Source: an uncultured Mycoplasmatota bacterium | GTDB lineage: Bacteria; Bacillota_I; Bacilli_A; RF39; UBA660 | Direction: 5' to 3' | Assembly: GCA_947426265.1 (NCBI GenBank) | Contig: CANEDJ010000002.1 | Coordinates: 367-64,366 of the forward strand | Length of the DNA stretch: 64,000 nucleotides | Shown: piece after piece, positions 1-64,000 of the stretch | How the letters are laid out: the number at the start of each line of letters is the position of its first letter | How positions within the stretch are numbered: position 1 is the first letter of the stretch | Notes under the pieces: generated by a model | Told to the model about the DNA's origin: nothing | Seen by the model: the letters and a program-made list of their open reading frames with translations, nothing else | The model's database searches: none | Program-made: the position numbers and the translations under genes

Positions 1-1176
1 GTCAAAAGCTTTGCAGAAAGCGATCATATAGAAAATTACTATTATACATATAACATTTCATTAAATGGCAATAATATTGAAAAAGCTGAAAATGAATTAG
101 AAAATAATGATACCAAAAGACCAAATATGTCAGGTGGAAGATTTAATTTTGGTGAGTCATCTTATGACTTTACTCTAAATGGATATAGTTCATTAGATGC
201 AATGAGTGAGTTTGTAGAAGGAACTTATGAAATGAAGGAGCTTGCTCTAAACGCATGGGATATAGCATTTGATGGCAATTATATTTTCATCAATGAAGAA
301 TTAGCTTCTTATAATAGTTTAAGTCTAAATGATAAAATAAAGTTAGAAGATGAAAGTGGATTAACTTATGAGTTTGAAATTATAGGTATTTACAAAGAAA
401 ATGAATCTAGTTCGGAAAGTCCTATGAGTTTCTTCTCAAATTCAGCGAATACTTTAATCACTAATGCTGATGCTTTGGTGAAAATAACTACTTCAAATGA
501 AAATGTAAAAGGAAGTGTTACACCTACATTTATCATTGATGATTACAAAAATAAAGATAAGGTGCAAGAAAAATTTCATGAAAAAGGACTTGATGAAAAT
601 TACATTCTTGAAACAAATGAAGAATTAGCAAATTCAGGAGTCTCATCCGTTCAAAATGTTAAATCATTTGCTACTACATTTTTAATTATTACATTGCTAA
701 TTGGTGGAATCGTATTATTTATTATTAATATGATTAATATTCGTGAAAGAAAATATGAAATTGGAGTACTTAGAACGATAGGTATTAGTAAAGTAAAACT
801 TACTATGCAATTTGCTTCAGAACTATTGATAGTTGGTTTTGTTACTTTAATGCTTGGAGCAGTAGTAGGTGCCACTATGTCTAAAGGTATTAGTAATTCT
901 CTATTATCTAGTGAAATTAAAGCTTCACAAGATAAGACAGAGAAAATCAATAATAATTTTGGAGGTCCAGGAGGATCTGGTGGTGGAAAAAAAACATTTG
1001 GAAATAAAGGAATGCCTGTTGTTCAAGCATACAACTCTATAGATGCTGTTGTTAGTGTAACAGTGATATTAGAACTATTAGGAATTGGACTAACATTAAT
1101 ATTAATAAGTAGTTTATCATCGATGATAAGTATTCAAAGATTTTCGCCATTAACTATATTGAAAGAGAGGTCATAA
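1..1176 (+). CDS. ABC transporter permease, FtsX/MacB-like (5' end truncated by the window edge)
   Basis: Frame 1 is open from base 1. The C-terminal part has the FtsX-type TM bundle (FATTFLIITLLIGGIVLFIINMINIRERKYEIGVLRTIGISK...). Its stop overlaps the start of the downstream ATPase. Confidence 0.75.
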   Translation, partial: VKSFAESDHIENYYYTYNISLNGNNIEKAENELENNDTKRPNMSGGRFNFGESSYDFTLNGYSSLDAMSEFVEGTYEMKELALNAWDIAFDGNYIFINEELASYNSLSLNDKIKLEDESGLTYEFEIIGIYKENESSSESPMSFFSNSANTLITNADALVKITTSNENVKGSVTPTFIIDDYKNKDKVQEKFHEKGLDENYILETNEELANSGVSSVQNVKSFATTFLIITLLIGGIVLFIINMINIRERKYEIGVLRTIGISKVKLTMQFASELLIVGFVTLMLGAVVGATMSKGISNSLLSSEIKASQDKTEKINNNFGGPGGSGGGKKTFGNKGMPVVQAYNSIDAVVSVTVILELLGIGLTLILISSLSSMISIQRFSPLTILKERS

Positions 1177-1883
1177 TGATGGAAAAGAAAAAAAGTATTA
1201 ATTCAGAAACAAAAATAAATAAGGATAATATATTGCTTTCTATTCAAAACGCAAGTTACCAGTATAGTGATGCAGAAGAAGATGAGTATGCACTAAAGAA
1301 TGTAAGTTATGATTTTGAAAAAGGAAAAGTATATGCTATACGAGGAAGAAGTGGAACAGGAAAAACAACTTTGCTATCTTTAATTAGTGGTTTAGAAAGA
1401 TGTACTGAAGGAAGTATAGTATTTGATGGCAAAGATTTAAAAGATATAAATTTAGATTATTATCGTAATCATGAAATTGGTATAGTTTTTCAAAGTTATA
1501 ATTTACTGCCATTTATGACTGCAAGTGAGAATATTATTCTATCAATGGATGTTAGTGGAATAAAAATAGGAAATAAAAAAGAAGAAGCAATTAAACTTAT
1601 GAAAAGCGTTGGTTTAAAAGAGACATATGCTAATCGTAAAGTTTTAAGAATATCGGGAGGGGAACAACAAAGAGTTGCAATAGCTAGAAGTCTTGCCTAT
1701 AATCCTAAAATGATTGTTGCTGATGAACCAACAGGAAATCTTGATAAGCAAACCGAAAAAGAAATTTTAGAAATATTTAAGAAATTAGCTCATGAAGATG
1801 GAAAGTGTATAATAATTGTTACTCACTCTCCTAATGTTTGTGAGTCTGTGGATCAAGTTTATGATTTAAAAAAGATTAAATAA
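1176..1883 (+). CDS. ABC transporter ATP-binding protein (MacB/LolD-type)
   Basis: Walker A GRSGTGKTT, ABC signature LSGGEQQRVAIARSL, Walker B IVADEPTGNLD. Start overlaps the permease stop (ATGATGG). Confidence 0.9.
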   Translation: MMEKKKSINSETKINKDNILLSIQNASYQYSDAEEDEYALKNVSYDFEKGKVYAIRGRSGTGKTTLLSLISGLERCTEGSIVFDGKDLKDINLDYYRNHEIGIVFQSYNLLPFMTASENIILSMDVSGIKIGNKKEEAIKLMKSVGLKETYANRKVLRISGGEQQRVAIARSLAYNPKMIVADEPTGNLDKQTEKEILEIFKKLAHEDGKCIIIVTHSPNVCESVDQVYDLKKIK

Positions 1884-1991
1884 GAGAAAGGAGATAAAAT
1901 TACAATTGATCTTAAAGATTAAAACTATTAGGAACAAAACTCTAAAAAAGGGTACATTTGATTAGTCAAATCAAATTTAGTCCATTCGGTA

Positions 1992-2036
1992 GCATCTGAT
2001 TTCACAATTAAGTGATTTCAGATGCTTTTGCTATTT
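1992..2036 (+). terminator. Probable rho-independent terminator after the ABC operon
   Basis: Inverted repeat GCATCTGA...TCAGATGC followed by TTTTGCTATTT. Confidence 0.4.
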
Positions 2037-2289
2037 GAGGAGTAATATTATAAAAATAGAGAACTGGATGCTAGTAGATTTTATTTTTTCATGTATTACC
2101 TATAGAAAAGCTTTCTATAGCAAAAGAGAGAAAAGTCTGGCGACAAACCCATGATTATAATGTTATTTTCAAAGAAGCAGATTATGAAACACTATTAAAA
2201 AGAAAAAGACCAGAATTTGTGAAAAAGAAGCAGGTTTGATTTGAAAAAAATATAGAATTATGCTATAATTTAAAACAGGAGGGGATTTT

Positions 2290-2754
2290 ATGAAAAAAAC
2301 AGTAGCAATTTTATCTCTTTGTATTTGTGTAGGAATTCTTACAGGATGTGGAGAGAAAAAGAAAGAGGAAACTAAAGTAGTAGAATGTACACAAACACAA
2401 ACATTATCTACTTATGAAATTAAATCAAATTTTAAAATAACTGCAAAAGGAGAAGTTGTTGAAAAAGTAGAAGCAAATGAAACATACACTTCAGAAGATA
2501 CTTCTATTGTAGACCAATTGGAACAAACTCTAAATTTGCAATATGAAAATTTAAATAGTTCATATGGTGGATATACACATAAAGTGACAAAAGGAGAAAA
2601 AGAAGTATCAGCTTCTGTAACAATTGATTATAGTAAATTTGATTCTAAAAAATTTGCAACTGATAAGAAATTAGAAAGCTATATCAAAGATGGCCGTTTA
2701 ACTTTAGATGGTGTTGTAAAACGCTATGAATTAAATGGAGCAACATGTAAATAA
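2290..2754 (+). CDS. Small lipoprotein (possibly YehR/DUF1307-like), paralog 1
   Basis: Signal peptide plus lipobox LTGCG. Own extended -10 (ATGCTATAAT) and RBS AGGAGG. Ends ...NGATCK like its neighbour. Confidence 0.65.
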   Translation: MKKTVAILSLCICVGILTGCGEKKKEETKVVECTQTQTLSTYEIKSNFKITAKGEVVEKVEANETYTSEDTSIVDQLEQTLNLQYENLNSSYGGYTHKVTKGEKEVSASVTIDYSKFDSKKFATDKKLESYIKDGRLTLDGVVKRYELNGATCK

Positions 2755-2775
2755 CTCGAAAGAGTTATTTTTTGT
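2750..2775 (+). terminator. Rho-independent terminator
   Basis: AATAACTC-GAAA-GAGTTATT followed by TTTTTT. Confidence 0.7.
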
Positions 2776-2843
2776 TATCGACGCAAAAAGAGTGAAATTC
2801 TTGTGAAAAAGTGCTATAATGAATAATGAGGAGGAAAGATAAG

Positions 2844-3302
2844 ATGAAAAAAATGATATCTGTTTTATTACTTTGTGTTTGTATTGGAATTGTATCAGGA
2901 TGTGGTGCAAAAAAGAAGACTGTTGAGTGTACAGTAACTCAAACTTTATCAAATTATAAGTTGAATGCAACTTACAAAATTTATGCAACAGGTGATGTAG
3001 TGGATAAAGTGGAAACTGTAGAAGTTGTAGAATCTTCTGATACATCTATCTTAAAACAATTAGAAACACAAGTAACCACACAATATGAAGACAATAATAA
3101 AAAATATGGTGGAACAGATTACAAAATTACAAATAATGGTTCTAAGCTTGAAAGCAAGGTAACGATTGATTATAGTAAGTTTGATATGGAAAAAATGGTA
3201 AGTGATAATAGTGCTATGAAAAGTTTAGTAAATAAGAAAAATCGCTTAACAGTAAAAGGAGCAACCTCTCTTTATGAGACTATGGGAGCAACATGTAAAT
3301 AA
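2844..3302 (+). CDS. Small lipoprotein, paralog 2 (tandem duplicate)
   Basis: MKKMISVLLLCVCIGIVSGCG lipobox. Shares the TIDYSKFD and NGATCK blocks with paralog 1. RBS GAGGAGG lies 8 nt upstream of the ATG at 2844, so the ORF-track start at 2826 is probably too long. Confidence 0.65.
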   Translation: MKKMISVLLLCVCIGIVSGCGAKKKTVECTVTQTLSNYKLNATYKIYATGDVVDKVETVEVVESSDTSILKQLETQVTTQYEDNNKKYGGTDYKITNNGSKLESKVTIDYSKFDMEKMVSDNSAMKSLVNKKNRLTVKGATSLYETMGATCK

Positions 3303-3322
3303 CTCTTTTTGAGTTATTTTCT
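3298..3322 (+). terminator. Rho-independent terminator (near-identical copy of the one at 2750)
   Basis: AATAACTC-TTTTT-GAGTTATT followed by TTTC. Duplicated together with the gene. Confidence 0.65.
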
Positions 3323-3400
3323 TTATATCTAAATCATATTCTTAAGTGAAACTTAACAAATGAAGAGAAACATGATATAATTTTTTAGGAAGGTGAAAAC

Positions 3401-4732
3401 ATGTTTGAAAATAAAAAAGTGTATATCATGGGAATGGCAAGAAGCGGATATGAAGCAGCCAAACTTTTAGCGCCATTTCATAATGATATCTTAATAACAG
3501 ATGGAAAAGAGCAAGATCGAGCTCAAGTAGAAGAATTAGAAAAATTAGGTGTTAAAATCGTAATTACAGATAAACAGGAAGACTATTTAGATGAAACATT
3601 TGATCTTGTTATAAAAAATCCAGGCATTCGATTTGATACTCCTTGTATAAAAAAGGCAGAAGAACTTGGAATTAAAATTATAAATGAGGTAGAATTAGCT
3701 TATCATTTTTTACCAAAAAATACTCACATTGTAGCAGTTACAGGTTCTAATGGAAAAACAACAACAACAACCTTAATTTATGAGTTCTTAAAAGAAATGA
3801 AAGCCCCAGTTCATTTGGGTGGAAACATTGGATTTCCAATGTGTTCTTTAATTAAAAATGTAAAAGAAGGAGATTATATTGTACTTGAAATTTCAGCACA
3901 ACAGCTTCATGATATGTATGATTTTAAAACAGAAGTTTCTGTGTTAACCAATTTGACTCCAGTACATATTGATTTTTTTGGAAACTACGAATACTATCAG
4001 GAAATGAAGAAAAAAATATTTATGAATCATACATTATCAGATATAGCAATTATTAATTTAGATGATGAAACAGAAATCGCTTTAACAAATGATATTAAAT
4101 CAAACAAAACATATTTCTCAATAAAAAAAAGCGCGACAGCTTATTATAAAGATGGGGCTATATATTATGGAGATGAAAAAATTATAGATACAAATGATAT
4201 TCGAATTCAAGGAAAACACAACTATCAAAATATCATGTGTGCTATCATTGCTACAAAACGTTTTGGAATTCCAAATGATGTTATTAGAACGGTTCTTTCT
4301 CGTTTTGCAGGAGTAGAACATAGACTAGAATTTGTAGCGAAAATAAAGGGAAGAGAATTTTATAATGACTCAAAAGCAACAAATGTGAAATCAACAGAAA
4401 TCGCTTTAGGGTCTTTTGACAAAGCTATGATTTTATTATTAGGCGGACTAGATAGAGGACATTCTTTTGAAGACCTAAAAGATGATATGCGATATGTAAA
4501 ACATGTAGTTTGTTATGGAGAAACAAAAAATAGAATTAAAGAATTTTGTGAATCCATGAATAAAGATGTAACAGTAGTTGATACGTTAAAAGAGGCTACT
4601 AAGGTTGCATATAATTTATCAGAAGAAGGAGAAGTAATTCTATTATCTCCAGCTTGTGCTTCTTGGGACCAATATGAATCATTTGAAAAGCGTGGGGAAG
4701 ACTTTAAGCAAGCAGTAGAAGCGTTAAAGTAA
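3401..4732 (+). CDS. murD: UDP-N-acetylmuramoylalanine--D-glutamate ligase
   Basis: N-terminus MFENKKVYIMGMARSGYEAAKLL and P-loop VAVTGSNGKTTTTTLI, both typical of MurD. Length 443 aa. Confidence 0.9.
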   Translation: MFENKKVYIMGMARSGYEAAKLLAPFHNDILITDGKEQDRAQVEELEKLGVKIVITDKQEDYLDETFDLVIKNPGIRFDTPCIKKAEELGIKIINEVELAYHFLPKNTHIVAVTGSNGKTTTTTLIYEFLKEMKAPVHLGGNIGFPMCSLIKNVKEGDYIVLEISAQQLHDMYDFKTEVSVLTNLTPVHIDFFGNYEYYQEMKKKIFMNHTLSDIAIINLDDETEIALTNDIKSNKTYFSIKKSATAYYKDGAIYYGDEKIIDTNDIRIQGKHNYQNIMCAIIATKRFGIPNDVIRTVLSRFAGVEHRLEFVAKIKGREFYNDSKATNVKSTEIALGSFDKAMILLLGGLDRGHSFEDLKDDMRYVKHVVCYGETKNRIKEFCESMNKDVTVVDTLKEATKVAYNLSEEGEVILLSPACASWDQYESFEKRGEDFKQAVEALK

Positions 4733-4740
4733 GTGAATTT

Positions 4741-4766
4741 TATTCACTTATTTTTTAAAGTTTGTG
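4741..4766 (+). terminator. Rho-independent terminator after murD
   Basis: AAGTGAAT-TTT-ATTCACTT followed by ATTTTTT. Confidence 0.6.
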
Positions 4767-4807
4767 CTATAATGAATAAGGATAGATAATTAGGAAAGGA
4801 TGATACA

Positions 4808-6037
4808 ATGTCAAAAATTAAAGATGTTATAGGAAGAGAAATTTTAGATTCAAGAGGAAATCCTACTGTAGAAGTAGATGTCATTCTTGAAAGTGGAATT
4901 ATTGGAAGGGCTGCTGTTCCAAGTGGAGCATCAACTGGGGAAAGAGAGGCTTTAGAATTACGTGATGGTGGAACTCGTTATATGGGAAAAGGAGTTTTAA
5001 AAGCTGTTAGTAATGTCAATGGAGCTCTTAGAGATTTGGTGCTTGGAATGGATGTTTTAGATCAAAAAGCATTAGATTATAAAATGATAGAAGCAGATGC
5101 AACTGAAACAAAATCAAAATATGGAGCCAATGCAATTTTAGGAATTTCTATGGCCGCATTAAAAGCAGCTGCTTTATATGAAGAAAAACCTCTTTATGAA
5201 TATGTTGGAGGAGGTATGAAATTACCTGTTCCAATGATGAATATTATTAATGGTGGAGCTCATGCTGATAATAAATTAGATTTTCAAGAATTTATGATTA
5301 TACCACAAGCAGATACCATTCATGAAAGAGTTCAGATTGGAGCAGAAGTATTTCACAATTTAAAAAAAGTATTGAATGAAAAGGGACTTGCAACAGGAGT
5401 AGGAGATGAAGGAGGATTCGCACCTGATTTAAATAGCAATCAAGAAGGTTTTGAACTCATCATGGAGGCAGTCAAAAAAGCAGGCTATACATCAGATGAT
5501 GTTAAGCTAGCAATTGATGTGGCTGCTAGTGAATTTTATAAAGATGGAAAATATGAATTAGTTGGAGAAGGAAGAAGTTTAACAACAGAAGAACTCGTTA
5601 CATACTATGAAGATTTAATTTCAAAATATCCAATTATTTCAATAGAAGATCCAGTCGATGAAAATGATTGGGAAGGATTTACATTGATTACAGAGCGATT
5701 AGGAGATAAAATACAACTTGTTGGAGATGACTTATTTGTTACAAATAAAAAGTGTCTACAAATGGGAATTGACAAACATGCTGGAAATGCAATTTTGTTA
5801 AAAGTAAATCAAATAGGGACTATTACAGAGACAATCGAAACTATTGAATTAGCAAGAGAACATGGATATGCAACAATTATTTCTCATAGAAGTGGAGAAA
5901 CAGAAGATACTACTATTGCAGATTTGGCAGTTGGTCTTAATCTTGGCCAAATTAAAACAGGTTCTATGTCTAGAACAGATAGAATTTGTAAATATAATCA
6001 ATTAATGAGAATCGAAGAAGAAATTGCAAGAGACTAA
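4808..6037 (+). CDS. eno: Enolase (phosphopyruvate hydratase)
   Basis: [33 protein letters not shown] and [12 protein letters not shown] motifs. Preceded by TGCTATAAT and a GGAAAGGA RBS. Confidence 0.95.
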
Positions 6038-6090
6038 CGTTTCTTGCTTTTTTTAATGGTTATGTTATGATAATAAAAGGAAGTGATGAA

Positions 6091-6717
6091 ATGTTATTAT
6101 TAAACGTTCCTTATGAGGAAAAAGAGGAAGCTAAAAAATTAGGTGCAAAATGGAATCCAGAAATTAAAAAATGGTATGTTACAAATCCTAAAACATATGG
6201 AAATTTTTTGAAATGGATAGAAGGTGGGGAAGTTTCTTATATTTTGTGCGATGAACTATATTTGGTAGAAGGGAAAACACAATGTTATTGCTGTAAACAA
6301 CAAATCCCAGTGATTGGATATGGGATCAAAAAGATGGTAACTTTATATGAGGATGATATAGAGTTCATAGATGGAACCATTCATATTGGAAGTATAATAG
6401 ACCCAATTCCAAAAGCACTATTAAAATATATTCAAAAACATTATAATTATAAAATGAGATATTCAAAAACAATAGGTGATAAATATTTGGCGAATGGTTG
6501 TCCAAATTGTGATTCTTTACAAGGAAATTTCTTTCTTTTTCAAGAAGTAGGTTCTCCGTTTTTTATCGATTCAGATGAAACAGCATCCAATTTAACGCTT
6601 TATAAAATAAAATTGCCATATGATTTGGTATTAAGAAATGTCGAAGTTGGATATGGAAGTGAAGATGACAGAATTGAAAAATGCGCAAAAATAATATCGT
6701 TAGATATCCGTTTATAA
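6091..6717 (+). CDS. DUF5710-like N-terminal domain protein with a C-terminal Cys-rich (zinc-ribbon-like) region
   Basis: N-terminus LNVPYEEKEEAKKLGAKWNPEIKKWYV resembles the DUF5710 module seen on primase/topoisomerase-associated proteins. C-terminal cysteines: CYCCKQQ...CPNCDS. RBS AAAGGAAG is upstream of the internal ATG at 6091. Confidence 0.45.
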   Translation: MLLLNVPYEEKEEAKKLGAKWNPEIKKWYVTNPKTYGNFLKWIEGGEVSYILCDELYLVEGKTQCYCCKQQIPVIGYGIKKMVTLYEDDIEFIDGTIHIGSIIDPIPKALLKYIQKHYNYKMRYSKTIGDKYLANGCPNCDSLQGNFFLFQEVGSPFFIDSDETASNLTLYKIKLPYDLVLRNVEVGYGSEDDRIEKCAKIISLDIRL

Positions 6718-6811
6718 AATTTCTTGTAAAATTTATGTAAATCCTATGAATTTTATTTAGATTTTTGCCGATTTTTAGTATAATGGATATAGTGAGTCTA
6801 GGAGGTATATC

Positions 6812-9040
6812 ATGGCAAAAAAGAAGAAAAGAAAAGAAGAAAAGAAAAAGAGTACTGGATATAGTACAGAACTAGTAGGCTTATTATTTATTATTACTGC
6901 AATTATTGGGTTTTGTGCTTATGGTCCATTAGGTGCTTTGATTCGTTCCTTTTTTATATTTGTATTTGGAGCTTGGTATGGACTTCTTTTTTTAGCTCTT
7001 TTCATAGTAGGCGTTTATATGATCGTAAAACGAAGCAAACCAAATTTTTTCACTTCAAAACTTTTTGGACTTTATATAATCATTATTGGAATTTTGATGA
7101 TGGCTCATACTAGTTATTTATCACAAAATGATTTAAAAGGATTTGATGTAGTAACCGAAACGATCACTAACTTTTTAGATGCAACAACGAAAGTTAGAAG
7201 TGCTCAAGGCGGAGGAATTATTGGTGCCATATTTTCTTTAATTTCTGTAAACTTGGTTGACTTAAAAGGGACTACAATTGTTGTATGGACTATGATTATA
7301 TGTGGAACTGTAATGTTTACTGGCGTTTCTATTTGGGATTTTGTACAGGCTTGTAAGAAAAAATCTGAAACTTTAGTTGCTCATAATCAAGAGAGAAAAG
7401 AAAAACTTCGACTTGAAAAATTAGAAAAGAAAACAGCAAAAGAAACTGAACCAGAAGTAGTAGAAGAAGAGGACAATAAAATTGTTGTTTCTAGTGTTGA
7501 TGAACTCATTCATGTAGCAGAACCAAAAGAAGAAGTTCCAACAGTCACTCCAGAAATTCCTGTAAATGATGGAGAAGATTTTGTGGTAAATGAAAGTTAT
7601 AAATATCCTCCAATGAATTTACTTGCAAAGCCTCAAAGAGGAAATAACAAAGAAAATCAGAATGCAATTAAAGATAATGTGGTTGCATTAGAACAAGTAT
7701 TAAAAGATTTTGGAATAGAAGGAAAAACGGTAGCAGCCAACATCGGGCCTGCAGTAACTCAGTATGAATTAGAAATCAAAGCTGGAACGAAAGTGAGCAA
7801 AATCTTAAGTATTCATAGAGAAATAGCTCTTGCCTTAGCAGCTAAGGAAGTGCGTATTGAAGCTCCGATTCCAGGGAAAAAAACAATTGGAGTAGAAATT
7901 CCAAACATCAAATCAATTCCAGTATGTGTAAGAGAAGTTTTAGAATCCGTTCCAAGCAATATGGAAAAAAGCAAACTATTAGCTGTACTTGGAAGAGATA
8001 TCATGGGAAAACCACAATGGATGGAAATCAATAAAACACCACATCTTTTGGTTGCAGGTTCAACAGGAAGTGGTAAATCAGTTTGTATCAATAGTTTGCT
8101 TGTTTCTATGTTAATGAGAAGCAAACCAGATGAAGTGAAACTGATTTTAGTAGACCCTAAAAAGGTAGAACTTTCTATGTATAATGGGGTTCCACACCTT
8201 TTAGCACCCGTTGTAACAGATGCCAAAAAAGCTAATATTGTTCTAAAAAAAATGGTTGTAGAAATGGAAAGACGTTATGAAGCCTTTGAGCAATCAGGAA
8301 CCAAAAATATTGCAGGTTATAATGATTATGTAGATAAAAAAAATGAAGGGATTCCAGAACGTGATCAACTTCGAAAAATGCCTTATATTGTTGTAATTAT
8401 CGATGAACTTGCAGACTTGATGCTAGTAGCTGCAAAAGAAGTAGAAGATTCTATTATGCGTATTACGCAAATGGCACGTGCAGCAGGAATTCATTTGATT
8501 GTAGCAACTCAAAGACCATCAACAGATGTCATTACTGGAGTTGTAAAAGCCAACATCCCATCTAGAATATCTTTTGCTGTATCAAGTAGCATTGATTCAC
8601 GTACAATTTTGGATATGACAGGAGCAGAAAAGCTTCTTGGAAAAGGAGATATGTTATTTAAGCCACAAGGAGAAAACATTCCAATTCGTATTCAAGGAAC
8701 ATTTATATCAGATGAGGAAATCAAAGCAGTAGTAGATTATGTCTGTGCCCAACAAAAAGCACGTTATGATGAAACTTTAACTATGGATGAAGAGGAAAAA
8801 GGAGCTACCACTATGGTGGAAGATGGTGACGAAGATGAACCACTTTATAATGATATTGTAGAATTTGTAGTGACTTCAGGAAAAGCAAGTGCCTCTTTAT
8901 TACAACGCCGTTTTAGACTAGGTTATAATCGGGCTGCAAGATGCATTGACTTATTAGAAGAACGTGGTATCATAGGGCCAGCTAATGGATCAAAACCAAG
9001 AGAAGTCTTGGTAAAAATAGAAGGAAATGAAGAGGAATAG
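6812..9040 (+). CDS. ftsK: DNA translocase FtsK/SpoIIIE
   Basis: N-terminal TM domain, Walker A GSTGSGKS, and a C-terminal gamma winged-helix (LLQRRFRLGYNRAARCIDLLEERGIIGP). Confidence 0.9.
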   Translation: MAKKKKRKEEKKKSTGYSTELVGLLFIITAIIGFCAYGPLGALIRSFFIFVFGAWYGLLFLALFIVGVYMIVKRSKPNFFTSKLFGLYIIIIGILMMAHTSYLSQNDLKGFDVVTETITNFLDATTKVRSAQGGGIIGAIFSLISVNLVDLKGTTIVVWTMIICGTVMFTGVSIWDFVQACKKKSETLVAHNQERKEKLRLEKLEKKTAKETEPEVVEEEDNKIVVSSVDELIHVAEPKEEVPTVTPEIPVNDGEDFVVNESYKYPPMNLLAKPQRGNNKENQNAIKDNVVALEQVLKDFGIEGKTVAANIGPAVTQYELEIKAGTKVSKILSIHREIALALAAKEVRIEAPIPGKKTIGVEIPNIKSIPVCVREVLESVPSNMEKSKLLAVLGRDIMGKPQWMEINKTPHLLVAGSTGSGKSVCINSLLVSMLMRSKPDEVKLILVDPKKVELSMYNGVPHLLAPVVTDAKKANIVLKKMVVEMERRYEAFEQSGTKNIAGYNDYVDKKNEGIPERDQLRKMPYIVVIIDELADLMLVAAKEVEDSIMRITQMARAAGIHLIVATQRPSTDVITGVVKANIPSRISFAVSSSIDSRTILDMTGAEKLLGKGDMLFKPQGENIPIRIQGTFISDEEIKAVVDYVCAQQKARYDETLTMDEEEKGATTMVEDGDEDEPLYNDIVEFVVTSGKASASLLQRRFRLGYNRAARCIDLLEERGIIGPANGSKPREVLVKIEGNEEE

Positions 9041-9073
9041 GAAGTTTATCACTTCCTATTTATAGGTGATTGT

Positions 9074-9778
9074 ATGCAACGATATTTTGGAAAAGAAAAA
9101 AAGGAAAATAATATGATATTAGAACCAGGAGATATGCATCATATCAAAAAAGTGATGCGTATGAAAGATGGTGACGAAATAGAAGTTGTAGTTGATGGAA
9201 AACTTTATTTGTGTAATTTAAAAAACAATTTAGAGACTATTGTTATAAAAAAAGAATTAGAAATTCCGAAAGATTTTATGAAATATATTACTTTGGTGAT
9301 CCCAGTTTTGAAAGAACAAAAAATGGATTTGATTTTACAAAAAGCAACAGAATTAGGGGTAACAGAAATTATTCCTGTTTCAATGAAACGGTCAATGGTA
9401 AAAATTGGAGAAAAAGAAGAAAAGAAATTAGAGCGATGGAACAAAATTATGAAGGAAGCCAGTGAACAATCGATGAGAAATTGTATTCCAAAACTTCAGT
9501 CAGTTACTACATTTGCTGAAATTACAAAATTAGAAGGGCTTAAAATAATTTGTAGTACAAGAGAAAAAGAAAATACTTTCAAAAAGCTTTTGCAAACATC
9601 GACAAATTATGATAAACTGATTATAGTGATTGGACCAGAAGGTGGACTCGATATAGAAGAAGAAAAACTTTTAGAAAAGTATAATTTTATTCCTGTCACA
9701 TTAGGGCCTAGAATTATGAGAGTTGAAACAGTTCCAATTTATGTATTGAGTGTATTAAACTATGAATATATGGAGTGA
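9074..9778 (+). CDS. rsmE: 16S rRNA (uracil1498-N3)-methyltransferase
   Basis: MQRYF N-terminus typical of RsmE. C-terminal SPOUT-type block GPEGGLDIEEEKLLEKYNFIPVTLGPRIMRVETVP. Confidence 0.75.
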   Translation: MQRYFGKEKKENNMILEPGDMHHIKKVMRMKDGDEIEVVVDGKLYLCNLKNNLETIVIKKELEIPKDFMKYITLVIPVLKEQKMDLILQKATELGVTEIIPVSMKRSMVKIGEKEEKKLERWNKIMKEASEQSMRNCIPKLQSVTTFAEITKLEGLKIICSTREKENTFKKLLQTSTNYDKLIIVIGPEGGLDIEEEKLLEKYNFIPVTLGPRIMRVETVPIYVLSVLNYEYME

Positions 9779-9782
9779 TTCT

Positions 9783-10478
9783 ATGAAATGGATTGAAAAT
9801 ATTATGAGTAATCAAGTATTATTTTATAGCTTCTTAGCGATCTTTTGCATAGGAGCAATTGTTCTATTTACATTAATTTATATGGATCGTAAAAATTTAA
9901 AATTATTTCAAGCAGAAGAAAAAAACTTGTTGGATGAATTAACACAGTTTGAAGACTCTAAAGAAGAAATTAAAATAACTCAAATTAATGAAGAAGAAAA
10001 ACCAAAAACAAATTTAGAAGAAGTTTTAGAAAAAATGCAAGCAGACTTAGATAAAAAGGAAGATGTTGTTGCAATATTTGAACAAGAACAGGAAGAAAAA
10101 GCAATCATCAGTTATCAAGAATTACTACAGAGCAAAAATAAAAATGTAGAAGGCTCTAATAAAGAATTGCTTTCTGTAATTGAACAAATTAGTAAGCCAG
10201 ATATAAACATTTATGAAGAAATAGAGGAACCAATAGAAGCCATTTCACCTATTGTAGAAGAACCAAAAAAATTCAAAACAACAGACTTTATTTCTCCAGT
10301 TTATGGAAAACAAAATAGCAATATTAAATATCCAAAAATTCCTAATTTTAATGAATTAAAAGAAGCTAGTAATAGTATTGAATTAGAAAAAAAAGTGGAT
10401 GCTTTTGAAGAATTAGATAGCAATCACAATGATGCTTTCTTAAATGCTTTAAAAGAATTTAGAAGTCATTTGGAATAA
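9783..10478 (+). CDS. Hypothetical membrane-anchored acidic (E/K-rich) protein
   Basis: One N-terminal TM helix (VLFYSFLAIFCIGAIVLFTLIY) followed by a low-complexity E/K-rich region. GGAGTG RBS before the ATG at 9783. Confidence 0.45.
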   Translation: MKWIENIMSNQVLFYSFLAIFCIGAIVLFTLIYMDRKNLKLFQAEEKNLLDELTQFEDSKEEIKITQINEEEKPKTNLEEVLEKMQADLDKKEDVVAIFEQEQEEKAIISYQELLQSKNKNVEGSNKELLSVIEQISKPDINIYEEIEEPIEAISPIVEEPKKFKTTDFISPVYGKQNSNIKYPKIPNFNELKEASNSIELEKKVDAFEELDSNHNDAFLNALKEFRSHLE

Positions 10479-10510
10479 GCCCTTAAGGCTTATTTTTTAG
10501 GAGGTTGTAT

Positions 10511-11785
10511 ATGAAATTTTATATTTATACATTAGGTTGTAAAGTAAACATGTATGAAAGTAATGTTATGATAGATGCTTTAAAAAATGCTGGTTATATA
10601 GAAGTACCAAAAGAAGAAGCAGACATTTTTATTATTAATACTTGTACAGTTACGAATGCTGCAGATAACAAATCTATGAAAATGATAAGACAAGCGATCA
10701 AACAAAATCCGAATGCAATTATTGTAGTAGCTGGATGTATGACACAAGTGAGCAAAGAAAAAGCCTTCAATTTAGAAGGTGTTGATATTATTTTAGGGAA
10801 CAAAAACAAATCCAAAATTGTAGAATATATAGAAACATTTAAAACAACACAAAAACAATTAGAAGATATTCAAAATTTGGAAAATGTTCCTTTTGAAACA
10901 ATGAAACTGAATAATTTTAGTCATACAAGAGCATTTGTAAAAATAGAAGATGGATGCAATAACTATTGTTCTTATTGTATTATTCCTTATTCTAGAGGAA
11001 CTGTTAGAAGTAAAAAAAGAGAAGATGTTTTAGAAGAAGTAAAAACTTTAATTCAAAAAGGGCATCACGAAATTGTTTTGACAGGAATCCATACAGGTAA
11101 CTATGGAGCAGAGTTTAAAGATTATAAATTTGCTGATTTGATTTCTGAACTAATTAAAATAGACGGGCTAGAAAGGCTTCGTATTTCCTCTATTGAAATG
11201 AATGAACTAACAGAGCAAGTATTGGAAATTATGCAAAAAAGTTCAGTTTTGGTAGATCATTTACACATTCCACTTCAATCTGGAAGTGACACAATTTTAA
11301 AAGCAATGAACCGCAAATATCTGAAACAGGATTTTATTGAAAAAATAGAGACGATTAGAAAAATAAGACCAAATATTTCAATTACAACAGATGTGATTGT
11401 AGGTTTTCCTGGAGAGACAGAAACGCTTTTTGAAGAAACATTAACAACCATAAAAAAAATTAATTTTTCAAAAATTCATGTTTTTCCATATTCTAGAAGA
11501 AAAGGAACTGTAGCAGACATGATGGAAAATCAAGTGTCAGAAGAAGTTAAGAGAAAAAGAGTTCAAGTCTTATTAGAGCTTTCTAGAAACTTAGAAGAAC
11601 AATATTTTAAAAAGTTTATTGGAAAAACACTCTCATTTATTCCAGAAATTGTAAAAGATGGATTCATTATTGGTCATACAGGAAACTATTTATTAGTAAA
11701 GAAAAAAGGAACTGAACTAAATAATCATATAGAACAAATAGGAAAAATAGTAAAAATAGAATATCCTTATGCCATTATGGAATAA
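10511..11785 (+). CDS. mtaB: MiaB-like tRNA methylthiotransferase (MtaB-type), radical SAM
   Basis: MTTase N-terminus FYIYTLGCKVNMYES, radical SAM CNNYCSYCIIPYSRG, and a TRAM-like C-terminus. Confidence 0.75.
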   Translation: MKFYIYTLGCKVNMYESNVMIDALKNAGYIEVPKEEADIFIINTCTVTNAADNKSMKMIRQAIKQNPNAIIVVAGCMTQVSKEKAFNLEGVDIILGNKNKSKIVEYIETFKTTQKQLEDIQNLENVPFETMKLNNFSHTRAFVKIEDGCNNYCSYCIIPYSRGTVRSKKREDVLEEVKTLIQKGHHEIVLTGIHTGNYGAEFKDYKFADLISELIKIDGLERLRISSIEMNELTEQVLEIMQKSSVLVDHLHIPLQSGSDTILKAMNRKYLKQDFIEKIETIRKIRPNISITTDVIVGFPGETETLFEETLTTIKKINFSKIHVFPYSRRKGTVADMMENQVSEEVKRKRVQVLLELSRNLEEQYFKKFIGKTLSFIPEIVKDGFIIGHTGNYLLVKKKGTELNNHIEQIGKIVKIEYPYAIME

Positions 11786-11806
11786 TAAGAATAGAAAGGG
11801 AAAAAT

Positions 11807-12148
11807 ATGAAACAAGTAATGAATGTAGAGTTTTTAGATAATGAAACAGTTGAAATTAAATATGGCGGAAAAACAAGCAATGATTTAAAAGAAAAACTTT
11901 TGAATTCTTTTAAATACGATATTTTTAAAAAAGGTTATATTGTTGAAGATGATATTCATAGGCAAGATATTGGGGATTTTATTTATTATCAATTTTATTA
12001 TTTTGATGGAACAAGCTCTAGAGATGTTTGGTTTCAAATTCCTAAAAATGATTTGAACTCAATTCATTTTGTTGACCAAATACTATTGGAAATTGAAAAG
12101 AAAAAAGAAGAAGAAATTCCAGATATTATTTTTGAAGATGAAGAATAA
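11807..12148 (+). CDS. Hypothetical small acidic protein
   Basis: 113-aa ORF with RBS. No motif recognised. Confidence 0.4.
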   Translation: MKQVMNVEFLDNETVEIKYGGKTSNDLKEKLLNSFKYDIFKKGYIVEDDIHRQDIGDFIYYQFYYFDGTSSRDVWFQIPKNDLNSIHFVDQILLEIEKKKEEEIPDIIFEDEE

Positions 12149-12180
12149 AGACTTTAAATAAAAAGTCTTATTTTTGTTTT
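12148..12180 (+). terminator. Rho-independent terminator
   Basis: AAGACTTT-AAATAA-AAAGTCTT followed by ATTTTTGTTTT. Confidence 0.65.
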
Positions 12181-12263
12181 GTTGAATCAAAGAATCCTAA
12201 GTGAAAAACCATTGACGAACAAATGTACTCTGTGATATACTGAAATAAGAAGTTGGTGATATC

Positions 12264-14516
12264 ATGGAAGAAAAAAAATATATCAAAGGAAATTTTAAAC
12301 GAAGCATTTTTTCTTCTGAGAAAGGGTATATAATTGGTGTATTTAAAATAAAAGAGACAAATATAGAAACACTAAATATCTATATTGGAAAAACGATCAC
12401 GTTTACAGGATATTTTCACGAACTAAATGAAGATGATACTTATTTTTTTTATGGAGAAGAATTAGAACATCCGAAATATGGTTTGCAATTTCAAGTTACA
12501 GAATATGAAAAAGTAAAACCAGAAGATAAAGATGGAATTGTAGAATTCTTATCAAGTGATTTATTTAAAGGTGTTGGAGAAAAGCTAGCATTAACTATTG
12601 TAGAAACCTTAGGAGAACAAACTTTAGAACGCATTTTAGAAGATCCAACTTGCTTGACATTGGTTCCAAAATTATCTGATAAAAAAGCGAATCAAATTTA
12701 TCAAACTTTAATGAAATATGAAGAAAGCCATAAAACAATTGTATATTTGACAGAACTTGGTTTTAGTATGAAAGATGCTCTTTTGATTTATAATAAATAT
12801 AAAGGAAATACTGTTTCTATGGTAGAACACAATGTTTACCTTTTAATCGATGATATCGAAGAAATTACATTTTCTAAAGTAGATGATATTGCACATAAAT
12901 TAAATATGTTAGAAGATGATGAAAGTAGAGTAAAGGCTTGTATTTTATATTGTATGAAAGAACTTACTTTTAAAAATGGTGATACATTTTTAGAACATGA
13001 TGAAATATACAGAACAACTCTTAATTTTTTAAAAATTGATTTGGGAGAAGATTTATTTTCAGAATATTTAGAAGAACTTGTGATAGATGAAAAATTAATA
13101 AGAGAAGAAAGCTTTTATTATTTAAAAGACATGTATGACTCAGAACAACAAATTTTAAAAAAATTTGAAGTTTTGTCTAGAAGGCCAGAAGATCATTATA
13201 GGAAATTGGAAAAAAAATTAAAAGAACTAGAAGAAGCTTCTGGAATTATTTATAATGAAAAGCAAAAAGAAGCGATTACCAAAGCACTTACTAAAAATTT
13301 ATTGATTATTACAGGAGGACCAGGTACTGGAAAAACAACTATTATAAAAGCGATTGTAGAACTTTATAAACGATTACGAAATTTAGATGATGATGGAGTC
13401 AATAAAGAACTCGCTTTGCTAGCACCAACAGGAAGAGCTTCCAAACGTATGAGTGAAGCAACTTTATTTCCAGCAACAACCATTCATCGCTTTTTAAAAT
13501 GGAATAAGGAAAATAATCGATTTGGGGTTGATGAATATAATAAGGATAATAGTAGGCTCATTATTATAGATGAAGTAAGTATGATAGACTTATCTTTATT
13601 TGATCATTTGTTAAGAGGACTCACTGATCATATCAAACTGATTTTGGTAGGAGACTATAATCAACTACCAAGTGTTGGACCAGGTGAACTTTTAAAAGAC
13701 TTTACTTTAAGTGAAGCAATTGAAACTGTCCATTTAGATTTGTTATACAGGCAAGATGAAAACTCATATATTACAACTTTAGCTGGTGAAATTAAAGACA
13801 ATGATATTAGTAATACATTTAGAAAAACAAGAAGCGATTATACGTTTTTAGAATGTAGTTCGAATCATATTCGTGAAAATTTAAAACGTCTTTGTAAACA
13901 AATTACAGAAAAAGGATATGATTATAAGAGAGTTCAAGTGATGGCCCCAATGTATGCAGGTGTAAATGGAATTGATAATTTAAATAAAGAACTTCAAGAT
14001 GTATTCAACCCTAAAGAGGAATCAAAAAGGGAAATCAAAGTAGGGGATATTATTTTTCGTGAAAATGATAAAGTATTAGAATTAGTCAATATGCCAGAAG
14101 AAAATATTTTTAATGGAGACATTGGTATTATTACTCGTATTATGTATGCAAATACAAGTAAAAGCGGAAAAAATGAAATCTATGTTGACTATGATGGCAA
14201 TGTTGTAAAATATATGCCAAAAGATTTTAATAAAATTAAGCACGGCTTTATTATTAGTATCCATAAGTCTCAAGGAAGCGAATTTGAAATTGTAGTCATG
14301 CCAGTAAGCTCGAGTTATAAAAGGATGCTTTATCGAAAACTTATTTATACAGGAGTAACTAGAGCAAAGCGAAAATTAATATTGCTTGGAGAGCCAGATG
14401 CATTTTTATATAGTGTAGCGCATGAAGCAGAACGAGAAAGAAAATCAAATTTGTGTAAAAAATTAAAAGAAACTTTACATAAAATAGAAGAAAATGGAGA
14501 AGATAATATTGTATAG
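12264..14516 (+). CDS. recD2: ATP-dependent RecD-like DNA helicase (RecD2/YrrC family)
   Basis: N-terminal OB/HhH region, Walker A ITGGPGTGKTT, Walker B IIDEVSMID, and a C-terminal helicase/SH3-like region. Length 750 aa. Confidence 0.85.
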   Translation: MEEKKYIKGNFKRSIFSSEKGYIIGVFKIKETNIETLNIYIGKTITFTGYFHELNEDDTYFFYGEELEHPKYGLQFQVTEYEKVKPEDKDGIVEFLSSDLFKGVGEKLALTIVETLGEQTLERILEDPTCLTLVPKLSDKKANQIYQTLMKYEESHKTIVYLTELGFSMKDALLIYNKYKGNTVSMVEHNVYLLIDDIEEITFSKVDDIAHKLNMLEDDESRVKACILYCMKELTFKNGDTFLEHDEIYRTTLNFLKIDLGEDLFSEYLEELVIDEKLIREESFYYLKDMYDSEQQILKKFEVLSRRPEDHYRKLEKKLKELEEASGIIYNEKQKEAITKALTKNLLIITGGPGTGKTTIIKAIVELYKRLRNLDDDGVNKELALLAPTGRASKRMSEATLFPATTIHRFLKWNKENNRFGVDEYNKDNSRLIIIDEVSMIDLSLFDHLLRGLTDHIKLILVGDYNQLPSVGPGELLKDFTLSEAIETVHLDLLYRQDENSYITTLAGEIKDNDISNTFRKTRSDYTFLECSSNHIRENLKRLCKQITEKGYDYKRVQVMAPMYAGVNGIDNLNKELQDVFNPKEESKREIKVGDIIFRENDKVLELVNMPEENIFNGDIGIITRIMYANTSKSGKNEIYVDYDGNVVKYMPKDFNKIKHGFIISIHKSQGSEFEIVVMPVSSSYKRMLYRKLIYTGVTRAKRKLILLGEPDAFLYSVAHEAERERKSNLCKKLKETLHKIEENGEDNIV

Positions 14517-14563
14517 AAATTATCTATACAGTGATCATAGGTTCTAGCTAAGAGGTGAGATTT

Positions 14564-14707
14564 ATGAAGATGAAAGATATGGCACTTATGGGATTAGGTG
14601 CAGGAGCTGTTTTGATGTATCAGAAATACAATAAACCAGTAATGAAGAAAATGGAAAAGGCTATGAATAAGGTAGCAAAAAAAGCAGATAAACAGTTAGA
14701 AAATATG
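14564..14707 (+). CDS. Small hypothetical protein (about 47 aa), absent from the ORF track
   Basis: RBS AGAGGTGAG precedes the ATG at 14564. Sequence MKMKDMALMGLGAGAVLMYQKYNKPVMKKMEKAMNKVAKKADKQLEI. A strong terminator follows immediately. Confidence 0.35.
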
Positions 14708-14712
14708 ATGTA

Positions 14713-14738
14713 GAAAAAAGCTCTTTTGAGCTTTTTTT
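14713..14738 (+). terminator. Rho-independent terminator
   Basis: AAGCTC-TTTT-GAGCTT followed by TTTTT. Confidence 0.7.
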
Positions 14739-15123
14739 GATTATAGTATTAAAAAAGCTGTTTGTGATATAATCATATTATAAGTGAGAGATGAAGAAAG
14801 AATGAAAAAATGATTCTTTAATACCAACAATTTGTCCACAATATGGTGTTAATATAGAGCAAAGGAAAAATCTTCATATAGATGGTATGTTGTTTATAGG
14901 GAAGGGTTATCAAATCTCTAAAATAAATTTTCTGTGGATATTTTTTTAAATTCCTTGTATCATTTTACTGATAATGTCAATTTTTCAAAAGATATACATA
15001 TAATAAAAGTAGAGAAATCTTAGGATTAAGGTTTCTCTTTTACTTTACATTTTTATGATAACGCTCTATACAAAAAAGATAAAATTTGGTATAATATAAT
15101 GTGAGAAAAGGTAAGGTGATAGT

Positions 15124-18069
15124 GTGAAAAAATTGGCTAATTCAGTAATTATTGTTTTATTGTTACTTTGTTTTTTTGCACCATCTTTTCATACAAGCGC
15201 AGCTGCGGTTTATGAATTATATATAGAAAATGCAGAAGGCAATCATTTAGTACTGAGTGCAGGAAATTATAAAGAAGCTTACTTACTAGCTTTAGAGAAG
15301 GAAAAAGAGAATCCAAACAATAATGCTGTAATTTATGCAGATGGGAGGGTTGTTTATGCAACCTATGCATTGGTAAACCTTAAAACAAAAGCGTCAATAG
15401 GAGAAAATACAAAGTATAAAATTGAATTTAATAACTTAGATGGTTATGTCAACGGATATTATGGAGCAGATGCTGCCTTTTTAGGAACCAATGAAGATGG
15501 GACACAGGTTAGGTTTATGCAAGCAGGGGTAATTGGTTGGGTAAATTCAAGTGAAGTAGAAATTCTAAATATCAACAGTACTTCTTATACTTCTTTATAT
15601 ACATCTTCTTATAGTATGATATATACAGATGCATGGGAATTAAGACATTATATTACTCTTGATGTTAGAAATTATAAATCTGTGACAAAATTGATGTTAG
15701 GACAAGAAAGACCAACAGGAATGGTCAATGAAACAAATTATTTAAGTTATGATGGTCACTATTTTTATCCTGAGAGTTTAGATGGATTTCGCACAATGAT
15801 TCGTGATTATAAATTAGGAGTTAGAACGAATTCCATTAATCCAAATGATCCATATTATAATTATTATCAATTTTTATCACATCGTTCTATATCAAATTAT
15901 ACAAGTGCTCAGATAAAACAAGATTTAAGTGTTTATACTTCAAAGCCAACTAGCTATCCAGCAAAGACCAATCAATCTCAATTATTTGGAGAAGAAATTT
16001 CCTTTGTTCAATATCAAAATGAATTTGGCGCAAATGCAATTATGATGCTTGGAACAGCTAAAAACGAATCTGCAAATGGAACTTCTAATATCTCTATCAA
16101 TAAAAATAATTTATTTGGTCATAGTGCATTCGATTCTTCTCCAGGAGCAAGTGCAGATGGTTATGTAACAGTTGCACAAAGCATTTTCGCGCATTCTAAA
16201 AAATTTATTTCAGAAGGATATTTAGATCCTTGTGATGGCTATGCAGTTAATGGCAATGGAACCAATGATAAATGTTTACGTGGAAGATATTATGGTGGGA
16301 ATTTAGGAGATAAATCATCTGGTATGAATGTGAAATATGCTTCAGATCCATATTGGGGTGAAAAGGCAGCTGCTAAGTATTATACGTTTGATAAAAAATA
16401 TGGTTTACAGGACTATGGAAAATATAGTATTGGTATAAAAACTTCTACAACAAGTTACCCAATTAAAGCAGAAGCAAACAATAGTAGTAAAACATTATAT
16501 ATGACAGGAAATTCTAATAGTTATGCGATGATTATATTGGAAACAGTAACAGGAGAAGCAATAAATGGAAATAATACTTGGTATAAAATTCAATCGGATC
16601 CTACTTTGAATAGTGCAAGAACAGGTATTGTACAAGATCAAGGAGAATACAACTTTGAACATAATATTGCTTATATACATTCTTCTTATGTAGGATTTGT
16701 AAGAAATGGAAAATCAGGAAAAGCACGATATACAATCAAATTTAATCCAAATGGAGGAAAATTTACTGACAATATTACAAGTACAAAAAGTTTAACAGTA
16801 GAAGAATATGTAATTCCAGAAATTAATAATCCAGTAAGAGATGGTTATATCTTTAAAGGTTGGGATAAAGAAATCGTGGGTGCTACAGAAAATGTAACAT
16901 ATAAAGCAGTCTGGGAACCAATTGTTACAACATATAAAATTACATTTGATGCAGGACAAGGAAGTTTTAGTGATAAATCTAAAAAGAAAGAAATAGAAGT
17001 AAAGGCGGGGGAAATCCCAAGTATAGAAAATCCAAGCTTGGATGGATATACATTTACAGGTTGGAGTCCAAGCTTAAAAGAAGCCACTCAGAATGTAACT
17101 TATGTAGCACAGTATACAAAAAATGGAGAGATTCAATATAAAGAGACAGAAGGAGAGTTTTACTTTCACAATTTGAGTTCATCTGATAAAGGGCTTACCA
17201 TTACTGGATATAGTACTATTAATGGAATATCTATGAATAGTGGAAGTCAAGTAACTTATGAAATTGAATTTGAAAATATGAATACGAACGAAATCACATC
17301 TATTCCTTTAAATCGTATCATGAATCAAAATGATATGCCATTTATCGTTGGAAATATTAATGGAGTAGATGCTACATATTCTTGGTTTACAGGAACAATT
17401 TCATTGAGCGCCTTAAAAGCTGGTGATTATAGAGCTTATATTATTACAAAATCAGGAAATCTATATACAAAAAAATTAGTGAGAAATTTATTTGGCAAAA
17501 GTATGATAAGTAATTATACTTTAAATGGGAAGCAGATCTGGATTAGAAATAATTATTATTTAAAAACAGTTCCTATGGAATTCTTTATAAGAAACCAGGT
17601 AGTTGCTTCAAAAAATAATGATCCTCTTGATAATATGATGACTGGATATTCAAGTATCTCTTTTGAGGGGAATTCATTGAAAATAAGAGGATTCGCTCAT
17701 AATGTAAACGGAAATTATGCAATTGGAGAAACTGTGACAAGAACTATGGTTTTAGAAAATATAGAAACTTATAAGACAATTAGCAATTCTATAGCGACAA
17801 TAACGAATGGAGATTATTTAATTAGTCTTAGAGTTTCAGATGGATTTGATAAAACAAAAGCTTGGTTTGAAGGAACTATTGATATTAGTTCTTTAGAAAA
17901 AGGAACTTATGTTATTTATATTGCCAATTCAGCCAATATTAATGATTTTGCGGAATTGAATGATATATTTGGAAAAACAATAGGGGCCACTACAACAATA
18001 AATGGAAAAAATTATTCACTAAGAGTGAATACAGACATACGATATAGGATTGAACTGATTGTAAAATAG
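15124..18069 (+). CDS. Secreted cell-wall hydrolase: glucosaminidase-domain protein (mannosyl-glycoprotein endo-beta-N-acetylglucosaminidase-like) with two Flg_new (Listeria-Bacteroides) repeats
   Basis: GTG start with RBS AGGTAAGGTGA. Signal peptide. The central region (NNLFGHSAFDS...YYGGNLGDKSSGMNVKYASDPYWGEKAA) resembles the LytD/Atl glucosaminidase domain. Two repeats end KGWDKEIVGATENVTYKAVW and TGWSPSLKEATQNVTYVAQY. Confidence 0.65.
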   Translation: MKKLANSVIIVLLLLCFFAPSFHTSAAAVYELYIENAEGNHLVLSAGNYKEAYLLALEKEKENPNNNAVIYADGRVVYATYALVNLKTKASIGENTKYKIEFNNLDGYVNGYYGADAAFLGTNEDGTQVRFMQAGVIGWVNSSEVEILNINSTSYTSLYTSSYSMIYTDAWELRHYITLDVRNYKSVTKLMLGQERPTGMVNETNYLSYDGHYFYPESLDGFRTMIRDYKLGVRTNSINPNDPYYNYYQFLSHRSISNYTSAQIKQDLSVYTSKPTSYPAKTNQSQLFGEEISFVQYQNEFGANAIMMLGTAKNESANGTSNISINKNNLFGHSAFDSSPGASADGYVTVAQSIFAHSKKFISEGYLDPCDGYAVNGNGTNDKCLRGRYYGGNLGDKSSGMNVKYASDPYWGEKAAAKYYTFDKKYGLQDYGKYSIGIKTSTTSYPIKAEANNSSKTLYMTGNSNSYAMIILETVTGEAINGNNTWYKIQSDPTLNSARTGIVQDQGEYNFEHNIAYIHSSYVGFVRNGKSGKARYTIKFNPNGGKFTDNITSTKSLTVEEYVIPEINNPVRDGYIFKGWDKEIVGATENVTYKAVWEPIVTTYKITFDAGQGSFSDKSKKKEIEVKAGEIPSIENPSLDGYTFTGWSPSLKEATQNVTYVAQYTKNGEIQYKETEGEFYFHNLSSSDKGLTITGYSTINGISMNSGSQVTYEIEFENMNTNEITSIPLNRIMNQNDMPFIVGNINGVDATYSWFTGTISLSALKAGDYRAYIITKSGNLYTKKLVRNLFGKSMISNYTLNGKQIWIRNNYYLKTVPMEFFIRNQVVASKNNDPLDNMMTGYSSISFEGNSLKIRGFAHNVNGNYAIGETVTRTMVLENIETYKTISNSIATITNGDYLISLRVSDGFDKTKAWFEGTIDISSLEKGTYVIYIANSANINDFAELNDIFGKTIGATTTINGKNYSLRVNTDIRYRIELIVK

Positions 18070-18074
18070 AGTAT

Positions 18075-18118
18075 AAAAAATAAGTTAGAGATTATTTCTT
18101 CTAACTTATTTTTTTTGA
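18075..18118. terminator. Bidirectional rho-independent terminator between convergent genes
   Basis: AAGTTAGA...TCTAACTT flanked by A-run and T-run. Confidence 0.55.
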
Positions 18119-18135
18119 ATGAATTTTGATTTTCT

Positions 18136-20094
18136 TTATTCAACTACATAAATAGTATATGTCTTACAACTAACAATAGGAGTTCCATTATTAGTAGGAG
18201 AAGATGGATGAATTAATCCTGAATTAATACTATTGTGATCTTTGGTGACTATATTGAATATTGCACCAGGATAAGCAGATGCCAATTTTGATTTTAAACT
18301 TGAAATTGTCTTACTTGAATTTCCAGGGCTAAGCCATCCTTCTTGAATATTTAAATTTCCTAATGATTTTTCAGTACATGTTGGAGTAGTTGGTTTATTT
18401 GTAGAATTAGAACCATTTCCAGAAGGTTTCGGACCATTGCTAACTGTTAATACAACTGTTGTGCCATCAATAACTTTTGATCCAGAGCTCATGCTTTGAT
18501 TGAATATAATACCTTTGGTTTTGCTACTGTAGACATAGGACATTTTACAAGTAATTCCTAAGTTATTACAAGTCGTTTGTGCTTTGCTCGCACTCATTCC
18601 AATAAAACTAGGGAGTTCTATAGAAGCACCTAAAGATATAACAACTTTAAATTCATCACCTGGATTAATTTCTTCGCCTGGTTTTTTAGAAATACTGATA
18701 AATTTTCCTTTTTCAACTGTTTCGCTAAATTCTGATTCTTCATTTAAGGTTAGTTTATTTTCGTTTGCAAAGTTACGAAGAGCTATAATATCACCATCTG
18801 CAATAGTAATCATTTTTAAAGTACCCTTAGAAGTGATAATATGAATTCTGGCATTTTCTTCTAATGTATCTCCTTCTTTAACACTAACTCTAATAATTTC
18901 ACCAGCTTTAATTTCGCTATTGTATTCACTTTCATAAATAATGACTAATTTATTTTTTATTGCCCATTCTGTAATTTCATCTAATGACATTTTCATTAAA
19001 TCAGGAGCAATAATTTTTGGACCTTTTGAAATAATAATTTGTACAGTAGTTTCCTTTTGGTTGATTAATGTACCACTATCTGGGGTTGTAGAAATAACAT
19101 TTCCTGCTTTGATATCATTGCTGAATTCATAGGAAATTTCATATCTAATTCCGTTTCTTTTTAACCATAAAATAGCATCAAATTCTTCTAAATTGGCTAA
19201 ATCTTTTAAATTAACTGGTTTTAAATCTGCCTCATTTCCTAATGAGAATGTAATGTTAATTTCTTCATTTCTTCTAACTTCACCAGATTTATTTTGCTCA
19301 AATGCAACATCTTTTTCGATTGCTTCATTAAACTGATATTCTATATTTACATTATTTAATTTTAATTCTTTAATTTTTAAAACCACATCATCTATATTCC
19401 AGCCAATCATATTGGGAATGCTAACAATAGATTCATAATTAGGCCCGTTAGAAACAACAACTTCTAAAGATTTTATTTCTTTTACTAAAGTATTAGCGGG
19501 AATGCTTTGACTAATAACGTGATCACTTTCTATAGAATCGCTATATTCATAAGTTTGCTCTAAAGTTATCTTATTTTTATTAGCCCATTTTACAACTTCA
19601 TTGATACTAACATTACTAAAGTCTCCAACGGTTTTTAAAGTGGGCAATGTAAGAATGTTAGAAGTAACAAGAAATTGAAATCCAGTATATAAAGTAATTA
19701 ATACGATACCAAATAGTTCCAATTTTTTTTGAATTTTTTGATTTGTTGTAAAACCAGTTAGAACCATAAAAGAACTAATTAGTAATAAACATGTACTTGT
19801 AATAATTAAATAGGGTTGATTTACTTGATCAGTAGATTTTACGATTGTATATATTAGAAAGCTTAAACTAGATACAAGTGCAATAAAAGAGATGACTGTA
19901 AGTAAAGTACGAGGCTTTTGCTGTCCAGCTTTTATTTTCTCTTTAGACCCCTTCGACTTTTTTTGTTCTTTTTTCTGGACTTCTTTTTTCTTAGAATCCT
20001 TTCTTTCTTTTTTTTCACTTTTTAAGCTTTCTTCGTCTTCTTTTAAAGCACTTAATAAGTCTAATTTTTCTTTTAATCTCTCATTTTCATTCAT
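18136..20094 (-). CDS. PASTA-domain membrane protein without a kinase or PBP domain
   Basis: K/E-rich coiled-coil N-terminus, one TM helix, then at least five ~70-aa repeats each ending SNGP/SKGP (PASTA-like). RBS AGGTGA on the minus strand. Confidence 0.6.
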   Translation of the reverse strand: MNENERLKEKLDLLSALKEDEESLKSEKKERKDSKKKEVQKKEQKKSKGSKEKIKAGQQKPRTLLTVISFIALVSSLSFLIYTIVKSTDQVNQPYLIITSTCLLLISSFMVLTGFTTNQKIQKKLELFGIVLITLYTGFQFLVTSNILTLPTLKTVGDFSNVSINEVVKWANKNKITLEQTYEYSDSIESDHVISQSIPANTLVKEIKSLEVVVSNGPNYESIVSIPNMIGWNIDDVVLKIKELKLNNVNIEYQFNEAIEKDVAFEQNKSGEVRRNEEINITFSLGNEADLKPVNLKDLANLEEFDAILWLKRNGIRYEISYEFSNDIKAGNVISTTPDSGTLINQKETTVQIIISKGPKIIAPDLMKMSLDEITEWAIKNKLVIIYESEYNSEIKAGEIIRVSVKEGDTLEENARIHIITSKGTLKMITIADGDIIALRNFANENKLTLNEESEFSETVEKGKFISISKKPGEEINPGDEFKVVISLGASIELPSFIGMSASKAQTTCNNLGITCKMSYVYSSKTKGIIFNQSMSSGSKVIDGTTVVLTVSNGPKPSGNGSNSTNKPTTPTCTEKSLGNLNIQEGWLSPGNSSKTISSLKSKLASAYPGAIFNIVTKDHNSINSGLIHPSSPTNNGTPIVSCKTYTIYVVE

Positions 20095-20278
20095 ATTATC
20101 ACCTAATATACATTATACCGCATTTTAATAAATATGAAAACGGATGAATACGTTTTTTGTTTATAGTTTACAATTGGAAATTATAGAAATAACAAAAAAA
20201 AGAAGATAAGGTGGTAATATGTGTCAAATTTTGCTATAATTGTAATAGAACAAAGAAAATAATGTAGGTGAACAGTTA

Positions 20279-23200
20279 ATGAGAAAACAATTATCAATGA
20301 AAAACTTTATTACAGGAATTATTCCATATTTTGTTTTAGCAATCCTTGGATTTGTACGAGTGGATTTTTTTGTAGATAATCTTGGGGATGAAATTTATGC
20401 AATTAATCAATTGTTTTTTCAAATATTTGCTTATATTTCTTTGGTAGAAGCAGGTATTGGACCTCTTATTACGCAACAATATTATAAATTCTTTGCAGAT
20501 CAAGACCATAAATCTATTAGTGGACTTTATACAACCTCAAAGAAAATGTTACAAAAAATTTCAATTGCTATTTTAATAATTGGGTTTATCGTTTCTTTAT
20601 TTTTAAAATTTTTGACAAATAATAACTTAGCGCTTGGATATATGCAAATTGTATTTATGATATTCTTATTTCGCAGCATTTTGGAATACCTAATGCTTTC
20701 TCCGCGATTGGTATTACAAGCAGATCAAAGAATTTATAAAATTAATGTGTTATTGAATGCTTATAAAGTAATAGAAATTATTGTAGAAATTACACTGTTA
20801 CAATGTGGAATTGATTATTTAGTTATTTTGTTATCTTCTATTGTAGTAAGATTCTTGTCTTATTACTATACTAATCGTAAAATCTTTAAAGAGTATCCTT
20901 GGTTAACTGTGGTAAATAAAAATGAAGTGGTAAAATTAAAAAATTCAACTAGTGTTTTATGGCATAAATTGGCAGATGCCATTTATAATAATACGGATAT
21001 TTTATTAATATCTGCTAAGTTGGAACCAATAAGTGTTGTTATTTATTCTGCTTATAAGTATATTGTAAAATTTATTGTAGATGGAGTTTATATCTTATCA
21101 AATGCTTTGACAGCAAGTTTTGGAAATGTAGTTTATAAAAGCAAGAAAGCGGACAAACATCTGATATTTGAAGAAATGAATATGGCCTTTTTAGCGGCAG
21201 CTAGCTTTTTTACGATTACTGTTTATGTATTAAGTCATACTTTTGTGTCTTTGTGGTTAGGCCCAAATAAGTTAATGGATAATTTAGCTTTTATTTTTAT
21301 GATAATAGTATTATTCAACGATATTGCTAGAAGACCATTTCTTATTTGTAGGGATGCTAATGGATTGTTTAAAGAAACACAATTGATTACAATTGTAGAA
21401 TCCTTTTTAAATTTAATATTATCAATAGTACTAGTTTTTAAATATGGTGTAGTTGGAGTTTTATTTGCAACAGCTTTTTCAACACTTGCCACAAGTTTTT
21501 GGTTTTATCCACGTTATATTTATAAACAGGCATTTTATATGGATTCAAAGCAATACTTTCTCAAATACTTTACTTGTGTAATAATAACCATAATAGGATG
21601 TTTTGTTGGAAGACATTTGTTTGAAATTTTACCCTCTTCTGGTTATGTTAGTTGGATTTTCAGCGCTGTTGTTATTTGTCTATTAGCAATTGTTTTGATT
21701 GCTATAACATTTATAATATGTTTTAAAGATTTTCGCAGATTGTTATATAAAGCAAAATTATTGTTGGAGGAGATGAAAATAATGGAAAGATTGAAAAATA
21801 TGAAGAAGATGATGATTGATAAAGAAGTTCTTATAAAATTATTGATGTTCTTTTTAATGTTACAACCTGTTTTAGATATTTATATATTATTTGAACCTAC
21901 AGTTGTTTCATTTTTTCACTTTTCTCCAACGACAATTATAAGAATCCTTTTTGTTGGGCTATTGCTTTTAATGTTAGGATTTACATTAAAATATTCAAAA
22001 AAATATTTTTTGATGTTGGGATATATATTTTTGGTTGTTTTATATGCAATATTTCATCATTTGAATGCGATGCAGTTTCAATCTAATGTGCCAGGGAATT
22101 TTGGTTATTCTTTTACGTCAGAAATTTTCTATATTATTCGAATGTTATTGCCACTTATTATGATTATAATATCCTATCATGTAAAATTTAGTGAGAAGCG
22201 AATGCAAACAGTAATTCAAACTTTAATACTTCTTATTTCTGGAAGCATTGTTATAACTAATCTTTTTTCTATATCTTTAGCTTCTTATACAAAAACATCA
22301 ATAGCAGCGAATATATTTACATGGTTTACTGATCAATATGAAAAATATAATTATTTACAATTGGCATCAAGAGGTTTTTTTGTGTCAGCAAATCGTATTT
22401 CAGCATTAGAACTTCTATTGACACCAATTTGGTTATTTTTCTTTATTAAAAAACCTACCAAAAAAAACATAGTTATTACTATTATACACATTATTGCAAT
22501 GCTTATGCTTGGAACAAAAGTTGCAACTTTGGGAATAATTTTGTTATTAATCTTATCGTTTTTAATATATTGCTATTGTTGCTTTATACAAAAAGAATTT
22601 GAATTTTCTAAAAAAATTTTATATTCATTTATTATGTTTGTAATCATTTGGAGCTCTATATTTCCGCTATCGCCTGCAATGAATCGAAATAATATTGATA
22701 ATAATAGAGAACAAAATTCTGAAACGATGGTAACTTGCAAAAAAATGAAGCAAATACCGTTAGGTCAGATAAAATATGAAGATCCTTTAATTGAATATGA
22801 AACTGATGATCTTACGAAATGCTCATTAAATAAGGATTTAGAAAAGCAAAAATTGGAATTAGTAGAAAGAAATTTAGCATTTCTTTCAAAAGAAGAAGAA
22901 AAAGTAGAATATTTAAAATCTTTTATAGAAGTAGAATATGAGAATTTCAATATAAAGACGGAGTTTCTTTTTGAATCTTATCCGTATCAATATAACCCTT
23001 ATTTTTGGTATGATATTATGAAAGAACCTTTAATGGTGCGAACTAATTTTAGAATTTTAGAGGAACGAATGCTTTCCAATATAAAAAAACAAAATAATAA
23101 TTACTATGATAATTATTTTGGCATTACATTTACTAGAATGAGTAATATTTTTGATTTAGAAAGAGATTTCATTTCACACTATTATACATTAGGATGGTGC

Positions 23201-24619
23201 GGGTTAATTTTATTGTTATTCCCTTATTTGATAATTGTGGTGTTTGGAATTATTTTAATGTTATTTCAATTTAAAGAAAAAATTAATTTTTATAATATAA
23301 TGCTATTATTTTCGATTGGAATTACATTATTTGCTGCATATTATAGTGGAAATATAATGGATGGTTTAATTGTTACCTTGATTTTAGGATTTATTATTGG
23401 ACAATTTGTACAATGTGTATATAGGAGGAATAAAACAATGAATGAAAAGAAAAAAATATCCATTATTATGCCAACTTATAATGATGCAAAAAGTATTTGT
23501 GAAACACTAGATTCTGTCATAGAACAAACTTATCAAAATTGGGAATTAATTATTGTTGATGATGGTTCAAAGGATGAAACAAGATCAGTGATAAAAAGTT
23601 ATAAAAAAGCCCACAAAAATGATAATAGAATTCAATATGTATACCAAAAAAACACAGATCAATTAAAGGCTATTATACATGGAATGGATTACATAAGCGG
23701 AGATTATATTTATATTCTTCATTCTGATGACTTGCTAGCAACAAAAATGGTATTTGAAAGGGCAGTTCAATACTTAGAAAAGTATACAGAAGTTGATGCT
23801 ATAATAGGAGATTTGATTGTAATTGATGAAAATAGTAAAATAACAGGAAGGCAAGAAGTATTATCATACTTAAAAAAAGAAAAAACTCCAGCAATTCAGC
23901 TACTTTGGCTTGGAAGAAATTTATATGTTGATTTTGCTTTTCATAGAAAAAAATTTTTTTTTGAAAATGTAAAAGAAAATTATTTAACTTGGAATACTCC
24001 TTTTTGGTTAAACACCTCTGATTCTTTATCTATGCTAAATGTAAAAAAAGTTGATTTTGAATTTATTAAATATAGGGTCCATAGTGGCAATTATATCAAT
24101 AATGATATTGGCAAATTAAATGTTATAAATGGAGAACTAAGAACGGTTACTCGTTTAATGAAATATTATGACATTCCAAATTATAAAAAACAATTTTATA
24201 TTTTTCGTATTTTCAATCGATTAAATTTTTTACAGATTTATAAGCCTCTATATAAAAAACGAGAATTTACAAATAAAGCAGAAGTTTTGGATTTTATAAT
24301 TCGAAAGAGATTTTCAAATGGATATAATGATAATTGTTTTTTAAAAAGTCTTGTAAGTTTTTATGAAAATTTTCATTCAAGAAAAATATATTTTAAAGAT
24401 ATTTATAATAATGAAATTATATATAAGGGAAATGAAATGAGGCAATTTAACAAAGAATTAATAGATAATAAATTACCAAATCTATATTTATCTATATTCA
24501 AAGAAATGCAAGTTGGCTTTGATGAGATTATAGTGAAGACTGAAGAGGAAAAAGAAAAAGCGATTAATTTAACAAAATTTTTATGTATTTATCCATTTGT
24601 AAAAGTTACGAAGAAGTAG
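20279..24619 (+). CDS. Tri-modular glycopolymer protein: Wzx-type polysaccharide flippase (aa 1-~490), Wzy/O-antigen-ligase-like polytopic module (aa ~499-1050), family-2 glycosyltransferase (aa ~1054-1446)
   Basis: Continuous 1446-codon frame in AT-rich DNA. The N-terminal module has a 12-14 TM MOP-flippase pattern. The middle module has many TM helices plus a ~190-aa hydrophilic loop. The C-terminus reads ISIIMPTYNDAKSICETLDSVIEQTYQNWELIIVDDGSKDET (GT2 DXD region). Internal RBS+ATG pairs sit at both junctions (GGAGGAG at 21766 then ATG 21773/21782; AGGAGG at 23423 then ATG 23438). Confidence 0.65.
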   Translation: MRKQLSMKNFITGIIPYFVLAILGFVRVDFFVDNLGDEIYAINQLFFQIFAYISLVEAGIGPLITQQYYKFFADQDHKSISGLYTTSKKMLQKISIAILIIGFIVSLFLKFLTNNNLALGYMQIVFMIFLFRSILEYLMLSPRLVLQADQRIYKINVLLNAYKVIEIIVEITLLQCGIDYLVILLSSIVVRFLSYYYTNRKIFKEYPWLTVVNKNEVVKLKNSTSVLWHKLADAIYNNTDILLISAKLEPISVVIYSAYKYIVKFIVDGVYILSNALTASFGNVVYKSKKADKHLIFEEMNMAFLAAASFFTITVYVLSHTFVSLWLGPNKLMDNLAFIFMIIVLFNDIARRPFLICRDANGLFKETQLITIVESFLNLILSIVLVFKYGVVGVLFATAFSTLATSFWFYPRYIYKQAFYMDSKQYFLKYFTCVIITIIGCFVGRHLFEILPSSGYVSWIFSAVVICLLAIVLIAITFIICFKDFRRLLYKAKLLLEEMKIMERLKNMKKMMIDKEVLIKLLMFFLMLQPVLDIYILFEPTVVSFFHFSPTTIIRILFVGLLLLMLGFTLKYSKKYFLMLGYIFLVVLYAIFHHLNAMQFQSNVPGNFGYSFTSEIFYIIRMLLPLIMIIISYHVKFSEKRMQTVIQTLILLISGSIVITNLFSISLASYTKTSIAANIFTWFTDQYEKYNYLQLASRGFFVSANRISALELLLTPIWLFFFIKKPTKKNIVITIIHIIAMLMLGTKVATLGIILLLILSFLIYCYCCFIQKEFEFSKKILYSFIMFVIIWSSIFPLSPAMNRNNIDNNREQNSETMVTCKKMKQIPLGQIKYEDPLIEYETDDLTKCSLNKDLEKQKLELVERNLAFLSKEEEKVEYLKSFIEVEYENFNIKTEFLFESYPYQYNPYFWYDIMKEPLMVRTNFRILEERMLSNIKKQNNNYYDNYFGITFTRMSNIFDLERDFISHYYTLGWCGLILLLFPYLIIVVFGIILMLFQFKEKINFYNIMLLFSIGITLFAAYYSGNIMDGLIVTLILGFIIGQFVQCVYRRNKTMNEKKKISIIMPTYNDAKSICETLDSVIEQTYQNWELIIVDDGSKDETRSVIKSYKKAHKNDNRIQYVYQKNTDQLKAIIHGMDYISGDYIYILHSDDLLATKMVFERAVQYLEKYTEVDAIIGDLIVIDENSKITGRQEVLSYLKKEKTPAIQLLWLGRNLYVDFAFHRKKFFFENVKENYLTWNTPFWLNTSDSLSMLNVKKVDFEFIKYRVHSGNYINNDIGKLNVINGELRTVTRLMKYYDIPNYKKQFYIFRIFNRLNFLQIYKPLYKKREFTNKAEVLDFIIRKRFSNGYNDNCFLKSLVSFYENFHSRKIYFKDIYNNEIIYKGNEMRQFNKELIDNKLPNLYLSIFKEMQVGFDEIIVKTEEEKEKAINLTKFLCIYPFVKVTKK

Positions 24620-24629
24620 GAGGAAAAAT

Positions 24630-25331
24630 ATGATACCAAAAAAAGTACATTTTATTTGGGTAGGTGGAAAAGAAAAACCGAAAGATATAGTGAAATGCAT
24701 GAAAACTTGGAAGAAACATTTGAAAGGTTATGAAATTGTTGAGTGGAATGAATCTAATTTTGATATTCATTCACATCCGTTTGCAGAAGCAGCCTATAAA
24801 GCAAAAAAATGGGCTTATGTAAGCGACTATATTAGGGCGTATGTGATTTATCATGAGGGAGGAATTTATGTTGATACTGATGTGTTGATCTTAGATAATT
24901 TTGATAAGTTCTTAATGCATAAAGCATTTGTAGGGTTTGAACGGCCAGAATTTCCTTTTACAGCTGTATTTGGTGCAGAAAAAGGTCATCCTTTTGTAAA
25001 AGATATGTTAGATTATTATGACTCTTTAGATAGTTATCAATTCGATTTTCAAAATAATAATACTATTTCTGTATCAGATATTTTAGTAGATAAGTATGGA
25101 TGTAGGAAAGATAACCAATATCAAGAATTAAAAGAGGGAATTATTGTTTATCCTGACACAGTTTTATGTAATCCATCAATTAATTCTGTTTCAATTCATG
25201 TTTTTAATGGTTCTTGGCTAGAAGAAAAAAAACCTTTTAAAAGAAAAATTAACAAATTTTTAAAATTAAAATTAACGAGTCAAAAACGATCAGCTTGGTA
25301 TCGAAAGAATATTCAAAAAATAAAAGATTAA
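24630..25331 (+). CDS. Glycosyltransferase, GT32-like (Gly_transf_sug DXD family)
   Basis: PKKVHFIWVGG and SDYIRAYVIYHEGGIYVDTDV motifs. Confidence 0.7.
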   Translation: MIPKKVHFIWVGGKEKPKDIVKCMKTWKKHLKGYEIVEWNESNFDIHSHPFAEAAYKAKKWAYVSDYIRAYVIYHEGGIYVDTDVLILDNFDKFLMHKAFVGFERPEFPFTAVFGAEKGHPFVKDMLDYYDSLDSYQFDFQNNNTISVSDILVDKYGCRKDNQYQELKEGIIVYPDTVLCNPSINSVSIHVFNGSWLEEKKPFKRKINKFLKLKLTSQKRSAWYRKNIQKIKD

Positions 25332-25363
25332 AACAACACTTGAAAATTTAGGAGAAAAATGAT

Positions 25364-26503
25364 ATGAAAAAAGTAGCAATTTTAGGGCTTCATTTAGGAT
25401 ATGGTGGAGTCGAGCAGTCAATTGTTAATTTAGCTAATATGCTTTGTGAAAAATATGAAGTAGAGCTTGTGATTACATATCAGGTAGTAGAAGAAGTACC
25501 TTATAAAATAAATCAAAAAGTAAAAATTACTTATCTTACTGATTTGAAACCTAATCGGGAAGAATTTAAAAAAGAATTAAAAGAAAGACATTTGATACAG
25601 GCTTTTAAAGAAGGATTAAAAAGCATTTTGATTTTACATAAAAGGATATCTGTTATGAAAAAGTATATAAAAAACAGTGATGCTGATATATTAATATCTA
25701 GTAGAGTTTTATATACAAAGCTAGTAAGTAAGTATGCAAAAAAAGGAGTTATTACCATAGCGCAAGAACATTGTCACCATAATAATAATCAAAAATATAT
25801 TAATAAAGTTAAAAGGGCTTGTCGAAACATAAACTACTTAATACCAGTTTCAAAAGAATTAACAAGTGACTATCAAAAAATGATTCAAAATGGGAAAACC
25901 GTCTGTTTATTTATTCCAAATTCGTTAGAATTTTGGCCAGAAAAAACCTCTAACTTAGATTGTAAAAATCTAATATCTGTTGGACGTATTTCCAAAGAAA
26001 AAGGATATCTAGATTTAATTGATGTATTTGAATTGATTCATCAAGTGAACCCAGATTGGAAGTTAAACATTATTGGTAATGGTGGAGAGATGTCAAAATT
26101 AAAAGAAAAAATAACAGAGAAAAAATTAGAGAAATATGTGATACTTCACGGCTTTCAAAATAAAGCTTATATTTATGAGCAACTATTACAATCTTCAATT
26201 TATGTGATGTGTTCCTATGAAGAATCATTTGGTATTGTTTTATTAGAAGCCGCATCGTTTGGTATACCACTGATTGCATATTCTAGTGCTCAAGGAGCTC
26301 ATGAAATTATCGAAAATAATGAAAATGGATATTTAATAGAAAATCGTGATAAAAATAAAATGGCAACCAAAGTTAATGAATTAATTGACAGTCAAGAACA
26401 GCGAATAAAATTGGGAACTTTTGCAAGAACAAGTGTAGAGCAATTTGCATTTGAAAATGTAAAAGAACAATGGCTTAAGTTCCTAGATAGTATGGAGGAG
26501 TAG
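25364..26503 (+). CDS. Glycosyltransferase family 4 (GT-B)
   Basis: EESFGIVLLEAASFGIPLIAYSS (E-x7-E) motif. Length 379 aa. Confidence 0.8.
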   Translation: MKKVAILGLHLGYGGVEQSIVNLANMLCEKYEVELVITYQVVEEVPYKINQKVKITYLTDLKPNREEFKKELKERHLIQAFKEGLKSILILHKRISVMKKYIKNSDADILISSRVLYTKLVSKYAKKGVITIAQEHCHHNNNQKYINKVKRACRNINYLIPVSKELTSDYQKMIQNGKTVCLFIPNSLEFWPEKTSNLDCKNLISVGRISKEKGYLDLIDVFELIHQVNPDWKLNIIGNGGEMSKLKEKITEKKLEKYVILHGFQNKAYIYEQLLQSSIYVMCSYEESFGIVLLEAASFGIPLIAYSSAQGAHEIIENNENGYLIENRDKNKMATKVNELIDSQEQRIKLGTFARTSVEQFAFENVKEQWLKFLDSMEE

Positions 26504-26504
26504 T

Positions 26505-27245
26505 ATGAAGAACTTTTTTGAAAGAATGTATAGTGCTTCCTATCAAGAGTTTGAAAAGGAATTAGAAAAAAATTTAAGGGAAAACCGAAAAATGTTTGTC
26601 GTAACAGCGAATCCAGAAACTTTTATGATTGGAACAAACAATCAAGAAGTAAGTCAAATTCTATTAGATAGAAAAGTAACAATTGTACCAGATGGAATCG
26701 GCATTGTGAAAGGCGCTAACATGCTGGGCTATAAAGTGAAAGAAAGAATTCCTGGAATTGAGATTGCTTGGAGTTTGTTAAAACTAGGAAATGAACAAAA
26801 AAAATCGATTTTTCTCTTAGGAGCCAGCGAAGAAGTAAAAGAAAAAATGATAGAAAAATTAAAAGCAGATTATCCAAATTTAAAAATTTTAGGAGCTATA
26901 AATGGCTATGGTAAAAACAAAGATAAAGATTTTGAACGAATAAAAAAAGAAAATCCAGATATCATTTTAGTAGCGCTAGGAATACCAGCTCAAGAAAAAT
27001 TAATTTATAAACATTTAGATGACTTTTCAAAAGGAATTTTTGTAGGTGTAGGAGGTTCTTTAGATGTAATTAGTGGAGCTAAAAAAAGAGCACCAAAAAT
27101 ATTTCAAAATTTGGGACTTGAATGGTTATATAGATTGGCAAAAGAACCAAAAAGAATTAAACGTTTTTATAATAGCAATGTGAAATTTATATTTGAAATA
27201 AAAAAATTGAAGAAAGGAAAAAATAATGAAATGGTTAAAAAGTAA
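26505..27245 (+). CDS. tagA: WecG/TagA/CpsF-family (GT26) N-acetylmannosaminyltransferase
   Basis: VTANPETFM...VPDGIGIV...LLGASEEV, characteristic of TagA. Confidence 0.8.
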   Translation: MKNFFERMYSASYQEFEKELEKNLRENRKMFVVTANPETFMIGTNNQEVSQILLDRKVTIVPDGIGIVKGANMLGYKVKERIPGIEIAWSLLKLGNEQKKSIFLLGASEEVKEKMIEKLKADYPNLKILGAINGYGKNKDKDFERIKKENPDIILVALGIPAQEKLIYKHLDDFSKGIFVGVGGSLDVISGAKKRAPKIFQNLGLEWLYRLAKEPKRIKRFYNSNVKFIFEIKKLKKGKNNEMVKK

Positions 27246-27446
27246 CTATTTAATATTGTGTCAGTTTCATATATTATTTTTTAGTATAGAATGAAACTTA
27301 TATTTTAATATTATTTACAGGAAGATTGACTGCTGCAAATTTTAGTACTGGAAGTGTCGCCAAGCTATTTTTTACGAACGATGACAACTCTTGCTATATG
27401 TGTTTTAGTAGCACTAGACAAGTTAATTACGAAGGAGGATTAAAAA

Positions 27447-28550
27447 ATGATAAAAGTAATGACTATATTTGGAACAAGGCCAGAGGCTATTAAAATGGCC
27501 CCTTTGGTAAAAGAATTGAAAGCTAGAAAAGAAATAGAGACCATTGTATGTGTAACCGCTCAACACAGAGAAATGTTAGACCAAGTGTTAGAAGCATTTG
27601 ATATAAAACCTGATTATGATTTAAACATTATGAAGCAAGGACAGACTTTAGGAGAGGTTACAACAAGAGCGCTAACTGGGTTAGAAGATGTTATCAAAAA
27701 GGAAAAGCCAGATATAGTGTTAGTACATGGAGATACAACAACAACGTTTTCAGGAGCCTTAGCTGCTTTCTATAATAGTGTTGCAATTGGTCATGTAGAG
27801 GCAGGGCTTAGGACTTGGGATAAATATTCGCCCTATCCTGAAGAAATGAACCGTCAAATGGTAGGGTGTATGGCAGATATGCATTTTTCACCAACAGAAG
27901 TAAGTGCAAGGAATTTACTCAATGAAGGAAAGAAAAAAGAGAATATCTATATTACTGGAAATACAGCCATTGATGCTATGAAAACAACTGTCAAAGATGA
28001 TTATCATCATGAAGTATTTGATTGGATTGGCAGTAGTCGAATGGTTTTATTAACTGCACATAGAAGAGAAAACTTAGGAGAACCGATGTACCATATTTTT
28101 AAAGCTGTTAAAAGAATTGTTGATGAATTTGAAGACATTAAAGTTGTATATCCAATTCATATGAATCCAAAAGTTCGGGAAGTGGCTAATGAGGTTTTAA
28201 AAGACACAAACAGAGTAAAATTGATAGAGCCATTAGAAGTAGTTGATTTCCATAATTTTATTAATAAATCTTATATTATTTTAACAGATAGCGGAGGAAT
28301 ACAAGAAGAAGCACCTTCTTTAGGAAAACCTGTGTTGGTACTTAGGGATACTACAGAAAGACCAGAAGGGATTAATGCAGGAACTTTAAAATTGGTTGGA
28401 ACTGATGAAGATATTATTTATAATGAAACTAAAACTTTACTTATTGATAAAGATGTATATGAAAAAATGAGTAAAGCTAGCAATCCTTATGGAGATGGGG
28501 AAGCTAGTAGAAGAATAGCAGATGCGATTATAGAAAAATTTTCTAAATAG
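27447..28550 (+). CDS. mnaA: UDP-N-acetylglucosamine 2-epimerase (non-hydrolysing)
   Basis: MIKVMTIFGTRPEAIKMAPLV N-terminus and HVEAGLRT motif. Confidence 0.9.
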   Translation: MIKVMTIFGTRPEAIKMAPLVKELKARKEIETIVCVTAQHREMLDQVLEAFDIKPDYDLNIMKQGQTLGEVTTRALTGLEDVIKKEKPDIVLVHGDTTTTFSGALAAFYNSVAIGHVEAGLRTWDKYSPYPEEMNRQMVGCMADMHFSPTEVSARNLLNEGKKKENIYITGNTAIDAMKTTVKDDYHHEVFDWIGSSRMVLLTAHRRENLGEPMYHIFKAVKRIVDEFEDIKVVYPIHMNPKVREVANEVLKDTNRVKLIEPLEVVDFHNFINKSYIILTDSGGIQEEAPSLGKPVLVLRDTTERPEGINAGTLKLVGTDEDIIYNETKTLLIDKDVYEKMSKASNPYGDGEASRRIADAIIEKFSK

Positions 28551-28570
28551 ATAGCAGTAAGGAGTGTATT

Positions 28571-29419
28571 ATGAAAGATTATATATCTTTAATGAGGCCA
28601 AAGCATTATTTGAAAAATACCTTGATATTTTTTCCATTAATATTTTCAGCTCTCATTTTTGAAAAACAAAATTTTCTGTCTTGTTTGTTTGGGTTTATTG
28701 CCTTTTCTTTATCTGCATCTACTATTTATATTGTTAATGATATACGAGATAAAGAAAAAGATAGAAATCATGAAAAGAAAAAAAATAGGCCGATTGCTTC
28801 TGGAAAAGTGAGCATACCAAGTGCGATTATATTGGCTTGTATCCTATTTCTTATATCGTATATCTTTCATTTCTTTGCAGTTAAAGAAATAGCTCATTCG
28901 AGCTATATATATATACTAGTATATATAATTATTAATCTTGCCTATAGCTTTGGACTTAAAAATGTACCACTAGTAGATGTAACAATTTTAGTAATTGGAT
29001 TTTTACTGCGTGTACTATATGGTGCAGCAATCATAGGCATTGAAGTATCAAATTGGCTTTATTTAACTATTATTTCTATTTCGTTTTATTTGGGTTTGGG
29101 TAAAAGAAGAAATGAGATAAAGAAATCAGGAACTAGATCAAGAAAAGTGTTAGATTATTATAATGAAGAATTTTTAGACAAAAACATGCATATGTGTATG
29201 TCACTTGCTATTGTATTTTATTCCTTATGGTGCGCTAGTAGTCCAAATCATTTAATAGTTTGGACTGTTCCACTAATAATATTATTGTGTATGCGTTATA
29301 GCATGGATGTTGAAGGTGATAATTTTGGAGATCCTATTGACGTGATATATGCAGACAAATTTTTAGGTCTATTAGCTTTAATTGTTGGAATAATACTATT
29401 TGGAATTATTTATATGTAG
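28571..29419 (+). CDS. UbiA-superfamily polyprenyl-phosphate phosphoribosyltransferase homolog (DPPR-synthase subfamily)
   Basis: Seven to eight TM helices. Motif NDIRDKEKDRNHEKKKNRPIASG, compared from memory with mycobacterial Rv3806c (NDxxDxxxDRxHPxKxxRPIAxG). RBS AAGGAGTG. Confidence 0.65.
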   Translation: MKDYISLMRPKHYLKNTLIFFPLIFSALIFEKQNFLSCLFGFIAFSLSASTIYIVNDIRDKEKDRNHEKKKNRPIASGKVSIPSAIILACILFLISYIFHFFAVKEIAHSSYIYILVYIIINLAYSFGLKNVPLVDVTILVIGFLLRVLYGAAIIGIEVSNWLYLTIISISFYLGLGKRRNEIKKSGTRSRKVLDYYNEEFLDKNMHMCMSLAIVFYSLWCASSPNHLIVWTVPLIILLCMRYSMDVEGDNFGDPIDVIYADKFLGLLALIVGIILFGIIYM

Positions 29420-29431
29420 GGAGGAAATTGT

Positions 29432-31012
29432 ATGAAACAGAAAATAAAATTCTTTTTTAAAAATAAAAATTTAATAGTTCATTTATTTCTTATATTTTCT
29501 ACATTAATTTTTATTTGTGCAAGTATTTCTCCAATAAGGACATTATTCAAAAATAATTTTATGTATACAATCATCTCATTAATCGTATTTTGCGTTTTAA
29601 TATACTGTATCTGGAAATTTTTAAAAAGAGCAGAAGTAGAAAAGAAATGGATTGAATATCTAATTGTGGGCATCCTTATTTTATTGGGCTTGTTATTGCG
29701 AATAGGAACTAATAATATAATCAAGACACAACCAATTTCAGATTTTAATACGCCACATGATGTATATAAACAATTACATAGTGAAAATAATGATATTTTC
29801 GCACCAAAGAGTGATTATCAAAGTTTAAGTTTTTATCAGCGATATTATTCATCCTATCCAGCATGGTTTCCTTATATGAAAGTAATTAGTTTCATATATG
29901 ATACATTTGGAGAAAATCTTAAATATATTAAGCTAATGAATTGGGGGCTTTATATAATCACGTCGCTTTTGCTGTATTGGATTGGGAAAAAAATAAAATC
30001 AAAAAAAGCAGGGATTATTGCATTATTGTTGTTTTCCTGCTTTCCTTCCTTAATTGTTTATACAAACATTACAACACCAGATCATTTTACAATTTTGTTG
30101 TTTACTTGTTTTATTGCAACTTGGGTAAAATTATTAGAATATAGAAAGAAAAAAAGCAAAAAAATTATTTTATGGTGTTTTTTAAATGTTTTATCAATTA
30201 TAGGAATTAATTTATTTAAACCGCTTTCAATTTTAGGACTATTAGTGTTTATTTGCACTGAGTTGTTATGTATTTTATTTCCTATTTTACGCGAAAGAGA
30301 AAGTAGAAAACAATATTTTAAACAATCATTTGCTTTTGCTGTTGGCTTTATAATAGCATGCTATTTGGGTATCAGCATATCAAGTCATATATTAAATGTA
30401 CAAGTAGAAAAAACAATTCACACTGAGGTAGTAGATTCAACTCCACTTTATTTACTTTGGGCTTATTCTTTAGATGAAAAAGGGAATTATAACCCAGATA
30501 TTGCTACTCAAACTTATACCGAATTATTAATAAAATACAATGGGAATCAGAAAGAGGTAATGAAAGAACTTGCAATACTGGCGAAAACACAAATTGTAAA
30601 AAATATTTCAAAATTACCAAAGATTTTTTATCAAAAGTTTAAAGTTGTATTTTCAAGCGAAGAGGATATCTTTTCATTTGCAAATTATAGTAATAATGAA
30701 ATATATGAACAAAAATTAAGAAAAACAATACTAAAGTATTATATATATATTTCAAATACATTTATGGGGGTTTTATTTCTACTTTGTACTTTTTCTCTTA
30801 TAAAAGAAATAAAGGATAAAGAGAAAAATCCAATCATCATCGTAATTACGTTAACAATTATAGGCTATTTTTTAATTTTATTATTAGGTGGAGTTCAAGG
30901 GCGATACAAAATGCTTATGGCTTCATTATTGTGTATTTTAGCTGGAACTATTTTTAGCGAAAACAGAAAGGAAGATGAGTATGTTAATAAGTGTTGTCAT
31001 TCCTTGCTATAA
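29432..31012 (+). CDS. Polytopic GT-C-fold glycosyltransferase (ArnT/PMT/Aft-like, GT39/83-type)
   Basis: 526 aa, at least 12 TM helices, periplasmic loops, aromatic-rich first loop. Call rests on architecture only. Confidence 0.5.
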   Translation: MKQKIKFFFKNKNLIVHLFLIFSTLIFICASISPIRTLFKNNFMYTIISLIVFCVLIYCIWKFLKRAEVEKKWIEYLIVGILILLGLLLRIGTNNIIKTQPISDFNTPHDVYKQLHSENNDIFAPKSDYQSLSFYQRYYSSYPAWFPYMKVISFIYDTFGENLKYIKLMNWGLYIITSLLLYWIGKKIKSKKAGIIALLLFSCFPSLIVYTNITTPDHFTILLFTCFIATWVKLLEYRKKKSKKIILWCFLNVLSIIGINLFKPLSILGLLVFICTELLCILFPILRERESRKQYFKQSFAFAVGFIIACYLGISISSHILNVQVEKTIHTEVVDSTPLYLLWAYSLDEKGNYNPDIATQTYTELLIKYNGNQKEVMKELAILAKTQIVKNISKLPKIFYQKFKVVFSSEEDIFSFANYSNNEIYEQKLRKTILKYYIYISNTFMGVLFLLCTFSLIKEIKDKEKNPIIIVITLTIIGYFLILLLGGVQGRYKMLMASLLCILAGTIFSENRKEDEYVNKCCHSLL

Positions 31013-31985
31013 TGTAGAGAAGTTCATTGATAAATGCTTAAATTCGATATTAAAGCAAACATATAAAAATTTAGAGATTATATTATATGATGACTGTTCA
31101 GAAGATAAGACAAATGAAATATTGAAAACTTTGCAAAAAAAAGATGGTAGGATTAAAGTATACTTTGGAAAAGAAAATGCAGGACCAGGAGGAGCGAAAA
31201 ATGAGGGTTTAAAAAGAGCAACGGGTGATTATGTTTTATTTATTGATAGTGATGATTATGTTGGAAAAACTTATATTGAGGAAATGGTGAATGTTGCTTT
31301 GAAAAACCCTGCTTTAGATATAATAACTACAAATTTTACCAAAATAGATCAGAATGGAAAAATTGCCTATATAAGAGACTATAAGAATAGTGAAGTTGCC
31401 TTATGGCAAAAAATAACTACATGGGGAAAATTATTCAAAAGAGAGTGGTTAACTAGCAATACTTTGTCATTACCATATGGAAAGGTATTGGAAGATGTTT
31501 TATTCCATGGAGCTTGTATGATTGTCAATCCTAAATCAGAGCTTTGTCATAATCAAGAATATTATTATGTTTTTAATAGTCATTCGATCTCACATACAAC
31601 ATTAAATCAGTTTAAACCTGGAGCTTTAAAGCAGGGACAAGAATACTTAATTTCACTAAAAAACATAGCAAAAACAGAAGAAAAAGAAGAACTTCTTAGC
31701 TATTTTGCCTTTCAATATATTTGTTGGCATCTTTTAAAAAGTGGTAATAATGTTGGAAAAGAAGCAATGGAAAAAGAATATGATCAAGCATTTTCTTTCT
31801 TAGAAATAGAATTTCCTAAGTTCAAAAAAAATAGATATATTTCTATATTTCATCCTCAAAAAGAAAGACGAATTATATTTTTTGTAATGTACAATACAAA
31901 AATATTATATAAATTGCATTTAGCAAAATTCTTTTTTAAAATTTATAGTAGGGTTAATTTGGAGAAATTATGGCCAAATTTATAA
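30981..31985 (+). CDS. Glycosyltransferase family 2
   Basis: VVIPCYNVEKFIDKCLNSILKQTYKNLEIILYDDCSEDKT and FIDSDD motifs. RBS AAGGAAG 6 nt upstream of the ATG at 30981. Confidence 0.8.
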   Translation: MLISVVIPCYNVEKFIDKCLNSILKQTYKNLEIILYDDCSEDKTNEILKTLQKKDGRIKVYFGKENAGPGGAKNEGLKRATGDYVLFIDSDDYVGKTYIEEMVNVALKNPALDIITTNFTKIDQNGKIAYIRDYKNSEVALWQKITTWGKLFKREWLTSNTLSLPYGKVLEDVLFHGACMIVNPKSELCHNQEYYYVFNSHSISHTTLNQFKPGALKQGQEYLISLKNIAKTEEKEELLSYFAFQYICWHLLKSGNNVGKEAMEKEYDQAFSFLEIEFPKFKKNRYISIFHPQKERRIIFFVMYNTKILYKLHLAKFFFKIYSRVNLEKLWPNL

Positions 31986-32398
31986 CCCCAAAAGTAAAGG
32001 AATTAATTCGTTTTGTTTTTGTAGGTGGGGTAATGACTGTTATTAACTTTGCTTTACTCGCATTTTTTAAGGAATTTATAGGTATGAATTATATGATAGC
32101 AAATGTAGTTTCCTATATTATTGCTGTTATATTATCATATTTTATAAATGTTATCTTTACATTCAAACAACAAGTGACAAAGACAAAAGAAGAATGGAGT
32201 AAATTAGTAAAATATTGTATTATGAAATTAATTATATTAGGAATGGATAGTGCATGCTTGTATATTATGGTGAGTAAAATTGAAATGAATATATATATTG
32301 GTAAATTAATCTTAACAGTCGTTTTTACATTTGCTTCATTTGGAATTAGTAAAATTATTGTATTGGAAGGAAAAAATTATGAAAATAATCGCTTATGA
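31970..32398 (+). CDS. GtrA-family membrane protein (polyprenyl-phosphate-sugar handling)
   Basis: 142 aa, 4 TM. N-terminus IRFVFVGGVMTVINFALLAFF is typical of GtrA. Confidence 0.7.
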   Translation: MAKFITPKVKELIRFVFVGGVMTVINFALLAFFKEFIGMNYMIANVVSYIIAVILSYFINVIFTFKQQVTKTKEEWSKLVKYCIMKLIILGMDSACLYIMVSKIEMNIYIGKLILTVVFTFASFGISKIIVLEGKNYENNRL

Positions 32399-33356
32399 TT
32401 TTGATGGAACTATTTATGATGGAGATTCTTCAGCTGATTTTTATAAATTTTGTTTTAAAAAGAAAAAAAGTATTTGCAAATATTGTATAAAACAACTGTG
32501 GTTTCTTGGACTTTATGTTTTAGGGCTAAAAACAAAAACAGAAATGAAAGAAGTGTTATTTTCTTTCTTAAAAGAGTTCAAAGACCAAGAAAAATTAGTA
32601 GAAGAATTTTGGGATAAACATTATGTAAAGATGAAGAAATGGTATTTAGAAAAAAGTCATTCAAATGATATTATTATTTCTGCTTCTCCAGAGTTTCTTT
32701 TAGAAGTTCCTTGTAAAAGATTAAAAGTAAAAGATTTAATTGCCACAAAAGTAGATATGAAAACAGGAGAATTTTTAAGTGAAAATTGCCATGGAGAAGA
32801 AAAAGTAAAAAGAATTAAAAAAAAATATCCAAAAGCAGAAGTAGAAGAAATGTATACAGATAGTCATGTAGACTTACCAATGATTGAATTAGCAAAAAAA
32901 GGATTCAAAGTGAAAAAAAATGTAGTCATGCCTTATTATGACTATAAAGAAACAAAATTAGAAAAAATAAAGCATACATTTTTAACTCCTAAATTTATAC
33001 GATTTGTATTTGTAGGGTGTTTAAATACCTTTAATGGAGTATTGTTTTCATTTTTATATTCATTATTTATAGAGAATGCTACTATAGCATTTATGGTAGG
33101 ATATATGACAAGTTTAATATTTTCTTACTTATTAAATAGTTTTATTACATTTCATGATAAAAAAATTACTATTTTTAAATTTATTAAATTTTGTATTTCT
33201 TACATACCTAACTTTATCATTCAACTCATTTGTGTATATATTGTTATTGATTTATTACATTGGTATAAATTGATAGCCTATATTATTGCAGCAGTTATAG
33301 GAATACCAATTACTTATTTAGCACTATTATTATTTCCGTTTAAAGAAAAGAAATAA
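32379..33356 (+). CDS. HAD-superfamily phosphatase fused to a C-terminal GtrA-like membrane domain
   Basis: HAD motif I MKIIAYDFDGTIYDG. C-terminal 120 aa repeat the GtrA pattern (FIRFVFVGCLNTFNGVLFSFL...). RBS GGAAGGA before the ATG at 32379. Overlaps the upstream gtrA-like gene by 20 nt. Confidence 0.6.
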   Translation: MKIIAYDFDGTIYDGDSSADFYKFCFKKKKSICKYCIKQLWFLGLYVLGLKTKTEMKEVLFSFLKEFKDQEKLVEEFWDKHYVKMKKWYLEKSHSNDIIISASPEFLLEVPCKRLKVKDLIATKVDMKTGEFLSENCHGEEKVKRIKKKYPKAEVEEMYTDSHVDLPMIELAKKGFKVKKNVVMPYYDYKETKLEKIKHTFLTPKFIRFVFVGCLNTFNGVLFSFLYSLFIENATIAFMVGYMTSLIFSYLLNSFITFHDKKITIFKFIKFCISYIPNFIIQLICVYIVIDLLHWYKLIAYIIAAVIGIPITYLALLLFPFKEKK

Positions 33357-33394
33357 ATATTAAAATAAGCATATAATATATTGATTTTATCAAT

Positions 33395-33423
33395 TTGACA
33401 TTTTATTTTAACTATGATAGAAT
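33395..33423 (+). promoter_or_regulatory. Consensus sigma-A promoter driving the structured RNA
   Basis: TTGACA, 17 nt, TAGAAT. Confidence 0.6.
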
Positions 33424-33429
33424 GTTGAA

Positions 33430-34035
33430 TTGTAAATTGAAATGGCACATTATTCTAGTCAATTTCGTTTATTATGAAGGTGGCCCTAAAAAGTCACTAA
33501 AGAGCATATCTGTGAAACTTCTGGTGCTTGCTTCTTACGCCCAGTTTGGGGTGAGTGCTGGGAGGTATGGATGTTTAGGCAACTGTAATGGCATACAGAA
33601 CAATCGACCCACCATCTTGGAGACCTAACCTTGTTATTTCCCTATACACGAAAGTTGATGGAGAAGTGACGACTTAGGATTAAACCTACTATGTGATGAT
33701 AAGTTACGAGTAGTGTAGCTTGTCCTGAGTGAGTATTTGGGGATTATTGAACGGCTTTTATTTGATTGGCCAACCAAATAAAAGAATTGCAATATGAAAC
33801 AATACTTGCAAAAAGGAACTAATAATAAACAGAGTTGTCGAGGAAATCTCCTAGAGTGTCTATTTATATAGGATTGCAGTGCGTACTCAGTGGCAATCAA
33901 GTCATATATTCGGTGACGATATATTTACTTCTATAATGGGGAACCCCTCGTCTGGTAACGGAAGAGTTTGAAGTAAGGGAAATCCTACTTGACCTTAAGA
34001 CGTAAAGTTTACTATATAAATAGCCATTTTTTTGT
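33430..34035 (+). ncRNA. Large (~600 nt) structured ncRNA; candidate OLE-like (ornate large extremophilic) RNA
   Basis: GC content is clearly above the flanks. Six-frame ORFs here are short and on both strands. Own perfect promoter. Immediately upstream of a 4-TM ~21-kDa membrane protein, matching the reported OLE-oapA arrangement in anaerobic/extremophilic Firmicutes. Confidence 0.45.
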
Positions 34036-34055
34036 ATATTTTTAAGAGGTGTATA

Positions 34056-34637
34056 ATGGGAAAATATATTGATGAATTAAATAAAAATAAGAAACTAAAA
34101 AAAGAAAAAAAATTAGTTGATTATAGGTGGATCTTGAAAATATCGATTATAGCTTTTACTTTATCTATTGTATTTTCGCTACTTTCAGAAACAGTTATGC
34201 CAAAGGTGAATCTTTGGATAGGAATTATTATATTAATTCTGTTTATTGGAATCGGAATTATGTTTGATATGGTAGGAGTAGCAGTAACAGCAGCAGCAGA
34301 AACCCCATTTCATTCTATGGCAGCAAGAAAAGTAAGAGGAGCTAAAGTAGCTGTAAAATTTAAAAAGAACGCCGCTCAAGTGTCTTCCTTTTGTAATGAT
34401 GTAATAGGAGATATTTGTGGCATTGTATCAGGATCGACAGGAGCTATTTTAGCAATCACGATTTCTTCTTCCTTGCGAGTTGATGCTCTATTAGTAAGTT
34501 TACTTGTAACTGCTTTGATAGCAGCCCTAACAATAGGAGGAAAAGCAATGGGAAAAGGTTTTGCTGTCAGTAAAAGTAATATCATTTTATATGAATTTTC
34601 TAAAATAGTATCATTATTTTATAATCCCAAAAAATAA
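34056..34637 (+). CDS. OapA-like small polytopic membrane protein (4 TM)
   Basis: RBS AAGAGGTG precedes the ATG at 34056 (MGKYIDEL...). Four hydrophobic helices. Position directly downstream of the large ncRNA. Confidence 0.45.
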   Translation: MGKYIDELNKNKKLKKEKKLVDYRWILKISIIAFTLSIVFSLLSETVMPKVNLWIGIIILILFIGIGIMFDMVGVAVTAAAETPFHSMAARKVRGAKVAVKFKKNAAQVSSFCNDVIGDICGIVSGSTGAILAITISSSLRVDALLVSLLVTALIAALTIGGKAMGKGFAVSKSNIILYEFSKIVSLFYNPKK

Positions 34638-34668
34638 GTAGGAAACTATTAAAGTTGTAAGATAAATG

Positions 34669-34725
34669 TTGACAATTATTGCTAAATTTAGATATAATAA
34701 TAATTAGAAATAGTAATCATTACTA
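34669..34725 (+). promoter_or_regulatory. Promoter (TTGACA-18-TATAAT) plus a perfect 7-1-7 Fur-family (PerR-like) box TAGTAATcATTACTA at the transcription start
   Basis: -35 at 34669-34674, -10 at 34693-34698, palindrome at 34711-34725 directly upstream of the Fur-family gene. Confidence 0.6.
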
Positions 34726-34741
34726 CTTAGGAAGTGATATT

Positions 34742-35125
34742 TTGAAATATTCTGATAGAAGAGAATGTATATTTGAAAGAATAAAAAATTCTTATGATCA
34801 TCCAACTGCTGAAATGATTTATGAAGACGTAAGGAAAAGTATTCCAAATATTAGTTTAGGAACTGTTTATCGCAATTTAAATCAATTAGTAGAGGAAGGG
34901 TATATCAGAAAAATTACAAACCTTGATGAAAACGCTCGTTATGATAAAAATGATATGCATGCTCATATGAAATGTCTAAATTGTGGACTGATTTTAGATT
35001 TAGAAAAAACAATGATACCAAATATTTCAGAGTACGTAGAAGAAAAAAGTGGTAATAAGATACTATCTCAAGAATTATTGCTTACAGGAATCTGTAAAGA
35101 ATGTAGAAAGAAGGAAAAAGTATGA
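34742..35125 (+). CDS. Fur-family transcriptional regulator, PerR-like (peroxide regulon repressor-type)
   Basis: Fur fold [36 protein letters not shown] and two CxxC pairs (CLNC...CKEC). TTG start after AGGAAGTGA. The ORF-track N-terminus runs through the promoter and is not real. Subtype assignment rests on rubrerythrin adjacency. Confidence 0.65.
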
Positions 35126-35661
35126 ATTTAAAAGGAACGAAAACAGAACAAAATTTAATGGCAGCATTTGCTGGTGAAAGTCAAGCTAGAAACAAATATA
35201 CTTATTATGCATCAAAAGCTAAAAAAGAAGGATACGAACAAATTGCAGCAATTTTTGAAGAAACTGCTAAAAACGAAAAAGAACATGCTAAAATGTGGTT
35301 CAAATTATTACATGAAGATCAAGTTCCATCAACAATTGAAAATTTAGAAGATGCAGCGAATGGAGAAAATTATGAATGGACAGAAATGTATGCAGAATTC
35401 GCTAAAATAGCTCGTGAAGAAGGATTGGAAAAAATCGCATTCCTTTTTGAAGGAGTAGCTAAAATTGAAAAAGAACATGAAGAAAGATATAAAGCATTAC
35501 TAGCTAATATCAAAGAAGGAAAAGTGTTTGAAAAAGAAACAAAAACAATGTGGGTATGTCGTAACTGCGGGCACGTTCACTTTGGAGAAAAAGCTCCAGA
35601 GGTTTGTCCAATTTGTGCTCATCCACAAGCATATTTTGAATTAAGAGCTACAAACTATTAA
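35122..35661 (+). CDS. rbr: Rubrerythrin
   Basis: Di-iron ferritin-like motifs ([32 protein letters not shown]) and a C-terminal rubredoxin-like CRNCGHVH...CPICAHP. Confidence 0.9.
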
Positions 35662-35664
35662 TAA

Positions 35665-35689
35665 AGAGCATCAAAAGATGCTTTTTTTA
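35665..35689 (+). terminator. Rho-independent terminator
   Basis: AGCATC-AAAA-GATGCT followed by TTTTTTT. Confidence 0.7.
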
Positions 35690-35784
35690 CACTTCAAATG
35701 TAAAACATGTTAAAAAATATTTTTTTTCACTTTTATTAATGATATAATAATGATAAGAAAGATAAAGCACATAGAGGTGATTTT

Positions 35785-36627
35785 ATGAGTCAAATAATAG
35801 ACGGAAAAGAAATAAGTAAGCAAATTAAAGAAGAACTTGCTTCTAAAGTAAAAACATGTATGATTAAGCCAAGTTTAGCAGTAATACAAATTGGGGAAGA
35901 TCCAGCTAGTAATGCTTATATCAAAGGAAAAGCAAAAGCAGCAAATGAAATAGGAATGAACTTTAGACTATTTCAATATGCTTTTGATACAAGTGAAAGA
36001 GAAATTGTAAATAAAATTGTAGAACTGAATAATGATGAATATATTGATGGAATTATTGTTCAATTACCACTTCCAAGTGGAATGAGTACAAAAAAAATTA
36101 TTAATGCAATTGATGTATCAAAAGACGTGGATGGATTAACAGATAAAAGTATAGCTAGGTTTTATAATAACAGAAAATGCTTTGTTCCATGTACACCACA
36201 AGCAGTTATGGAATTATTAAAACGAAAAGAAATTGAAGTAGCAGGAAAACATGTAGTTGTAGTAGGAAGAAGCAATTTAGTAGGAAAACCATTGGTACAA
36301 CTTTTTTTAAAAAAAGATGCAACAGTTACAGTTTGTCATTCTAAAACAGAAAATTTAAAAGAGCTTACAAAATTAGCTGATGTTTTGATTGTGGCTGTTG
36401 GGAAAAAACATTTGATTACTGCTGATATGGTAAAAGAAGGAGTAATCATTATCGATGTAGGAATTACAAGAGAAGATGGGAAACTATATGGAGATGTTGA
36501 CTTTGATAAGGTGGAAAAAAAGGCATCTTATATTACACCTGTACCAGGTGGAGTTGGCCCAATGACAGTTACTATGTTATTAAGAAATGTAATAGAATGT
36601 TATAATAATAAGAACACCAGTAAATAA
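35785..36627 (+). CDS. folD: Bifunctional methylenetetrahydrofolate dehydrogenase/cyclohydrolase
   Basis: MSQIIDGKEISKQIKEEL N-terminus, GRSNLVGKP and PVPGGVGPMTV motifs. Confidence 0.9.
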   Translation: MSQIIDGKEISKQIKEELASKVKTCMIKPSLAVIQIGEDPASNAYIKGKAKAANEIGMNFRLFQYAFDTSEREIVNKIVELNNDEYIDGIIVQLPLPSGMSTKKIINAIDVSKDVDGLTDKSIARFYNNRKCFVPCTPQAVMELLKRKEIEVAGKHVVVVGRSNLVGKPLVQLFLKKDATVTVCHSKTENLKELTKLADVLIVAVGKKHLITADMVKEGVIIIDVGITREDGKLYGDVDFDKVEKKASYITPVPGGVGPMTVTMLLRNVIECYNNKNTSK

Positions 36628-36645
36628 TAATACTGGTGATTTTTT

Positions 36646-37428
36646 ATGAAAACAATTTTAATAACAGGTGCAAGAAGCGGAATTATGCATCAAGTAATAG
36701 AACAATTACTAAATAAAGACTATCATATTTATGCATCTGTTCATACAGAAAAAGAGTTAGAGCGGATTCAAAAAAAGTACCAGGAGGAATTACATGTAAC
36801 TTGTTTAAAACTAGACATTAAAAATAAAAATGATTACAAACAATTGGATTTATTAGATATTGATATTTATATAGCAAATGCAGCAAATGGAATGGGTGGA
36901 AGTATTATGAACATGGATATAAATAGAGTTAGAGAAAACTATGAAACAAATGTGTTCGCAAATTTAGAACTTCTACAATATATTTTAAAAAAAATGATAG
37001 AAAGGAAAAAAGGGAAGATCATTTTGATGGCATCTCTAGCTGGAATTTTACCAGTACCTTTCTTAGGAAGCTATTGTTCCACAAAAGCAAGTCTTATTAA
37101 ATGGGCAGAATGTTTGAAACTAGAACTTTTAGAAACAAAACTTCCCATTACTGTTACTTTAATAGAACCTGGACTATACAGGACTGGTTTTAATCGAATT
37201 ATGTTAGAAAACAAATATCCTGAAGTGGAAATGGAAAGTTATTTTAATAAGATTATAGAATTGCTTCATATGCAAGATCAAATGTTATTGAGGTTTTCTA
37301 GAAAGAATTTAACATCAATTAGTAATAAAATATGTGAAGCAATTGACAGCAAAAAAACAAAATTTATTTATCGAGCTCCATTCATAGAAGTTGTAACAGC
37401 AAAATTATTTCAGTTGTTTTTCGAGTAG
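36646..37428 (+). CDS. SDR-family oxidoreductase
   Basis: TGARSGIM Rossmann motif and YCSTK catalytic motif. Confidence 0.75.
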   Translation: MKTILITGARSGIMHQVIEQLLNKDYHIYASVHTEKELERIQKKYQEELHVTCLKLDIKNKNDYKQLDLLDIDIYIANAANGMGGSIMNMDINRVRENYETNVFANLELLQYILKKMIERKKGKIILMASLAGILPVPFLGSYCSTKASLIKWAECLKLELLETKLPITVTLIEPGLYRTGFNRIMLENKYPEVEMESYFNKIIELLHMQDQMLLRFSRKNLTSISNKICEAIDSKKTKFIYRAPFIEVVTAKLFQLFFE

Positions 37429-37459
37429 CTTCATGTTATACTTAGAAAGGTGATATTAA

Positions 37460-37750
37460 ATGCTAGAGTTTAAAGATAATGAGACAATAGAGGTTATTGA
37501 TACACAAGCCTGGATAGAATCTAATAATGAAAAAATAGAAATTCAGTTAATTGTTACAAATATGCGCTTTTTAGCAGTTAAGGAGACTCCAAAAGGAAAA
37601 TTTGTAATCTGTGATTTCAATTTGGAAGAAATGGAAAGAATAGATCATCAAACACAAAATACAACTTGCTGGTTAGTTGAAAATCGATTTGTAAAATTTG
37701 ATAGTGATCCGATTGGAGAATATTTACTAAAATATATTTCAAACAAATAA
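37460..37750 (+). CDS. Hypothetical protein
   Basis: 96-aa ORF. No motif recognised. Confidence 0.35.
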   Translation: MLEFKDNETIEVIDTQAWIESNNEKIEIQLIVTNMRFLAVKETPKGKFVICDFNLEEMERIDHQTQNTTCWLVENRFVKFDSDPIGEYLLKYISNK

Positions 37751-37818
37751 AATTAAAAAAGGAATAATAAAGTATTGTCAAACAAAAATAAATATGATAT
37801 CATTATATTGTTCCAAAT

Positions 37819-37895
37819 GGCGATGTAGCTCAGTTGGCTAGAGCAACTGGTTCATACCCAGTAGGTCGAGAGTTCGAATCTCCCCGTCGCTACCA
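37819..37895 (+). tRNA. tRNA-Met (anticodon CAU; elongator or lysidine-modified Ile2, not initiator)
   Basis: Cloverleaf folds by eye. Acceptor GGCGATG pairs with CGTCGCT (including G-U). Anticodon loop TTCATAC. T-loop TTCGAAT. CCA end encoded. Confidence 0.8.
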
Positions 37896-37905
37896 TAAGA
37901 TTATA

Positions 37906-37936
37906 AACTAGATAAGTTAACATCTAGTTTTTTTGT
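37906..37936 (+). terminator. Rho-independent terminator after the tRNA
   Basis: AACTAGAT...ATCTAGTT followed by TTTTTT. Confidence 0.7.
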
Positions 37937-38042
37937 TAAAAAAGCATTATAATTTCTTATATGTTATGAAAGAATTGTGAAGTTTCTCTAAATCCTTTGA
38001 CTTTTAAAGGAGAAACTATTATAATTTTTATGGAGTGAGATT

Positions 38043-38765
38043 ATGAAGCAGAAAATATTAGTTTTAATAATTGCAATGGTAGCATTATTTCCATGGCAAG
38101 TAAAAGCAGAAGAAAATTTATATCATTCTAAAAATTTGGAAGAGATATTAACAGAAGAAGGAATTGAGCATGATTTGACTGGCTACACAGAAACAGAAGA
38201 TCAAGCTATTATATATTTATTTAGAGGGAATGGATGCGGATATTGTCGTAATTTTTTAACTTTTCTCAATAGCATTGTTCCAGAATATGGAAAATATTTT
38301 AAAGTCGTTTCTTATGAAGTATGGCAAGATGCTAGCAATACTCCTTTATTAAATGGTTTTTCAAAATCACTAAAAGTAGAAGTAGAAGGAGTTCCTTTTA
38401 TTATTATTGGTAATCAATACTTTCCAGGATATGCTAATGTATATGATGATAGAATAAAAGAAGCAATTTTAAAAGAGTACGAAAATAAAAATGAGAATAA
38501 CATGATCGAGGAAGCGATGAAAAATGCTGGAAGTGAAGGTTATATAGATCCAAATAAAGAAAATAATAACGGAGAAATATATAATACTTCTACTGAAGCA
38601 AACCAAACAGAAACATCAATTGTTTTGTGGAATTTGGTATTTATCATAATTGGAACTGGCATTATTTTAATTGTAAATTATATGCAAAATAAAAAATTGG
38701 AAGAAAAGTTGGATGATATAATGTTTCAACTAAAAAAACAAAAGAAAGCCAAAAAGGAAGACTAA
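38043..38765 (+). CDS. Secreted, membrane-anchored thioredoxin-fold protein (CxxC)
   Basis: Signal peptide, LFRGNGCGYCRNF active-site-like motif, and a C-terminal TM anchor. Confidence 0.55.
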   Translation: MKQKILVLIIAMVALFPWQVKAEENLYHSKNLEEILTEEGIEHDLTGYTETEDQAIIYLFRGNGCGYCRNFLTFLNSIVPEYGKYFKVVSYEVWQDASNTPLLNGFSKSLKVEVEGVPFIIIGNQYFPGYANVYDDRIKEAILKEYENKNENNMIEEAMKNAGSEGYIDPNKENNNGEIYNTSTEANQTETSIVLWNLVFIIIGTGIILIVNYMQNKKLEEKLDDIMFQLKKQKKAKKED

Positions 38766-38791
38766 AATTCTTTCTTTTTCTATAGAAAAAT

Positions 38792-39679
38792 ATGATTCTA
38801 AATGTGAGTGGAAGAACAGATATTGTAGCATTTTATACAAATTGGTTTATAAAACGTTATCAAGAAGGATTTATAGATGTTAGAAATCCATTTTCAAAAA
38901 AAATAGTAAGCAGGATTTATTTTGAAGATGTTGATGCTATTCTTTTTTGTACCAAAAACCCAATTCCAATTATAAAATATTTGCCAATCATTCAAAAGCC
39001 TATTTTGTTTCATGTGACTTTAACGCCTTATAAAAAAGACATTGAACCTAATGTTCCACCAAAAGGAGTCATTATTGAAGCCATTAAAAAAGTTTCTAAT
39101 ATTGTAGGAATTGACCATATTATGCTTCGTTATGATCCTATATTTTTAAGTGATATATATAACCTAGAATACCATAAAAAAGCATTTGATAATATGTGTA
39201 GTTTATTAGAAGGATATGTAAAAATAATTATTGTTTCATTTATTGATGATTACAAAAACGTTAGAAAAAACAAAAACATACTAAAGATAAAACCATTTAC
39301 AGAAAATGACTTTAAAGAAATTGGGAATTCTTTTAGTAAGAGTGCTAAAAAATATGGTATGACTGTTCAAACATGTTTTGAAAATAATAATTTAACCGAA
39401 TATGGTTTTGTAAAAGGAGAATGTATCAGTCATGAACTTGCGTTTAAGTTAACTAAAAAAACATATAAAAAGTGGAAAGCTAGAAAAAATGGAAATTGTG
39501 AGTGTGTAGAAATGGTTGATATTGGAGCATACAATTCTTGTAGACATTTTTGTAAATACTGTTATGCGAATTATGATGAAGTAAAAGTAAATCAGAATTT
39601 TTCAAAACATGATTTAAATAGCACAATGCTAATTGGGAACTTAGAAAAAAGTGATATAATAAAGAAGAGAAATGCTTAA
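38792..39679 (+). CDS. DUF1848-family protein (Cys-cluster protein)
   Basis: N-terminus MILNVSGRTDIVAFY resembles the DUF1848 signature. C-terminal cysteine cluster CECVEMVDIGAYNSCRHFCKYCYAN. Confidence 0.5.
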   Translation: MILNVSGRTDIVAFYTNWFIKRYQEGFIDVRNPFSKKIVSRIYFEDVDAILFCTKNPIPIIKYLPIIQKPILFHVTLTPYKKDIEPNVPPKGVIIEAIKKVSNIVGIDHIMLRYDPIFLSDIYNLEYHKKAFDNMCSLLEGYVKIIIVSFIDDYKNVRKNKNILKIKPFTENDFKEIGNSFSKSAKKYGMTVQTCFENNNLTEYGFVKGECISHELAFKLTKKTYKKWKARKNGNCECVEMVDIGAYNSCRHFCKYCYANYDEVKVNQNFSKHDLNSTMLIGNLEKSDIIKKRNA

Positions 39680-39727
39680 AAGATGAAATTTTTATGTTAT
39701 AATAAATATAAGAAGTAAGGATGTGGA

Positions 39728-40219
39728 ATGATGGAAAGAATTGATAAGATTAATTATTACTTAGATATGGCAGAGGTTGCTTTGGAAAGAGGAACTTGTC
39801 TTAGAAGAAATTATGGTGCAGTTATTATTAAGAATGATGAAGTCGTGTCAACTGGTTATGTAGGAGCTCCTAGAGGCAGAAAGAATTGTTGTGAAATGCA
39901 AGTTTGTGTAAGAGAAAAATTAGAAGTTCCAAGAGGAGAGCGTTATGAATTATGTCGTAGTGTTCATGCTGAACAAAATGCAATCATAAGTGCAGAACGT
40001 AGTAAAATGATAGGAGCCACATTATTTTTATGTGGAAAAGATTATAAAGATGGTAGTTATGTAGAAAATTCTAATCCATGTGCATTATGTAAAAGAATGA
40101 TTATTAATGCAGGAATAAAAGATATTTATATTAGAGATTCCAAAGATAAATATAGACATATTTTAGTAAGTGAATATATAGAAAATGATGAATCGTTAGA
40201 AGGCGTAAAAGGGTATTAA
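39728..40219 (+). CDS. Deoxycytidylate (dCMP) deaminase / ComEB-like
   Basis: CDA zinc motifs HAEQNAI and PCALCKRMI. Confidence 0.8.
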   Translation: MMERIDKINYYLDMAEVALERGTCLRRNYGAVIIKNDEVVSTGYVGAPRGRKNCCEMQVCVREKLEVPRGERYELCRSVHAEQNAIISAERSKMIGATLFLCGKDYKDGSYVENSNPCALCKRMIINAGIKDIYIRDSKDKYRHILVSEYIENDESLEGVKGY

Positions 40220-40298
40220 GCTTTAGAGAAAAGCTTTTTTTCTTGAAAAAATAATTTTTTTCAGTATAATAAAAAGTGGTAAAAAAGGGGAGATAATC

Positions 40299-41114
40299 GT
40301 GATTAAAAAGTTTTACTTGCAATGTAGTGAATTTCCAAAATTTTATCGATTTGAAGGAACAAACTCCTATAATCATTTCGATTTTTCTAATAGAAAATTT
40401 TTGAGAGGAGCGAATAGTTATGCTTACTTTTCAAAATCATTTAAACATCATCGTTTTTATACAGCAAAAAGACTTCGACAATTAATTAATCAAGGGCTTT
40501 TAAACGGAACTAAATTAAGTTTAAAAAAAACTGTCATAACACGCCCAGAACAATTTAGTGAAATTCTTCGGATAATAAAGACAACTCCTCTTGATGAGCC
40601 ACAAGTTAGTATTGAATTTACTGTTTCGCCTTTGTTTACAAAATTGATGAAAAATAATGCAGTTCGTCATACAGAAAAGAAAGAGGGAGAAGCTTACATT
40701 GAAAAAGTAGATTTAAAACAATCTGGAGGAGGCTATGGTTTCTGTGATGAATGGTTAGAGCTATTTGACTTTTTTACATATTTTTATGCTCACCAAAGAA
40801 TAACAAGAACAGATTTAGTTAATTTCTTATATGCATATAGGAGTAATGTCGTTCATCATTTTTTTCAAAATTCACCAGTTCCCTTTTTGGCGTATCCAGA
40901 ACGCCGAATTGTAGAAGTAAGTCAACATATAGCATCTTCTTTTGATAAATACGAATTGATGGATATTTTAGAACGTATATTATTAAAAAAATTATATTTT
41001 CCAAATTCTTTTTTAGCAGAGCAACAAGAAAGTGGAATCAAACAAGTTGTAGCAGAATATTTAATGGAAAAAGAAGCGATGGCAGACATTCAAGAATACT
41101 CAAAAAAATTTTAG
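40299..41114 (+). CDS. Hypothetical protein
   Basis: GTG start after AAGGGGAG. Length 271 aa. No motif recognised. Confidence 0.45.
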   Translation: MIKKFYLQCSEFPKFYRFEGTNSYNHFDFSNRKFLRGANSYAYFSKSFKHHRFYTAKRLRQLINQGLLNGTKLSLKKTVITRPEQFSEILRIIKTTPLDEPQVSIEFTVSPLFTKLMKNNAVRHTEKKEGEAYIEKVDLKQSGGGYGFCDEWLELFDFFTYFYAHQRITRTDLVNFLYAYRSNVVHHFFQNSPVPFLAYPERRIVEVSQHIASSFDKYELMDILERILLKKLYFPNSFLAEQQESGIKQVVAEYLMEKEAMADIQEYSKKF

Positions 41115-41214
41115 GCAACTTCTGGTTGCACCAAAAATGATAAGTGCAATTAATAGTTGGTAGTAAATAAGGATGTTCTATTTTATAATAAATTGAGAAA
41201 AGGAGGTGTAGTGT

Positions 41215-42108
41215 TTGAACTTTGGAGAAAACCTACAAAACATTAGAAAACGTGAAAATTTATCACAAGAAGAATTAGCAGATAAATTGAATGTTTCAAG
41301 ACAATCTGTGTCAAAATGGGAAAGTGGAATCAGTTATCCTGAAATTGAAAAAATAATTATGATTTGTGAGATTTTCCAATGTAGTATGGATGAATTAGTA
41401 AAAGGAGAAATAAAAACATCAGTATTAGAAGGAAAGCGAGAATATGATAGCTTTTTAACCAAATTTTCAAAAGGAATGGCATTTGGTGTATTTTTAATAT
41501 TATTTGGAGTTACATTATTGTTAATGATTATGTCTTGTGCACCAAATAAAGAAGCATTAGAGCAATATATCATGATAGGAGCTATTGTATTATTGATCTT
41601 TGTTGTAATTGCTGTTCCTATTTTTATTATATTAGGGATGAGAATGAATGAAATCCAAAAAAAGTATAAAGATTTTTCTAATTTTTATTCTGAAAAAGAA
41701 AAGGAAATTTATAATCATAAATTTTCCATACTGATAGCAACTACAGTTAGTATTATATTAATTGGTGTGATTGTATTATTATCTTTATATGGTTTTCAGA
41801 TTTGTGATGAAGAAAGTCTATTTCCAGTTGCTTTATTTATGATATTTATTACTTTCTCAGTGCCATTCATTGTAAATGCAGGAATTCAAAAGTCAAAATA
41901 TGAAATGACATCATATAAAGAATGTCATAAAGTAGAAAAAAATGATGAAATCATAGGGAAGATTAGCGCAGTTATTATGATCAGCGCAACGATTTTATAT
42001 TTTATTTTAGGATTTGTCTTTCATTTGTGGAAACTAAATTGGCTGGTTTTTCCAGTAGGTGGAATGCTATGTGGAATAGTTTCAGTTATATTTAGTAAAG
42101 AAGTTTGA
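41215..42108 (+). CDS. XRE-family HTH regulator fused to a polytopic membrane domain
   Basis: N-terminus LQNIRKRENLSQEELADKLNVSRQSVSKWESG (HTH_3), followed by at least six TM helices. TTG start after AGGAGGTG. Confidence 0.7.
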   Translation: MNFGENLQNIRKRENLSQEELADKLNVSRQSVSKWESGISYPEIEKIIMICEIFQCSMDELVKGEIKTSVLEGKREYDSFLTKFSKGMAFGVFLILFGVTLLLMIMSCAPNKEALEQYIMIGAIVLLIFVVIAVPIFIILGMRMNEIQKKYKDFSNFYSEKEKEIYNHKFSILIATTVSIILIGVIVLLSLYGFQICDEESLFPVALFMIFITFSVPFIVNAGIQKSKYEMTSYKECHKVEKNDEIIGKISAVIMISATILYFILGFVFHLWKLNWLVFPVGGMLCGIVSVIFSKEV

Positions 42109-42165
42109 AAGGGTGTAGCTTTACATTCTTTTCTTTTCGCTATAAAATAGTATTATGGTGGTAAT

Positions 42166-43023
42166 ATGAATTTATTTAATTTATGGGAAACATGGGTGAT
42201 TATTTACCTGATATCAGCAGTATTATTTGCTCAAGTTTTTAAATCGGCTAATAGAAATATGAAGAGTGCAGGAGCCCTCACAATTTTACTAGAATTTTTT
42301 ACTGCTCTTTTGGCAATTTTATTTCTGCCATTTTTCAAATTTACATTACCAAATGATATCCACATTTATATAGTGTTACTGGTTGTGACCTTCATATATG
42401 CTATCACAGATAGACTTAATATAGAAGCAAGATATGGATTAGAGCCTTCCACCTTTAGCGTTTTAAAACAATTATCTACTGTTTTTATGATCTTTTTTGG
42501 AATTCTTTTTTTAAAAGAAAAACTAATTTTTACTAGAATTCTGGGAGCTATTATTATCATATCAGCAAATTTAATATTGGCCTTTGAAAATGGTAAAATA
42601 AGAATGAATAAATATTTTGTTATGTCATTAATTTCCAACTTTTTATTTGCAATTGCAATGCTTATTAATGTGAATATTTCAGATCATTTTAATCTTGCAT
42701 TTTATACCATTATTACTGTATCAGTTCCAGCAATTTTAATTAAAACATTTGGAAGATATAAAATGAAAGACTTGAAACAAGAGTTCCATACATATAATAA
42801 AAAGGAATTTTTAATAGCTGCTTTTTCTTGGGGTTTGATGTTAATATCTTCAGTGAAAGCTTATCAACTGGGCGATATTGCTATAGTTGCCCCTATCTTT
42901 ACGTTAACTTCAATTATTAATGCAATAATAGAATTTTTCGTTTTTCAAAATAAAAATAGAATTGTTCAAAAAATAATCGCAGCAGTTTTATTGACTCTTG
43001 GAGTAATTTTAGTAAAAGTATAA
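42166..43023 (+). CDS. DMT-superfamily (EamA-like) membrane transporter
   Basis: 285 aa, about 10 TM helices, duplicated 5-TM pattern. Confidence 0.55.
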   Translation: MNLFNLWETWVIIYLISAVLFAQVFKSANRNMKSAGALTILLEFFTALLAILFLPFFKFTLPNDIHIYIVLLVVTFIYAITDRLNIEARYGLEPSTFSVLKQLSTVFMIFFGILFLKEKLIFTRILGAIIIISANLILAFENGKIRMNKYFVMSLISNFLFAIAMLINVNISDHFNLAFYTIITVSVPAILIKTFGRYKMKDLKQEFHTYNKKEFLIAAFSWGLMLISSVKAYQLGDIAIVAPIFTLTSIINAIIEFFVFQNKNRIVQKIIAAVLLTLGVILVKV

Positions 43024-43169
43024 AGAGGGAAATCATATGAAATTTTTAAATAAAATTGTACAATTTATGTATGGGAGATATGGTACTGATGAACTAAATC
43101 ATTTTTTATTAGCTTTTTATGTATGCAGTTTTATTATCAATTTATTTCTATGTATTAAGGAAAGAGGAA

Positions 43170-43823
43170 GCTATGATTGAACAAGAATTATTAAAACAAT
43201 ATGAAATAGAATATCAAAAATTATTAGAATTTGGATTTAAGAAAGAAAAAGATTCATATATATTCAAAAAAGAATTAAATTCAGATTTATATGTTATCTT
43301 TCTTATACAATGTAAAACTTTGAAAATTGATGTATATGAGAAATTAACTAACGAAAAATATCTTCCCTTTTATATAAAAGAAGGAGAAGGATCCTATAGC
43401 AAAGAATTAAAAGAAAAAATCGAAACAATAAAAAAAGAATGTATGAAAACGTGCTTTCAAAGTATTAATATAAAAGAACAAATCTTGTCTTATGTAAGAA
43501 AAAAATATCAAACAGAACCAGAATATCCTTGGATAAAATTTCCTGATTATTTTACTTTAAAAACGTCAAAAAGTCAGAAATGGTATGGGTTAGTTATGAA
43601 TATTTCAATAGAACGATTAGGCGTCAAAAGAGATTATATGGTAGATGCCATGAACTTAAAGAATATACCAGATAAAATTCAAAGTCTGATTGATTATAAA
43701 ACAGTATTTCCTGCTCATCATATGAATAAAAAATATTGGATTACAATTCTTTTAAATAAAGAAACAGATATGGAATTGTTAAAACAGCTCATTGATGAGA
43801 GTTACCAACTTGTAGAAAAATAG
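43170..43823 (+). CDS. MmcQ/YjbR-family protein
   Basis: C-terminal WYGLVMNI...KKYWITILLNKETDMELLKQLIDESYQLV matches the YjbR pattern. RBS AGGAAAGAGGAAG before the ATG at 43170. Confidence 0.55.
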   Translation, partial: AMIEQELLKQYEIEYQKLLEFGFKKEKDSYIFKKELNSDLYVIFLIQCKTLKIDVYEKLTNEKYLPFYIKEGEGSYSKELKEKIETIKKECMKTCFQSINIKEQILSYVRKKYQTEPEYPWIKFPDYFTLKTSKSQKWYGLVMNISIERLGVKRDYMVDAMNLKNIPDKIQSLIDYKTVFPAHHMNKKYWITILLNKETDMELLKQLIDESYQLVEK

Positions 43824-43831
43824 AAAAATGT

Positions 43832-43862
43832 TTGACATTCCCCTTAGGGGATAGCTTATCAT
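43832..43862 (+). promoter_or_regulatory. MerR-type promoter: TTGACA, 19-bp spacer holding the dyad TCCCCTTAGGGGA, then TATCAT
   Basis: A 19-nt spacer with central dyad symmetry is the hallmark of MerR-regulated promoters. It sits directly upstream of the MerR-family gene. Confidence 0.45.
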
Positions 43863-43893
43863 ATTTATCATATCTTTTAGAAAGGAGGAGCAT

Positions 43894-44538
43894 ATGCTTA
43901 TCAATGAAGTAGAACACATGGTCGGATTATCCAAAAAAAGCATTCGTTACTATGAAGAAAATGGCTTATTAACACCAATGCGAAATCAAGAAAATGATTA
44001 TCGTGTTTATACAGAAAAGGAGATTCAAAAGTTAAAAATTATTAAATTTTTAAGAGAATTAAATGTCCCTATTAGAGAATTGAAACAACTTGAAACTGGT
44101 GAATTAACTCTACAAGAATGTATGGTAGATAGGATTCGGAAAATTGAAAGTGAAGAAGAAAATTATCAAAAAATAAAGGCTATGTGTACTTCAATTAGCA
44201 CTTCAAATGATACTTACGAAACAATTGAAATTGAGGAATATTTTAAAACAATGAATATTTTAAATAAGGAAGGATTTACAATGAGAGATACAAAAACAAG
44301 CAAAACCAAAAAAATTGCGGGTGCAATCATATCTAGTTTTTTATTTGGAAGCTTTTTTCTTTTTTTAATAGGAATAATTACCTATTTTCAATGCACTGAG
44401 CCTAAAAATATTCCATGGCTTATTTATGTATTTATTATATTAATTTTAGGAGTTCCATTACTTGGTATTATTGTAAATTTGATTAGCAGAATAAAGGAGA
44501 TTAATGGAGGTGAAGAAGATGAAGCTAGTAAATATTGA
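43894..44538 (+). CDS. MerR-family transcriptional regulator with two C-terminal TM helices
   Basis: HTH block VGLSKKSIRYYEENGLLTPMRNQENDYRVYTEKEIQKLKIIKFLRELNVPIRELK, then a hydrophobic C-terminus. Confidence 0.7.
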   Translation: MLINEVEHMVGLSKKSIRYYEENGLLTPMRNQENDYRVYTEKEIQKLKIIKFLRELNVPIRELKQLETGELTLQECMVDRIRKIESEEENYQKIKAMCTSISTSNDTYETIEIEEYFKTMNILNKEGFTMRDTKTSKTKKIAGAIISSFLFGSFFLFLIGIITYFQCTEPKNIPWLIYVFIILILGVPLLGIIVNLISRIKEINGGEEDEASKY

Positions 44539-44842
44539 TTATATTCCAGGAGAAGAGATAATAGAAGCGTTGGGAATTGTAAAAGGACAAATTGTTCAAT
44601 CTAAAAATATAGGAAGAGATTTTATGGCAGGAATGAAAACGATTGTAGGAGGAGAAATTGCTGGATATACAGAAATGATAGCGACAGCCAGACAGATGGC
44701 TACAAAAAGAATGGTAGATGATGCGAAAAACTTAGGGGCTGATGCAATCATTAATATTCGTTATGGTTCATCAGCTGTTATGAATGGAGCGGCAGAAATC
44801 ATTGCATATGGAACTGCTGTAAAACTAAAGAAAAGAGATTAA
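44519..44842 (+). CDS. YbjQ/UPF0145-family protein
   Basis: GIVKGQIVQSKNIGRDFMAGMKTIVGGEI...ADAIINIRY. GGAGGTG RBS before the ATG at 44519. Confidence 0.7.
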   Translation: MKLVNIDYIPGEEIIEALGIVKGQIVQSKNIGRDFMAGMKTIVGGEIAGYTEMIATARQMATKRMVDDAKNLGADAIINIRYGSSAVMNGAAEIIAYGTAVKLKKRD

Positions 44843-44898
44843 AGTCTCTTTTTCTATTATGAAAAGTGTGATAAAATAAAGTTAGAAAAGAGGATAGT

Positions 44899-45330
44899 AT
44901 GGAAAATAGAAAAAAGGTTGTAGGAACATTATTTTTTAGAGATGGTAAATTATTGATTGATAAGCCACGAAAAAGACCAACTTATCAAATGATAGGCGGA
45001 AGCGTAGAGGAAAGTGAAAGTGAGTATGATGCTGCAATTAGAGAGTGTCGAGAAGAATTAGGCGCAAAAGCGATCTTTGACCCTAAAAAGATTGTTCCAT
45101 TTATGGATTTTGATGAAATAGCAACAAGTGATCAAAAAACACTTTTACATATGTATATTTTTATGTATGAAGGAGAGTTAGAAGGAGACTTAACAACATC
45201 TGAAGAAATAGAAGATTTTATGTGGTTTGGAGCTGAAGACGATTTTTCAATTCTTTCTAATACATTAAAAAATGAAATCGTTCCAACTTGCATTAAAGAA
45301 GGGTATATGAGATTACCAAAACAAAAATAG
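44899..45330 (+). CDS. NUDIX hydrolase
   Basis: Nudix box GGSVEESESEYDAAIRECREELG. Confidence 0.75.
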   Translation: MENRKKVVGTLFFRDGKLLIDKPRKRPTYQMIGGSVEESESEYDAAIRECREELGAKAIFDPKKIVPFMDFDEIATSDQKTLLHMYIFMYEGELEGDLTTSEEIEDFMWFGAEDDFSILSNTLKNEIVPTCIKEGYMRLPKQK

Positions 45331-45345
45331 AATGGAGGGATAATA

Positions 45346-46023
45346 ATGGCAAATATAAGTCAGAATGATTATTACTATTATTTACATAAAACAAATGTCA
45401 GCAGTCCAGAAAAGATTGAAAGTATATTTAATGAAGGATTAAAAAGTAATTATGATTATAGCATTCATTCTACATTGATGCCAATTGATGAAGAAGCTTT
45501 GAAAAATATAGGATTAGAACAGATCGTTATAAATTATTTAGGGAATAGTGAAGATTATAACTGCGTATTTGTTGTTAAAATTCCAAAAAGATATATGTCT
45601 TGTGTTATGCATAGAGATGGAAATGTAGATCCAACAATGCCTTTATGGCGTTCATTAGAAGGATATGACCCAATGTTTTCAACTTTATTTACTCCTAAAT
45701 TAATACAAGGGGTATATTGCAGGGATATTAATAAATCATTTACAAACCCTAATTTTAATCCAGTATTTGACCCAAGTGGTTCACAAGTTTCAGATGAACA
45801 ACTTAGTGCACTTGCATCTTTCAATTTATACCATTTAGTAGCTTCGTTAAAAGAGAGAAGAAAGATACCATTTCATATTTTATATAGTGATGATAGAAAC
45901 TCTAATAGATGGAAACCAATAATTGATTATTATTCAAAATTATATGGTGTTATTCCAACTCCAATGATTACTTATCAAATGCCAGAGGAAGATAAAGAAT
46001 TGTTTAGAAGAAAACATTTATAA
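45346..46023 (+). CDS. Hypothetical protein
   Basis: 225-aa ORF with RBS. No motif recognised. Confidence 0.45.
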   Translation: MANISQNDYYYYLHKTNVSSPEKIESIFNEGLKSNYDYSIHSTLMPIDEEALKNIGLEQIVINYLGNSEDYNCVFVVKIPKRYMSCVMHRDGNVDPTMPLWRSLEGYDPMFSTLFTPKLIQGVYCRDINKSFTNPNFNPVFDPSGSQVSDEQLSALASFNLYHLVASLKERRKIPFHILYSDDRNSNRWKPIIDYYSKLYGVIPTPMITYQMPEEDKELFRRKHL

Positions 46024-46306
46024 AGAACTATACATGTCTTTTATATTGTTCTTTGTAAGTATAATTCAATTCATAATGAAAGTAGAGACATTCTAAATTC
46101 CTGATGTTGATAATTCATTCTTGATCTTATATTAAACTAACAATTGTTCTAGAACATTTTTCATTCTATAGAATAAATTTTTGTTAATATACATATATTT
46201 CTAGTAAATTCAATGACCATTAAATACGTTTTTAAAAATATGCAAAATAGGAAAACAATTCTTTTGTTTCAATATAGATTATGGTATAATTGATATTACT
46301 AGCATT

Positions 46307-46380
46307 TGCCGCAATAGTATAATGGTATTACGAGGCCATGGTAAGGCTTTAACGTAGGTCCGATTCCTACTTGCGGCACC
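46307..46380 (+). tRNA. tRNA-Thr (anticodon GGU)
   Basis: Acceptor GCCGCAA pairs with TTGCGGC. Anticodon stem AGGCC/GGCTT with loop ATGGTAA. T-arm GTAGG-TCCGATT-CCTAC. CCA encoded. Preceded by TGGTATAAT. Confidence 0.75.
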
Positions 46381-46428
46381 AGATTAGTTTGTTATTTAAA
46401 ATTTTTATTTATCAAAAAGATGATTTTA

Positions 46429-46456
46429 TTCTACTGATTATCAGTAGATTTTTTTT
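46429..46456 (+). terminator. Rho-independent terminator after tRNA-Thr
   Basis: TCTACTGA...TCAGTAGA followed by TTTTTTTT. Confidence 0.7.
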
Positions 46457-46507
46457 GATCATTTAAATAAATTTGTAGTATAATAAAATTACAAAGGAGT
46501 GAATACA

Positions 46508-47266
46508 ATGCTTAAAGTAAAAGATTTAAAAAAGAAATTTATTAAATATAATTCAAAAAAACAAAAAGAAGAATTTTATGCAGATAATGGGATTTCATTT
46601 GAAGCCAAAGAAGGAGAAATCATAGGAATATTAGGACCAAATGGGGCAGGAAAGACCACATTGCTTCGGATGATTGGTGGAATTTTAGAACCAACTTCTG
46701 GAACGATTGAAATTGATGGGTTAAATTATATTGAAAATGAAATCGAAATAAAAAAGAATATTGCCTATTTATCGGGAAATACCAAAATTTATAATACTTT
46801 ATCAACTTATGAACTTTTAAAAATGTGTGCTGAAATATATGAAGTTGAAAAGGAAGAAATTGATAACAGAATCAAAAATATTTCAAAGACGTTAAACATG
46901 GAAGCCTTTCTTTACAATAGGATTGCAAATCTTTCAACTGGTCAAACACAAAGAGTCAATATTGCGCGTTGCTTAGTTCATAACCCAAAATATTATATTT
47001 TAGATGAAGCAACAAGTGGTTTAGATATTATTTCTAGCCAAGTGATTTTAGACTTTATGAAAGAAGAGAAGAAGAAAGGGAAGACAATCCTTTATTCTAC
47101 ACATTATATGGAAGAAGCTGAAAATATATGTGATTATGTTGTTATGATTAATAAAGGCGTTATTATCAAAGAAGGAACACCAGAAGAAATTAAAAAAGGA
47201 ACAAAGACAACAAACTTAAGAGATGCATTTTTCTCTTTGATAGGAGGCAAAAATAATGAAGAATAA
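46508..47266 (+). CDS. ABC transporter ATP-binding protein (ABC-2 exporter type)
   Basis: Walker A GPNGAGKTT, signature LSTGQTQRVNIARCL, Walker B ILDEATSGLD. AAAGGAG 7 nt upstream of the ATG at 46508. Confidence 0.85.
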   Translation: MLKVKDLKKKFIKYNSKKQKEEFYADNGISFEAKEGEIIGILGPNGAGKTTLLRMIGGILEPTSGTIEIDGLNYIENEIEIKKNIAYLSGNTKIYNTLSTYELLKMCAEIYEVEKEEIDNRIKNISKTLNMEAFLYNRIANLSTGQTQRVNIARCLVHNPKYYILDEATSGLDIISSQVILDFMKEEKKKGKTILYSTHYMEEAENICDYVVMINKGVIIKEGTPEEIKKGTKTTNLRDAFFSLIGGKNNEE

Positions 47267-48404
47267 TTTATGGAATATGCTAAAAAAAGAAACTAGAGAA
47301 ATGTTTCGTGATAAAAAATCATTATCAATGATGCTAATAATCCCAATTATGATTCCATTATTGGTAATTGGAATGTCAGCATTATTTGAGTCCCAAATTA
47401 ATAAATCAGTAGAAGAATATAATAAAATTGGTTTTTCTTATGAATTATCAGAAGTAGAAAAAGAGATAGCAAAGGAATTACAAATTGATGTCGTAATGAA
47501 AGATAAAGAAGAATTAGAGCAAGCTTATAATGAAAAAAGCATTGATCTATATATTACAAAGGAAGGCAATAAGTATGTTGTACATGGAGATGATAATGAG
47601 ACAACAAGCTATGCTACCTCATTAACGGATCGTTTTTTTGCATCTTATAAGGAATATTTACAAGAAGAATATCTAAAAGAACATAATATGAAGGCAGAAG
47701 ATGTCATTTCTATTATTACAGTAGAAAAAGACATCAAAGAAGTAGAAAATTTTTATGCTAACTACATTATTAATTATGCATTTTTATTTATTATTATGGC
47801 AATTACAGTATCTGCCACTTATCCAGCAACAGATGCTACAGCAGGAGAAAAAGAAAGAGGAACATTGGAAACATTACTCACTTTTCCAATTAGAAGTAAA
47901 GATATTATTATTGGCAAATTTTTAAGTGTTAGCTTATCCTCAATTATTACTGGAGCAATCAGTTTATTGTTGACTATTATCTCTTTAATGATTGCTGGAA
48001 ATATGTTTAAAATATATGATGGAATCAACTTGATGTTACCAATAGAAAGTATTGTGTTTGCGACCTTAGTAATTATTGCTTATTCTTTTTTAATTAGTGG
48101 ATTATGTATTGCAATTGCAAGTCGTTCTAAATCATTTAAAGAAGCACAAAGTGCTTTAACTCCACTTACTTTTATTTCCTTTTTTCCAGGAATGATAGCA
48201 TTTATGATTAAAATTGAATCTTCTACTTTATTATCGCTTGTTCCTTTTTTGAACTTCACCCTTTTATTTACCGATATAACAGCAGGAACAATAAATTACT
48301 TACATATTTTATTAATGCTTATATCAACGATTGCAATTATAACGATTGTTCTTGGAATTATAATCAAACAATATAAATCTGAGCAAGTTCTTTTTTCAAA
48401 TTAA
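47256..48404 (+). CDS. ABC-2 family transporter permease
   Basis: N-terminal TM helix, large extracytoplasmic loop, then five C-terminal TM helices. Overlaps the ATPase gene end. Confidence 0.7.
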   Translation: MKNNLWNMLKKETREMFRDKKSLSMMLIIPIMIPLLVIGMSALFESQINKSVEEYNKIGFSYELSEVEKEIAKELQIDVVMKDKEELEQAYNEKSIDLYITKEGNKYVVHGDDNETTSYATSLTDRFFASYKEYLQEEYLKEHNMKAEDVISIITVEKDIKEVENFYANYIINYAFLFIIMAITVSATYPATDATAGEKERGTLETLLTFPIRSKDIIIGKFLSVSLSSIITGAISLLLTIISLMIAGNMFKIYDGINLMLPIESIVFATLVIIAYSFLISGLCIAIASRSKSFKEAQSALTPLTFISFFPGMIAFMIKIESSTLLSLVPFLNFTLLFTDITAGTINYLHILLMLISTIAIITIVLGIIIKQYKSEQVLFSN

Positions 48405-48422
48405 AAGACTTGCTCTTTTTTT
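48381..48422 (+). terminator. Rho-independent terminator overlapping the permease stop
   Basis: GAGCAAGT...ACTTGCTC followed by TTTTTTT. Confidence 0.55.
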
Positions 48423-48493
48423 GATAAAATTCGCGAAAATTTTTGTTTCTTTTTTTTGTATTAACTGCTATACTTAAAATAGAAGGTGAGAGA

Positions 48494-49531
48494 GTGAAAA
48501 AAAAGATAATTTTATTCATCTTGAGTTTACTAGTATTGGGAGTTAGTATTCCACTTTTATATCAAACATTTACAAAGAAGGAAAAGAAGCAAGAAGAACA
48601 AAAGAGTCAGTCAATCGTAGAAGAGGAAAAACCAGTTCCCAAACTACAAATTGTAGATGAAGATTCTAAATCGAGGCCATATGCTGTTATGATTAATAAT
48701 AATCAAGCAGCTTGGAAAAATCACGCTGGTTTAAAAGACGCTTATTTGGTTTATGAAATTATAACAGAAGGTGGTATTACTAGAATGATGGCTTTATTTA
48801 AAGACCAAAATACAGAACGTATTGGATCTGTTCGAAGTTCTAGACATTATTTTTTAGATTATGCCTTAGAAAATGACGCTATTTATGTACATTTTGGTTG
48901 GAGTCCAAAAGCACAATCTGATATTCCAAGCTTGGGAATCAATAACATTAATGGAATTTATGATAATAGTTTTTGGAGAGACCAGACATTAGGGGTAGCT
49001 TATGAACATACTGCTTTTACAAGTATAGAACTGGTAAATCAGTTGGCTTTAAAAAGAAACTATATAAGAGAAACAGATAAAGATTTATTATTGAATTATA
49101 ATATTGAAGAATTGAATATCAATGATAAAGAAGGCGCTTTGATAGCAAATACGATTACAATTCCTTACTCAAAATCTTATACCGTTAGTTATCAATATAA
49201 TATAGAAACCAAACGTTATATGCGATATATGAATGATTGGGCTCATACTGATGGTGTAACTGGAGAACATTATTCTACAAAAAACATTATTATTCAAAAT
49301 GTTGAGAACTATTCTATGGATTCTTATGGAAGACAAGATTTAAAAAATATTGGTAATGGCAACGGTTATTTTATTACGAATGGCTACGCAGTACCAATCT
49401 CTTGGTCAAAAGAAAGTAGAAGTGGTCAAACAAAATATTCTTATTTAGATGGAACAGAAATAATAGTAAATGATGGAAATACCTTTATCCAGATAGAACC
49501 AGTCAATATGACACCTACCTTTTTAGAATAG
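48494..49531 (+). CDS. DUF3048-family secreted/lipoprotein-like protein
   Basis: GTG start after AGGTGAGAGA. Signal/TM segment. YAVMINNNQAAWKNHAGLKDAYLVYEIITEGGITRMMALF is typical of DUF3048. Confidence 0.55.
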   Translation: MKKKIILFILSLLVLGVSIPLLYQTFTKKEKKQEEQKSQSIVEEEKPVPKLQIVDEDSKSRPYAVMINNNQAAWKNHAGLKDAYLVYEIITEGGITRMMALFKDQNTERIGSVRSSRHYFLDYALENDAIYVHFGWSPKAQSDIPSLGINNINGIYDNSFWRDQTLGVAYEHTAFTSIELVNQLALKRNYIRETDKDLLLNYNIEELNINDKEGALIANTITIPYSKSYTVSYQYNIETKRYMRYMNDWAHTDGVTGEHYSTKNIIIQNVENYSMDSYGRQDLKNIGNGNGYFITNGYAVPISWSKESRSGQTKYSYLDGTEIIVNDGNTFIQIEPVNMTPTFLE

Positions 49532-49548
49532 TGAAAACTATTCTTTTT
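49525..49548 (+). terminator. Rho-independent terminator
   Basis: AGAATAGT-GAAA-ACTATTCT followed by TTTT. Confidence 0.7.
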
Positions 49549-49631
49549 GACATTTTATTTGAAAAGTTATGGAAAGAGCATACTATTTTTTTAAAATTTG
49601 TGATATACTATAATAGTTCGAGGTGAAATTC

Positions 49632-50132
49632 ATGACGATGGAACTTGATAGAGAATATAATAATATTGTATATCATATCTTAATAAATGAAGAGTTTAAT
49701 AAAATAAAGTTAATAGAACACCATGGAGTGACAAGATTTGAGCATTCTTTGAAAGTATCTTATTATTCATATAAAATTGCAAAATTTTTGCACTTAGATT
49801 ACAAAGATGTAGCACGTGGAGGCTTACTACATGATTTTTTTCTAAGCGATGAAGATAGAACATCCAAAGAACGTTTTTTATCTACTTTTGTGCATCCTAA
49901 AAAAGCAGTTGAAAAATCATTAGAAAATTTTGATTTAAGTGACAAGGAAATTGACATGATTCGGGCTCATATGTTCCCAATTAATATAGCCATTCCAAAA
50001 TATGCTGAAAGCTGGGTAGTGAGTTTTGTTGATAAAGGAGTAGCAATGATAGAATTTGAAAAGAAATTTCAAGTACGTTTGGCATATCTTTTTAACGTTT
50101 ATTTTTTATTGTTATTGAATCATATAAGATAG
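49632..50132 (+). CDS. HD-domain phosphohydrolase
   Basis: HHGVTRFEHSLKVS...GGLLHDF (H...HD...D motifs). Confidence 0.65.
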   Translation: MTMELDREYNNIVYHILINEEFNKIKLIEHHGVTRFEHSLKVSYYSYKIAKFLHLDYKDVARGGLLHDFFLSDEDRTSKERFLSTFVHPKKAVEKSLENFDLSDKEIDMIRAHMFPINIAIPKYAESWVVSFVDKGVAMIEFEKKFQVRLAYLFNVYFLLLLNHIR

Positions 50133-50178
50133 AAATCTATCTTTTTTTTCATTTTAAAACGTGCTATAATATAAATAT

Positions 50179-50255
50179 GTCTCCGTAGCTCAGCTGGATA
50201 GAGCGACCCCCTCCTAAGGGGTAGGCCGAAGGTTCAAATCCTTTCGGGGACACCA
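50179..50255 (+). tRNA. tRNA-Arg (anticodon CCU)
   Basis: Acceptor GTCTCCG pairs with CGGGGAC. Anticodon stem ACCCC/GGGGT with loop CTCCTAA. T-loop TTCAAAT. CCA encoded. Preceded by extended -10 GTGCTATAAT. Confidence 0.75.
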
Positions 50256-50417
50256 TTTATGATTAAAAAGTCTTGTAAATAAAGTTTTGCAAGATTTTTT
50301 TTGCCAAAATATTAAAAACTAAAACAAAAAAATAACCAAACAATTACAAAAATGGTGTATAATAGGAATAGAAGATAGCAAAGGATATCTTGGAGTTTAA
50401 AGAGAGGATTAGAAAAT

Positions 50418-50858
50418 ATGGAAGTAAGTTTTAAAATCGCAACCATAGATGATGTAGAAGCAATTATTACATTATGTAATGAGTGTTTCAATGAAAACAC
50501 AGATATGGAATATGCTAAAAAAGTATTTTTAGAAACAGAACATGACAAAAATCAAATTTATTTGATAGGAGTGGCAAATGGAGAAGTTATTGCACATAGC
50601 AAAATAACAATTATACCTACAATTTATGAAGATATGAATACATATTCAATCTTAAATCATGTTTGTGTAAAACCAGAATACAGAAGACATAACATTGCAA
50701 GTAAAATGTTAATAGAATGTGAGCGTCTTTCAAAAGAGAAAGGATGTGTAGCTATGGAGCTTTGGTCAAAAAACTTTAGACAACCTGCACATGCTTGTTA
50801 TAAAAAATATGGCTTTGTAGTAAATGATGCAGCATTTTTTTCAAAAACAATAGGTTAG
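50418..50858 (+). CDS. GNAT-family N-acetyltransferase
   Basis: Acetyl-CoA-binding motif region VKPEYRRHNIASKML. Length 146 aa. Confidence 0.7.
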   Translation: MEVSFKIATIDDVEAIITLCNECFNENTDMEYAKKVFLETEHDKNQIYLIGVANGEVIAHSKITIIPTIYEDMNTYSILNHVCVKPEYRRHNIASKMLIECERLSKEKGCVAMELWSKNFRQPAHACYKKYGFVVNDAAFFSKTIG

Positions 50859-50868
50859 GAGTATAGAT

Positions 50869-52050
50869 ATGAAGATTAGTAACGTTTATATAGGTGGCTG
50901 GTTTCAAAGAACGATGCTACAATTATCAGAAATATATGATTTTTTAAGAGATTGCAAATCTCAATTAGATTTAGACCCAGAGAAATTAATTGAATATAGA
51001 AAAAATTTAGCCATTGGAAAAATAGATTATGGTGTTTCAGGAGAAGAATATATTGAATTTACAACTGCTGTCAATATAAAAGTTAAAATTTTTGAAGATG
51101 GGCTTATCATTTTAAACAATGAAAAAGTAAGCGAAGATACTTTATTTGCAGACATTGAACATGTAACTGATTATTACGAAAATAAGCTATCACCTGCATT
51201 TAGCTATCTGTTTAGTTTAGGAGCTCCTGTTCCAAAAGAATTAGCAAATATTGAAACAGTATATCCTTACTTTGTAGTTTGTGATAATGCGACGAAAGAA
51301 GAAATCTCAGATTTATTATCTAGAACAGAAAAACAAAAATATTTTGAATTTGTAAATGATAAATATGATGTAATTAGAGGAGATAAATATTATTTTATCA
51401 ATAACAAAAAACAATCTTTTGATAACATTGAAAGATATATAGAAGAACAAGTATTTATTAGAGAATTTAAAGGTCAATTGCATCGTTACTTAAATATGCA
51501 TAGAATTATATGGGAGAAAATTGATGCTGTAAAAGAAAACGTCAATGTAAAAGGTTCAGAAATTATTAAATTTACAACAAAATTAGAGGGATATGCCAAA
51601 ACAATTAACTTAATTGATGGAAGAATTGATCAAATGAGCACTTATATTGCAACAAGAGAGAAAATTGCTAAAAGTGATGCCGAATTAGCTGAGTTTTTAG
51701 CTATTTCAGGATATCGCTATGAAACTTTACGTGATACATTAAATTATATTAAATATTTATGGTCAATGACCAAAAATTATGTAGGGTCAGCCCAAAAACT
51801 ATTTGAAGGAATAAAACAAGATGTTACAAACAAGTCTGTAGATAGTTTAACAATCGTTACATCGATGAGTGCAGGAGCAGCCATTATAGGATTATTAACT
51901 GAAACAGCACCAGAATTTACCATTTTTGGAGTATTGTATTTCTTTATCCTAGCAATATTAGGATGGTTCTCTACTAAAATATTGGGGGCTATTTCGAAAA
52001 AAAGAAAATATGAAGTTTCAGATATTGAATATGATAAAAATATCAAATAA
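50869..52050 (+). CDS. Hypothetical protein with a C-terminal TM hairpin
   Basis: 393 aa, soluble N-terminus, two C-terminal TM helices. No motif recognised. Confidence 0.45.
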   Translation: MKISNVYIGGWFQRTMLQLSEIYDFLRDCKSQLDLDPEKLIEYRKNLAIGKIDYGVSGEEYIEFTTAVNIKVKIFEDGLIILNNEKVSEDTLFADIEHVTDYYENKLSPAFSYLFSLGAPVPKELANIETVYPYFVVCDNATKEEISDLLSRTEKQKYFEFVNDKYDVIRGDKYYFINNKKQSFDNIERYIEEQVFIREFKGQLHRYLNMHRIIWEKIDAVKENVNVKGSEIIKFTTKLEGYAKTINLIDGRIDQMSTYIATREKIAKSDAELAEFLAISGYRYETLRDTLNYIKYLWSMTKNYVGSAQKLFEGIKQDVTNKSVDSLTIVTSMSAGAAIIGLLTETAPEFTIFGVLYFFILAILGWFSTKILGAISKKRKYEVSDIEYDKNIK

Positions 52051-52169
52051 GAGCTTTTGCTCTTTTTCTTTTAAACTTAAATTATGAACATTTTAATTTT
52101 ATTTTTCACTTCTTTCTTGAATTTGCATTAAAAAATGTGTATGATAAATATGGCAGGGGGGAATTTAAT

Positions 52170-53288
52170 ATGATTACAAAAGAAAATTTAGATAAAGTAG
52201 AAAGACATGCAAATGCAGGATATTTATTGACAGTAAAAACGCTAAAAGACTTTGGCTTTCATATTGGTGAAATAGCATATTTAATAGAAACAGGAAGGTT
52301 AATTGATAGAAAAGATGGAAGCTACTGTTATTTTACACAAGAGAAAGAAGATTTTTGTGATTTTGAAAAGATTCCTTCTAAGGATCAAGTAATAGAACCA
52401 TTACTATCCATATTATTAGAAGAAAAAAGGCGAATTGATATTGATACAGGAGATCCAGATTGGAAGCTTTTAGAAGAAAAAAGCAAAATACTAGAAGCTA
52501 GAAAAGGAATCATTGTTTTAAAAGCAATGTCAGAAGAAAGACAACGCAAAATATGTCAATTTGCACAAGCAATTCCTTGTATCATTGCTTCTTCAATTGA
52601 TCAAGGCTCAGAAAAGAAAAGCGTTATTTTAAAATTTCATATAAATGAACTGATAGACACTAATAGACTTATGAAAGCAGGAGATAGCGCCTATCACAAA
52701 AAAGCATTTCGAAAATGTATAAAATATTACTTGGAAGCGTTTTCTCATTTTAGAAAACCTTCTCCTTATTTGTATGGAAGATTAGGACTTTCTTATATGA
52801 AAATAGGACAAACCAGAAAAGCAGCCGAATTTTTAACTGTTGCTGATTCACTATATAAAATAGCAGGAAAACATTGCCGATTTTCAGATTTAATTGAAGA
52901 CTTGAAAAGAAAAAACAAAAAGACTGGTGATAGAAAATTTCATGTTCCATTTGAGGAATCAGACTTTCAAAATAATATGAATGAATATTATGGTTTAGAA
53001 GCGATAGAAGAAATGGCAGCCTTTGTATCAAGCGGAAAAACAATAGAAGAAGTACAGGAAAAATTTTCCTTAACAGAAGAACAAACTACTTTATTAATGC
53101 TTGTATTTGCTAGAGTTTGTTATACAAATGGAGACTTTATTTTAGGAGATCAATATTTAAGAAAAGTAGAAAAAAGAAAGAATAAAACAAAACAAATCAA
53201 ACAGTTATTAGAGGAAATTAGAAGAAAGAAGAAGTTCTATAAAAATCAAGTTTCTGAGGACGCAAAATCTTTTATATTAACAAGATAG
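52170..53288 (+). CDS. Hypothetical protein with a TPR-like segment
   Basis: AYHKKAFRKCIKYYLEAFSHF...YGRLGLSYMKIGQTRKAAEFL. Start chosen at MITKENL. Confidence 0.4.
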   Translation: MITKENLDKVERHANAGYLLTVKTLKDFGFHIGEIAYLIETGRLIDRKDGSYCYFTQEKEDFCDFEKIPSKDQVIEPLLSILLEEKRRIDIDTGDPDWKLLEEKSKILEARKGIIVLKAMSEERQRKICQFAQAIPCIIASSIDQGSEKKSVILKFHINELIDTNRLMKAGDSAYHKKAFRKCIKYYLEAFSHFRKPSPYLYGRLGLSYMKIGQTRKAAEFLTVADSLYKIAGKHCRFSDLIEDLKRKNKKTGDRKFHVPFEESDFQNNMNEYYGLEAIEEMAAFVSSGKTIEEVQEKFSLTEEQTTLLMLVFARVCYTNGDFILGDQYLRKVEKRKNKTKQIKQLLEEIRRKKKFYKNQVSEDAKSFILTR

Positions 53289-53312
53289 TTATGATATTTG
53301 TCATAACTTTTT
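53288..53312 (+). terminator. Rho-independent terminator
   Basis: GTTATGA-TATTTG-TCATAAC followed by TTTTT. Confidence 0.65.
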
Positions 53313-53365
53313 CTTTTGGTTTTATTTTCCTATGGATTTTGATATAATAGAATAGAGGTAAGAAT

Positions 53366-53950
53366 ATGAAAAAGAATGATGCAATGTTATATCGTTTCGC
53401 CAGACCAATAATTACTGGACTATTTAAAACTTTTTTTACGCCAAAAATAGTAGGAAAAGAAAACATTCCAATTTCTGGGAGAATTATTTTAGCAGGAAAT
53501 CATACAAGTAACTTTGATTGTTTGCTTTTAATCAGTTCTACAAAAAGATCTATTCATTTCTTAGCAAAAAAAGAATTATGGACTGGCCCTAAAAAAATTA
53601 TTTTTGGAAATATGGGATTGATTCCTGTTGATCGAAGTAAAAAAGATCATAAGTCTTTAGAGGCAGCAGAGAATTATTTAAAAAGTGAGTGCTTAATTGG
53701 AATTTTCCCAGAAGGTACCACGGAAAAACAAAAAGGAAAAATTCTTCCATTTAAAATGGGAGCTATAAAAATGGCTGTAGATACGAATACCAAAATAGTT
53801 CCATTTGCGATTTCAGGGAATTACTCTTTGTTTTCAAGAAATTTAAAGATTATATTTGGTGATCCAATATCTATTAAGAATAATGACCTAGAAAAAGAAA
53901 AAGAAAGCTTAGAAAAAACGATTCAAAAATTAATGAGAGGTGATTTATAG
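53366..53950 (+). CDS. 1-acyl-sn-glycerol-3-phosphate acyltransferase family (PlsC/LPLAT)
   Basis: HxxxxD motif GNHTSNFDC and FPEGT motif. Confidence 0.8.
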   Translation: MKKNDAMLYRFARPIITGLFKTFFTPKIVGKENIPISGRIILAGNHTSNFDCLLLISSTKRSIHFLAKKELWTGPKKIIFGNMGLIPVDRSKKDHKSLEAAENYLKSECLIGIFPEGTTEKQKGKILPFKMGAIKMAVDTNTKIVPFAISGNYSLFSRNLKIIFGDPISIKNNDLEKEKESLEKTIQKLMRGDL

Positions 53951-55683
53951 TGTCTATATTTGATATCTTTAGACGAAAAAAAGAAATACCAGCTCCTTGG
54001 AGTAAATATTATAAAGAAGAAGACTTAAACATTAAAATTCCAAATATTAGTATGTATGAACAAGTAAAAAGAAGTGGCGCCAAATATCCAAACTATACAG
54101 CTTATGAGTATTTCGGAAGAAAAACGAACTATAAAACATTTTTAAAGGAAATTGATGCAGCGGCAGCAGCTTTCAAAGTCATGGGGATAAAAAAAGGAGA
54201 TATCATAACATTATGTATGCCAAATGTTCCAGAAGTTTTAATTTCCTTATACGGACTTAATAAATTGGGAGCGATTGCCAATATGCTTCATCCTCTTTCG
54301 GCGGAAGAAGAAATCAAAGAGAACTTGCTTTCAACAAAAAGTGAATATTTAGTTATGATTGATATGTTTTATCACAAAATAGAAAAAAACATAGAAGAGA
54401 CAAAAGTAAAAAAAGTTATTTTTGTTTCTGCTAGCGATTCTATGGGCATTTTGATGAAGATTGGCTACAAATTAACACAAGGTAGGAAGTTTTTAAAATA
54501 TCCAAAAAAAGACCAATTCTTAAATTGGAAACAATTTATGAAATTGTCCAAAAAGTCAATCGAGAGAATAGACATGAAATTTGGAAAGGATACTCCAGCA
54601 GTAATTATCCATAGTGGTGGAACAAGTGGCACACCAAAAAATGTTGTTATCCAAAATAGAGCTTTTCTTTTGGCAGCAAAGCAAGAACAAATTTCCTTAA
54701 AAAAATTGAGGCCTGGAGATTGCTGTTTAGCAATTATGCCAAATTTTCATGGTTTTGGTCTCAGTGTATTGATGCATACTCCTTTAGCGCTTGGCTGTTA
54801 TACAATTTTAGTACCCCAATTTAATTCTAAAAAATTTGATATTTTATTTAAAAAAACGAAACCAACTTGTGTTTTAGGAGTACCAACTTTATTTGAAGCT
54901 CTTTCTGAAAACAATAATATAAAACATTTGGATTTGTCATTCTTAAAATATGCAGTGAGTGGAGGAGATCTTTTAAATAGCAATTTAGAAAATAAAATTA
55001 ATGAATATTTCAAAGCACATAACTCTCAGGCTAGAATTACCCAAGGATACGGATTATCTGAAGCTTTAGCTGCTGTATGCTTGGCAGCAGATGACGTTAA
55101 TAAAAGTGGATCAGTTGGAATTCCACTAGCAGGAAATCATGTGAAAATTATTGATCCAGCAACAAGAGAAACACTTCCTTATAACGAAGTGGGAGAAATT
55201 GTAATCCACACGAAAGCACTTATGATGGGGTATTTAAATAATGAGGCAGAAACCAACGAAGCATTACAAGTTCATAAGGATGGGCATGTATGGCTACATA
55301 CAGGAGACCTAGGATATATGGATGAAGACGGATTTGTTTTTTATAAAGGAAGGCAAAAGAGAATGATTATTTCCAGTGGTTATAACGTATTTCCTTCCCA
55401 CATAGAAGAAGTGATAGAAGCACATCCAGCTGTTTTACAATGTACAGTAGTTGGAATACCTCATTCATATAAAGGGGAAGTTCCAAAAGCTTTTATTGTA
55501 TTAAAAGAAGGATTTCATGGACTATTTATCAAATCAGAAATTAAAGAATATTGTAAAAAAAACATGGCTAAATATATGGTTCCAGCTGAATTTGTTTATC
55601 GAAAAAAATTGCCAAAAACGAAACTGGGAAAAGTAGATTTTATAAAATTACAAAGTGATATAGGAGTTGATGATGATGAATAA
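53950..55683 (+). CDS. AMP-dependent synthetase/ligase (acyl-CoA or acyl-ACP synthetase)
   Basis: AMP-binding motif IHSGGTSGTPK and YGLSE/GDLG blocks. Start overlaps the upstream stop. Confidence 0.85.
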   Translation: MSIFDIFRRKKEIPAPWSKYYKEEDLNIKIPNISMYEQVKRSGAKYPNYTAYEYFGRKTNYKTFLKEIDAAAAAFKVMGIKKGDIITLCMPNVPEVLISLYGLNKLGAIANMLHPLSAEEEIKENLLSTKSEYLVMIDMFYHKIEKNIEETKVKKVIFVSASDSMGILMKIGYKLTQGRKFLKYPKKDQFLNWKQFMKLSKKSIERIDMKFGKDTPAVIIHSGGTSGTPKNVVIQNRAFLLAAKQEQISLKKLRPGDCCLAIMPNFHGFGLSVLMHTPLALGCYTILVPQFNSKKFDILFKKTKPTCVLGVPTLFEALSENNNIKHLDLSFLKYAVSGGDLLNSNLENKINEYFKAHNSQARITQGYGLSEALAAVCLAADDVNKSGSVGIPLAGNHVKIIDPATRETLPYNEVGEIVIHTKALMMGYLNNEAETNEALQVHKDGHVWLHTGDLGYMDEDGFVFYKGRQKRMIISSGYNVFPSHIEEVIEAHPAVLQCTVVGIPHSYKGEVPKAFIVLKEGFHGLFIKSEIKEYCKKNMAKYMVPAEFVYRKKLPKTKLGKVDFIKLQSDIGVDDDE

Positions 55684-56269
55684 AAAAGTACCATTTTTAT
55701 ATAAATTTGGAAAAATAATTCTGGGACCTATTTTTAAGTGGTATTATCATCCAACCATTATAGGAGCAGAGAACATTCCTTCTACAGGTTCTATTTTAAT
55801 TGTTGGGAATCACAAACATCTATATGACCAGTGTTTAACGATTATTGCTACTAGAAGAGGAATACACTACATGGCTAAAAAAGAATACTTTGATGATAAA
55901 AAAGTAGCTTGGTTTTTTAAAGGAACAGGATGTATTTCAGTCGATAGAAGTAAAAAAGATGAGCACTCAAAAGAATTGGCTTTATCTGTTTTAAAAGATG
56001 GAGGAGCTGTAGGCTTATTCCCAGAAGGAACTAGAAACAAAACAGAAGAATTTCTTTTGCCATTTAAATTTGGTGCAGTTAGTATGGCGAGTAAAACCGA
56101 CTCTTATTTGGTACCATTTGGAATTACAGGAGATTATGTTTTTAGAAGTAAAAATCTGGTAATTCGATACGGAAAGCCGTTTAAAGTTGGAGAAATGACA
56201 TTAAAAGAAGCCAATCAGTATCTCCATGATGAAGTAGAAGCTTTGATGAAACAAAATTTAAACATGTAA
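55667..56269 (+). CDS. Second PlsC/LPLAT-family acyltransferase
   Basis: GNHKHLYDQC (HxxxxD) and FPEGTRN. Overlaps the ligase gene by 17 nt. Confidence 0.8.
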   Translation: MMMMNKKVPFLYKFGKIILGPIFKWYYHPTIIGAENIPSTGSILIVGNHKHLYDQCLTIIATRRGIHYMAKKEYFDDKKVAWFFKGTGCISVDRSKKDEHSKELALSVLKDGGAVGLFPEGTRNKTEEFLLPFKFGAVSMASKTDSYLVPFGITGDYVFRSKNLVIRYGKPFKVGEMTLKEANQYLHDEVEALMKQNLNM

Positions 56270-56336
56270 AATTTGAAAAGTTTTCTAGTGAACAGAAGAC
56301 TTTTTTGGTATAATAATTAAGAATGGAGGATAAACT

Positions 56337-57740
56337 ATGTCATTAAAAGATAAATTGGGGAGTACTTTAAAGCAGGCAACAAATTATTTAGGAAACGTTA
56401 ACATAAAAGATAAAGTGATTGAAATGAAAGATAAAACAATCGATAAAGTAAAAGGGATTGATAATCCAGATCATTATACTGCACCAGTAGGATTTGAATT
56501 GTTTAAAATCCCAGTAGCAATTAGCACTGCAGAAATTACAAGAACATTAGATAAGGTAGAACCATTTCATTTGAAAGAAAAAGATAAGATCATAGATGCT
56601 TATGTAAGATTGCTATCATTATTAGGACAAGATGAAACAATTATAAACGCCATAACTGCAACAATGAAAAAAACATACTTGATTGTTTGGACGAGCAAAG
56701 ATAGACTTTTGATTGTTCACAAAGAACATTATAAAGTGTTGCCAAGAGAGGAAATGAAGTCTTTCAAAGTGATTGGAACAGGAGCTTTTGGATTAATTTT
56801 TACTTTAAATCAATATCAGTTTACAGGAAACGAAAAATCAAAGGTATATTGTTTTATTCGGTCTTATTGCCATGAGAATACCAATCCATATATATTTACT
56901 CCATATATTTCTATATCAAAAACACTCAATTATTATGAACGCTTTAAATATGGAAAGCTTGCTAAAGAAAATGATGCAATCAATGAAAATAAAGAACTAA
57001 GCATATTGTTTGAACCAACTGAATTTCCACTGGTAAGCATCTATGGAACATTTGTTGATAAAAAATATGTGATAGCACTTTCAACAAATAGAAAAATATA
57101 TTTGATTGATCAAAATGAATATACAGTGGTCCCAATGAACCATATTAAGAAGATTGAACTTATGAATAAAGGTATGTTTAGCTATGAATTCTATATGGAC
57201 AATTATTACTTTACTGGAAGTGGTCCAGAAGCAAGTGTTATCAAATTTATTGAATATATAAATAACCCAGATTGTTACGAAAATGCTAGAAATGAGTTTT
57301 TAAAAGCCAATCAAGTTTTGGTAACTTTCCCATTTGCTAACGCTATATCTTATCAGACTCCAGGAGGAGAAGGACTTGTTGTTAGTGCCTCTGGAAACAG
57401 CTTTTTAGTAAGCCATGGAATGAACCAAATGGAAATGTATTCTAAAAATGATTTTGACCGCTATGAGCTATTAATGGAATTAGGCATTAATAAAGATGAT
57501 ATGTGGAATGTAGAAAATGCGAAACTAGAGGAAAAAAAGACAATAACAAAAGAAGAAGCCATCTATAACTATGATAAAGTAAGAGTGCGAATCTTTATAA
57601 AACATAAATTAGAACATGTAGTAGAAATACCTTTTATTTTAATGAAAAAAGTTGTTTACCATGAAATTGAAGAAACGACAGAAGCAGGAACAGTAGTTAC
57701 TCAAGAATTTTTAGATAAATTAGATCGTTTTAAATATTAG
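56337..57740 (+). CDS. Hypothetical protein (467 aa), possibly tandem bacterial PH-like domains
   Basis: No catalytic motif recognised. First gene of a tightly packed operon behind a TGGTATAAT promoter. Confidence 0.45.
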   Translation: MSLKDKLGSTLKQATNYLGNVNIKDKVIEMKDKTIDKVKGIDNPDHYTAPVGFELFKIPVAISTAEITRTLDKVEPFHLKEKDKIIDAYVRLLSLLGQDETIINAITATMKKTYLIVWTSKDRLLIVHKEHYKVLPREEMKSFKVIGTGAFGLIFTLNQYQFTGNEKSKVYCFIRSYCHENTNPYIFTPYISISKTLNYYERFKYGKLAKENDAINENKELSILFEPTEFPLVSIYGTFVDKKYVIALSTNRKIYLIDQNEYTVVPMNHIKKIELMNKGMFSYEFYMDNYYFTGSGPEASVIKFIEYINNPDCYENARNEFLKANQVLVTFPFANAISYQTPGGEGLVVSASGNSFLVSHGMNQMEMYSKNDFDRYELLMELGINKDDMWNVENAKLEEKKTITKEEAIYNYDKVRVRIFIKHKLEHVVEIPFILMKKVVYHEIEETTEAGTVVTQEFLDKLDRFKY

Positions 57741-57753
57741 AAAGAGGCAAAGA

Positions 57754-58488
57754 ATGACAGTTATATTATTATCACCAGATGGAAAAAAATTTGAGTTAGA
57801 GTGGGAAGACTTATTGGAATGTAGTAAACAAATATGTGAGCAATGGATTTCAGAATCGGAAGAGAATAAAAGAATTTTTGATTCTTATGCATCACAATAT
57901 ACATTGTTTACTCCTTATTATGATTTCCTATTACACCGACTTCGATATATACAAGTAGGATTTCCTTTTTTTGAAAACGCATGTGCAATTCCAAGCTTAC
58001 ATTTTAAGAAAATAATATCTTTGGATGGAGAGGACCCATTAAACTATGATTATTTGAAAAATAGAAAGAATCAATTTTGTTTAGATATTTATACAGGTTC
58101 AGATAAGCAATTAGACTATCAAAAGCCATACAGTGAATATAAAGAAGGATTTTTACTTCCAGATGGTTCTTTAATTTCTATAGACCAATTAGGAAATCAT
58201 AAAAATATTGCCTATGCATATTTGCTTCAAAAAATGATTGAGGATCCTTCTTTGTTGACTGATTATTTGAATTATAAGGACAAAATAGGAGATATCAGAG
58301 AATACTTTTTTTATAGATTGGGCTGTGCTCAAACTTTTGGTTTAGAATGTAGAGTTGCAATTTATGATGTTGCTTTATTAACGTCAATTCAAAGAAAATT
58401 ATTGAATTCTATGGATTTAGATAGTGATTTGCAAAACTCTATTTTAGAAGAATTTCAAAATCCATTTACATCGGAGATAAGGAAGTGA
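57754..58488 (+). CDS. Hypothetical protein (244 aa)
   Basis: ORF with RBS AAGAGGCAAAGA. 4-nt overlap with the next gene. Confidence 0.45.
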   Translation: MTVILLSPDGKKFELEWEDLLECSKQICEQWISESEENKRIFDSYASQYTLFTPYYDFLLHRLRYIQVGFPFFENACAIPSLHFKKIISLDGEDPLNYDYLKNRKNQFCLDIYTGSDKQLDYQKPYSEYKEGFLLPDGSLISIDQLGNHKNIAYAYLLQKMIEDPSLLTDYLNYKDKIGDIREYFFYRLGCAQTFGLECRVAIYDVALLTSIQRKLLNSMDLDSDLQNSILEEFQNPFTSEIRK

Positions 58489-58772
58489 TATGCATGAAAA
58501 TTAATGGTTATAATGTTAATATTGATTCCTTAATGGAGGATTTAAATATTGATCATGATTTTTATATAAAACGGAAAAACGGATTAATGTTAAAAGATTC
58601 ACAAATAAAAATATTAGAGCGTTACCACATTTTTTATCAAAATTACAATAGTCTTTCTTCTTTATTATTTGAAATAGAAGAAGTTTTAAATGAAATGCCA
58701 GAAGCAGAAGAACTTGAAAAAGTATCGGAAGAATTATCAGAGCTTCATTATTATAACGAAACAAATAAATAG
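58485..58772 (+). CDS. Hypothetical small acidic protein (95 aa)
   Basis: ATGA overlap with the upstream gene. Confidence 0.35.
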   Translation: MICMKINGYNVNIDSLMEDLNIDHDFYIKRKNGLMLKDSQIKILERYHIFYQNYNSLSSLLFEIEEVLNEMPEAEELEKVSEELSELHYYNETNK

Positions 58773-58779
58773 GAGTATT

Positions 58780-59523
58780 ATGGAATTATTAGAAAAAATA
58801 GAAATTTTATTATCATATTATAAGAAGGGAATATTAGGAGGAGAATTCATGCCAGAGGATGAAAATCCAAATTTAGAAAAGTCATCTTGTCAAAATTATT
58901 TGTATTTTACACTTCCTATGGCATTAAATTATCAAAGGAATTCTTATACATTATGGGAAAGTGCTAATAAAACATATAATGATGCAGAAACACGTTTTGT
59001 ATTTGATCCTAAAAAAGTAGTGGAATCAAGTTTTGAAAAAGTTCAAGAAGCCCTTACAAAATATAAAGTAGCACTTCAAAAAAATAAACAAACAGAAGTC
59101 TGGATAAGACTTTGTAATACTATTGTGAATGATTTTGATGGAGATGTTAGAAATATCTTTTTGAAATTTCATAACAATGTGAATGAAATCCGAAAGTTTA
59201 TGCAAATAGAAGAAAAGAAAAAATTTCCATATTTATCAGGAACAAAAATTTGTAATTATTGGCTTTATGTAATGAGTCAGTATGCAGATCAAAGGTATGA
59301 AGACCCAGAGAACTTAACAGTTGCTCCAGATACTCATCTATGTAAAGCTACTTACCATTTGGGGCTGATTACAGAAGAGGAGCTAAACTCTAACAATGTT
59401 CAGAAACTGGTTATTGAGAGGTGGAATCAGGCTTTAAAAGGGACCAAATATCACCCAATAGATATTCATACCCCATTATGGCTTTGGAGTCGAAATGGTT
59501 TTAAAAAGATTGAAAAAGAATAA
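58780..59523 (+). CDS. HhH-GPD-superfamily DNA-glycosylase-like protein (no Fe-S cluster)
   Basis: FPYLSGTKICNYWLYV (HhH/GPD-like) then VAPDTHLCKATYHLGLI, which resembles the VDTHVxRVxxRLGL catalytic-Asp block of endonuclease III/Ogg. AGGAG RBS before the ATG at 58780. Confidence 0.4.
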   Translation: MELLEKIEILLSYYKKGILGGEFMPEDENPNLEKSSCQNYLYFTLPMALNYQRNSYTLWESANKTYNDAETRFVFDPKKVVESSFEKVQEALTKYKVALQKNKQTEVWIRLCNTIVNDFDGDVRNIFLKFHNNVNEIRKFMQIEEKKKFPYLSGTKICNYWLYVMSQYADQRYEDPENLTVAPDTHLCKATYHLGLITEEELNSNNVQKLVIERWNQALKGTKYHPIDIHTPLWLWSRNGFKKIEKE

Positions 59524-59540
59524 AAATATTCTTTTTTTTG
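59516..59540 (+). terminator. Rho-independent terminator
   Basis: AAGAATA-AAAA-TATTCTT followed by TTTTTTT. Confidence 0.65.
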
Positions 59541-59616
59541 TTGGCGTTTTACTATTGCTTTTCAATGATTATTCAAGATTCAATTGATTTGTTTTTAAAA
59601 AAATGATAAAAAGTAG

Positions 59617-59645
59617 TTGACAAATTAAAATCTTTTTCATATAAT
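59617..59645 (+). promoter_or_regulatory. Consensus sigma-A promoter (TTGACA-17-TATAAT)
   Basis: Perfect hexamers with 17-nt spacing upstream of the 229-aa hypothetical gene. Confidence 0.6.
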
Positions 59646-59721
59646 GTTATTAACAGAAGGGCCAATCTGTATAAATTTTAATTAAAGATATTAACAAAAA
59701 GATAATAAGAAGGAGATTAAA

Positions 59722-60411
59722 ATGGAAGAAAAAGAAATATGGAAGCTAGTTCAAAATTGGATTTCGATAGAAAAACATAAAGAAGATAAAAACTTTTTAG
59801 AACATATAGCTTCTTTAAATCATCAAAACGAAAGGCTGAAACCTTACAATTTAGAACTGTATTATGGAAAAAGAGATACTAGAAAGAAATCGATATATTT
59901 CATTATTACACCATATTTGATTCAAGTGTATCAAGGAACTATAACAGAAGTGAATGGAAGGCTTAAAATAGAAAGCTGGGAAATGTTAGAGCAAATTTCT
60001 TGTGATTCTATTAGAATGCCAGAAATTATCGGAAGAGGAGAAGTACCTACAGAGCCGTTTGATTTAATAGCGCCATTCGTAAAAGAAGAAGCTTATATTT
60101 TGAATGGACTTAGTAGTGGAAGTTTAAATTATTATCAAGAAAAGGATGAAAATGGTTTATATGGAAGAACATTAGAAACCGAACATTTTATTAAAATAGG
60201 TCCTAGAAAAGAACACAACCAATTAGATGTTCAAATTGAAAGAGCTTGTGTTTCAGATTTTCAGAACATAGAAGAATTAGAATTGTTACAAGATGGAGAA
60301 ACAATTTTGCCAATTTTAAAAAATCAAAGTCAAGGATCCTATTTGATTGCAATAGAAGCAATTAATAAGTTATTAGAAAATAAGGTAGGGAAAGTCTACC
60401 AATTATTATAA
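59722..60411 (+). CDS. Hypothetical protein (229 aa)
   Basis: RBS AAGGAG. No motif recognised. Confidence 0.45.
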   Translation: MEEKEIWKLVQNWISIEKHKEDKNFLEHIASLNHQNERLKPYNLELYYGKRDTRKKSIYFIITPYLIQVYQGTITEVNGRLKIESWEMLEQISCDSIRMPEIIGRGEVPTEPFDLIAPFVKEEAYILNGLSSGSLNYYQEKDENGLYGRTLETEHFIKIGPRKEHNQLDVQIERACVSDFQNIEELELLQDGETILPILKNQSQGSYLIAIEAINKLLENKVGKVYQLL

Positions 60412-60450
60412 AATATATTTTTAACAAAAAGATAGAAAGAAGGAAATGAA

Positions 60451-61047
60451 ATGAAAAAGAAATTAATTGTAGTAGTAGATATGGTGAATGGATTTGTAAA
60501 TATAGGAGCATTACATGATTCTTATATTAATCACATTGTACCAGGAATTAAAAACTTAGTAGAAGAAAGTATAGCAGAAGGAAATGATGTGATCAGTTTT
60601 AGAGATTGTCACAGTTTGGATGATATAGAATTTGAAACTTATCCAATCCACTGTTTAAATGGGACAGAAGAAAGCGAACTAGTTCCAGAATTAAAACCTT
60701 TAGGAGCAAAAATGATAGACATTCCTAAAAATACGACCAATGGATTTAATACAGAACGTTTTAGGGAATTTTATCAAGCTCATTATGAAGAATATGACGA
60801 GATTGTTGTTGTAGGATGCTGCACAGATATTTGTGTGACAGACTTCACAACTTCTTTAGCAGAATTCCAAAAGGAAAATGGAATAAATACTCCAATTACA
60901 GTTCCAATGGATTTGGTAGAAACTTTTGATGGCCCAAATCACGATAGAAAAGTGATGAACGAAGTTGGTTTTGAAAAAATGCGAAGAGCAGGAATCAATC
61001 TTGTAGAAAGTTATGTAAGTCAAAAACAAAAACAATATGTACTTTAA
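60451..61047 (+). CDS. pncA: Isochorismatase-family hydrolase, probable nicotinamidase
   Basis: IVVVDMVNGF and VVGCCTDICV catalytic-Cys block. Adjacent to pncB. Confidence 0.65.
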   Translation: MKKKLIVVVDMVNGFVNIGALHDSYINHIVPGIKNLVEESIAEGNDVISFRDCHSLDDIEFETYPIHCLNGTEESELVPELKPLGAKMIDIPKNTTNGFNTERFREFYQAHYEEYDEIVVVGCCTDICVTDFTTSLAEFQKENGINTPITVPMDLVETFDGPNHDRKVMNEVGFEKMRRAGINLVESYVSQKQKQYVL

Positions 61048-61070
61048 AAAAGGAAAGAAGGAAGATTATT

Positions 61071-62531
61071 ATGAAAATGAATGAAATTATGTCAACAGAC
61101 CGTTATGAATTTACAATGTCAAATGGATATTTTGAGGAGGGAATGAAGGATCAGATCGCATATTTTGATGTTTTCTTCAGAAGAAATCCATTACAAAATG
61201 GATATACCATTATGGCAGGATTAGACCAGATTATTAGAGATGTTAAGAATATACATTTTGAAAAAGAAGATATTGAGTACTTTGAAAATCAAGGAGTATA
61301 TTCAAAAGAATTTTTAGAATATTTAAGAAATTTTAAATTTACTGGTGATATTTATGCAATTCCTGATGGAACACCAATATTTCCAAATGAACCAGCAATC
61401 ACAGTAAAAGCCAATCTAATAGAAGCGCAGATTTTAGAAACTTTATTATTAAGCCATTTCAACAGTGCTTCTTTAGTGGCGACTGCAGCCAAAAGAATTG
61501 TATTAGAAGCAAAAAAACCAGTTATGGAATTTGGAAGCAGAAGAACGCATACTAAAGCAGCTATAGACGCAGGAAAAAATGCTTATCTAGCTGGTTGCTG
61601 TGGTACATCTAATGAAGCAACAGGAAGATATTATAAAGTTCCAACTTTAGGAACAATGGCCCATTCATGGATTACTGCTTTTGATAGTGAATATGAGGCT
61701 TTCTTAAAATACGCGAAACACAATCCAGATAATACTGTTTTCTTAGTAGATACTTATGATGTTCTTAGAAGTGGAGTTCCAAATGCAATTCGAGTTGCCA
61801 ATGAATATTTGAAACCAAATGGGTTACCTTTCAAAGGAATCAGAATTGATAGTGGAGATTTGGCCTATCTTTCAAAAGAAGCAAGAAAAATGCTAGACGA
61901 AGCTGGATATCAAGATGCTACAATTTGCTTATCAAATGGATTAACAGCAGAAACAGTAAGGGATTTGAATGCGCAAGGAGCAAAAGTAGATTCTTATGGA
62001 ATTGGCGATAATATTGCAGCACCTTTAGATCGCCTTGGTGGAGTTTATAAATTGGTTGCAATTGAAGAAATGGGAAAAATAATTCCAAAAATAAAAGTAA
62101 GTGCAGATGAAATTAAAACCATTAATCCAGGAAAAAAACGAGTATATCGTTTCTATGACAAAAAAACTGGTTATGCTCTTGGAGATGTTGTAGCACTTGC
62201 TCATGAATTAATCCCAACAGATCAATTCACATTAATAGATCCAACAGACACTTGGAAGCAAACGACAATTACAGATTATGAAGTGAAAGAATTGCAAGTT
62301 CCAATCTTTCAAAATGGTACACTTGTTTATAAAGAACCAACTTTAACAGAAAGCAGAAATTATTGTATAGCTCAAATGGATACTTTATATGAGGAAGTAA
62401 AACGTTTAGAAAAGCCACATAAATATTATGTTGATTTAACTTTAGAGCTTTTAAAATTAAAAAGGGAATTAATAGCAAGTACAACGGAAAAAGTAACTCC
62501 AAAAGAAAAGAGTATTGGTGGATTATGGTAA
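61071..62531 (+). CDS. pncB: Nicotinate phosphoribosyltransferase
   Basis: 486 aa. TDRYEFTM N-terminus and GTMAHSWI block typical of NAPRTase. Confidence 0.85.
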   Translation: MKMNEIMSTDRYEFTMSNGYFEEGMKDQIAYFDVFFRRNPLQNGYTIMAGLDQIIRDVKNIHFEKEDIEYFENQGVYSKEFLEYLRNFKFTGDIYAIPDGTPIFPNEPAITVKANLIEAQILETLLLSHFNSASLVATAAKRIVLEAKKPVMEFGSRRTHTKAAIDAGKNAYLAGCCGTSNEATGRYYKVPTLGTMAHSWITAFDSEYEAFLKYAKHNPDNTVFLVDTYDVLRSGVPNAIRVANEYLKPNGLPFKGIRIDSGDLAYLSKEARKMLDEAGYQDATICLSNGLTAETVRDLNAQGAKVDSYGIGDNIAAPLDRLGGVYKLVAIEEMGKIIPKIKVSADEIKTINPGKKRVYRFYDKKTGYALGDVVALAHELIPTDQFTLIDPTDTWKQTTITDYEVKELQVPIFQNGTLVYKEPTLTESRNYCIAQMDTLYEEVKRLEKPHKYYVDLTLELLKLKRELIASTTEKVTPKEKSIGGLW

Positions 62532-63121
62532 GAAAAGAAAAGTTAGAAGAATTAAAAAGTTATATTGAAGAATTAAAAACGGTAAAAGTAGAACCACTTT
62601 CTACCAGTCCAAAATTTTTAACGATTGAACCTGCCATATATCATTTGAATAATGGGAAAATGATGACTAGAGAATTATTAAAAAAACAACAAAAAGATGG
62701 CAGTGCAGCAATCATACTTCCTGTAACGAAAAATGGGGAAACTGTTCTTGTAGTAGAGCCAAGATTAGGCTCTACTAAGACAGTAGCTGTTGGACTTCCC
62801 GCTGGATATATAGAATATGGAGAAGAACCTTTAAGGGCAGCCAAAAGAGAATTAGAAGAAGAAACAGGATATGTTTGTAATGACTATCAATTGCTTGCCA
62901 AATATTATCAGGATCCTGGTATCAGTAGAGCTTATAATTATGCTTATCTAGGAATGGGAGCAGAAAAACAAAAACAACAATCATTAGATCCAGAAGAATT
63001 TGTAAGATTTTTAGAATGTCGTTATGAAGAAGCTTTAGAATTAGTAGAATTAGGATATATTGAAGATTTGCAAGCACAGTTAGCGTTAGAAAGAGCCAAG
63101 CAATATTTACTTAAAAGATAA
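62525..63121 (+). CDS. NUDIX hydrolase (ADP-ribose pyrophosphatase-like)
   Basis: Nudix box GLPAGYIEYGEEPLRAAKRELEEETGY. Confidence 0.75.
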   Translation: MVRKEKLEELKSYIEELKTVKVEPLSTSPKFLTIEPAIYHLNNGKMMTRELLKKQQKDGSAAIILPVTKNGETVLVVEPRLGSTKTVAVGLPAGYIEYGEEPLRAAKRELEEETGYVCNDYQLLAKYYQDPGISRAYNYAYLGMGAEKQKQQSLDPEEFVRFLECRYEEALELVELGYIEDLQAQLALERAKQYLLKR

Positions 63122-63256
63122 AAAAAATTACAAAGCTTTTCCTAGTATTATAAGAATAACTTATAATTTATATTATGAAACAATATTATACTTTTGATAA
63201 AAACGAGCTTATAATGGATATAGAAGCAAAGAGAAAGCTTTGAAGGAGGAATATTT

Positions 63257-64000
63257 ATGAAATTTGATGCAAAGAAAGAAAAGGAAAGAATTGTTGATTT
63301 TATTAGAGATTATTATAGCAAAAATCATGTTGATGGGGCTATTTTAGGAATTAGTGGTGGAAAAGATAGCGGAGTTGTAGCTGGATTATTTGTAGAAGCC
63401 TTAGGAAAAGAAAATGTAATTGGAGTAACACTTCCATGTCATTCTGTAGAGACAGATAAGAGTGATGCCAAACTAGTAAGCGATTATTATGGTTTTCCAC
63501 TTTACAATTTTGACTTAACTGGAATTTATGATTCTTTTAAAGAAGAATTAAAAAATATTGGAGACTTTAATGAAGAAATCACAAAAGATAGTGATATTAA
63601 TTTGAAACCACGTCTTAGAATGGCAACTGTTTATTATTTGGCTGCTTTATTTAGCAAATTAAAATCTAAGACATATTTGGTAGCTGGAACAAGCAATAAA
63701 TGTGAACTTTATGTTGGGTATTTTACAAAAGGTGGAGATAGTGTGCATGACATTTCACCAATCGCCGATTTAACCGTAGAGGAAGTAATCGCACTTGGAG
63801 CAGAACTAGGTGTTCCAGATCCTGTTTTATACAAAGCACCAAATGATGGCTTATCAAATAAAACGGATGAGGATAAATTAGGAGTTACTTATAAAGCAAT
63901 TGCCGATTATATGGAAGATCCAAATAAAGTAACAGAAAAAGACAGAAATACAATTGAAAGATTACATAAAAATAATGCTCATAAATTTGTAATCCCAACT
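63257..64000 (+). CDS. nadE: NH3-dependent NAD+ synthetase (3' end truncated by the window edge)
   Basis: PP-loop GISGGKDSGVVAGL. Open frame continues to the window end. Confidence 0.85.
   Translation, partial: MKFDAKKEKERIVDFIRDYYSKNHVDGAILGISGGKDSGVVAGLFVEALGKENVIGVTLPCHSVETDKSDAKLVSDYYGFPLYNFDLTGIYDSFKEELKNIGDFNEEITKDSDINLKPRLRMATVYYLAALFSKLKSKTYLVAGTSNKCELYVGYFTKGGDSVHDISPIADLTVEEVIALGAELGVPDPVLYKAPNDGLSNKTDEDKLGVTYKAIADYMEDPNKVTEKDRNTIERLHKNNAHKFVIPT

Follow-up and report, generated by a model that had tools for sequence, protein, structure and literature searches.

One polypeptide of an uncultured gut Bacilli bacterium as a predicted glycosyltransferase–flippase–polymerase assembly line for wall polysaccharide, probably of stepwise fusion origin

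Wzx/Wzy-dependent assembly, known for the O-antigen, capsule, teichuronic acid (TuaB/TuaE/TuaG) and SCWP, depends on cytoplasmic glycosyltransferases (GTs) acting on an undecaprenyl-PP (Und-PP)-linked repeat unit, a MOP/PST flippase and an outer-face enzyme of the WaaL/Wzy clan. The flippase, the polymerase/ligase-type enzyme and the glycosyltransferase are normally separate proteins. En bloc transfer of a glycan to an acceptor is the activity of WaaL and of PglL-type O-oligosaccharyltransferases, with WaaL sensu stricto transferring the O-antigen onto lipid A-core in diderms with LPS. In Bacillus anthracis, WpaA and WpaB of family PF13425 are implicated in the secondary cell wall polysaccharide assembly; polymerase or ligase roles have been proposed for them but are biochemically unproven (PMC6030368). 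The locus analyzed here is predicted to encode the same three kinds of components as the Wzx/Wzy systems, but here a single polypeptide unites the flippase with the Wzy-clan protein and one GT; the parts are known, their domain architecture is new. It was found in a window (the whole analyzed stretch of DNA, 64 kb) from an uncultured human-gut "Bacilli bacterium", and the ORF is a true gene on this organism's chromosome. The gene and its modules are as follows:

20279..24619, + strand: fusion gene, 1446 aa, 170.4 kDa, about 26 transmembrane (TM) helices and a cytoplasmic glycosyltransferase domain (ORF list, translation)
20279..21772, + strand: module N, aa 1-498, predicted MOP-superfamily PST/Wzx-like flippase, 14 helices, both termini cytoplasmic (AF2, Foldseek, homologues)
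21773..23437, + strand: module M, aa 499-1053, PF13425 "O-antigen ligase-like" membrane protein of the WaaL/Wzy clan, 12 TM helices (Pfam)
22673..23203, + strand: large extracytoplasmic loop of M, aa 799-975, mostly helical, between TM9 and TM10 (hydropathy, loop composition, model secondary structure)
23438..24619, + strand: module C, aa 1054-1446, soluble GT2 (GT-A) with a C-terminal extension of ~180 aa, without TM or QxxRW (Pfam, motif/hydropathy)

The earlier note had described a single uninterrupted frame of 1446 codons, and this description is borne out. The ORF starts with ATG and its sole stop is the terminal one, the other two forward frames contain 155 and 134 stops over the same stretch, and the longest stop-free run in the shuffled gene had a mean of 66 codons (maximum 126 in 500 shuffles). 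In all, 19 contigs, drawn from at least 7 different samples (7 among the places listed), encode the identical 1446-aa protein. Two divergent 1444-aa alleles, P0002 and P0003 (66% and 64% identity, 5 further samples), keep this frame without interruption. Comparison with these alleles gave dS of 1.3-1.6 in M and C and dN/dS of ~0.1-0.3 in each of the three modules.

By its predicted fold, module N is a flippase of the MOP superfamily. The AF2 model (pLDDT 89.6, pTM 0.88) shows the two 6-helix bundles of this fold (a core of 12 TM +/- 2 C-terminal helices), and Foldseek matched it with a probability of 1.00 to MurJ, WzxE and MATE transporters at TM-scores of 0.6-0.75. MurJ was the best match (TMq 0.73-0.75; 7wag 0.75), and WzxE 9g9n gave a TMt of 0.70. 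The fold is thus common with MurJ/WzxE (7wag, 6nc8, 9g9n) and the 14 helices are as in MurJ, but N shares only 12-16% identity with these proteins, matches neither the MurJ family model nor those of the PST/Wzx families (PF01943, PF13440, PF14667) and, unlike them, is covalently linked to its presumed downstream enzyme. No Pfam match of module N was obtained even at E<=10, and no NCBIfam match. Among its 61 homologues, PF01943 (Polysacc_synt) was detected in six (best E=4.9e-11) and PF13440 in one; the stand-alone homologues are 500-512 aa long, and the source names of the homologues are O-antigen/teichoic-acid exporter or sugar translocase. The Wzx label, given to this module from the start, rests on the fold, the homologues and the context because the module's own sequence is insufficient: the MOP flippase part of the assignment stands via fold and homologues, while the sequence itself has no Wzx family match.

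Module M is a PF13425 enzyme of the WaaL/Wzy clan with its predicted active region facing outward. The PF13425 profile (O-antigen_lig) matched aa 518-1042 with E=6e-54 to 2e-55 and 184-188.8 bits vs a cut-off of 31, covering profile positions 4-453 of 462. This agrees with its original description as a Wzy/ligase-like polytopic module with a large external loop. M has the topology of clan CL0499 (10-14 TM, a large external loop with conserved charged residues) and the WaaL/SEDS-like fold. The loop after TM9 comprises 177 aa, the model showing 12 helices, and bears most of the family-invariant polar residues. In 67 sequences W412, R427, E463 and D465 are invariant, N443 and R455 near-invariant (module numbering). 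Bacillus anthracis WpaA/WpaB resemble M by family membership (PF13425, in clan CL0499 with Wzy and WaaL) and by the Gram-positive, ManNAc/GlcNAc wall-polymer context, but are stand-alone proteins, unlike the fused M.

Module C is a cytoplasmic, non-processive GT2. A GT2 domain had been placed from aa 1054 onwards, and PF00535 indeed matched aa 1061-1210 (E=5e-31 to 5.5e-32; 111.5 bits vs a cut-off of 23.3), with the motifs "IIMPTYND", "VDDGS" (DD at 1094) and "HSDD" (DD at 1150). Stand-alone C orthologues are 385-405 aa long and 42-49% identical over the full length, and the closest solved relatives are ordinary GT2 enzymes. Neither QxxRW nor a hydrophobic segment was found in C (maximum KD19 0.75). 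A processive synthase-type GT2 (cellulose, hyaluronan, PNAG) was rejected, as C is without its own TM channel or QxxRW; the PgaC and NodC matches were far under their cut-offs.

The fusion gene lies within a strain-variable wall-glycan island, beside TagA and MnaA. It is followed by co-oriented partner genes (24630..28550, + strand; Pfam, NCBIfam):

24630-25331, + strand: Gly_transf_sug GT
25364-26503, + strand: GT4
26505-27245, + strand: TagA/WecG ManNAc transferase
27447-28550, + strand: MnaA UDP-GlcNAc 2-epimerase

The gene order downstream of the fusion or of an unfused M+C gene is conserved in L021-L025 and L033. The adjacency of TagA and MnaA is shared with the SCWP and WTA-linkage-unit pathways. 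No initiating phosphoglycosyltransferase, chain-length regulator (Wzz/PCP) or LCP ligase was found among the scanned ORFs of the window, which in this respect differs from the Wzx/Wzy systems and does not hold a complete Wzx/Wzy-dependent locus; genes for these three components may lie in other parts of the genome.

In relatives the modules occur as N|M|C, N|M+C, N+M|C and N+M+C. Among 1.84 billion representative proteins the triple fusion forms only one 50%-identity cluster, and in 15 GTDB genomes N, M and C are separate ORFs, in variable order and on either strand. The fusion is both real and, as had been claimed, unusual. At least 17 M+C fusions were found, and M+GT4 fusions also exist. The M+C proteins of gut Firmicutes (P0092-P0094, P0145, P0159), for which our search found no name and no description, share both modules, their order and a homologous short linker, and are 45-54% identical to the fusion over M+C, but are without the N-terminal flippase module, the flippase being a separate upstream gene. 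Such an N | M+C arrangement is present in the syntenic locus L033 (M+C = P0093). L035 encodes N+M (P0004, a second N+M lineage, 43% identical), with a separate C gene 5 bp later. In L004, the N and M genes overlap by 4 nt and the SD of M lies within the last codons of N. Comparison of these sequences supports a stepwise origin of the fusion from neighbouring genes, in which the widespread M+C would have come first and N later, probably when the upstream member of two overlapping, translationally coupled genes lost its stop codon. Such a loss would leave the SD and ATG of the downstream gene in frame at the N|M junction.

Taken as a whole, the three-module polypeptide is probably a GT–flippase–polymerase assembly line for a wall polysaccharide, and a single chain leading from GT to flippase to polymerase is the most likely reading. 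The predicted topology is self-consistent, running from 14 TM (in->in) through a K/R-rich cytoplasmic linker and a further 12 TM (in->in) to the cytoplasmic GT2. TagO (encoded elsewhere) together with TagA/MnaA would build GlcNAc-ManNAc on undecaprenyl-PP, and the GT4, the Gly_transf_sug GT and the tethered GT2 domain would finish the lipid-linked repeat unit at the inner membrane face. Module N would then flip the completed lipid-linked unit and module M would link the flipped units on the outer face into the wall polysaccharide, which an LCP enzyme, encoded elsewhere, would couple to peptidoglycan. That the full-length 170-kDa protein is itself the functional unit, with GT2 handing the repeat unit to the adjacent flippase and the flippase to the adjacent polymerase, is a more tentative proposal, which we hold with slightly more doubt than conviction.

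The form in which the protein acts is complicated by the signals at the two junctions:

21725..21829, + strand: linker 1, aa 483-517, K/R-rich (11 K+R), cytoplasmic, contains the N|M junction (composition)
21766..21772, + strand: junction 1, SD-like GGAGGAG (codons L-E-E), with in-frame ATGs at 21773, 21782 (9-nt spacing) and 21800
23423..23440, + strand: junction 2, AGGAGG (two rare AGG Arg codons) at 23423-23428, 9-nt spacer, ATG at 23438 (Met1054)

The SD and ATG positions reported for both junctions were recovered exactly, with an extra ATG at 21800. Nested expression would yield free M+C (~112 kDa) from ATG 21782 or 21800 and free GT2 (47 kDa) from ATG 23438, in addition to the 170-kDa protein or in its place; one ORF would then bring back the ancestral system of two or three proteins. 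Strong, correctly spaced SD motifs sit exactly at both domain junctions. Across the window's listed ORFs, just five internal GGAGG motifs are followed by an in-frame ATG at a distance of 4-11 nt, and the junctions supply two of them. The junction motifs are made of rare codons (in the window GAG makes up 13.5% of the Glu codons and AGG 11% of the Arg codons). Moreover, in alignments the stand-alone M+C protein P0093 begins at Met508, and stand-alone C proteins begin at Met1054. With such signals at both junctions the full-length form may be neither the sole nor the main functional form. At junction 2, however, the Met is present only in this allele among 12 M+C-containing fusions, and the SD and ATG were not found in P0002, P0003 or 9 other M+C fusions; hence free GT2 is no conserved requirement, and this signal is no conserved fossil. 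At junction 1 the SD and ATG are kept in all three alleles, as GGAGGAG in P0003 and weakened to GGAAGAG in P0002, and "LLLEEMKIM" of linker 1 is identical in all three. This retention fits the fossil-like character proposed for junction 1 and in itself is no sign of internal initiation: judging from the sequences, such a remnant is expected from fusing overlapping, translationally coupled genes like those of L004, and a passive relic would be retained given the 85-88% nucleotide identity of N across the alleles. Altogether, we regard nested expression as unlikely, though the strongest of the competing readings.

Less probable still is the same architecture with M working as a ligase, moving the lipid-linked glycan en bloc to a TagA-made murein linkage unit, a lipid anchor or a surface protein. 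Within the WaaL/Wzy clan, sequence gives no means of distinguishing polymerases from ligases. The ligase WaaL, returned in both fold searches, was the sole solved structure clearly resembling M, the Pfam family is named "O-antigen ligase like", and the makers of the linkage disaccharide, TagA and MnaA, are adjacent. Both polymerization and ligation have been proposed for WpaA/WpaB without biochemical proof (PMC6030368). The WaaL match tells little about polymerase vs ligase activity, however, because no solved Wzy structure was among the matches of M in either search. WaaL (7tpg/7tpj) shares 10-13% sequence identity with M, its external loop is much smaller, and its acceptor, lipid A-core, is presumably missing in this Bacilli host. 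M is assigned to PF13425. The Bacilli annotation together with the presence of PASTA, MurD and TagA-type genes makes an LPS acceptor unlikely. The island contains no other Wzy-like polymerase candidate, and a Wzx-type flippase is normally paired with a polymerase, which favours the polymerase role of M in the assembly line.

It is very improbable that N is a MurJ-like lipid II or general flippase, incidentally fused to M+C, and not a dedicated Wzx. The 14-helix MurJ structures rank above the 12-helix WzxE in the fold search, and between alleles N (87-88% identity) is far better conserved than M (50-52%) or C (57-60%). Against this, PF03023 (MVIN/MurJ) was matched in Pfam by neither module N nor any of the 61 homologues, the families that were matched being PST/Wzx ones. 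In many genomes, genes of the N family have C and M orthologues as neighbours, the P0004 lineage also has N joined to an M-type protein, and N is housed in the strain-variable glycan island with dS of 0.56 vs ~0.01 in the flanks. Finally, an assembly or sequencing artefact merging two or three genes, a refutation foreseen in the earlier note with nothing but the a-priori rarity of the architecture found in its favour, has practically no chance of being right and was rejected, because the identical protein recurs in independent assemblies (many samples and assemblers) and the 64-66% alleles keep the frame despite saturated synonymous divergence.

The welding of the three enzymes into one membrane protein argues for their working as a physical unit. 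If the full-length protein is indeed the functional unit, nature would here provide evidence for GT, Wzx and Wzy working in a single physical complex that channels its substrate, along with a ready-made single-chain specimen for the arrangement of the Wzx–Wzy pair. From the occurrence of every pairwise fusion state among relatives it would then follow that ordinary three-gene systems assemble the same complex non-covalently.

The open reading frame at 20279..24619 on the plus strand starts with ATG and runs through 1446 codons to a sole stop at its end, as seen in the ORF list and the translation. The two other forward frames of this stretch contain 155 and 134 stops, and after shuffling of the gene (n=500; local GC of ~26%) the longest stop-free run was 66 codons on average and 126 at most. 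Hence, the frame lies far beyond chance. The identical 1446-aa protein (P0001) is encoded on 19 contigs, and the places listed for it represent seven samples from the Logan and ENA assemblies. Two diverged versions of 1444 aa, P0002 and P0003 (66% and 64% identical to P0001), came from five further samples; in both the frame is likewise unbroken and the gene neighbourhood is that of P0001. The protein was divided into the flippase-like module N (aa 1-498), the PF13425 module M (aa 499-1053) and the GT2 module C (aa 1054-1446), for which the substitution rates were estimated separately.

Nei-Gojobori estimates for the modules of the fusion against P0002/P0003
Module N: dS 0.56-0.62, dN 0.06-0.07
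Module M: dS 1.34-1.39, dN 0.40-0.41
Module C: dS 1.42-1.62, dN 0.33-0.37

These values indicate purifying selection on all three modules and a frame that has outlasted saturating synonymous divergence. The earlier note had described a single uninterrupted frame and named a sequencing error as the observation that could overturn it; the repeated recovery of P0001 and the two diverged alleles retaining the frame disposed of that error. The fusion frame is not an artefact.

Module C matched PF00535 (E=5e-32), in agreement with the canonical GT2 domain that had been placed from aa 1054, and by sequence it is closest, among solved structures, to ordinary GT2 enzymes. Every score against the named NCBIfam equivalogs fell far below the cut-off. 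Since it has neither a hydrophobic segment nor the QxxRW motif, C is a soluble, non-processive GT-A enzyme and no synthase; a synthase-type mechanism was ruled out on the lack of this motif and of any TM segment.

Module M matched PF13425, "O-antigen ligase like membrane protein", with E=2e-55 over nearly the whole model. This family shares clan CL0499 with Wzy and WaaL, and it includes B. anthracis WpaA and WpaB, which have been implicated, without biochemical proof, in the assembly of the secondary cell wall polysaccharide (PMC6030368). The AlphaFold2 model of M (pLDDT 91.1, pTM 0.90) has 12 membrane helices and a big helical region between helices 9 and 10, formed by a loop of 177 aa (aa 799-975) in which 30 residues are acidic and 23 basic. 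The family-invariant W412, R427, E463 and D465 (module numbering) cluster in this loop just before helix 10, in the same region as the near-invariant N443 and R455. The polytopic Wzy/O-antigen-ligase-like middle part with a large external loop was thus borne out, and M is not the mere linker membrane domain proposed as its refutation.

The assignment of module N is less direct. No match to Pfam or NCBIfam was obtained even at permissive thresholds, and no PDB sequence was matched by N alone or by its 61-sequence profile. The M-family profile also gave nothing significant against the PDB, and for both N and M only the fold comparison worked. Homologues of N are stand-alone proteins of 500-512 aa, some of them named in the source databases "O-antigen/teichoic acid export membrane protein", "sugar translocase" or "lipopolysaccharide biosynthesis protein"; PF01943 (Polysacc_synt) was detected in 6 of 61 and PF13440 in one. 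Crude hydropathy-based TM counting undercounted the helices of N, and AlphaFold2 models were used in its place. The model of N built from the 61-sequence alignment (pLDDT 89.6, pTM 0.88) contains 14 long helices, and in Foldseek comparisons with the PDB it retrieved MOP-superfamily transporters only: MurJ (TMq 0.73-0.75), the ECA flippase WzxE (TMt 0.70) and MATE proteins. By its predicted fold, module N is a MOP flippase, and by transitive homology and context it is a divergent member of the PST/Wzx family. The Wzx-type flippase proposed earlier for aa 1-490 therefore stands on the MOP fold and on PF01943 in the homologues, but not on N's own sequence, which cannot be filed under any named family.

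The topology of the whole 170.4-kDa protein is coherent. The 14 helices of N leave both ends cytoplasmic, as in MurJ, a linker with 11 K+R residues (aa 483-517) follows, and the 12 helices of M again run from inside to inside. Since N and M each run in to in, the GT2 domain is cytoplasmic.

In relatives the three modules occur in several arrangements. A GTDB scan covering one genome per species revealed 15 loci with an N homologue (37-49% identical) in gut Bacilli, Acutalibacteraceae, Ruminococcus, Bariatricus, Erysipelatoclostridium and two MAGs binned as Muribaculaceae. N is an ORF of its own (505-528 aa) in all 15 of them, separate C orthologues lie nearby (42-49% identical over all 385-405 aa), and M is also separate (~500 aa, though the M-containing ORF of one locus, L003, has 895 aa). 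The order, frame and even strand of the three ORFs vary among these genomes. At the locus L004, N and M share a 4-nt overlap (…AGGAGATCAAAATGA…), and the SD of M lies within the last codons of N. L001 and L004, the loci from the MAGs binned as Muribaculaceae (Bacteroidota), encode N, M and C 43-48%, 36% and 47% identical to the window's protein, a similarity due either to horizontal transfer of this set of genes or to misbinning of the contigs.

The comparison of orthologous loci that the earlier note had called for also yielded partly fused states. In L033, syntenic with the window, a gene for a 502-aa PST flippase, with just 28% identity to N of the window, precedes the 944-aa M+C fusion P0093 by 163 bp, and the Gly_transf_sug GT, GT4, WecG and MnaA genes follow as in the window. 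L035 encodes a 961-aa N+M fusion (P0004; N part 43% identical) with a separate C gene 5 bp on. With aa 247-1446 as the query, HMMER was run exhaustively against 1.84 billion 50%-identity representatives and gave exactly one triple-module cluster, P0003, standing for the three alleles, along with many M+C fusions of 890-944 aa and fusions of M to GT4 or Alg14-like domains. A junction-spanning peptide detected no more fused alleles in metagenome contigs, just three unfused M-type loci. M+C fusions are common and the triple fusion is very rare; a second lineage has acquired an N+M fusion. All the states N|M|C, N|M+C, N+M|C and N+M+C thus exist among relatives, which is strong comparative evidence that N, M and C act together, more convincing than one odd gene by itself would be.

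Other fusions were noticed outside the window: a PST flippase (PF01943) with a Gly_transf_sug GT (P0007/P0013, 801 aa), PF13425 with GT4 (P0156, P0158, P0162 and P0226, 768-891 aa) and PF13425 with an Alg14-like domain (P0179, 667 aa). Gut Firmicutes appear to have joined cytoplasmic GTs to flippases or Wzy-clan proteins repeatedly.

The SD and ATG motifs reported earlier at both module boundaries were found in the sequence. Junction 1 (N-M) has GGAGGAG at 21766-21772 with in-frame ATGs at 21773, 21782 and 21800; junction 2 (M-C) has AGGAGG at 23423-23428, 9 nt ahead of ATG 23438. Nested initiation at these sites would give a 112-kDa M+C and a 47-kDa C product, compatible with the full-length protein. 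Among all listed ORFs of the window, an internal GGAGG with an in-frame ATG 4-11 nt downstream occurs five times, and two of the five are junctions 1 and 2; because these fall exactly on domain boundaries, chance does not explain them well. The stand-alone M+C protein P0093 starts at the position of Met508, and stand-alone C proteins start at that of Met1054. At junction 1, the stretch TTGGAGGAGATGAAAATAATG is identical in P0003 and reads GGAAGAG in P0002, but the N-module DNA is 85-88% identical between alleles anyway, so this conservation is no proof of selection. Its retention is also explained by stop-loss fusion of overlapping genes, which would keep the downstream SD in frame, since the overlap in L004 places the SD of M inside the N coding sequence. 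The AGGAGG of junction 2 consists of two rare AGG codons (AGG makes up 11% of Arg codons), and the Met is absent from all 11 other M+C-containing fusions. As a conserved fossil this allele-specific site was rejected; of the "fossil-like" RBSs proposed earlier, the one at junction 1 is shared by the alleles. Altogether, nested initiation is a live possibility, though less likely than not.

The window derives from the chromosome of an uncultured MAG lineage labelled "Bacilli bacterium"; its housekeeping proteins are identical to NCBI MAG entries (e.g., MCI8545477.1), and one related metagenome contig is of human gut metagenome origin. The surroundings of the fusion gene, with the island borders drawn against L021 (the contig carrying P0002) and L023, are as follows.

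Upstream of the fusion: RecD2; a large glucosaminidase; a kinase-less PASTA protein (opposite strand)
About 14900-27300: variable island
15124-18069: glucosaminidase, 981 aa, with Listeria-Bacteroides repeat domains, at the island edge
18136-20094, minus strand: PASTA protein, 652 aa, with six PASTA repeats and N-terminal hydrophobic segments
Downstream of the fusion: Gly_transf_sug GT; GT4; TagA/WecG; MnaA
28571-33356: conserved block downstream of the island, with a UbiA-family polyprenyl-phosphate phosphoribosyltransferase-like gene, a GT-C-like protein, GT2, GtrA and a HAD-GtrA fusion

Genes for an initiating transferase, Wzz/PCP or LCP were not found within the 64-kb window. A promoter scan of 19900-25000 gave 41 promoter-like sites against 39.5 expected, which is uninformative at 26% GC and blind to an internal promoter, and no terminator was found in the same region.

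The flanks of the window and L021 are nearly the same: RecD2 is 99% identical (dS 0.12), and MnaA, UbiA, GT-C, GT2 and GtrA are 99-100% identical at the aa level (dS<=0.01). From the glucosaminidase to WecG the divergence is strong (glucosaminidase 65%, PASTA protein 87%, GT4 76%, WecG 84%; dS of 1.6 for the Gly_transf_sug GT), and the gene content differs, L021 having extra TPR and CDP-OH_P_transf genes and a 558-aa PTPS_related gene. Because the flanks are near-identical and the interior has diverged, the fusion belongs to a surface-glycan island that varies between strains, and P0001, P0002 and P0003 represent alleles. The idea of a fusion conserved across three species was dropped, as flanks of 99-100% identity with dS<=0.12 denote one species-level group. 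The island behaves like a serotype locus. Within the fusion, the alleles are 87-88% identical in N, 50-52% in M and 57-60% in C. In the neighbour-joining tree, the window's M+C part groups with P0092-P0094, M+C proteins without N, and that of P0002 and P0003 with P0137 and P0099. This suggests that the M+C cassette is exchanged, or diversifies, together, as one would expect if M recognised the residue or linkage made by the GT2.

Some neighbours deserve a comment. The glucosaminidase is 64-65% identical between alleles, and is 1052-1054 aa long in L021 and L023; its variation may track that of the wall glycan which it binds or cleaves. The PASTA protein has no kinase domain, and its match to the Stk1 model is confined to the PASTA half; between alleles it is 80-87% identical, itself variable. 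Its gene, divergent to and adjoining the fusion gene, is the sole substantial minus-strand ORF of the 64-kb window among ORFs of >=110 aa (the other one listed, of 137 aa, is contained in the FtsK gene), and a local flip of the GC skew coincides with it. In the conserved block, the UbiA-family gene is near decaprenyl-phosphate phosphoribosyltransferase (199 bits, cut-off 207), the 526-aa GT-C-like protein matches PMT_2 weakly, the GT2 has 336 aa, and a HAD phosphatase is fused to a GtrA domain. The block resembles a polyprenyl-phosphate-pentose/sugar donor pathway with a three-component extracytoplasmic glycosylation system, which would be unusual for Bacilli.

In Wzx/Wzy pathways, the flippase has to receive the repeat unit from the last cytoplasmic glycosyltransferase, and the polymerase has to receive it from the flippase; how this hand-over proceeds has been largely inferred. 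A natural gene fusion is classical "Rosetta-stone" evidence of physical and functional coupling. Onto the directly observed architecture, topology, family and fold assignments, conservation and neighbourhood, the following scheme may be projected. TagO, encoded elsewhere, together with TagA/MnaA would start an Und-PP-GlcNAc-ManNAc unit, and the GT4, the Gly_transf_sug GT and the tethered GT2 would finish the lipid-linked unit. Module N would flip it, module M would polymerise the flipped units or ligate the glycan to an acceptor at the outer face, and an LCP enzyme would attach the product to peptidoglycan. In the fusion, one complex would carry out the final step in the cytoplasm as well as flipping and polymerisation. 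We consider this overall course, from TagA/MnaA through the GTs, N and M to LCP, likely; for M, a polymerase seems clearly more probable than a ligase.

Every module of the fusion comes from a known superfamily and the logic of the pathway is familiar, as in the Wzx/Wzy scheme; the fusion is no new mechanism. In the literature searched, where absence is no proof of absence, there was no report of natural Wzx-Wzy or Wzy-GT fusions. New relative to that literature are the covalent union of a flippase, a Wzy-clan enzyme and a GT, the graded series of partial fusions in relatives, and the widespread M+C architecture. Wzy proteins are very hard to purify for structures, and complexes have been documented only for Wzy-Wzz (reviewed in PMC12004945). 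The fusion is natural evidence for a GT-Wzx-Wzy complex and its protein a possible specimen for structural biology. It also ties a flippase family without Pfam assignment and a specific GT2 subfamily to the PF13425 proteins of many gut Firmicutes, which helps to annotate the wall-glycan loci of uncultured gut bacteria. Since the island is strain-variable, the fusion gene probably sets the surface-antigen type of a common human-gut organism.

Follow-up and report, generated by a model that had tools for sequence, protein, structure and literature searches.

A predicted lipid-linked ribofuranose pathway with a HAD phosphatase-GtrA fusion in a wall polysaccharide cluster of an uncultured gut Firmicute

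The decaprenyl-phosphate-arabinose pathway of mycobacteria employs Rv3806c, the PAP2 enzyme Rv3807c, the pair DprE1/DprE2, Rv3789 and the Aft/Emb transferases. In Citrobacter, the chemistry of a related synthase and phosphatase, together with the GT-C step, was demonstrated by Kelly et al. (PNAS 2024; PMC11127046), who also predicted further three-component pentofuranose systems in Gram-positive bacteria. The system of Citrobacter youngae O1 comprises a PRP-PPPRS protein (ORF15), a transporter (ORF14) and a GT-C enzyme of family GT136 (ORF12) (PMC11127046). Undecaprenyl-P-ribofuranose three-component systems are in this way biochemically proven, and the description of such a pathway as essentially uncharacterised, given in the original prediction for the locus presented here, is outdated (PMC11127046). 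This locus belongs to an uncultured low-GC gut Firmicute represented by metagenome contigs, and was analysed within a 64-kb window, the whole stretch of DNA considered. We find it rather probable that it encodes a Gram-positive three-component system, which would put a pentofuranose, most likely D-ribofuranose, on wall polysaccharide after polymer export.

The module consists of five tightly packed genes (28571-33356), all of them on the + strand, whose ORF coordinates were reproduced where they had originally been placed. Upstream polymer-building genes on the same strand (20279..28550), likely devoted to acceptor synthesis, encode a 1446-aa fusion of a Wzx-like flippase, an O-antigen-ligase-like polymerase and a GT2, as well as a DXD glycosyltransferase, a GT4, TagA and MnaA, with matches to the Pfam families O-antigen_lig, GT2, Gly_transf_sug, Glycos_transf_1, Glyco_tran_WecG and Epimerase_2 and to TarA and WecB in NCBIfam. 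The N-terminal 510 aa of the fusion align (24% identity over 501 aa, E 5e-27) with a lactococcal protein whose PGAP annotation is oligosaccharide flippase, and the module does lie directly downstream of tagA, mnaA and the flippase/polymerase fusion. From 27447 to 33356 the genes overlap or are separated by at most 20 nt, and no terminator-like site was found on the + strand between 19900 and 34300; module and polysaccharide cluster apparently share one operon.

The first gene (28571..29419, + strand) encodes a 282-aa UbiA protein (Pfam UbiA, E 3e-21) that does contain the motif NDIRDKEKDRNHEKKKNRPIASG quoted in the original prediction. Three NCBIfam DPPRS models score it at 199, 181 and 158 bits, the best being NF008978, decaprenyl-phosphate phosphoribosyltransferase (199.2 bits, slightly below the curated cut-off of 207), whereas the best model of any other UbiA subfamily (quinone, haem and lipid prenyltransferases) stays at or below 56 bits, which speaks against a menaquinone or haem prenyltransferase. 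Its only PDB sequence matches are the Rv3806c entries 8j8j/8j8k (E 4.6e-35, residues 5-271). Across 11 relatives, residues K15, Y53, N56, D57, D60, D64, N122, F144 and K178-R-R-x-E182 are invariant, and K15, Y53, N56, D60, N122 and F144 align with Lys28, Tyr70, Asn73, Asp77, Gln135 and Tyr157 of Rv3806c, which contact the Mg, the ribose and the 5′-phosphate of PRPP (PMC10994848). Model scores and conserved contact residues thus bear out the proposed DPPRS subfamily, and by sequence comparison the protein is an Rv3806c-type polyprenyl-phosphate 5-phosphoribosyltransferase (DPPRS/PPPRS-like).

At the other end of the module, the fifth gene (32379..33356, + strand) encodes a 325-aa HAD-GtrA protein, predicted to act as a membrane-tethered polyprenyl-P-ribose-5-P 5′-phosphatase. 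Gene callers on identical metagenome contigs place its start at ATG 32379, still inside the GtrA gene before it (20-nt overlap, different frame), and a TTG start at 32331 (341 aa) was set aside for this reason. The HAD-IB domain (residues 1 to ~190; PF12710, 68.6 bits) and the 4-helix GtrA domain (residues ~204-318; GtrA_DPMS_TM, 56.6 bits) occur in one ORF, confirming the in-frame fusion; its supposed uniqueness is refuted by the same architecture in 89 of the 120 top-scoring relatives of the HAD domain. With the confident AlphaFold2 model (pLDDT 93.3) as query, Foldseek matched the phosphatases 3fvv, SerB and PSP for the HAD part, and dolichyl-P-mannose synthase 5mlz for the C-terminal part. 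All four catalytic motifs are intact (D7-F-D9-G-T11, S101-A-S103, K142 and D161/D165) and invariant across 40 relatives. These motifs, the linkage to UbiA and the GtrA fusion support the predicted role of the HAD domain as a stand-in for Rv3807c, and no PAP2 family was matched in Pfam among the five genes, which carry the HAD-IB domain instead.

The HAD domain also matches the NCBIfam HAD-IB models, PgpC among them (E 5.7e-08), and the arrangement resembles PgsA/PgpC, where a phosphorylated head group is transferred to a lipid and then trimmed by a membrane-tethered HAD-IB enzyme; here, the anchor is a GtrA domain, the partner a PRPP-dependent UbiA protein and the lipid presumably polyprenyl phosphate. 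One HAD-GtrA relative (57% identical) adjoins a CDP-alcohol phosphotransferase and another (51%) follows ispD-ispF with no UbiA gene within 6 kb, so the family is not restricted to UbiA partners. In comparisons with the synthase-fused phosphatase domain of ORF15-type proteins, no match to the N-terminal half of NF006088 was obtained, hhalign gave E 0.021 with a probability of 2%, and the family HMM misses the HAD domain, whereas the fused domain of a Rhizobium ORF15-type protein does match PF12710, the Pfam family of the HAD domain here.

The fourth gene (31970..32398, + strand) encodes, as had been proposed, a GtrA-family protein; this product of 142 aa (GtrA_DPMS_TM, 83.4 bits) has four TM segments and shares 32% identity with the GtrA domain of the fusion. 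It is a candidate flippase subunit, of which HAD-GtrA is possibly also part; to our knowledge, direct proof of flippase activity has never been given for any GtrA protein.

For the 526-aa product of the second gene (29432..31012, + strand), the assignment as a GT-C enzyme comes from a confident structure model, since its sole Pfam similarity, PMT_2, is sub-threshold (25.1 bits, cut-off 26.1). The nearest fold is ArnT, with AftB, AftD, AftA and EmbA less near; the polytopic GT-C class originally proposed is retained. An invariant Asp104 lies in the first outward-facing loop, and the protein is a predicted extracytoplasmic pentofuranosyltransferase. With ArnT itself, the undecaprenyl-P-L-Ara4N transferase of GT83, identity is 11%; the protein here has two extra N-terminal helices, the donors differ, and the acceptor is lipid A there and, as predicted, a wall glycan here.

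Between both membrane proteins lies a soluble or peripheral Leloir GT2 of 334 aa (30981..31985, + strand; ORF start 30975/30981; Glycos_transf_2, E 2.5e-40) with no predicted TM segment. Its best PDB relatives, at 105-55 bits, are GalT1, 3bcv, TarS, the chondroitin and heparosan synthases and TarP, whereas the DPMS, 6yv7 and ArnC structures reach only 23-26 bits; among NCBIfam models the best are TuaG and PRK10073, and that of ArnC gives 33 bits. The possibility raised beforehand of a GtrB/Ppm1-type enzyme is dismissed by these structure scores and the missing TM anchor. Homologues of at least 50% identity occur only in loci with a homologous GT-C (L009, L022, L026; also L091), and this joint variation fits the expectation for a glycan-specific pair. 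Judged by its relatives, the GT2 is of a glycan-building type co-conserved with the GT-C, not a polyprenyl-P-sugar synthase. It probably contributes a cytoplasmic sugar to the repeat unit of the upstream-cluster glycopolymer, perhaps the very residue that accepts the ribofuranose.

In the pathway that we propose, the UbiA synthase would yield polyprenyl-P-ribose-5-P. The HAD-IB domain, which its GtrA partner domain would tether to the membrane, would then strip the 5′-phosphate to leave polyprenyl-P-ribofuranose, a step that the fusion, the linkage of the genes and the intact catalytic motifs suggest, and that corresponds to those of mycobacterial Rv3807c and of the HAD "PRP" domain in Citrobacter ORF15. 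As the analogy with GtrA and Rv3789 suggests, both GtrA-domain proteins would carry the lipid-linked sugar to the outer face. There the ArnT-like GT-C, to judge by its fold, topology and gene linkage, would use Asp104 to move the ribofuranose onto the glycopolymer produced by the upstream genes (TagA, MnaA, glycosyltransferase and Wzx/Wzy-like), an acceptor that we infer from gene neighbourhood only. Computational evidence hence favours the synthase, phosphatase, flipping and transfer steps of the original reading, as well as its ribofuranose, and not its uniqueness or uncharacterised status.

As in C. youngae O1, PRPP and polyprenyl-P would be converted to lipid-linked ribose-5-P by an Rv3806c-like UbiA enzyme, a HAD-superfamily phosphatase would act next, and the donor would be flipped for a GT-C to decorate a finished glycan with the sugar, an epimerase being optional. 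New with respect to the Citrobacter systems, as far as sequences and models tell, are the unfused synthase, a HAD-IB phosphatase carried on GtrA and not significantly similar to the fused type, candidate GtrA flippases instead of an ORF14-type transporter, and an ArnT/PMT_2-like GT-C that, compared with ORF12, lacks a carbohydrate-binding module and any Pfam match to EpsG, the CDD family given for ORF12 in Table S1 (PMC11127046); in place of an LPS O antigen, a Gram-positive wall polymer would likely serve as acceptor. The mycobacterial pathway likewise shares a full-length Rv3806c homologue with its PRPP and Mg contacts kept, a GtrA-family partner as Rv3789 and an outer-face GT-C, the one here being nearer to ArnT than to the mycobacterial enzymes; unlike the arabinan polymerisation of mycobacteria, the system here probably adds a side chain. 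With the hexose systems of Firmicutes and enterobacterial phages (GtrA/GtrB/GtrC, CsbB-GtcA-YfhO, lactococcal Csd), it has in common GtrA and a GT-C acting on exported polymer with a polyprenyl-monophosphate-linked donor, made there by a membrane-anchored GT2 from UDP-sugar and here by a PRPP-using UbiA enzyme plus a phosphatase.

The identity of the sugar was approached through the epimerases. Queries for DprE1 and DprE2, validated on NCBIfam (795 and 427 bits), found no homologue by tblastn in the 64-kb window, as originally noted, nor did a search for an NAD epimerase or a GFO/TIM-barrel pair; the sole nearby SDR matches generic SDR models. On this window evidence ribofuranose, rather than arabinofuranose, is the likeliest predicted lipid-linked sugar, expected to stay ribose for want of a linked epimerase. 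The same pathway could still include epimerisation of the lipid-linked ribose prior to its transfer (giving an arabino-, xylo- or other pentofuranose) by enzymes encoded outside these 64 kb, the only part of the genome visible. Such enzymes do accompany UbiA genes elsewhere: among 80 species-level Firmicute loci centred on a UbiA gene, an NAD-dependent epimerase lies directly beside it in some (L086, L055, L083, L067) and a GFO/IDH/MocA plus xylose-isomerase-like pair in seven of Ruminococcus type, and a Rhizobium plasmid module has a FAD oxidoreductase and SDR pair. However, linked epimerases, where present, sit inside the module, one to three genes from the UbiA gene, and none occurs in this operon; moreover, DprE1/DprE2 homologues are missing within 10 kb in all 80 loci, and we regard epimerisation as unlikely.

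Alternatively, the GT-C might use the proposed pentofuranose donor elsewhere, for instance on lipoteichoic acid or on a surface protein, for which pilin arabinosylation by TfpW and PMT-type O-glycosylation would be precedents. The PMT_2 similarity would suit this idea, as would a distant GT-C relative (P0249, 23% identity) that neighbours LtaS, but the position of the module within the polysaccharide cluster, the co-varying GT2 partner and a Lactococcus counterpart in an EPS cluster that includes an LCP ligase make it rather improbable. The P0249 locus, containing LtaS, GT-C, GT2 and GtrA without a UbiA gene, would also suit a reading in which GT2, GtrA and GT-C, here adjacent and co-conserved, form an ordinary hexose module of GtrABC or CsbB-GtcA-YfhO type, the UbiA and HAD-GtrA proteins being otherwise employed. 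This we hold to be very improbable: the GT2 has neither the anchor nor the scores of a polyprenyl-P-sugar synthase, the window holds no second GT-C able to use the UbiA product, and the GT-C homologues that tblastn detected among the 80 loci (23-53% identity) all adjoin the UbiA gene used to centre them, as does an independently found one (37%) in an identical five-gene set of different order.

The preferred reading, ribofuranosylation of the wall polysaccharide, extends to the surveyed loci, where this Gram-positive version of the lipid-linked ribofuranose pathway seems widespread and differently wired. In 40 of the 80, a HAD homologue occurs no more than 10 kb from the UbiA gene, mostly as the next gene, and is stand-alone in 27, GtrA-fused in nine, fused to a GT-C-like protein in two (L042, L045) and otherwise fused in one (L010); the remaining half has no HAD gene in reach, many of those contigs ending early. 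Large polytopic ORFs (400 aa or more, eight or more TM segments) of varied GT-C-like families adjoin the UbiA gene in 46 loci of the 78 examined for them and lie within two genes of it in 58. The UbiA-HAD pairing is also found on a faecal phage scaffold and on the Lactococcus cremoris plasmid pF27D, the carrier of the EPS-cluster module, where the HAD protein is 48% identical.

The five genes of the putative pentofuranose module occupy the 3′ end of a single, tightly packed glycan cluster (20279-33356), in a window of ~28% G+C whose plus strand carries nearly all genes. The cluster opens with the gene of a 1446-aa fusion protein (20279-24619, plus strand; 21 predicted transmembrane (TM) segments), where a Wzx-like flippase (residues 1-~510) is followed by O-antigen-ligase/Wzy-like (518-1042) and GT2 (1061-1210) regions. 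The flippase label derives from a pairwise match only, that of the N-terminal 510 aa to a lactococcal protein annotated by PGAP as an oligosaccharide flippase (24% identity over 501 residues, E 5e-27), and residues 1-510 gave no match in Pfam, NCBIfam or PDB sequences. Genes for a DXD glycosyltransferase, a GT4 and then TagA and MnaA lie between the fusion and the module, and a strain variant (L002) carries an additional 558-aa gene between the first two of them. The module itself encodes, all on the plus strand, a UbiA synthase of 282 aa (28571-29419), a polytopic GT-C of 526 aa (29432-31012), a GT2 (30981-31985), a GtrA protein (31970-32398) and a HAD+GtrA protein (32379-33356). Consecutive genes overlap by 16-32 nt or are at most 20 nt apart, the plus strand of the cluster shows no terminator-like site, and the same gene set occurs, identical, on more than 20 metagenome contigs. 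Genes and positions were thus as originally reported save for the start of the HAD-GtrA gene, which gene callers place on metagenome contigs at ATG 32379, giving 325 aa. The sole large minus-strand gene near the cluster (18136-20094) codes for a protein of 652 aa that has 3 TM segments and six PASTA repeats, in which Pfam detected no kinase or transpeptidase domain.

On computational grounds, we consider it probable that this module makes polyprenyl-P-ribofuranose, which would be flipped outwards and moved by the GT-C onto the wall polysaccharide. The UbiA protein, a member of Pfam UbiA, scored 199, 181 and 158 bits against the NCBIfam models of decaprenyl-phosphate phosphoribosyltransferases (DPPRS, the Rv3806c type) and 168 bits against the HAD-UbiA fusion model NF006088, whereas UbiA, haem O synthase, DGGGP synthase and chlorophyll synthase models all stayed at or below 56 bits. 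Two of the DPPRS scores fall under the NCBI equivalog cut-offs, one narrowly (199.2 against 207 bits, NF008978; 180.6 against 234 bits, NF008977), and 'decaprenyl-phosphate phosphoribosyltransferase' is the name that NCBI gives to its close relatives, the closest at species level being from an uncultured Bacilli MAG (69% identity). In PDB sequences, the only matches at E<0.01 were 8j8j/8j8k, which correspond to Rv3806c (E 4.6e-35, residues 5-271). Altogether, the proposal of an Rv3806c-type enzyme instead of a quinone prenyltransferase was supported.

The active-site residues follow the same line. An N-D-x-x-D-x-x-x-D motif after TM2 (N56, D57, D60 and D64) and the K-R-x-x-E motif of loop IV (K178-R-R-N-E182) are both present and invariant in 11 Firmicute relatives. 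Counterparts of the former are Asn73/Asp77 in Rv3806c (PMC10994848) and N247, D248, D251 and D255 in ORF15, the fused synthase of Citrobacter youngae (PMC11127046). In Rv3806c, Asn73 and Asp77 are Mg and ribose ligands, Lys28 and Tyr70 bind the 5′-phosphate, and these two residues together with Gln135 and Tyr157 touch the ribose and 5′-phosphate of PRPP (PMC10994848). Alignment of both proteins pairs Asn73 with N56, Asp77 with D60, and Lys28 and Tyr70 with the identical K15 and Y53, while Gln135 and Tyr157 are conservatively replaced by N122 and F144; K15, Y53, N122 and F144 are again invariant across the 11 relatives. Conversion of PRPP and polyprenyl-P into polyprenyl-P-ribose-5-P would be the activity of this synthase, an assignment well supported by its sequence.

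Which pentofuranose finally leaves the pathway depends on further enzymes. In the mycobacterial DPA pathway a 2′-epimerase pair operates, made of the FAD oxidase DprE1 and the short-chain dehydrogenase (SDR) DprE2, and its absence from the window, already noted in the original prediction, was corroborated by tblastn with DprE1 and DprE2 sequences that an NCBIfam check validated (795 and 427 bits); nothing was found in the 64 kb, nor in any of 80 species-level loci centred on related UbiA genes. An SDR gene at 36646-37428 was considered as DprE2 and discarded, its product matching a generic SDR model and showing no DprE2 match by tblastn; an OLE RNA and the genes of Fur-family, rubrerythrin and FolD-type dehydrogenase proteins lie between it and the operon. 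Other ways of modifying the sugar do occur among the related loci. Four of them (L086, L055, L083 and L067) keep a NAD-dependent epimerase inside the module, and seven Ruminococcus-type loci (L037, L060, L066, L069, L074, L079 and L081) contain instead a xylose-isomerase-like and GFO/IDH/MocA pair, a TIM-barrel protein (276 aa) and an oxidoreductase (384 aa) encoded by the first and second genes after UbiA, with no HAD gene seen in these seven loci. Such a pair could modify the lipid-linked ribose through oxidation and isomerisation. Since the window holds neither DprE1/DprE2 nor homologues of the NAD-dependent epimerase or of the GFO/xylose-isomerase-like proteins, ribofuranose appears as the likeliest product, as judged from 64 kb of genome.

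Removal of the 5-phosphate would fall to the HAD-GtrA protein. Its HAD motifs I-IV are intact (D7-F-D9-G-T11, S101-A-S103, K142 and D161/D165) and invariant in 40 relatives, and the domain exceeds the TIGR01488 cut-off (52 against 45 bits). NCBIfam classes it as HAD-IB, with a match to the model of PgpC, a lipid head-group phosphatase. A PDB sequence search with the whole protein gave nothing useful; in its very confident structural model (pLDDT 93.3), residues 1-190 form a Rossmann core and its helical cap, after which come a short helix and four TM helices. Foldseek matches were HAD-IB and phosphoserine-phosphatase-type structures (3fvv, SerB/PSP) at the N-terminus and the dolichyl-P-mannose synthase 5mlz at the C-terminus. 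With the separate GtrA protein, the module contains two GtrA_DPMS_TM domains as candidate transporters. The fusion had been called unique, a view that could not be sustained: 89 of the 120 best HAD-domain relatives share the HAD+GtrA architecture, the other 31 being stand-alone HADs of ~190 aa. Our literature search found no description of HAD-GtrA fusions, nor of the five-gene module in Firmicutes.

The 526-aa protein resembles in Pfam only PMT_2, below threshold, its homologues carry PMT_2 or PMT, and a PDB sequence search gave nothing useful. A confident AlphaFold2 model, built from 9 sequences (pLDDT 84.5, pTM 0.87), is almost all helix and lacks a separate beta-rich domain. When compared with known structures, it scored 17.6 with ALG12, 17.2 with STT3B, 16.8 with AglB and 16.5 with Pmt4, against 14.4, 12.4 and 11.0 with the mycobacterial AftB, AftD and AftA; Foldseek results were concordant. 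Because of these scores and of Foldseek, the modelled protein is placed as a GT-C nearer to ArnT/PMT than to the mycobacterial arabinosyltransferases, so that of the original prediction the GT-C fold stood but the affinity to the Aft class did not. Catalytic aspartates of GT-Cs face outwards. The invariant one here is D104, in a PISDF motif after the third helix, and the Lys/Arg-rich loop just before that helix suggests a topology in which D104 should also be outward-facing. A word-indexed search returned 9 homologues only, and the family was therefore sized by an exhaustive profile search, which yielded 352 representatives at E<1e-30.

An ordinary hexose-transfer module would be an unlikely rival to a pentofuranose route, with the GT2 acting as a GtrB/Ppm1-type polyprenyl-P-hexose synthase that serves the GT-C and GtrA proteins. 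In GtrABC/CsbB systems that GT2 is anchored to the membrane, and it has no counterpart in the module, whose GT2 has 0 TM segments. Its best solved relatives are the glycan-acting GalT1 (105.6 bits), TarS (76), chondroitin synthase (75) and TarP (55), compared with only 23-26 bits for the DPMS, 6yv7 and ArnC structures, and the best NCBIfam model is TuaG (107 bits) rather than ArnC (33 bits). The enzyme is therefore not of the GtrB/Ppm1 type. Close homologues of this GT2 are confined to loci with a homologous GT-C (L009, L022, L026 and L091), which suggests that both proteins act on one and the same glycan.

The ribofuranose route was described as essentially uncharacterised in the original prediction, but its concept had already been published by Kelly et al. 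(PNAS 2024), who reported that C. youngae ORF15, a HAD phosphoribose phosphatase (PRP) fused to an Rv3806c-like synthase, makes polyprenyl-P-ribofuranose from PRPP (PMC11127046). In the Citrobacter system a small transporter was proposed as the flippase of the lipid-linked ribofuranose, and a GT-C (GT136) places alpha-ribofuranose on the O antigen after polymerisation, additional epimerases leading to other pentofuranoses (PMC11127046). The same work included one case of a separate PRP, and some candidate systems in which the ORF14-type transporter is replaced by one of the GtrA/Rv3789 type ('SMR family') (PMC11127046). Candidates for the GT-C and the small transporter of this three-component system are both present in our module. 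Its HAD gene, fused to GtrA and not to the synthase, may stand in for the PRP. In this regard, the module differs from the Citrobacter arrangement in its unfused synthase, in a HAD-IB phosphatase joined to GtrA (or to a GT-C in relatives), in GtrA proteins as flippase candidates, in a GT-C that is ArnT-like and not GT136-like, and in a wall polysaccharide setting with TagA, MnaA and Wzx/Wzy-like functions. For the GT-C, the comparison with ORF12 (GT136) was made by description: ORF12 combines a CDD EpsG-type transmembrane domain with a C-terminal carbohydrate-binding module (PMC11127046), and Pfam gave no EpsG match in the module protein.

Direct homology between the two phosphatases was also sought, and nothing significant was found. 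Both the HAD domain and the HAD part of a Rhizobium fused synthase match Pfam PF12710; in NCBIfam the HAD domain did not match NF006088 in its N-terminal half, even with E values as high as 10 allowed, and comparison with the ORF15-type PRP domain reached E 1.0 in BLASTP and E 0.021 in hhalign (2% probability). Two HAD family HMMs, the second rebuilt without the GtrA columns present in the first, did not find the Rhizobium fusion. Altogether, the observation behind the original prediction is real and its mechanistic reading largely right, the novelty lying in the variant wiring within Firmicutes of an already known pathway concept.

Scanning a single genome for each species recovered at least 514 synthase relatives, and the best 80 loci, which apart from a few MAGs bear labels of gut and environmental Clostridia and Bacilli, were examined in detail. 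In half of them (40/80) no more than 10 kb separate the UbiA gene from a HAD homologue, which is mostly the immediate next gene; these 40 include 27 stand-alone HADs, 9 GtrA fusions, 2 GT-C-like fusions (L042 and L045) and 1 other (L010). Large polytopic ORFs (400 aa or more, with 8 or more TM segments) adjoin UbiA in 46/78 loci and fall within two genes of it in 58/78. These large polytopic neighbours span many families (PMT_2, DUF6080, GtrII, DUF6056, DUF6020 and others), a diversity that GT-Cs with specific acceptors should show. An independent hit, a GT-C of 37% identity, belongs to a locus ordered GT-C, UbiA, GT2, GtrA and HAD. Four loci (L018, L034, L040 and L046) contain only a large polytopic GT-C candidate, UbiA and HAD-GtrA, which would be a complete three-gene system.

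Some of these loci carry further fusions. The HAD is joined to GT-C-like proteins of 12-13 TM segments in L042 (7720-9978, 753 aa) and L045 (11883-13871, 663 aa); GT-C-like DUF6020 proteins bear a C-terminal GtrA in L036 (6462-8603, 714 aa) and L042 (11319-13256, 646 aa); and L010 (12667-15000) encodes a 778-aa protein with a HAD, a TM region and a sulfatase-family domain. In these fusions the phosphatase, flippase and transferase steps are physically joined.

Such genes are also carried by plasmids. The plasmid pF27D of Lactococcus cremoris F.2.7 (NZ_CP068515.2, 7575-10694), a mobilisable dairy EPS plasmid, has adjacent genes for a 462-aa hypothetical membrane protein, a DPPRS, a HAD-IB phosphatase (48% identity to the HAD of the window) and GtrA, beside the flippase, O-antigen-ligase-like and LCP ligase genes of an EPS cluster. 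Five consecutive ORFs, of 293 (UbiA-like), 199 (HAD-like), 118, 321 and 565 aa, lie on an unverified faecal 'Bacteriophage sp.' scaffold (MT837543.1, 898-5419), in an arrangement like that of L086 and L083, with UbiA, HAD, a small TM protein and an epimerase. They could represent a seroconversion module carried by a phage, in a record whose viral origin is itself unverified; the scaffold was the only match in the phage collection, and BK026208.1, the phage example of Kelly et al., was not among the hits there. On plasmid pRspN324b of Rhizobium sp. N324 (5323-12588), the gene of a 513-aa HAD-UbiA fusion is accompanied by those of GtrA, a FAD-binding oxidoreductase, an SDR and two hypothetical proteins (~520-540 aa); the locus looks like an ORF15-type arabinofuranose system with GtrA.

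HAD-GtrA proteins are also found away from UbiA. In L096 (6001-8019), one with 57% identity belongs to a glycopolymer cluster that lacks UbiA, its neighbours being a CDP-alcohol phosphotransferase and a second GtrA, and in L094 (4835-7017) a homologue (51% identity) comes after ispD-ispF, UbiA being absent within 6 kb. These loci weaken the case for phosphoribose specificity of the family and would fit phosphatases with a wider task, tethered to the membrane and acting on lipid-linked head groups, suggesting that more than one kind of them is finished by HAD-GtrA proteins. Only tentatively, and with considerable doubt, can the fusion be pictured as a 'finish-and-flip' device, where the tethered HAD-IB would trim the terminal phosphate of the new lipid-linked head group and pass the product to the attached GtrA flippase domain. 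Given the pairing with a CDP-alcohol phosphotransferase and the HAD-GT-C fusions, the family might mark a general, undescribed Firmicute route to polyprenyl-monophosphate-linked donors from phosphorylated precursors. If so, pentofuranose and perhaps polyol or sugar-phosphate-derived wall decorations would be common among gut commensals.

If our reading of the module as a ribofuranose pathway is correct, the PRPP-derived lipid-linked pentofuranose route reaches beyond mycobacteria and a few Gram-negative O antigens, carrying what was recently discovered over to a large bacterial group of medical relevance, in which a close synthase relative is encoded by at least 514 species-level genomes, nearly all of them bearing gut or environmental Firmicute labels. 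Furanose sugars are not known from mammals, and therefore commensal wall decorations of this kind could bear on serotype variation, phage receptors and recognition by the immune system. The variant also hints at how phosphatase action is held at the membrane, its compact three-gene form (GT-C, synthase and HAD-GtrA) would be of use in glycoengineering, and L. cremoris pF27D offers a cultured, tractable test case.

Directly 3′ of the glycan operon we found a full-length OLE (ornate large extremophilic) RNA (33426-34043, plus strand; Rfam RF01071, 398.9 bits, E 1.3e-115, model positions 1-616), with a near-consensus extended -10 promoter, TTGACA-17-TAGAAT, at 33395-33423. Since this RNA occupies the region, an 88-aa ORF on the minus strand (33634-33900) was dismissed as spurious. 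The next ORF (34032/34056-34637) encodes a protein of ~193-201 aa with 4 TM segments and no confident Pfam match, at the very position, right after the OLE RNA, where an OLE-associated membrane protein is expected.

Follow-up and report, generated by a model that had tools for sequence, protein, structure and literature searches.

Among the intergenic regions of the window, as we call the whole 64-kb stretch of DNA analysed here, the longest raises the question of what is encoded in the 699 nt (33357-34055) that separate a HAD-GtrA gene from a 193-aa open reading frame. The original prediction, made from raw sequence, was that this region specifies an OLE-like RNA followed by its membrane-protein partner. 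Our analysis leaves very little doubt that the locus at 33395-34637 is an ole-oapA unit, in which a strong sigma-70 promoter precedes a full-length gene for OLE (ornate, large, extremophilic) RNA and oapA, whose product is the obligatory protein partner of this RNA. The class is a known one, said to go back to the work of Puerta-Fernandez et al. in 2006, and the element itself is not new. To our knowledge, no biochemical activity has been assigned to OLE RNA in any member of the class.

Assignment of the non-coding region to the OLE class

The features that drew attention to the region hold up on inspection. It had been described as enriched in G+C, and it is the richest of the window's intergenic regions, with a GC fraction of 0.351 (0.374 for the RNA itself) as against 0.198-0.312 in the remaining 17 gaps that reach 80 nt and 0.288 across the window; within the gap, sliding-window GC peaks at 0.41. 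The open reading frames that overlap it are, as had been noted, short and mutually conflicting, comprising 77 aa on the forward strand, 88 aa on the reverse strand, and two more of 33 and 30 aa. A covariance-model search matched the Rfam OLE family (RF01071) to forward-strand positions 33426-34043 with 398.9 bits and an E value of 1e-113, the gathering score being 50. The match extends from position 1 to position 616 of the 616-position model, is not truncated, and is reproduced when the stretch is searched in isolation, confirming the recognition of the OLE class from raw sequence.

Two other readings of the stretch, as a different large ornate RNA (ROOL, GOLLD or raiA) or as DNA coding for small proteins, together have a vanishingly small probability. 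None of the three RNA families, which had been put forward as the alternatives to check, reaches its gathering threshold anywhere in the window or an E value of 10 or below within 33300-34150, and no Rfam family besides OLE attains E≤0.5 on the stretch. ROOL, GOLLD and the raiA motif resemble OLE in being large structured non-coding RNAs of Bacillota with biochemical function unknown, some of them homo-oligomeric, but they differ in having no dedicated membrane-protein partner and show no sequence or structure match to the window RNA. A coding function could be entertained on the strength of the 77- and 88-aa reading frames, yet these overlap on opposite strands, related sequences carry many non-triplet insertions and deletions within the same columns, and substitutions track base-pairing rather than codons. 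Small-protein coding was rejected on the shortness and opposite orientation of the reading frames and on the non-triplet indels.

The host is likewise in keeping with the class, OLE-bearing organisms being Bacillota that are typically anaerobic or extremophilic. A database entry identical to the window's OapA (HFH09_02640) is labelled 'MAG: Bacilli bacterium', and relatives of the protein come from gut Bacilli, Mollicutes-labelled and Clostridia metagenome-assembled genomes (MAGs). A published GTDB-wide survey already lists thousands of OLE copies, gut metagenome lineages included. The locus thus adds nothing categorically new, and annotation based on Rfam would detect it.

Architecture of the RNA and its compensatory evolution

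Essentially the whole OLE architecture, P1-P10 and P12-P15 with P7 and P8 included, is present in the window RNA (Table 1). At 618 nt it corresponds to the length of about 600 nt that is characteristic of OLE RNAs, together with many near-invariant nucleotides: 212 of 249 strongly conserved (upper-case) consensus nucleotides are kept. Canonical pairs occupy 141 of the 155 model pairs, the other 14 being non-canonical, and the RNA folds better than its own shuffles (z = -2.5).

Table 1. Coordinates of the ole-oapA unit and of the structural elements of its RNA; positions are those of the window, and pairing and covariation values refer to the alignment of 67 relatives.
Feature	Position	Strand	Details
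ole promoter, sigma-70 type	33395-33423	+	-35 TTGACA 33395-33400; 17-nt spacer; extended -10 TG 33415-33416; -10 TAGAAT 33418-33423
OLE RNA gene, full-length form, 618 nt	33426-34043	+	RF01071 match, canonical pairs, covariation
P1, 5′ strand GAAAUGGC	33439-33446	+	pairs with 34023-34030 GCCAUUUU; recovered by MFE fold
P2-like long-range helix, 5′ strand (ACAU ... UCUAG)	33447-33458	+	pairs with 33851-33859 (CUAGA-GUGU)
P3.1 and P3, 5′ strands	33460-33475	+	6 + 9 bp with 1-nt bulge; pairs with 33822-33837; MFE fold
P4 hairpin	33479-33498	+	A-rich loop CCUAAAAA (33485-33492); model projection; 94.5% paired, 5/6 pairs covarying
P5/P5.1 hairpin (33518-33564) plus kink-turn flanks	33506-33572	+	loop GCCCA 33539-33543; helix 90.7% paired
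P6/P6.1	33569-33616	+	loop AUGGCA 33588-33593; model projection, covariation helices 3-5
P7 (33624-33678) and P8 (33686-33712)	33624-33712	+	85% and 91% paired; 12/17 and 9/13 pairs covarying
P9, long arm	33722-33818	+	palindromic loop UGGCCA 33767-33772; model projection, covariation helices 8-11
3′ domain, P12-P15	33861-34021	+	covariation helices 13-18, 77-100% paired
P13	33904-33924	+	AUAUA-U-UCG-GUGA-CGA-UAUAU; bulged U 33909, GUGA tetraloop 33913-33916
P14.1 GUAA tetraloop	33955-33958	+	within the P12-P15 domain
oapA ribosome-binding site AAGAGGTG	34044-34051	+	read from sequence; ends 4 nt before ATG at 34056
oapA, 193 aa	34056-34637	+	DxxxD (D115, D119) at 34398-34412

The evidence that this architecture is under selection comes from a structure-blind MAFFT alignment of 67 relatives. 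In it, 88.1% of model-pair cells are paired, as compared with 38-46% when partners are slid, compensatory (double) changes occur at 121 of the 155 pairs, and none of 500 shuffles reaches the observed values. Our computations thus show that the OLE architecture, an ornate structure of about 25 covarying helices, is maintained by compensatory evolution. They also show that the RNA has diverged less than the coding genes beside it. Between the window and the nearest species, OLE RNA is 95.7% identical, whereas oapA and the upstream gene are 82.0% and 79.6% identical, respectively; at the third codon position of oapA, identity falls to 60%.

Covariation extends to helices that the Rfam structure line does not contain, namely the long-range P1, P2 and P3/P3.1. 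P1 is paired in 82.8% of cases with compensatory changes at 6 of 8 pairs, and P3/P3.1 in 83.5% with such changes at all 15; when the two are pooled, pairing is 83% and 21 of 23 pairs are compensatory. The P2-like helix is 89.3% paired as against 29-53% in slid registers, shows compensatory changes at alignment columns 25/529 and 29/528, and contains a palindromic CUAG element. In OLE RNAs, long-range P1, P2 and P3/P3.1 close two domains, and P3 measures about 12 bp; P3 and P3.1 together amount to 15 bp here. Palindromic sites near P2 and P4a have been reported to contact OapA, and the P3 stem has been proposed to cross the membrane (PMC12265935).

The loops implicated in dimerisation of OLE RNAs all appear to be present, as judged from sequence. 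Cryo-EM models place the A-rich loop of P4 at a dimerisation centre and identify pairing between P5.1 and P6.1 as a kissing-loop dimer contact (PMC12265935). In the window RNA, the GGC of the P6.1 loop is complementary to the GCC of the P5.1 loop, and both loops are invariant in the alignment. The palindromic P9 loop would be suited to a self-kissing dimer contact, and relatives carry other palindromes in the same place, either UAGCUA or centred on GUAC. In the 3′ domain, P13 is 93.5% paired and all 8 of its pairs covary. Its tip, with a GNRA loop and a 1-nt bulge, carries what reads as the OapB-binding motif, which has been defined by these two elements in P13 (PMC7936274).

Because P7 and P8 are present, the window RNA belongs to the full-length type of Fernando and Breaker (2024; PMC11332333), which it also resembles in P1-P10 and P12-P15, the dimerisation loops, the GNRA loop plus bulge of P13, a tandem oapA gene and a Bacillota host. 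Its P9 is long as well as its P7 and P8 being there, and the tip of P13 has the OapB-site nucleotides. It departs from the full-length type in having no hairpin at model positions 424-435, in having GUAUGG in place of UUAAGG, and in being AT-rich (37% GC). P7 and P8 are absent from variant 2 OLE RNAs (PMC11332333). Variants 1 (TANB77) and 2 (RF39) also have uncultured low-GC gut Bacillota as hosts and are represented by metagenome assemblies only (PMC11332333); unlike them, the window RNA keeps long P7, P8 and P9 elements and the OapB-site motif. P7 is truncated or missing in some relatives in the alignment.

Promoter, gene order and the downstream membrane protein

The promoter had been called perfect. 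The TTGACA-17-TAGAAT arrangement is present exactly as described, but it matches the consensus at 11 of 12 positions and is better termed near-perfect, with an extended -10 TG in addition. Promoter-like sites as a group are not enriched in this AT-rich region, with 15 found where 13.3 would be expected. Of 67 related loci, however, 62 have a promoter with at least 9 of 12 matches whose end lies 10-22 nt before the conserved 5′ block, and this conservation argues that the site upstream of ole is more than a chance occurrence. Transcription would then start at about 33430. No terminator-like site occurs within 33000-35200, and hence no intrinsic terminator stands between OLE RNA and oapA; since the gap between them is only 12 nt, the two genes probably share one transcript.

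This arrangement invites the reading that the stretch acts chiefly in cis, as a structured leader (5′ UTR) that regulates oapA in the manner of a riboswitch or attenuator, rather than as a stable trans-acting RNA. Apart from the uninterrupted 12-nt junction, the conserved tandem order of ole and oapA speaks for such a role: in 62 of the 74 related loci, no more than 200 nt separate them. We nevertheless consider it very unlikely, since ole and oapA lie more than 600 nt apart in 9 of the 74 loci, and since about 25 helices with conserved intermolecular kissing loops far exceed what is found in known leaders. Moreover, the window RNA is a full-length member of a class established as stable and abundant components of a ribonucleoprotein located at the membrane (PMC12265935).

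Taking the unit as a gene for OLE RNA followed by one for its partner protein, the association between the two is widespread. OLE RNA lies upstream of an OapA homolog in 15 of 17 loci searched with Rfam and in 74 of 80 genomes searched with nhmmer, and co-occurrence of OapA-type proteins with OLE extends across Bacilli and Clostridia; the six OapA loci at which nhmmer found no OLE were also empty in an Rfam re-scan at a permissive threshold. The wider neighbourhood is another matter. Polyprenyl-linked glycopolymer genes adjoin the unit, and their proximity had been thought meaningful, but apart from the window only the closest relative has such genes beside ole, at one of 80 loci. Conserved-neighbour counts for the 80 ole loci are 0-1 for glycopolymer genes, 5 for PerR, 7 for rubrerythrin and 4 for FolD. 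We therefore rejected a link between envelope biosynthesis and ole as incidental, the glycopolymer genes not being conserved neighbours. In Halalkalibacterium halodurans, ole sits in a long polycistronic operon, whereas the window ole has a strong promoter of its own and is flanked by glycopolymer and PerR-rubrerythrin genes, not by isoprenoid or DNA-repair genes. The adjoining PerR-rubrerythrin pair is, in itself, consistent with an anaerobic host.

The protein encoded downstream was anticipated to be a membrane protein of about 193 aa and 21 kDa with four transmembrane helices, translated from its own ribosome-binding site, and each of these expectations is borne out (Table 1); it had also been likened to OapA, whose published hallmarks it bears. 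It has a mass of 20,831 Da (20.8 kDa) and a pI of 9.9. Hydropathy places hydrophobic segments at about residues 24-46, 52-80, 116-138 and 141-163, and an AF2 model (pLDDT 77) is all-helical, with long helices at 23-50, 53-79, 106-140 and 144-172. The DxxxD motif reads N114-D115-V-I-G-D119, and neither aspartate varies among 16 homologs, whose identity goes down to 58%. This motif sets OapA apart, CNNM domains having none, and its alteration (D100A/D104A) defines the PM1 mutant (PMC11332333, PMC9723947). Basic residues are concentrated in a Lys-rich N-terminus (9-19) and in the loop 91-RKVRGAKVAVKFKKN-105, where R91, K104 and N105 are nearly invariant; this cluster is predicted to be the equivalent of the conserved basic cluster that OapA proteins carry on their cytoplasmic side.

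Structural comparison of the predicted model points in the same direction. The top PDB folds returned by Foldseek are MtCorB (7m1t_B, 7m1t_A, 7m1u_A) followed by CorC (7cff), with modest scores (E 8.7e-3 to 1.1, probability 0.89-1.00, TMq 0.46-0.48; for the CorB match, E 8.7e-3 and TM 0.47), and the matches that come after CorB/CorC have probabilities of 0.16 or below. For H. halodurans OapA, too, CorB has been named as the closest structural neighbour (PMC11332333). By sequence, the protein matches no Pfam or NCBIfam family, has no counterpart in a PDB sequence search at E≤1, and gives no match at E≤0.01 to the Pfam models for PF01595, CBS or CorC. With no family match in Pfam, NCBIfam or PDB, its identity rests on synteny, motif, topology and fold, and from OLE synteny across Bacilli and Clostridia, the DxxxD motif, the topology and the predicted fold we infer that it is OapA.

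The OapA of H. halodurans, reportedly the subject of studies by Block et al. in 2011 and Harris et al. in 2018, offers the closest comparison. Shared features are a gene directly downstream of ole, a size of about 21 kDa, four transmembrane helices, DxxxD, basic residues in a loop and at the N-terminus, and a predicted fold of CNNM type for which CorB (7M1U/7M1T) is the best structural match. The motif falls at residues 115/119 here as against 100/104 in H. halodurans, a shift due to the longer Lys-rich N-terminus of the window protein. The predicted transmembrane fold also resembles that of the MpfA/CorB/CorC Mg2+ transporters, and a shared role of these proteins and OapA in Mg2+ homeostasis has been proposed in the literature. 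In contrast to them, the window protein has neither a CBS pair nor a CorC/HlyC domain and is only 193 aa long; it has four helices and DxxxD where CorB has three helices, and the Pfam CNNM model stays below threshold.

Lineage-specific features and the OLE particle in gut Bacilli

The window RNA deviates from the consensus at two sites. The hairpin at model positions 424-435 is deleted, and it is missing from all gut Bacilli-MAG relatives examined, in which the structure is otherwise kept. The second deviation concerns the kink-turn at the base of P5, where, canonically, one strand has UC, a 3-nt bulge and GA and the other AA-GG; at the flanks of P5 this is the site defined for OapC in H. halodurans (PMC9723947). 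The bulged strand (UC-UGU-GAAA) is intact in the window. On the non-bulged strand, the window RNA shares with its three closest relatives the sequence GUAUGG, where the consensus is UUAAGG, so that the A expected to pair with G beside the C helix is replaced or displaced. Elsewhere among the 67 sequences this strand is mostly ..A-G, with UUAAG(G) in Clostridia. Alternative registers of the P5 flanks, fitted by hand, yielded none that provides both a G.A pair and a C-G closing pair.

Taken together with the 14 non-canonical model pairs, the missing hairpin and atypical kink-turn strand might suggest a decaying or non-functional remnant of an OLE gene, and rare defective copies have been noted in the literature. 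We hold this to be extremely improbable. The hairpin is missing from every Bacilli-MAG relative while the remaining structure persists, the RNA is 95.7% identical to that of the nearest species when adjoining third codon positions are at 60%, and the locus keeps its promoter together with an intact oapA. The defective copies described occur in genomes without oapA (PMC11332333), which is present here.

The evidence thus favours a functional OLE RNA gene, and its protein partners can be considered next. Two further proteins are associated with OLE RNA: OapB (YbzG), an 11-kDa KOW protein, and OapC (YbxF), of the L7Ae family. No OapB- or OapC-like gene, and no small L7Ae- or KOW-like reading frame, was found within the 64-kb window. 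The only unassigned small reading frames there, of 113, 96 and 95 aa, were considered and rejected as candidates, their products being acidic, with no Pfam match and with PDB matches at chance level. Of the species that carry OLE, only some 60% have OapB and some 45% OapC, and in reduced gut lineages these proteins are mostly absent (PMC11332333). With no such gene in the window, the particle may be simpler than that of H. halodurans.

The host being uncultured, any account of how the unit works is transferred from distant species, namely from experimental work on H. halodurans and cryo-EM studies of OLE RNAs from clostridia. By analogy with these, OLE RNA would probably be co-transcribed with oapA, accumulate as a stable RNA and dimerise through its conserved loops. 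OapA dimers would hold the RNA at the cell membrane, where the P3 stem may span the bilayer. The resulting particle could help the cell to tolerate stresses, among them excess Mg2+, cold, poor carbon sources and short-chain alcohols. A plausible route is that it modulates divalent-cation transport by OapA, by analogy with MpfA/CorB, in which cytoplasmic domains control the CNNM domain.

A more specific proposal is that the OLE particle of the gut Bacilli lineage is a pared-down, self-contained two-gene module, consisting of OLE and OapA under a strong promoter of their own, that has lost a P11-type hairpin and the canonical OapC kink-turn, has kept the OapB-site motif, and in 7 of 80 species stands directly upstream of a PerR-controlled rubrerythrin operon. 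We offer this as speculation and consider it unlikely to be correct as a whole.

Few bacterial non-coding RNAs that still await a biochemical function are as large or as well conserved as OLE, and current models even have it spanning the membrane. The present locus provides a clean full-length example from an uncultured, very AT-rich member of the gut Bacilli. In its clade, the promoter of ole has been preserved, one hairpin is gone and the kink-turn strand varies. If the rubrerythrin association proves to be functional, it would tie OLE to oxidative-stress defence in anaerobes, a form of stress with which the RNA has not yet been linked.

The OLE RNA and its comparative support

The 699-nt gap between the HAD-GtrA fusion gene (end 33356) and a 193-aa ORF has no credible coding frame and is the longest and most G+C-rich intergenic region in the window. 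Its GC content is 0.351, and that of the RNA proper 0.374, with a maximum of 0.41 in a 300-nt sliding window, compared with 0.198-0.312 in the 17 remaining gaps of 80 nt or more and a mean of 0.288 for the window. The ORFs within it overlap one another, the longest being 88 aa (- strand) and 77 aa (+ strand) and two more measuring 30-33 aa, in agreement with the original prediction of a GC-rich, non-coding stretch with short, conflicting ORFs. In the second-largest gap (14517-15123, 607 nt, GC 0.27), Rfam finds nothing at the gathering threshold.

Scanning the whole window with Rfam 15 identified most of this gap as RF01071 (OLE, ornate large extremophilic RNA), with a score of 398.9 bits (E 1e-113; gathering score 50) over model positions 1-616 of 616, untruncated. 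It is the sole large Rfam match, the others being three tRNAs and nothing else. A permissive scan of the stretch itself (E<=10) returned, besides OLE, only chance-level pieces of unrelated eukaryotic and CRISPR models, and the two scans exclude ROOL, GOLLD and raiA, which had been put forward as alternatives. Projected onto the RNA, the Rfam consensus structure keeps 155 of its 159 pairs, 141 of them canonical, and the RNA matches the consensus at 212 of 249 strongly conserved nucleotides; the four lost pairs all belong to one small hairpin (model 424-435). Compared with its dinucleotide shuffles, the RNA has the better fold as well (z = -2.5). By these sequence measures it is a bona fide member of the well-described OLE class. 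Both the initial observation and its interpretation as OLE were thus correct, the standard model finding the RNA at a very high score; the class is already known, a GTDB-wide survey with 2,822 hits that covers this kind of organism has been published, and the locus is not a new finding.

Related loci were gathered with the downstream protein instead of the RNA, starting from an alignment of 16 homologs and leading to 80 loci on contigs taken from one genome per species. Full-length OLE lies directly upstream of the OapA homolog in 15 of 17 loci tested with Rfam (374-491 bits), and a nhmmer profile places OLE upstream in 74 of the 80. The 67 distinct full-length sequences were aligned with MAFFT, a structure-blind procedure, and pairs were counted for the structure transferred from the window. 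Standard pairs occupy 88.1% of cells, versus 38-46% after sliding the 3′ partners by 1-3 columns; changes occur on both sides in 121 of 155 pairs, the covariation score is 0.485 versus 0.10-0.13 in the slid controls, and none of 500 shuffles came up to any of the observed measures. Sequence comparison makes purifying selection on the RNA evident: identity to the nearest different species is 95.7% for the RNA, 82.0% for oapA (60% at third codon positions) and 79.6% for the upstream gene.

Six of the 80 loci (L007, L008, L031, L058, L059 and L080) have no OLE RNA within 4 kb of the OapA homolog by nhmmer and Rfam (E<=0.01). In L008 and L058 the oapA homolog is packed behind another protein-coding gene, with gaps of 234 and 9 nt respectively, so that ole must be elsewhere or absent there. 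Such loci are unusual, as the literature has the pair nearly always in tandem. Several metagenome-assembled genomes (MAGs) with a typical Bacilli-type ole-oapA carry Bacteroidota labels (Muribaculaceae, Bacteroidaceae; L025, L026, L029, L031-L033, L041, L045, L049, L051, L053, L064 and L079); the probable cause is either wrong labels or contaminated bins, and it has been remarked in print that OLE hits outside the Bacillota look like assembly or transfer artefacts.

Promoter, transcript and the OapA partner

Promoter-like hexamers occur at about chance in this AT-rich region (15 observed versus 13.3 expected), so the 11/12 match upstream of ole is by itself weak proof, and the comparative data supply the proof. 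A promoter scoring at least 9/12 lies ahead of the conserved 5′ block (AUGGCACAUUAUUCUAG), with 10-22 nt between them, in 62 of 67 related loci, most commonly as TTGACA-17-TATAAT with TG. Conservation therefore shows that ole in these lineages has a strong promoter of its own and, by that criterion, the promoter in the window is real, although the TTGACA-17-TAGAAT originally described as perfect falls one position short of consensus. Because there is no intrinsic-terminator-like site in 33000-35200 and just 12 nt separate the RNA from the oapA start codon, we infer that ole and oapA are most likely co-transcribed. A separate 12/12 promoter (34669-34698, TTGACA-18-TATAAT) opens the next operon, which encodes a PerR-like Fur-family regulator and rubrerythrin.

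The 193-aa protein (20.8 kDa, pI 9.9) has four hydrophobic segments and its own ribosome-binding site, AAGAGGTG, as anticipated. Neither Pfam nor NCBIfam assigns it to a family, and a sequence search of the PDB gives no match; homologs number about 7,000, and a hypothetical protein from a 'Bacilli bacterium' MAG has the identical sequence. Its motif NDVIGD holds DxxxD (D115, D119), invariant in all 16 aligned homologs; DxxxD sets OapA apart from CNNM domains, and the dominant-negative H. halodurans mutant PM1 is D100A/D104A (PMC11332333, PMC9723947). The AlphaFold model is all-helical with four long helices (pLDDT 77, pTM 0.67), and the top four Foldseek matches in the PDB are to the archaeal CNNM transporter MtCorB (7m1t, 7m1u) and the CorC transmembrane domain (7cff), with probabilities of 0.89-1.00 and TM-scores of about 0.47, every later match being at or below 0.16. 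One of these structures, 7M1U, is reported as the best structural match of H. halodurans OapA (PMC11332333). Since DxxxD and a predicted CNNM-like fold occur together in a four-segment protein of ~21 kDa, in a conserved tandem arrangement (62 of 74 loci have a spacing of 200 nt or less), sequence and model identify the gene as oapA, the partner that had been proposed.

Features of the ole-oapA locus and tRNA genes in the window
Feature	Position	Strand	Detail
Sigma-70 promoter of ole	-35 TTGACA 33395-33400; -10 TAGAAT 33418-33423	+	17-nt spacer; TG extended -10; 11/12 consensus
OLE RNA	33426-34043	+	RF01071
P1	33439-46 with 34023-30	+	MFE fold and covariation
P2-like helix	33447-50 and 33454-58 with 33851-59	+	89% paired vs 29-53% slid
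P3.1 and P3	33460-65 and 33467-75 with 33822-37	+	MFE fold and covariation
P7, long	33624-33678	+	window RNA
P8	33686-33712	+	window RNA
P13 hairpin	33904-33924	+	AUAUA-U-UCG-GUGA-CGA-UAUAU; GNRA tetraloop, single bulged U
Shine-Dalgarno of oapA	34044-34051	+	AAGAGGTG; sequence reading
oapA	34056-34637	+	193 aa
tRNA genes	37819-37892; 46308-46378; 50179-50252		

Helices, loops and departures from the consensus

The long-range helices of the published model are absent from the Rfam structure line; the minimum free energy (MFE) fold of the window RNA recovers them, and they covary. P1 and P3/P3.1 are jointly paired in 83% of cells (29-52% when slid), with compensatory changes in 21 of 23 pairs. 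Together P3 and P3.1 form 15 bp, which fits the ~12-14 bp needed by the proposed membrane-crossing stem of the current model (PMC12265935).

Fernando and Breaker (PMC11332333) distinguish full-length OLE from variant 1 (short P7-P9, without the OapB site; TANB77) and variant 2 (without P7 and P8; RF39). Because the long P7, P8, a long P9 arm and the OapB-site motif in P13, where a GNRA loop and bulge are recognised by OapB (PMC7936274), can all be read in its sequence, the window RNA is assigned to the full-length type. P7 is truncated or missing in several aligned relatives; these gut lineages thus include both forms. Towards the tip of P7 (about 33640-33662), CCUAUACA ... UUGAUGG encloses a GNRA-type loop, a motif common to about half of the Bacilli-MAG relatives and outside the Rfam consensus, where the cmscan alignment shows an 11-nt insertion.

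Loops that mediate RNA dimerisation are known from cryo-EM structures (PMC12265935), and all of these have counterparts in the window RNA, either invariant or covarying as palindromes. These comprise the A-rich P4 loop (CCUAAAAA), a P5.1 loop (GCCCA) complementary to the P6.1 loop (AUGGCA), and the P9 terminal loop UGGCCA (33767-33772; alignment columns about 435-440), which is always palindromic with a lineage-dependent sequence (UGGCCA, UAGCUA or a GUAC core). Such changing palindromes are what a self-complementary kissing-loop dimer contact would predict.

The hairpin at model 424-435 is missing from every Bacilli-MAG row of the alignment and kept in Clostridia rows only, which makes its loss a lineage trait and not damage. 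Five Clostridia rows have an extra GC-rich hairpin just 3′ of P5. The sites of these variable hairpins, alignment columns 534-550 and 147-168, correspond to 33859-33861 and about 33571, and the alignment indicates that both are clade-specific accessory helices. The predicted kink-turn, which in H. halodurans binds OapC/YbxF (PMC9723947), is half canonical: its bulged strand UC-UGU-GA is conserved, and the strand facing it is GUAUGG in the window and in the three nearest relatives, ..A-G in most relatives, and the consensus UUAAG(G) in the Clostridia. No register was found in which a sheared G.A pair and a closing C-G pair coexist, and OapC-type recognition of this RNA is therefore uncertain.

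Genomic setting and proposed function

Upstream of ole lies a glycopolymer locus encoding a UbiA prenyltransferase, a PMT_2-like membrane protein, GT2, GtrA and HAD-GtrA; its cluster, which stops just short of ole, starts with a 1,446-aa ORF (20279-24619) with O-antigen-ligase-like and family-2 glycosyltransferase domains. Downstream are genes for the PerR-like regulator, rubrerythrin, FolD and a short-chain dehydrogenase. Across the 80 loci the only constant neighbour of ole is oapA: PerR recurs in 5, rubrerythrin in 7 and FolD in 4, and the upstream genes in the closest relative only, so the adjacency to envelope genes, earlier singled out, is not conserved. There is weak support for a pared-down unit of ole and oapA alone, in which the OapC site has been lost and which is linked now and then to a PerR-rubrerythrin operon.

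Behind the second promoter, a perfect 7-1-7 palindrome (TAGTAATcATTACTA, 34711-34725), the sole exact copy in the window, resembles a Fur/PerR box and suggests that the regulator may be autoregulated through this predicted site. Translation of the regulator probably begins at the TTG at 34742, preceded by AGGAAGTG, and not at the ORF-finder's TTG at 34679; the resulting 127-aa protein is the one called on contig L004. Three small acidic ORFs (37460-37750, 96 aa; 11807-12148, 113 aa; 58485-58772, 95 aa) have no Pfam or PDB sequence match; the position of the 96-aa ORF is conserved on all four contigs with an identical oapA. Genes lie nearly all on the + strand (the sole long minus-strand ORF is 18136-20094), and the 30-38 kb stretch that was profiled has a positive GC skew all along. 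Both are in keeping with a segment from the leading strand of a low-GC Bacillota chromosome.

The locus holds a full-length, selectively maintained OLE RNA with a conserved promoter, all the dimerisation loops, the P3 stem, the OapB-site motif and a tandem OapA that bears its signature motif. By analogy with H. halodurans genetics and biochemistry and with clostridial cryo-EM (PMC12265935, PMC9723947, PMC7936274, PMC11332333), the RNA would accumulate as a stable species and dimerise, OapA dimers would contact it close to P2/P4a and anchor it at the membrane, and P3 could possibly span the bilayer. The resulting particle may help the cell to withstand excess Mg2+, cold, short-chain alcohols and poor carbon sources, plausibly by controlling divalent-cation transport through the CNNM-like OapA.
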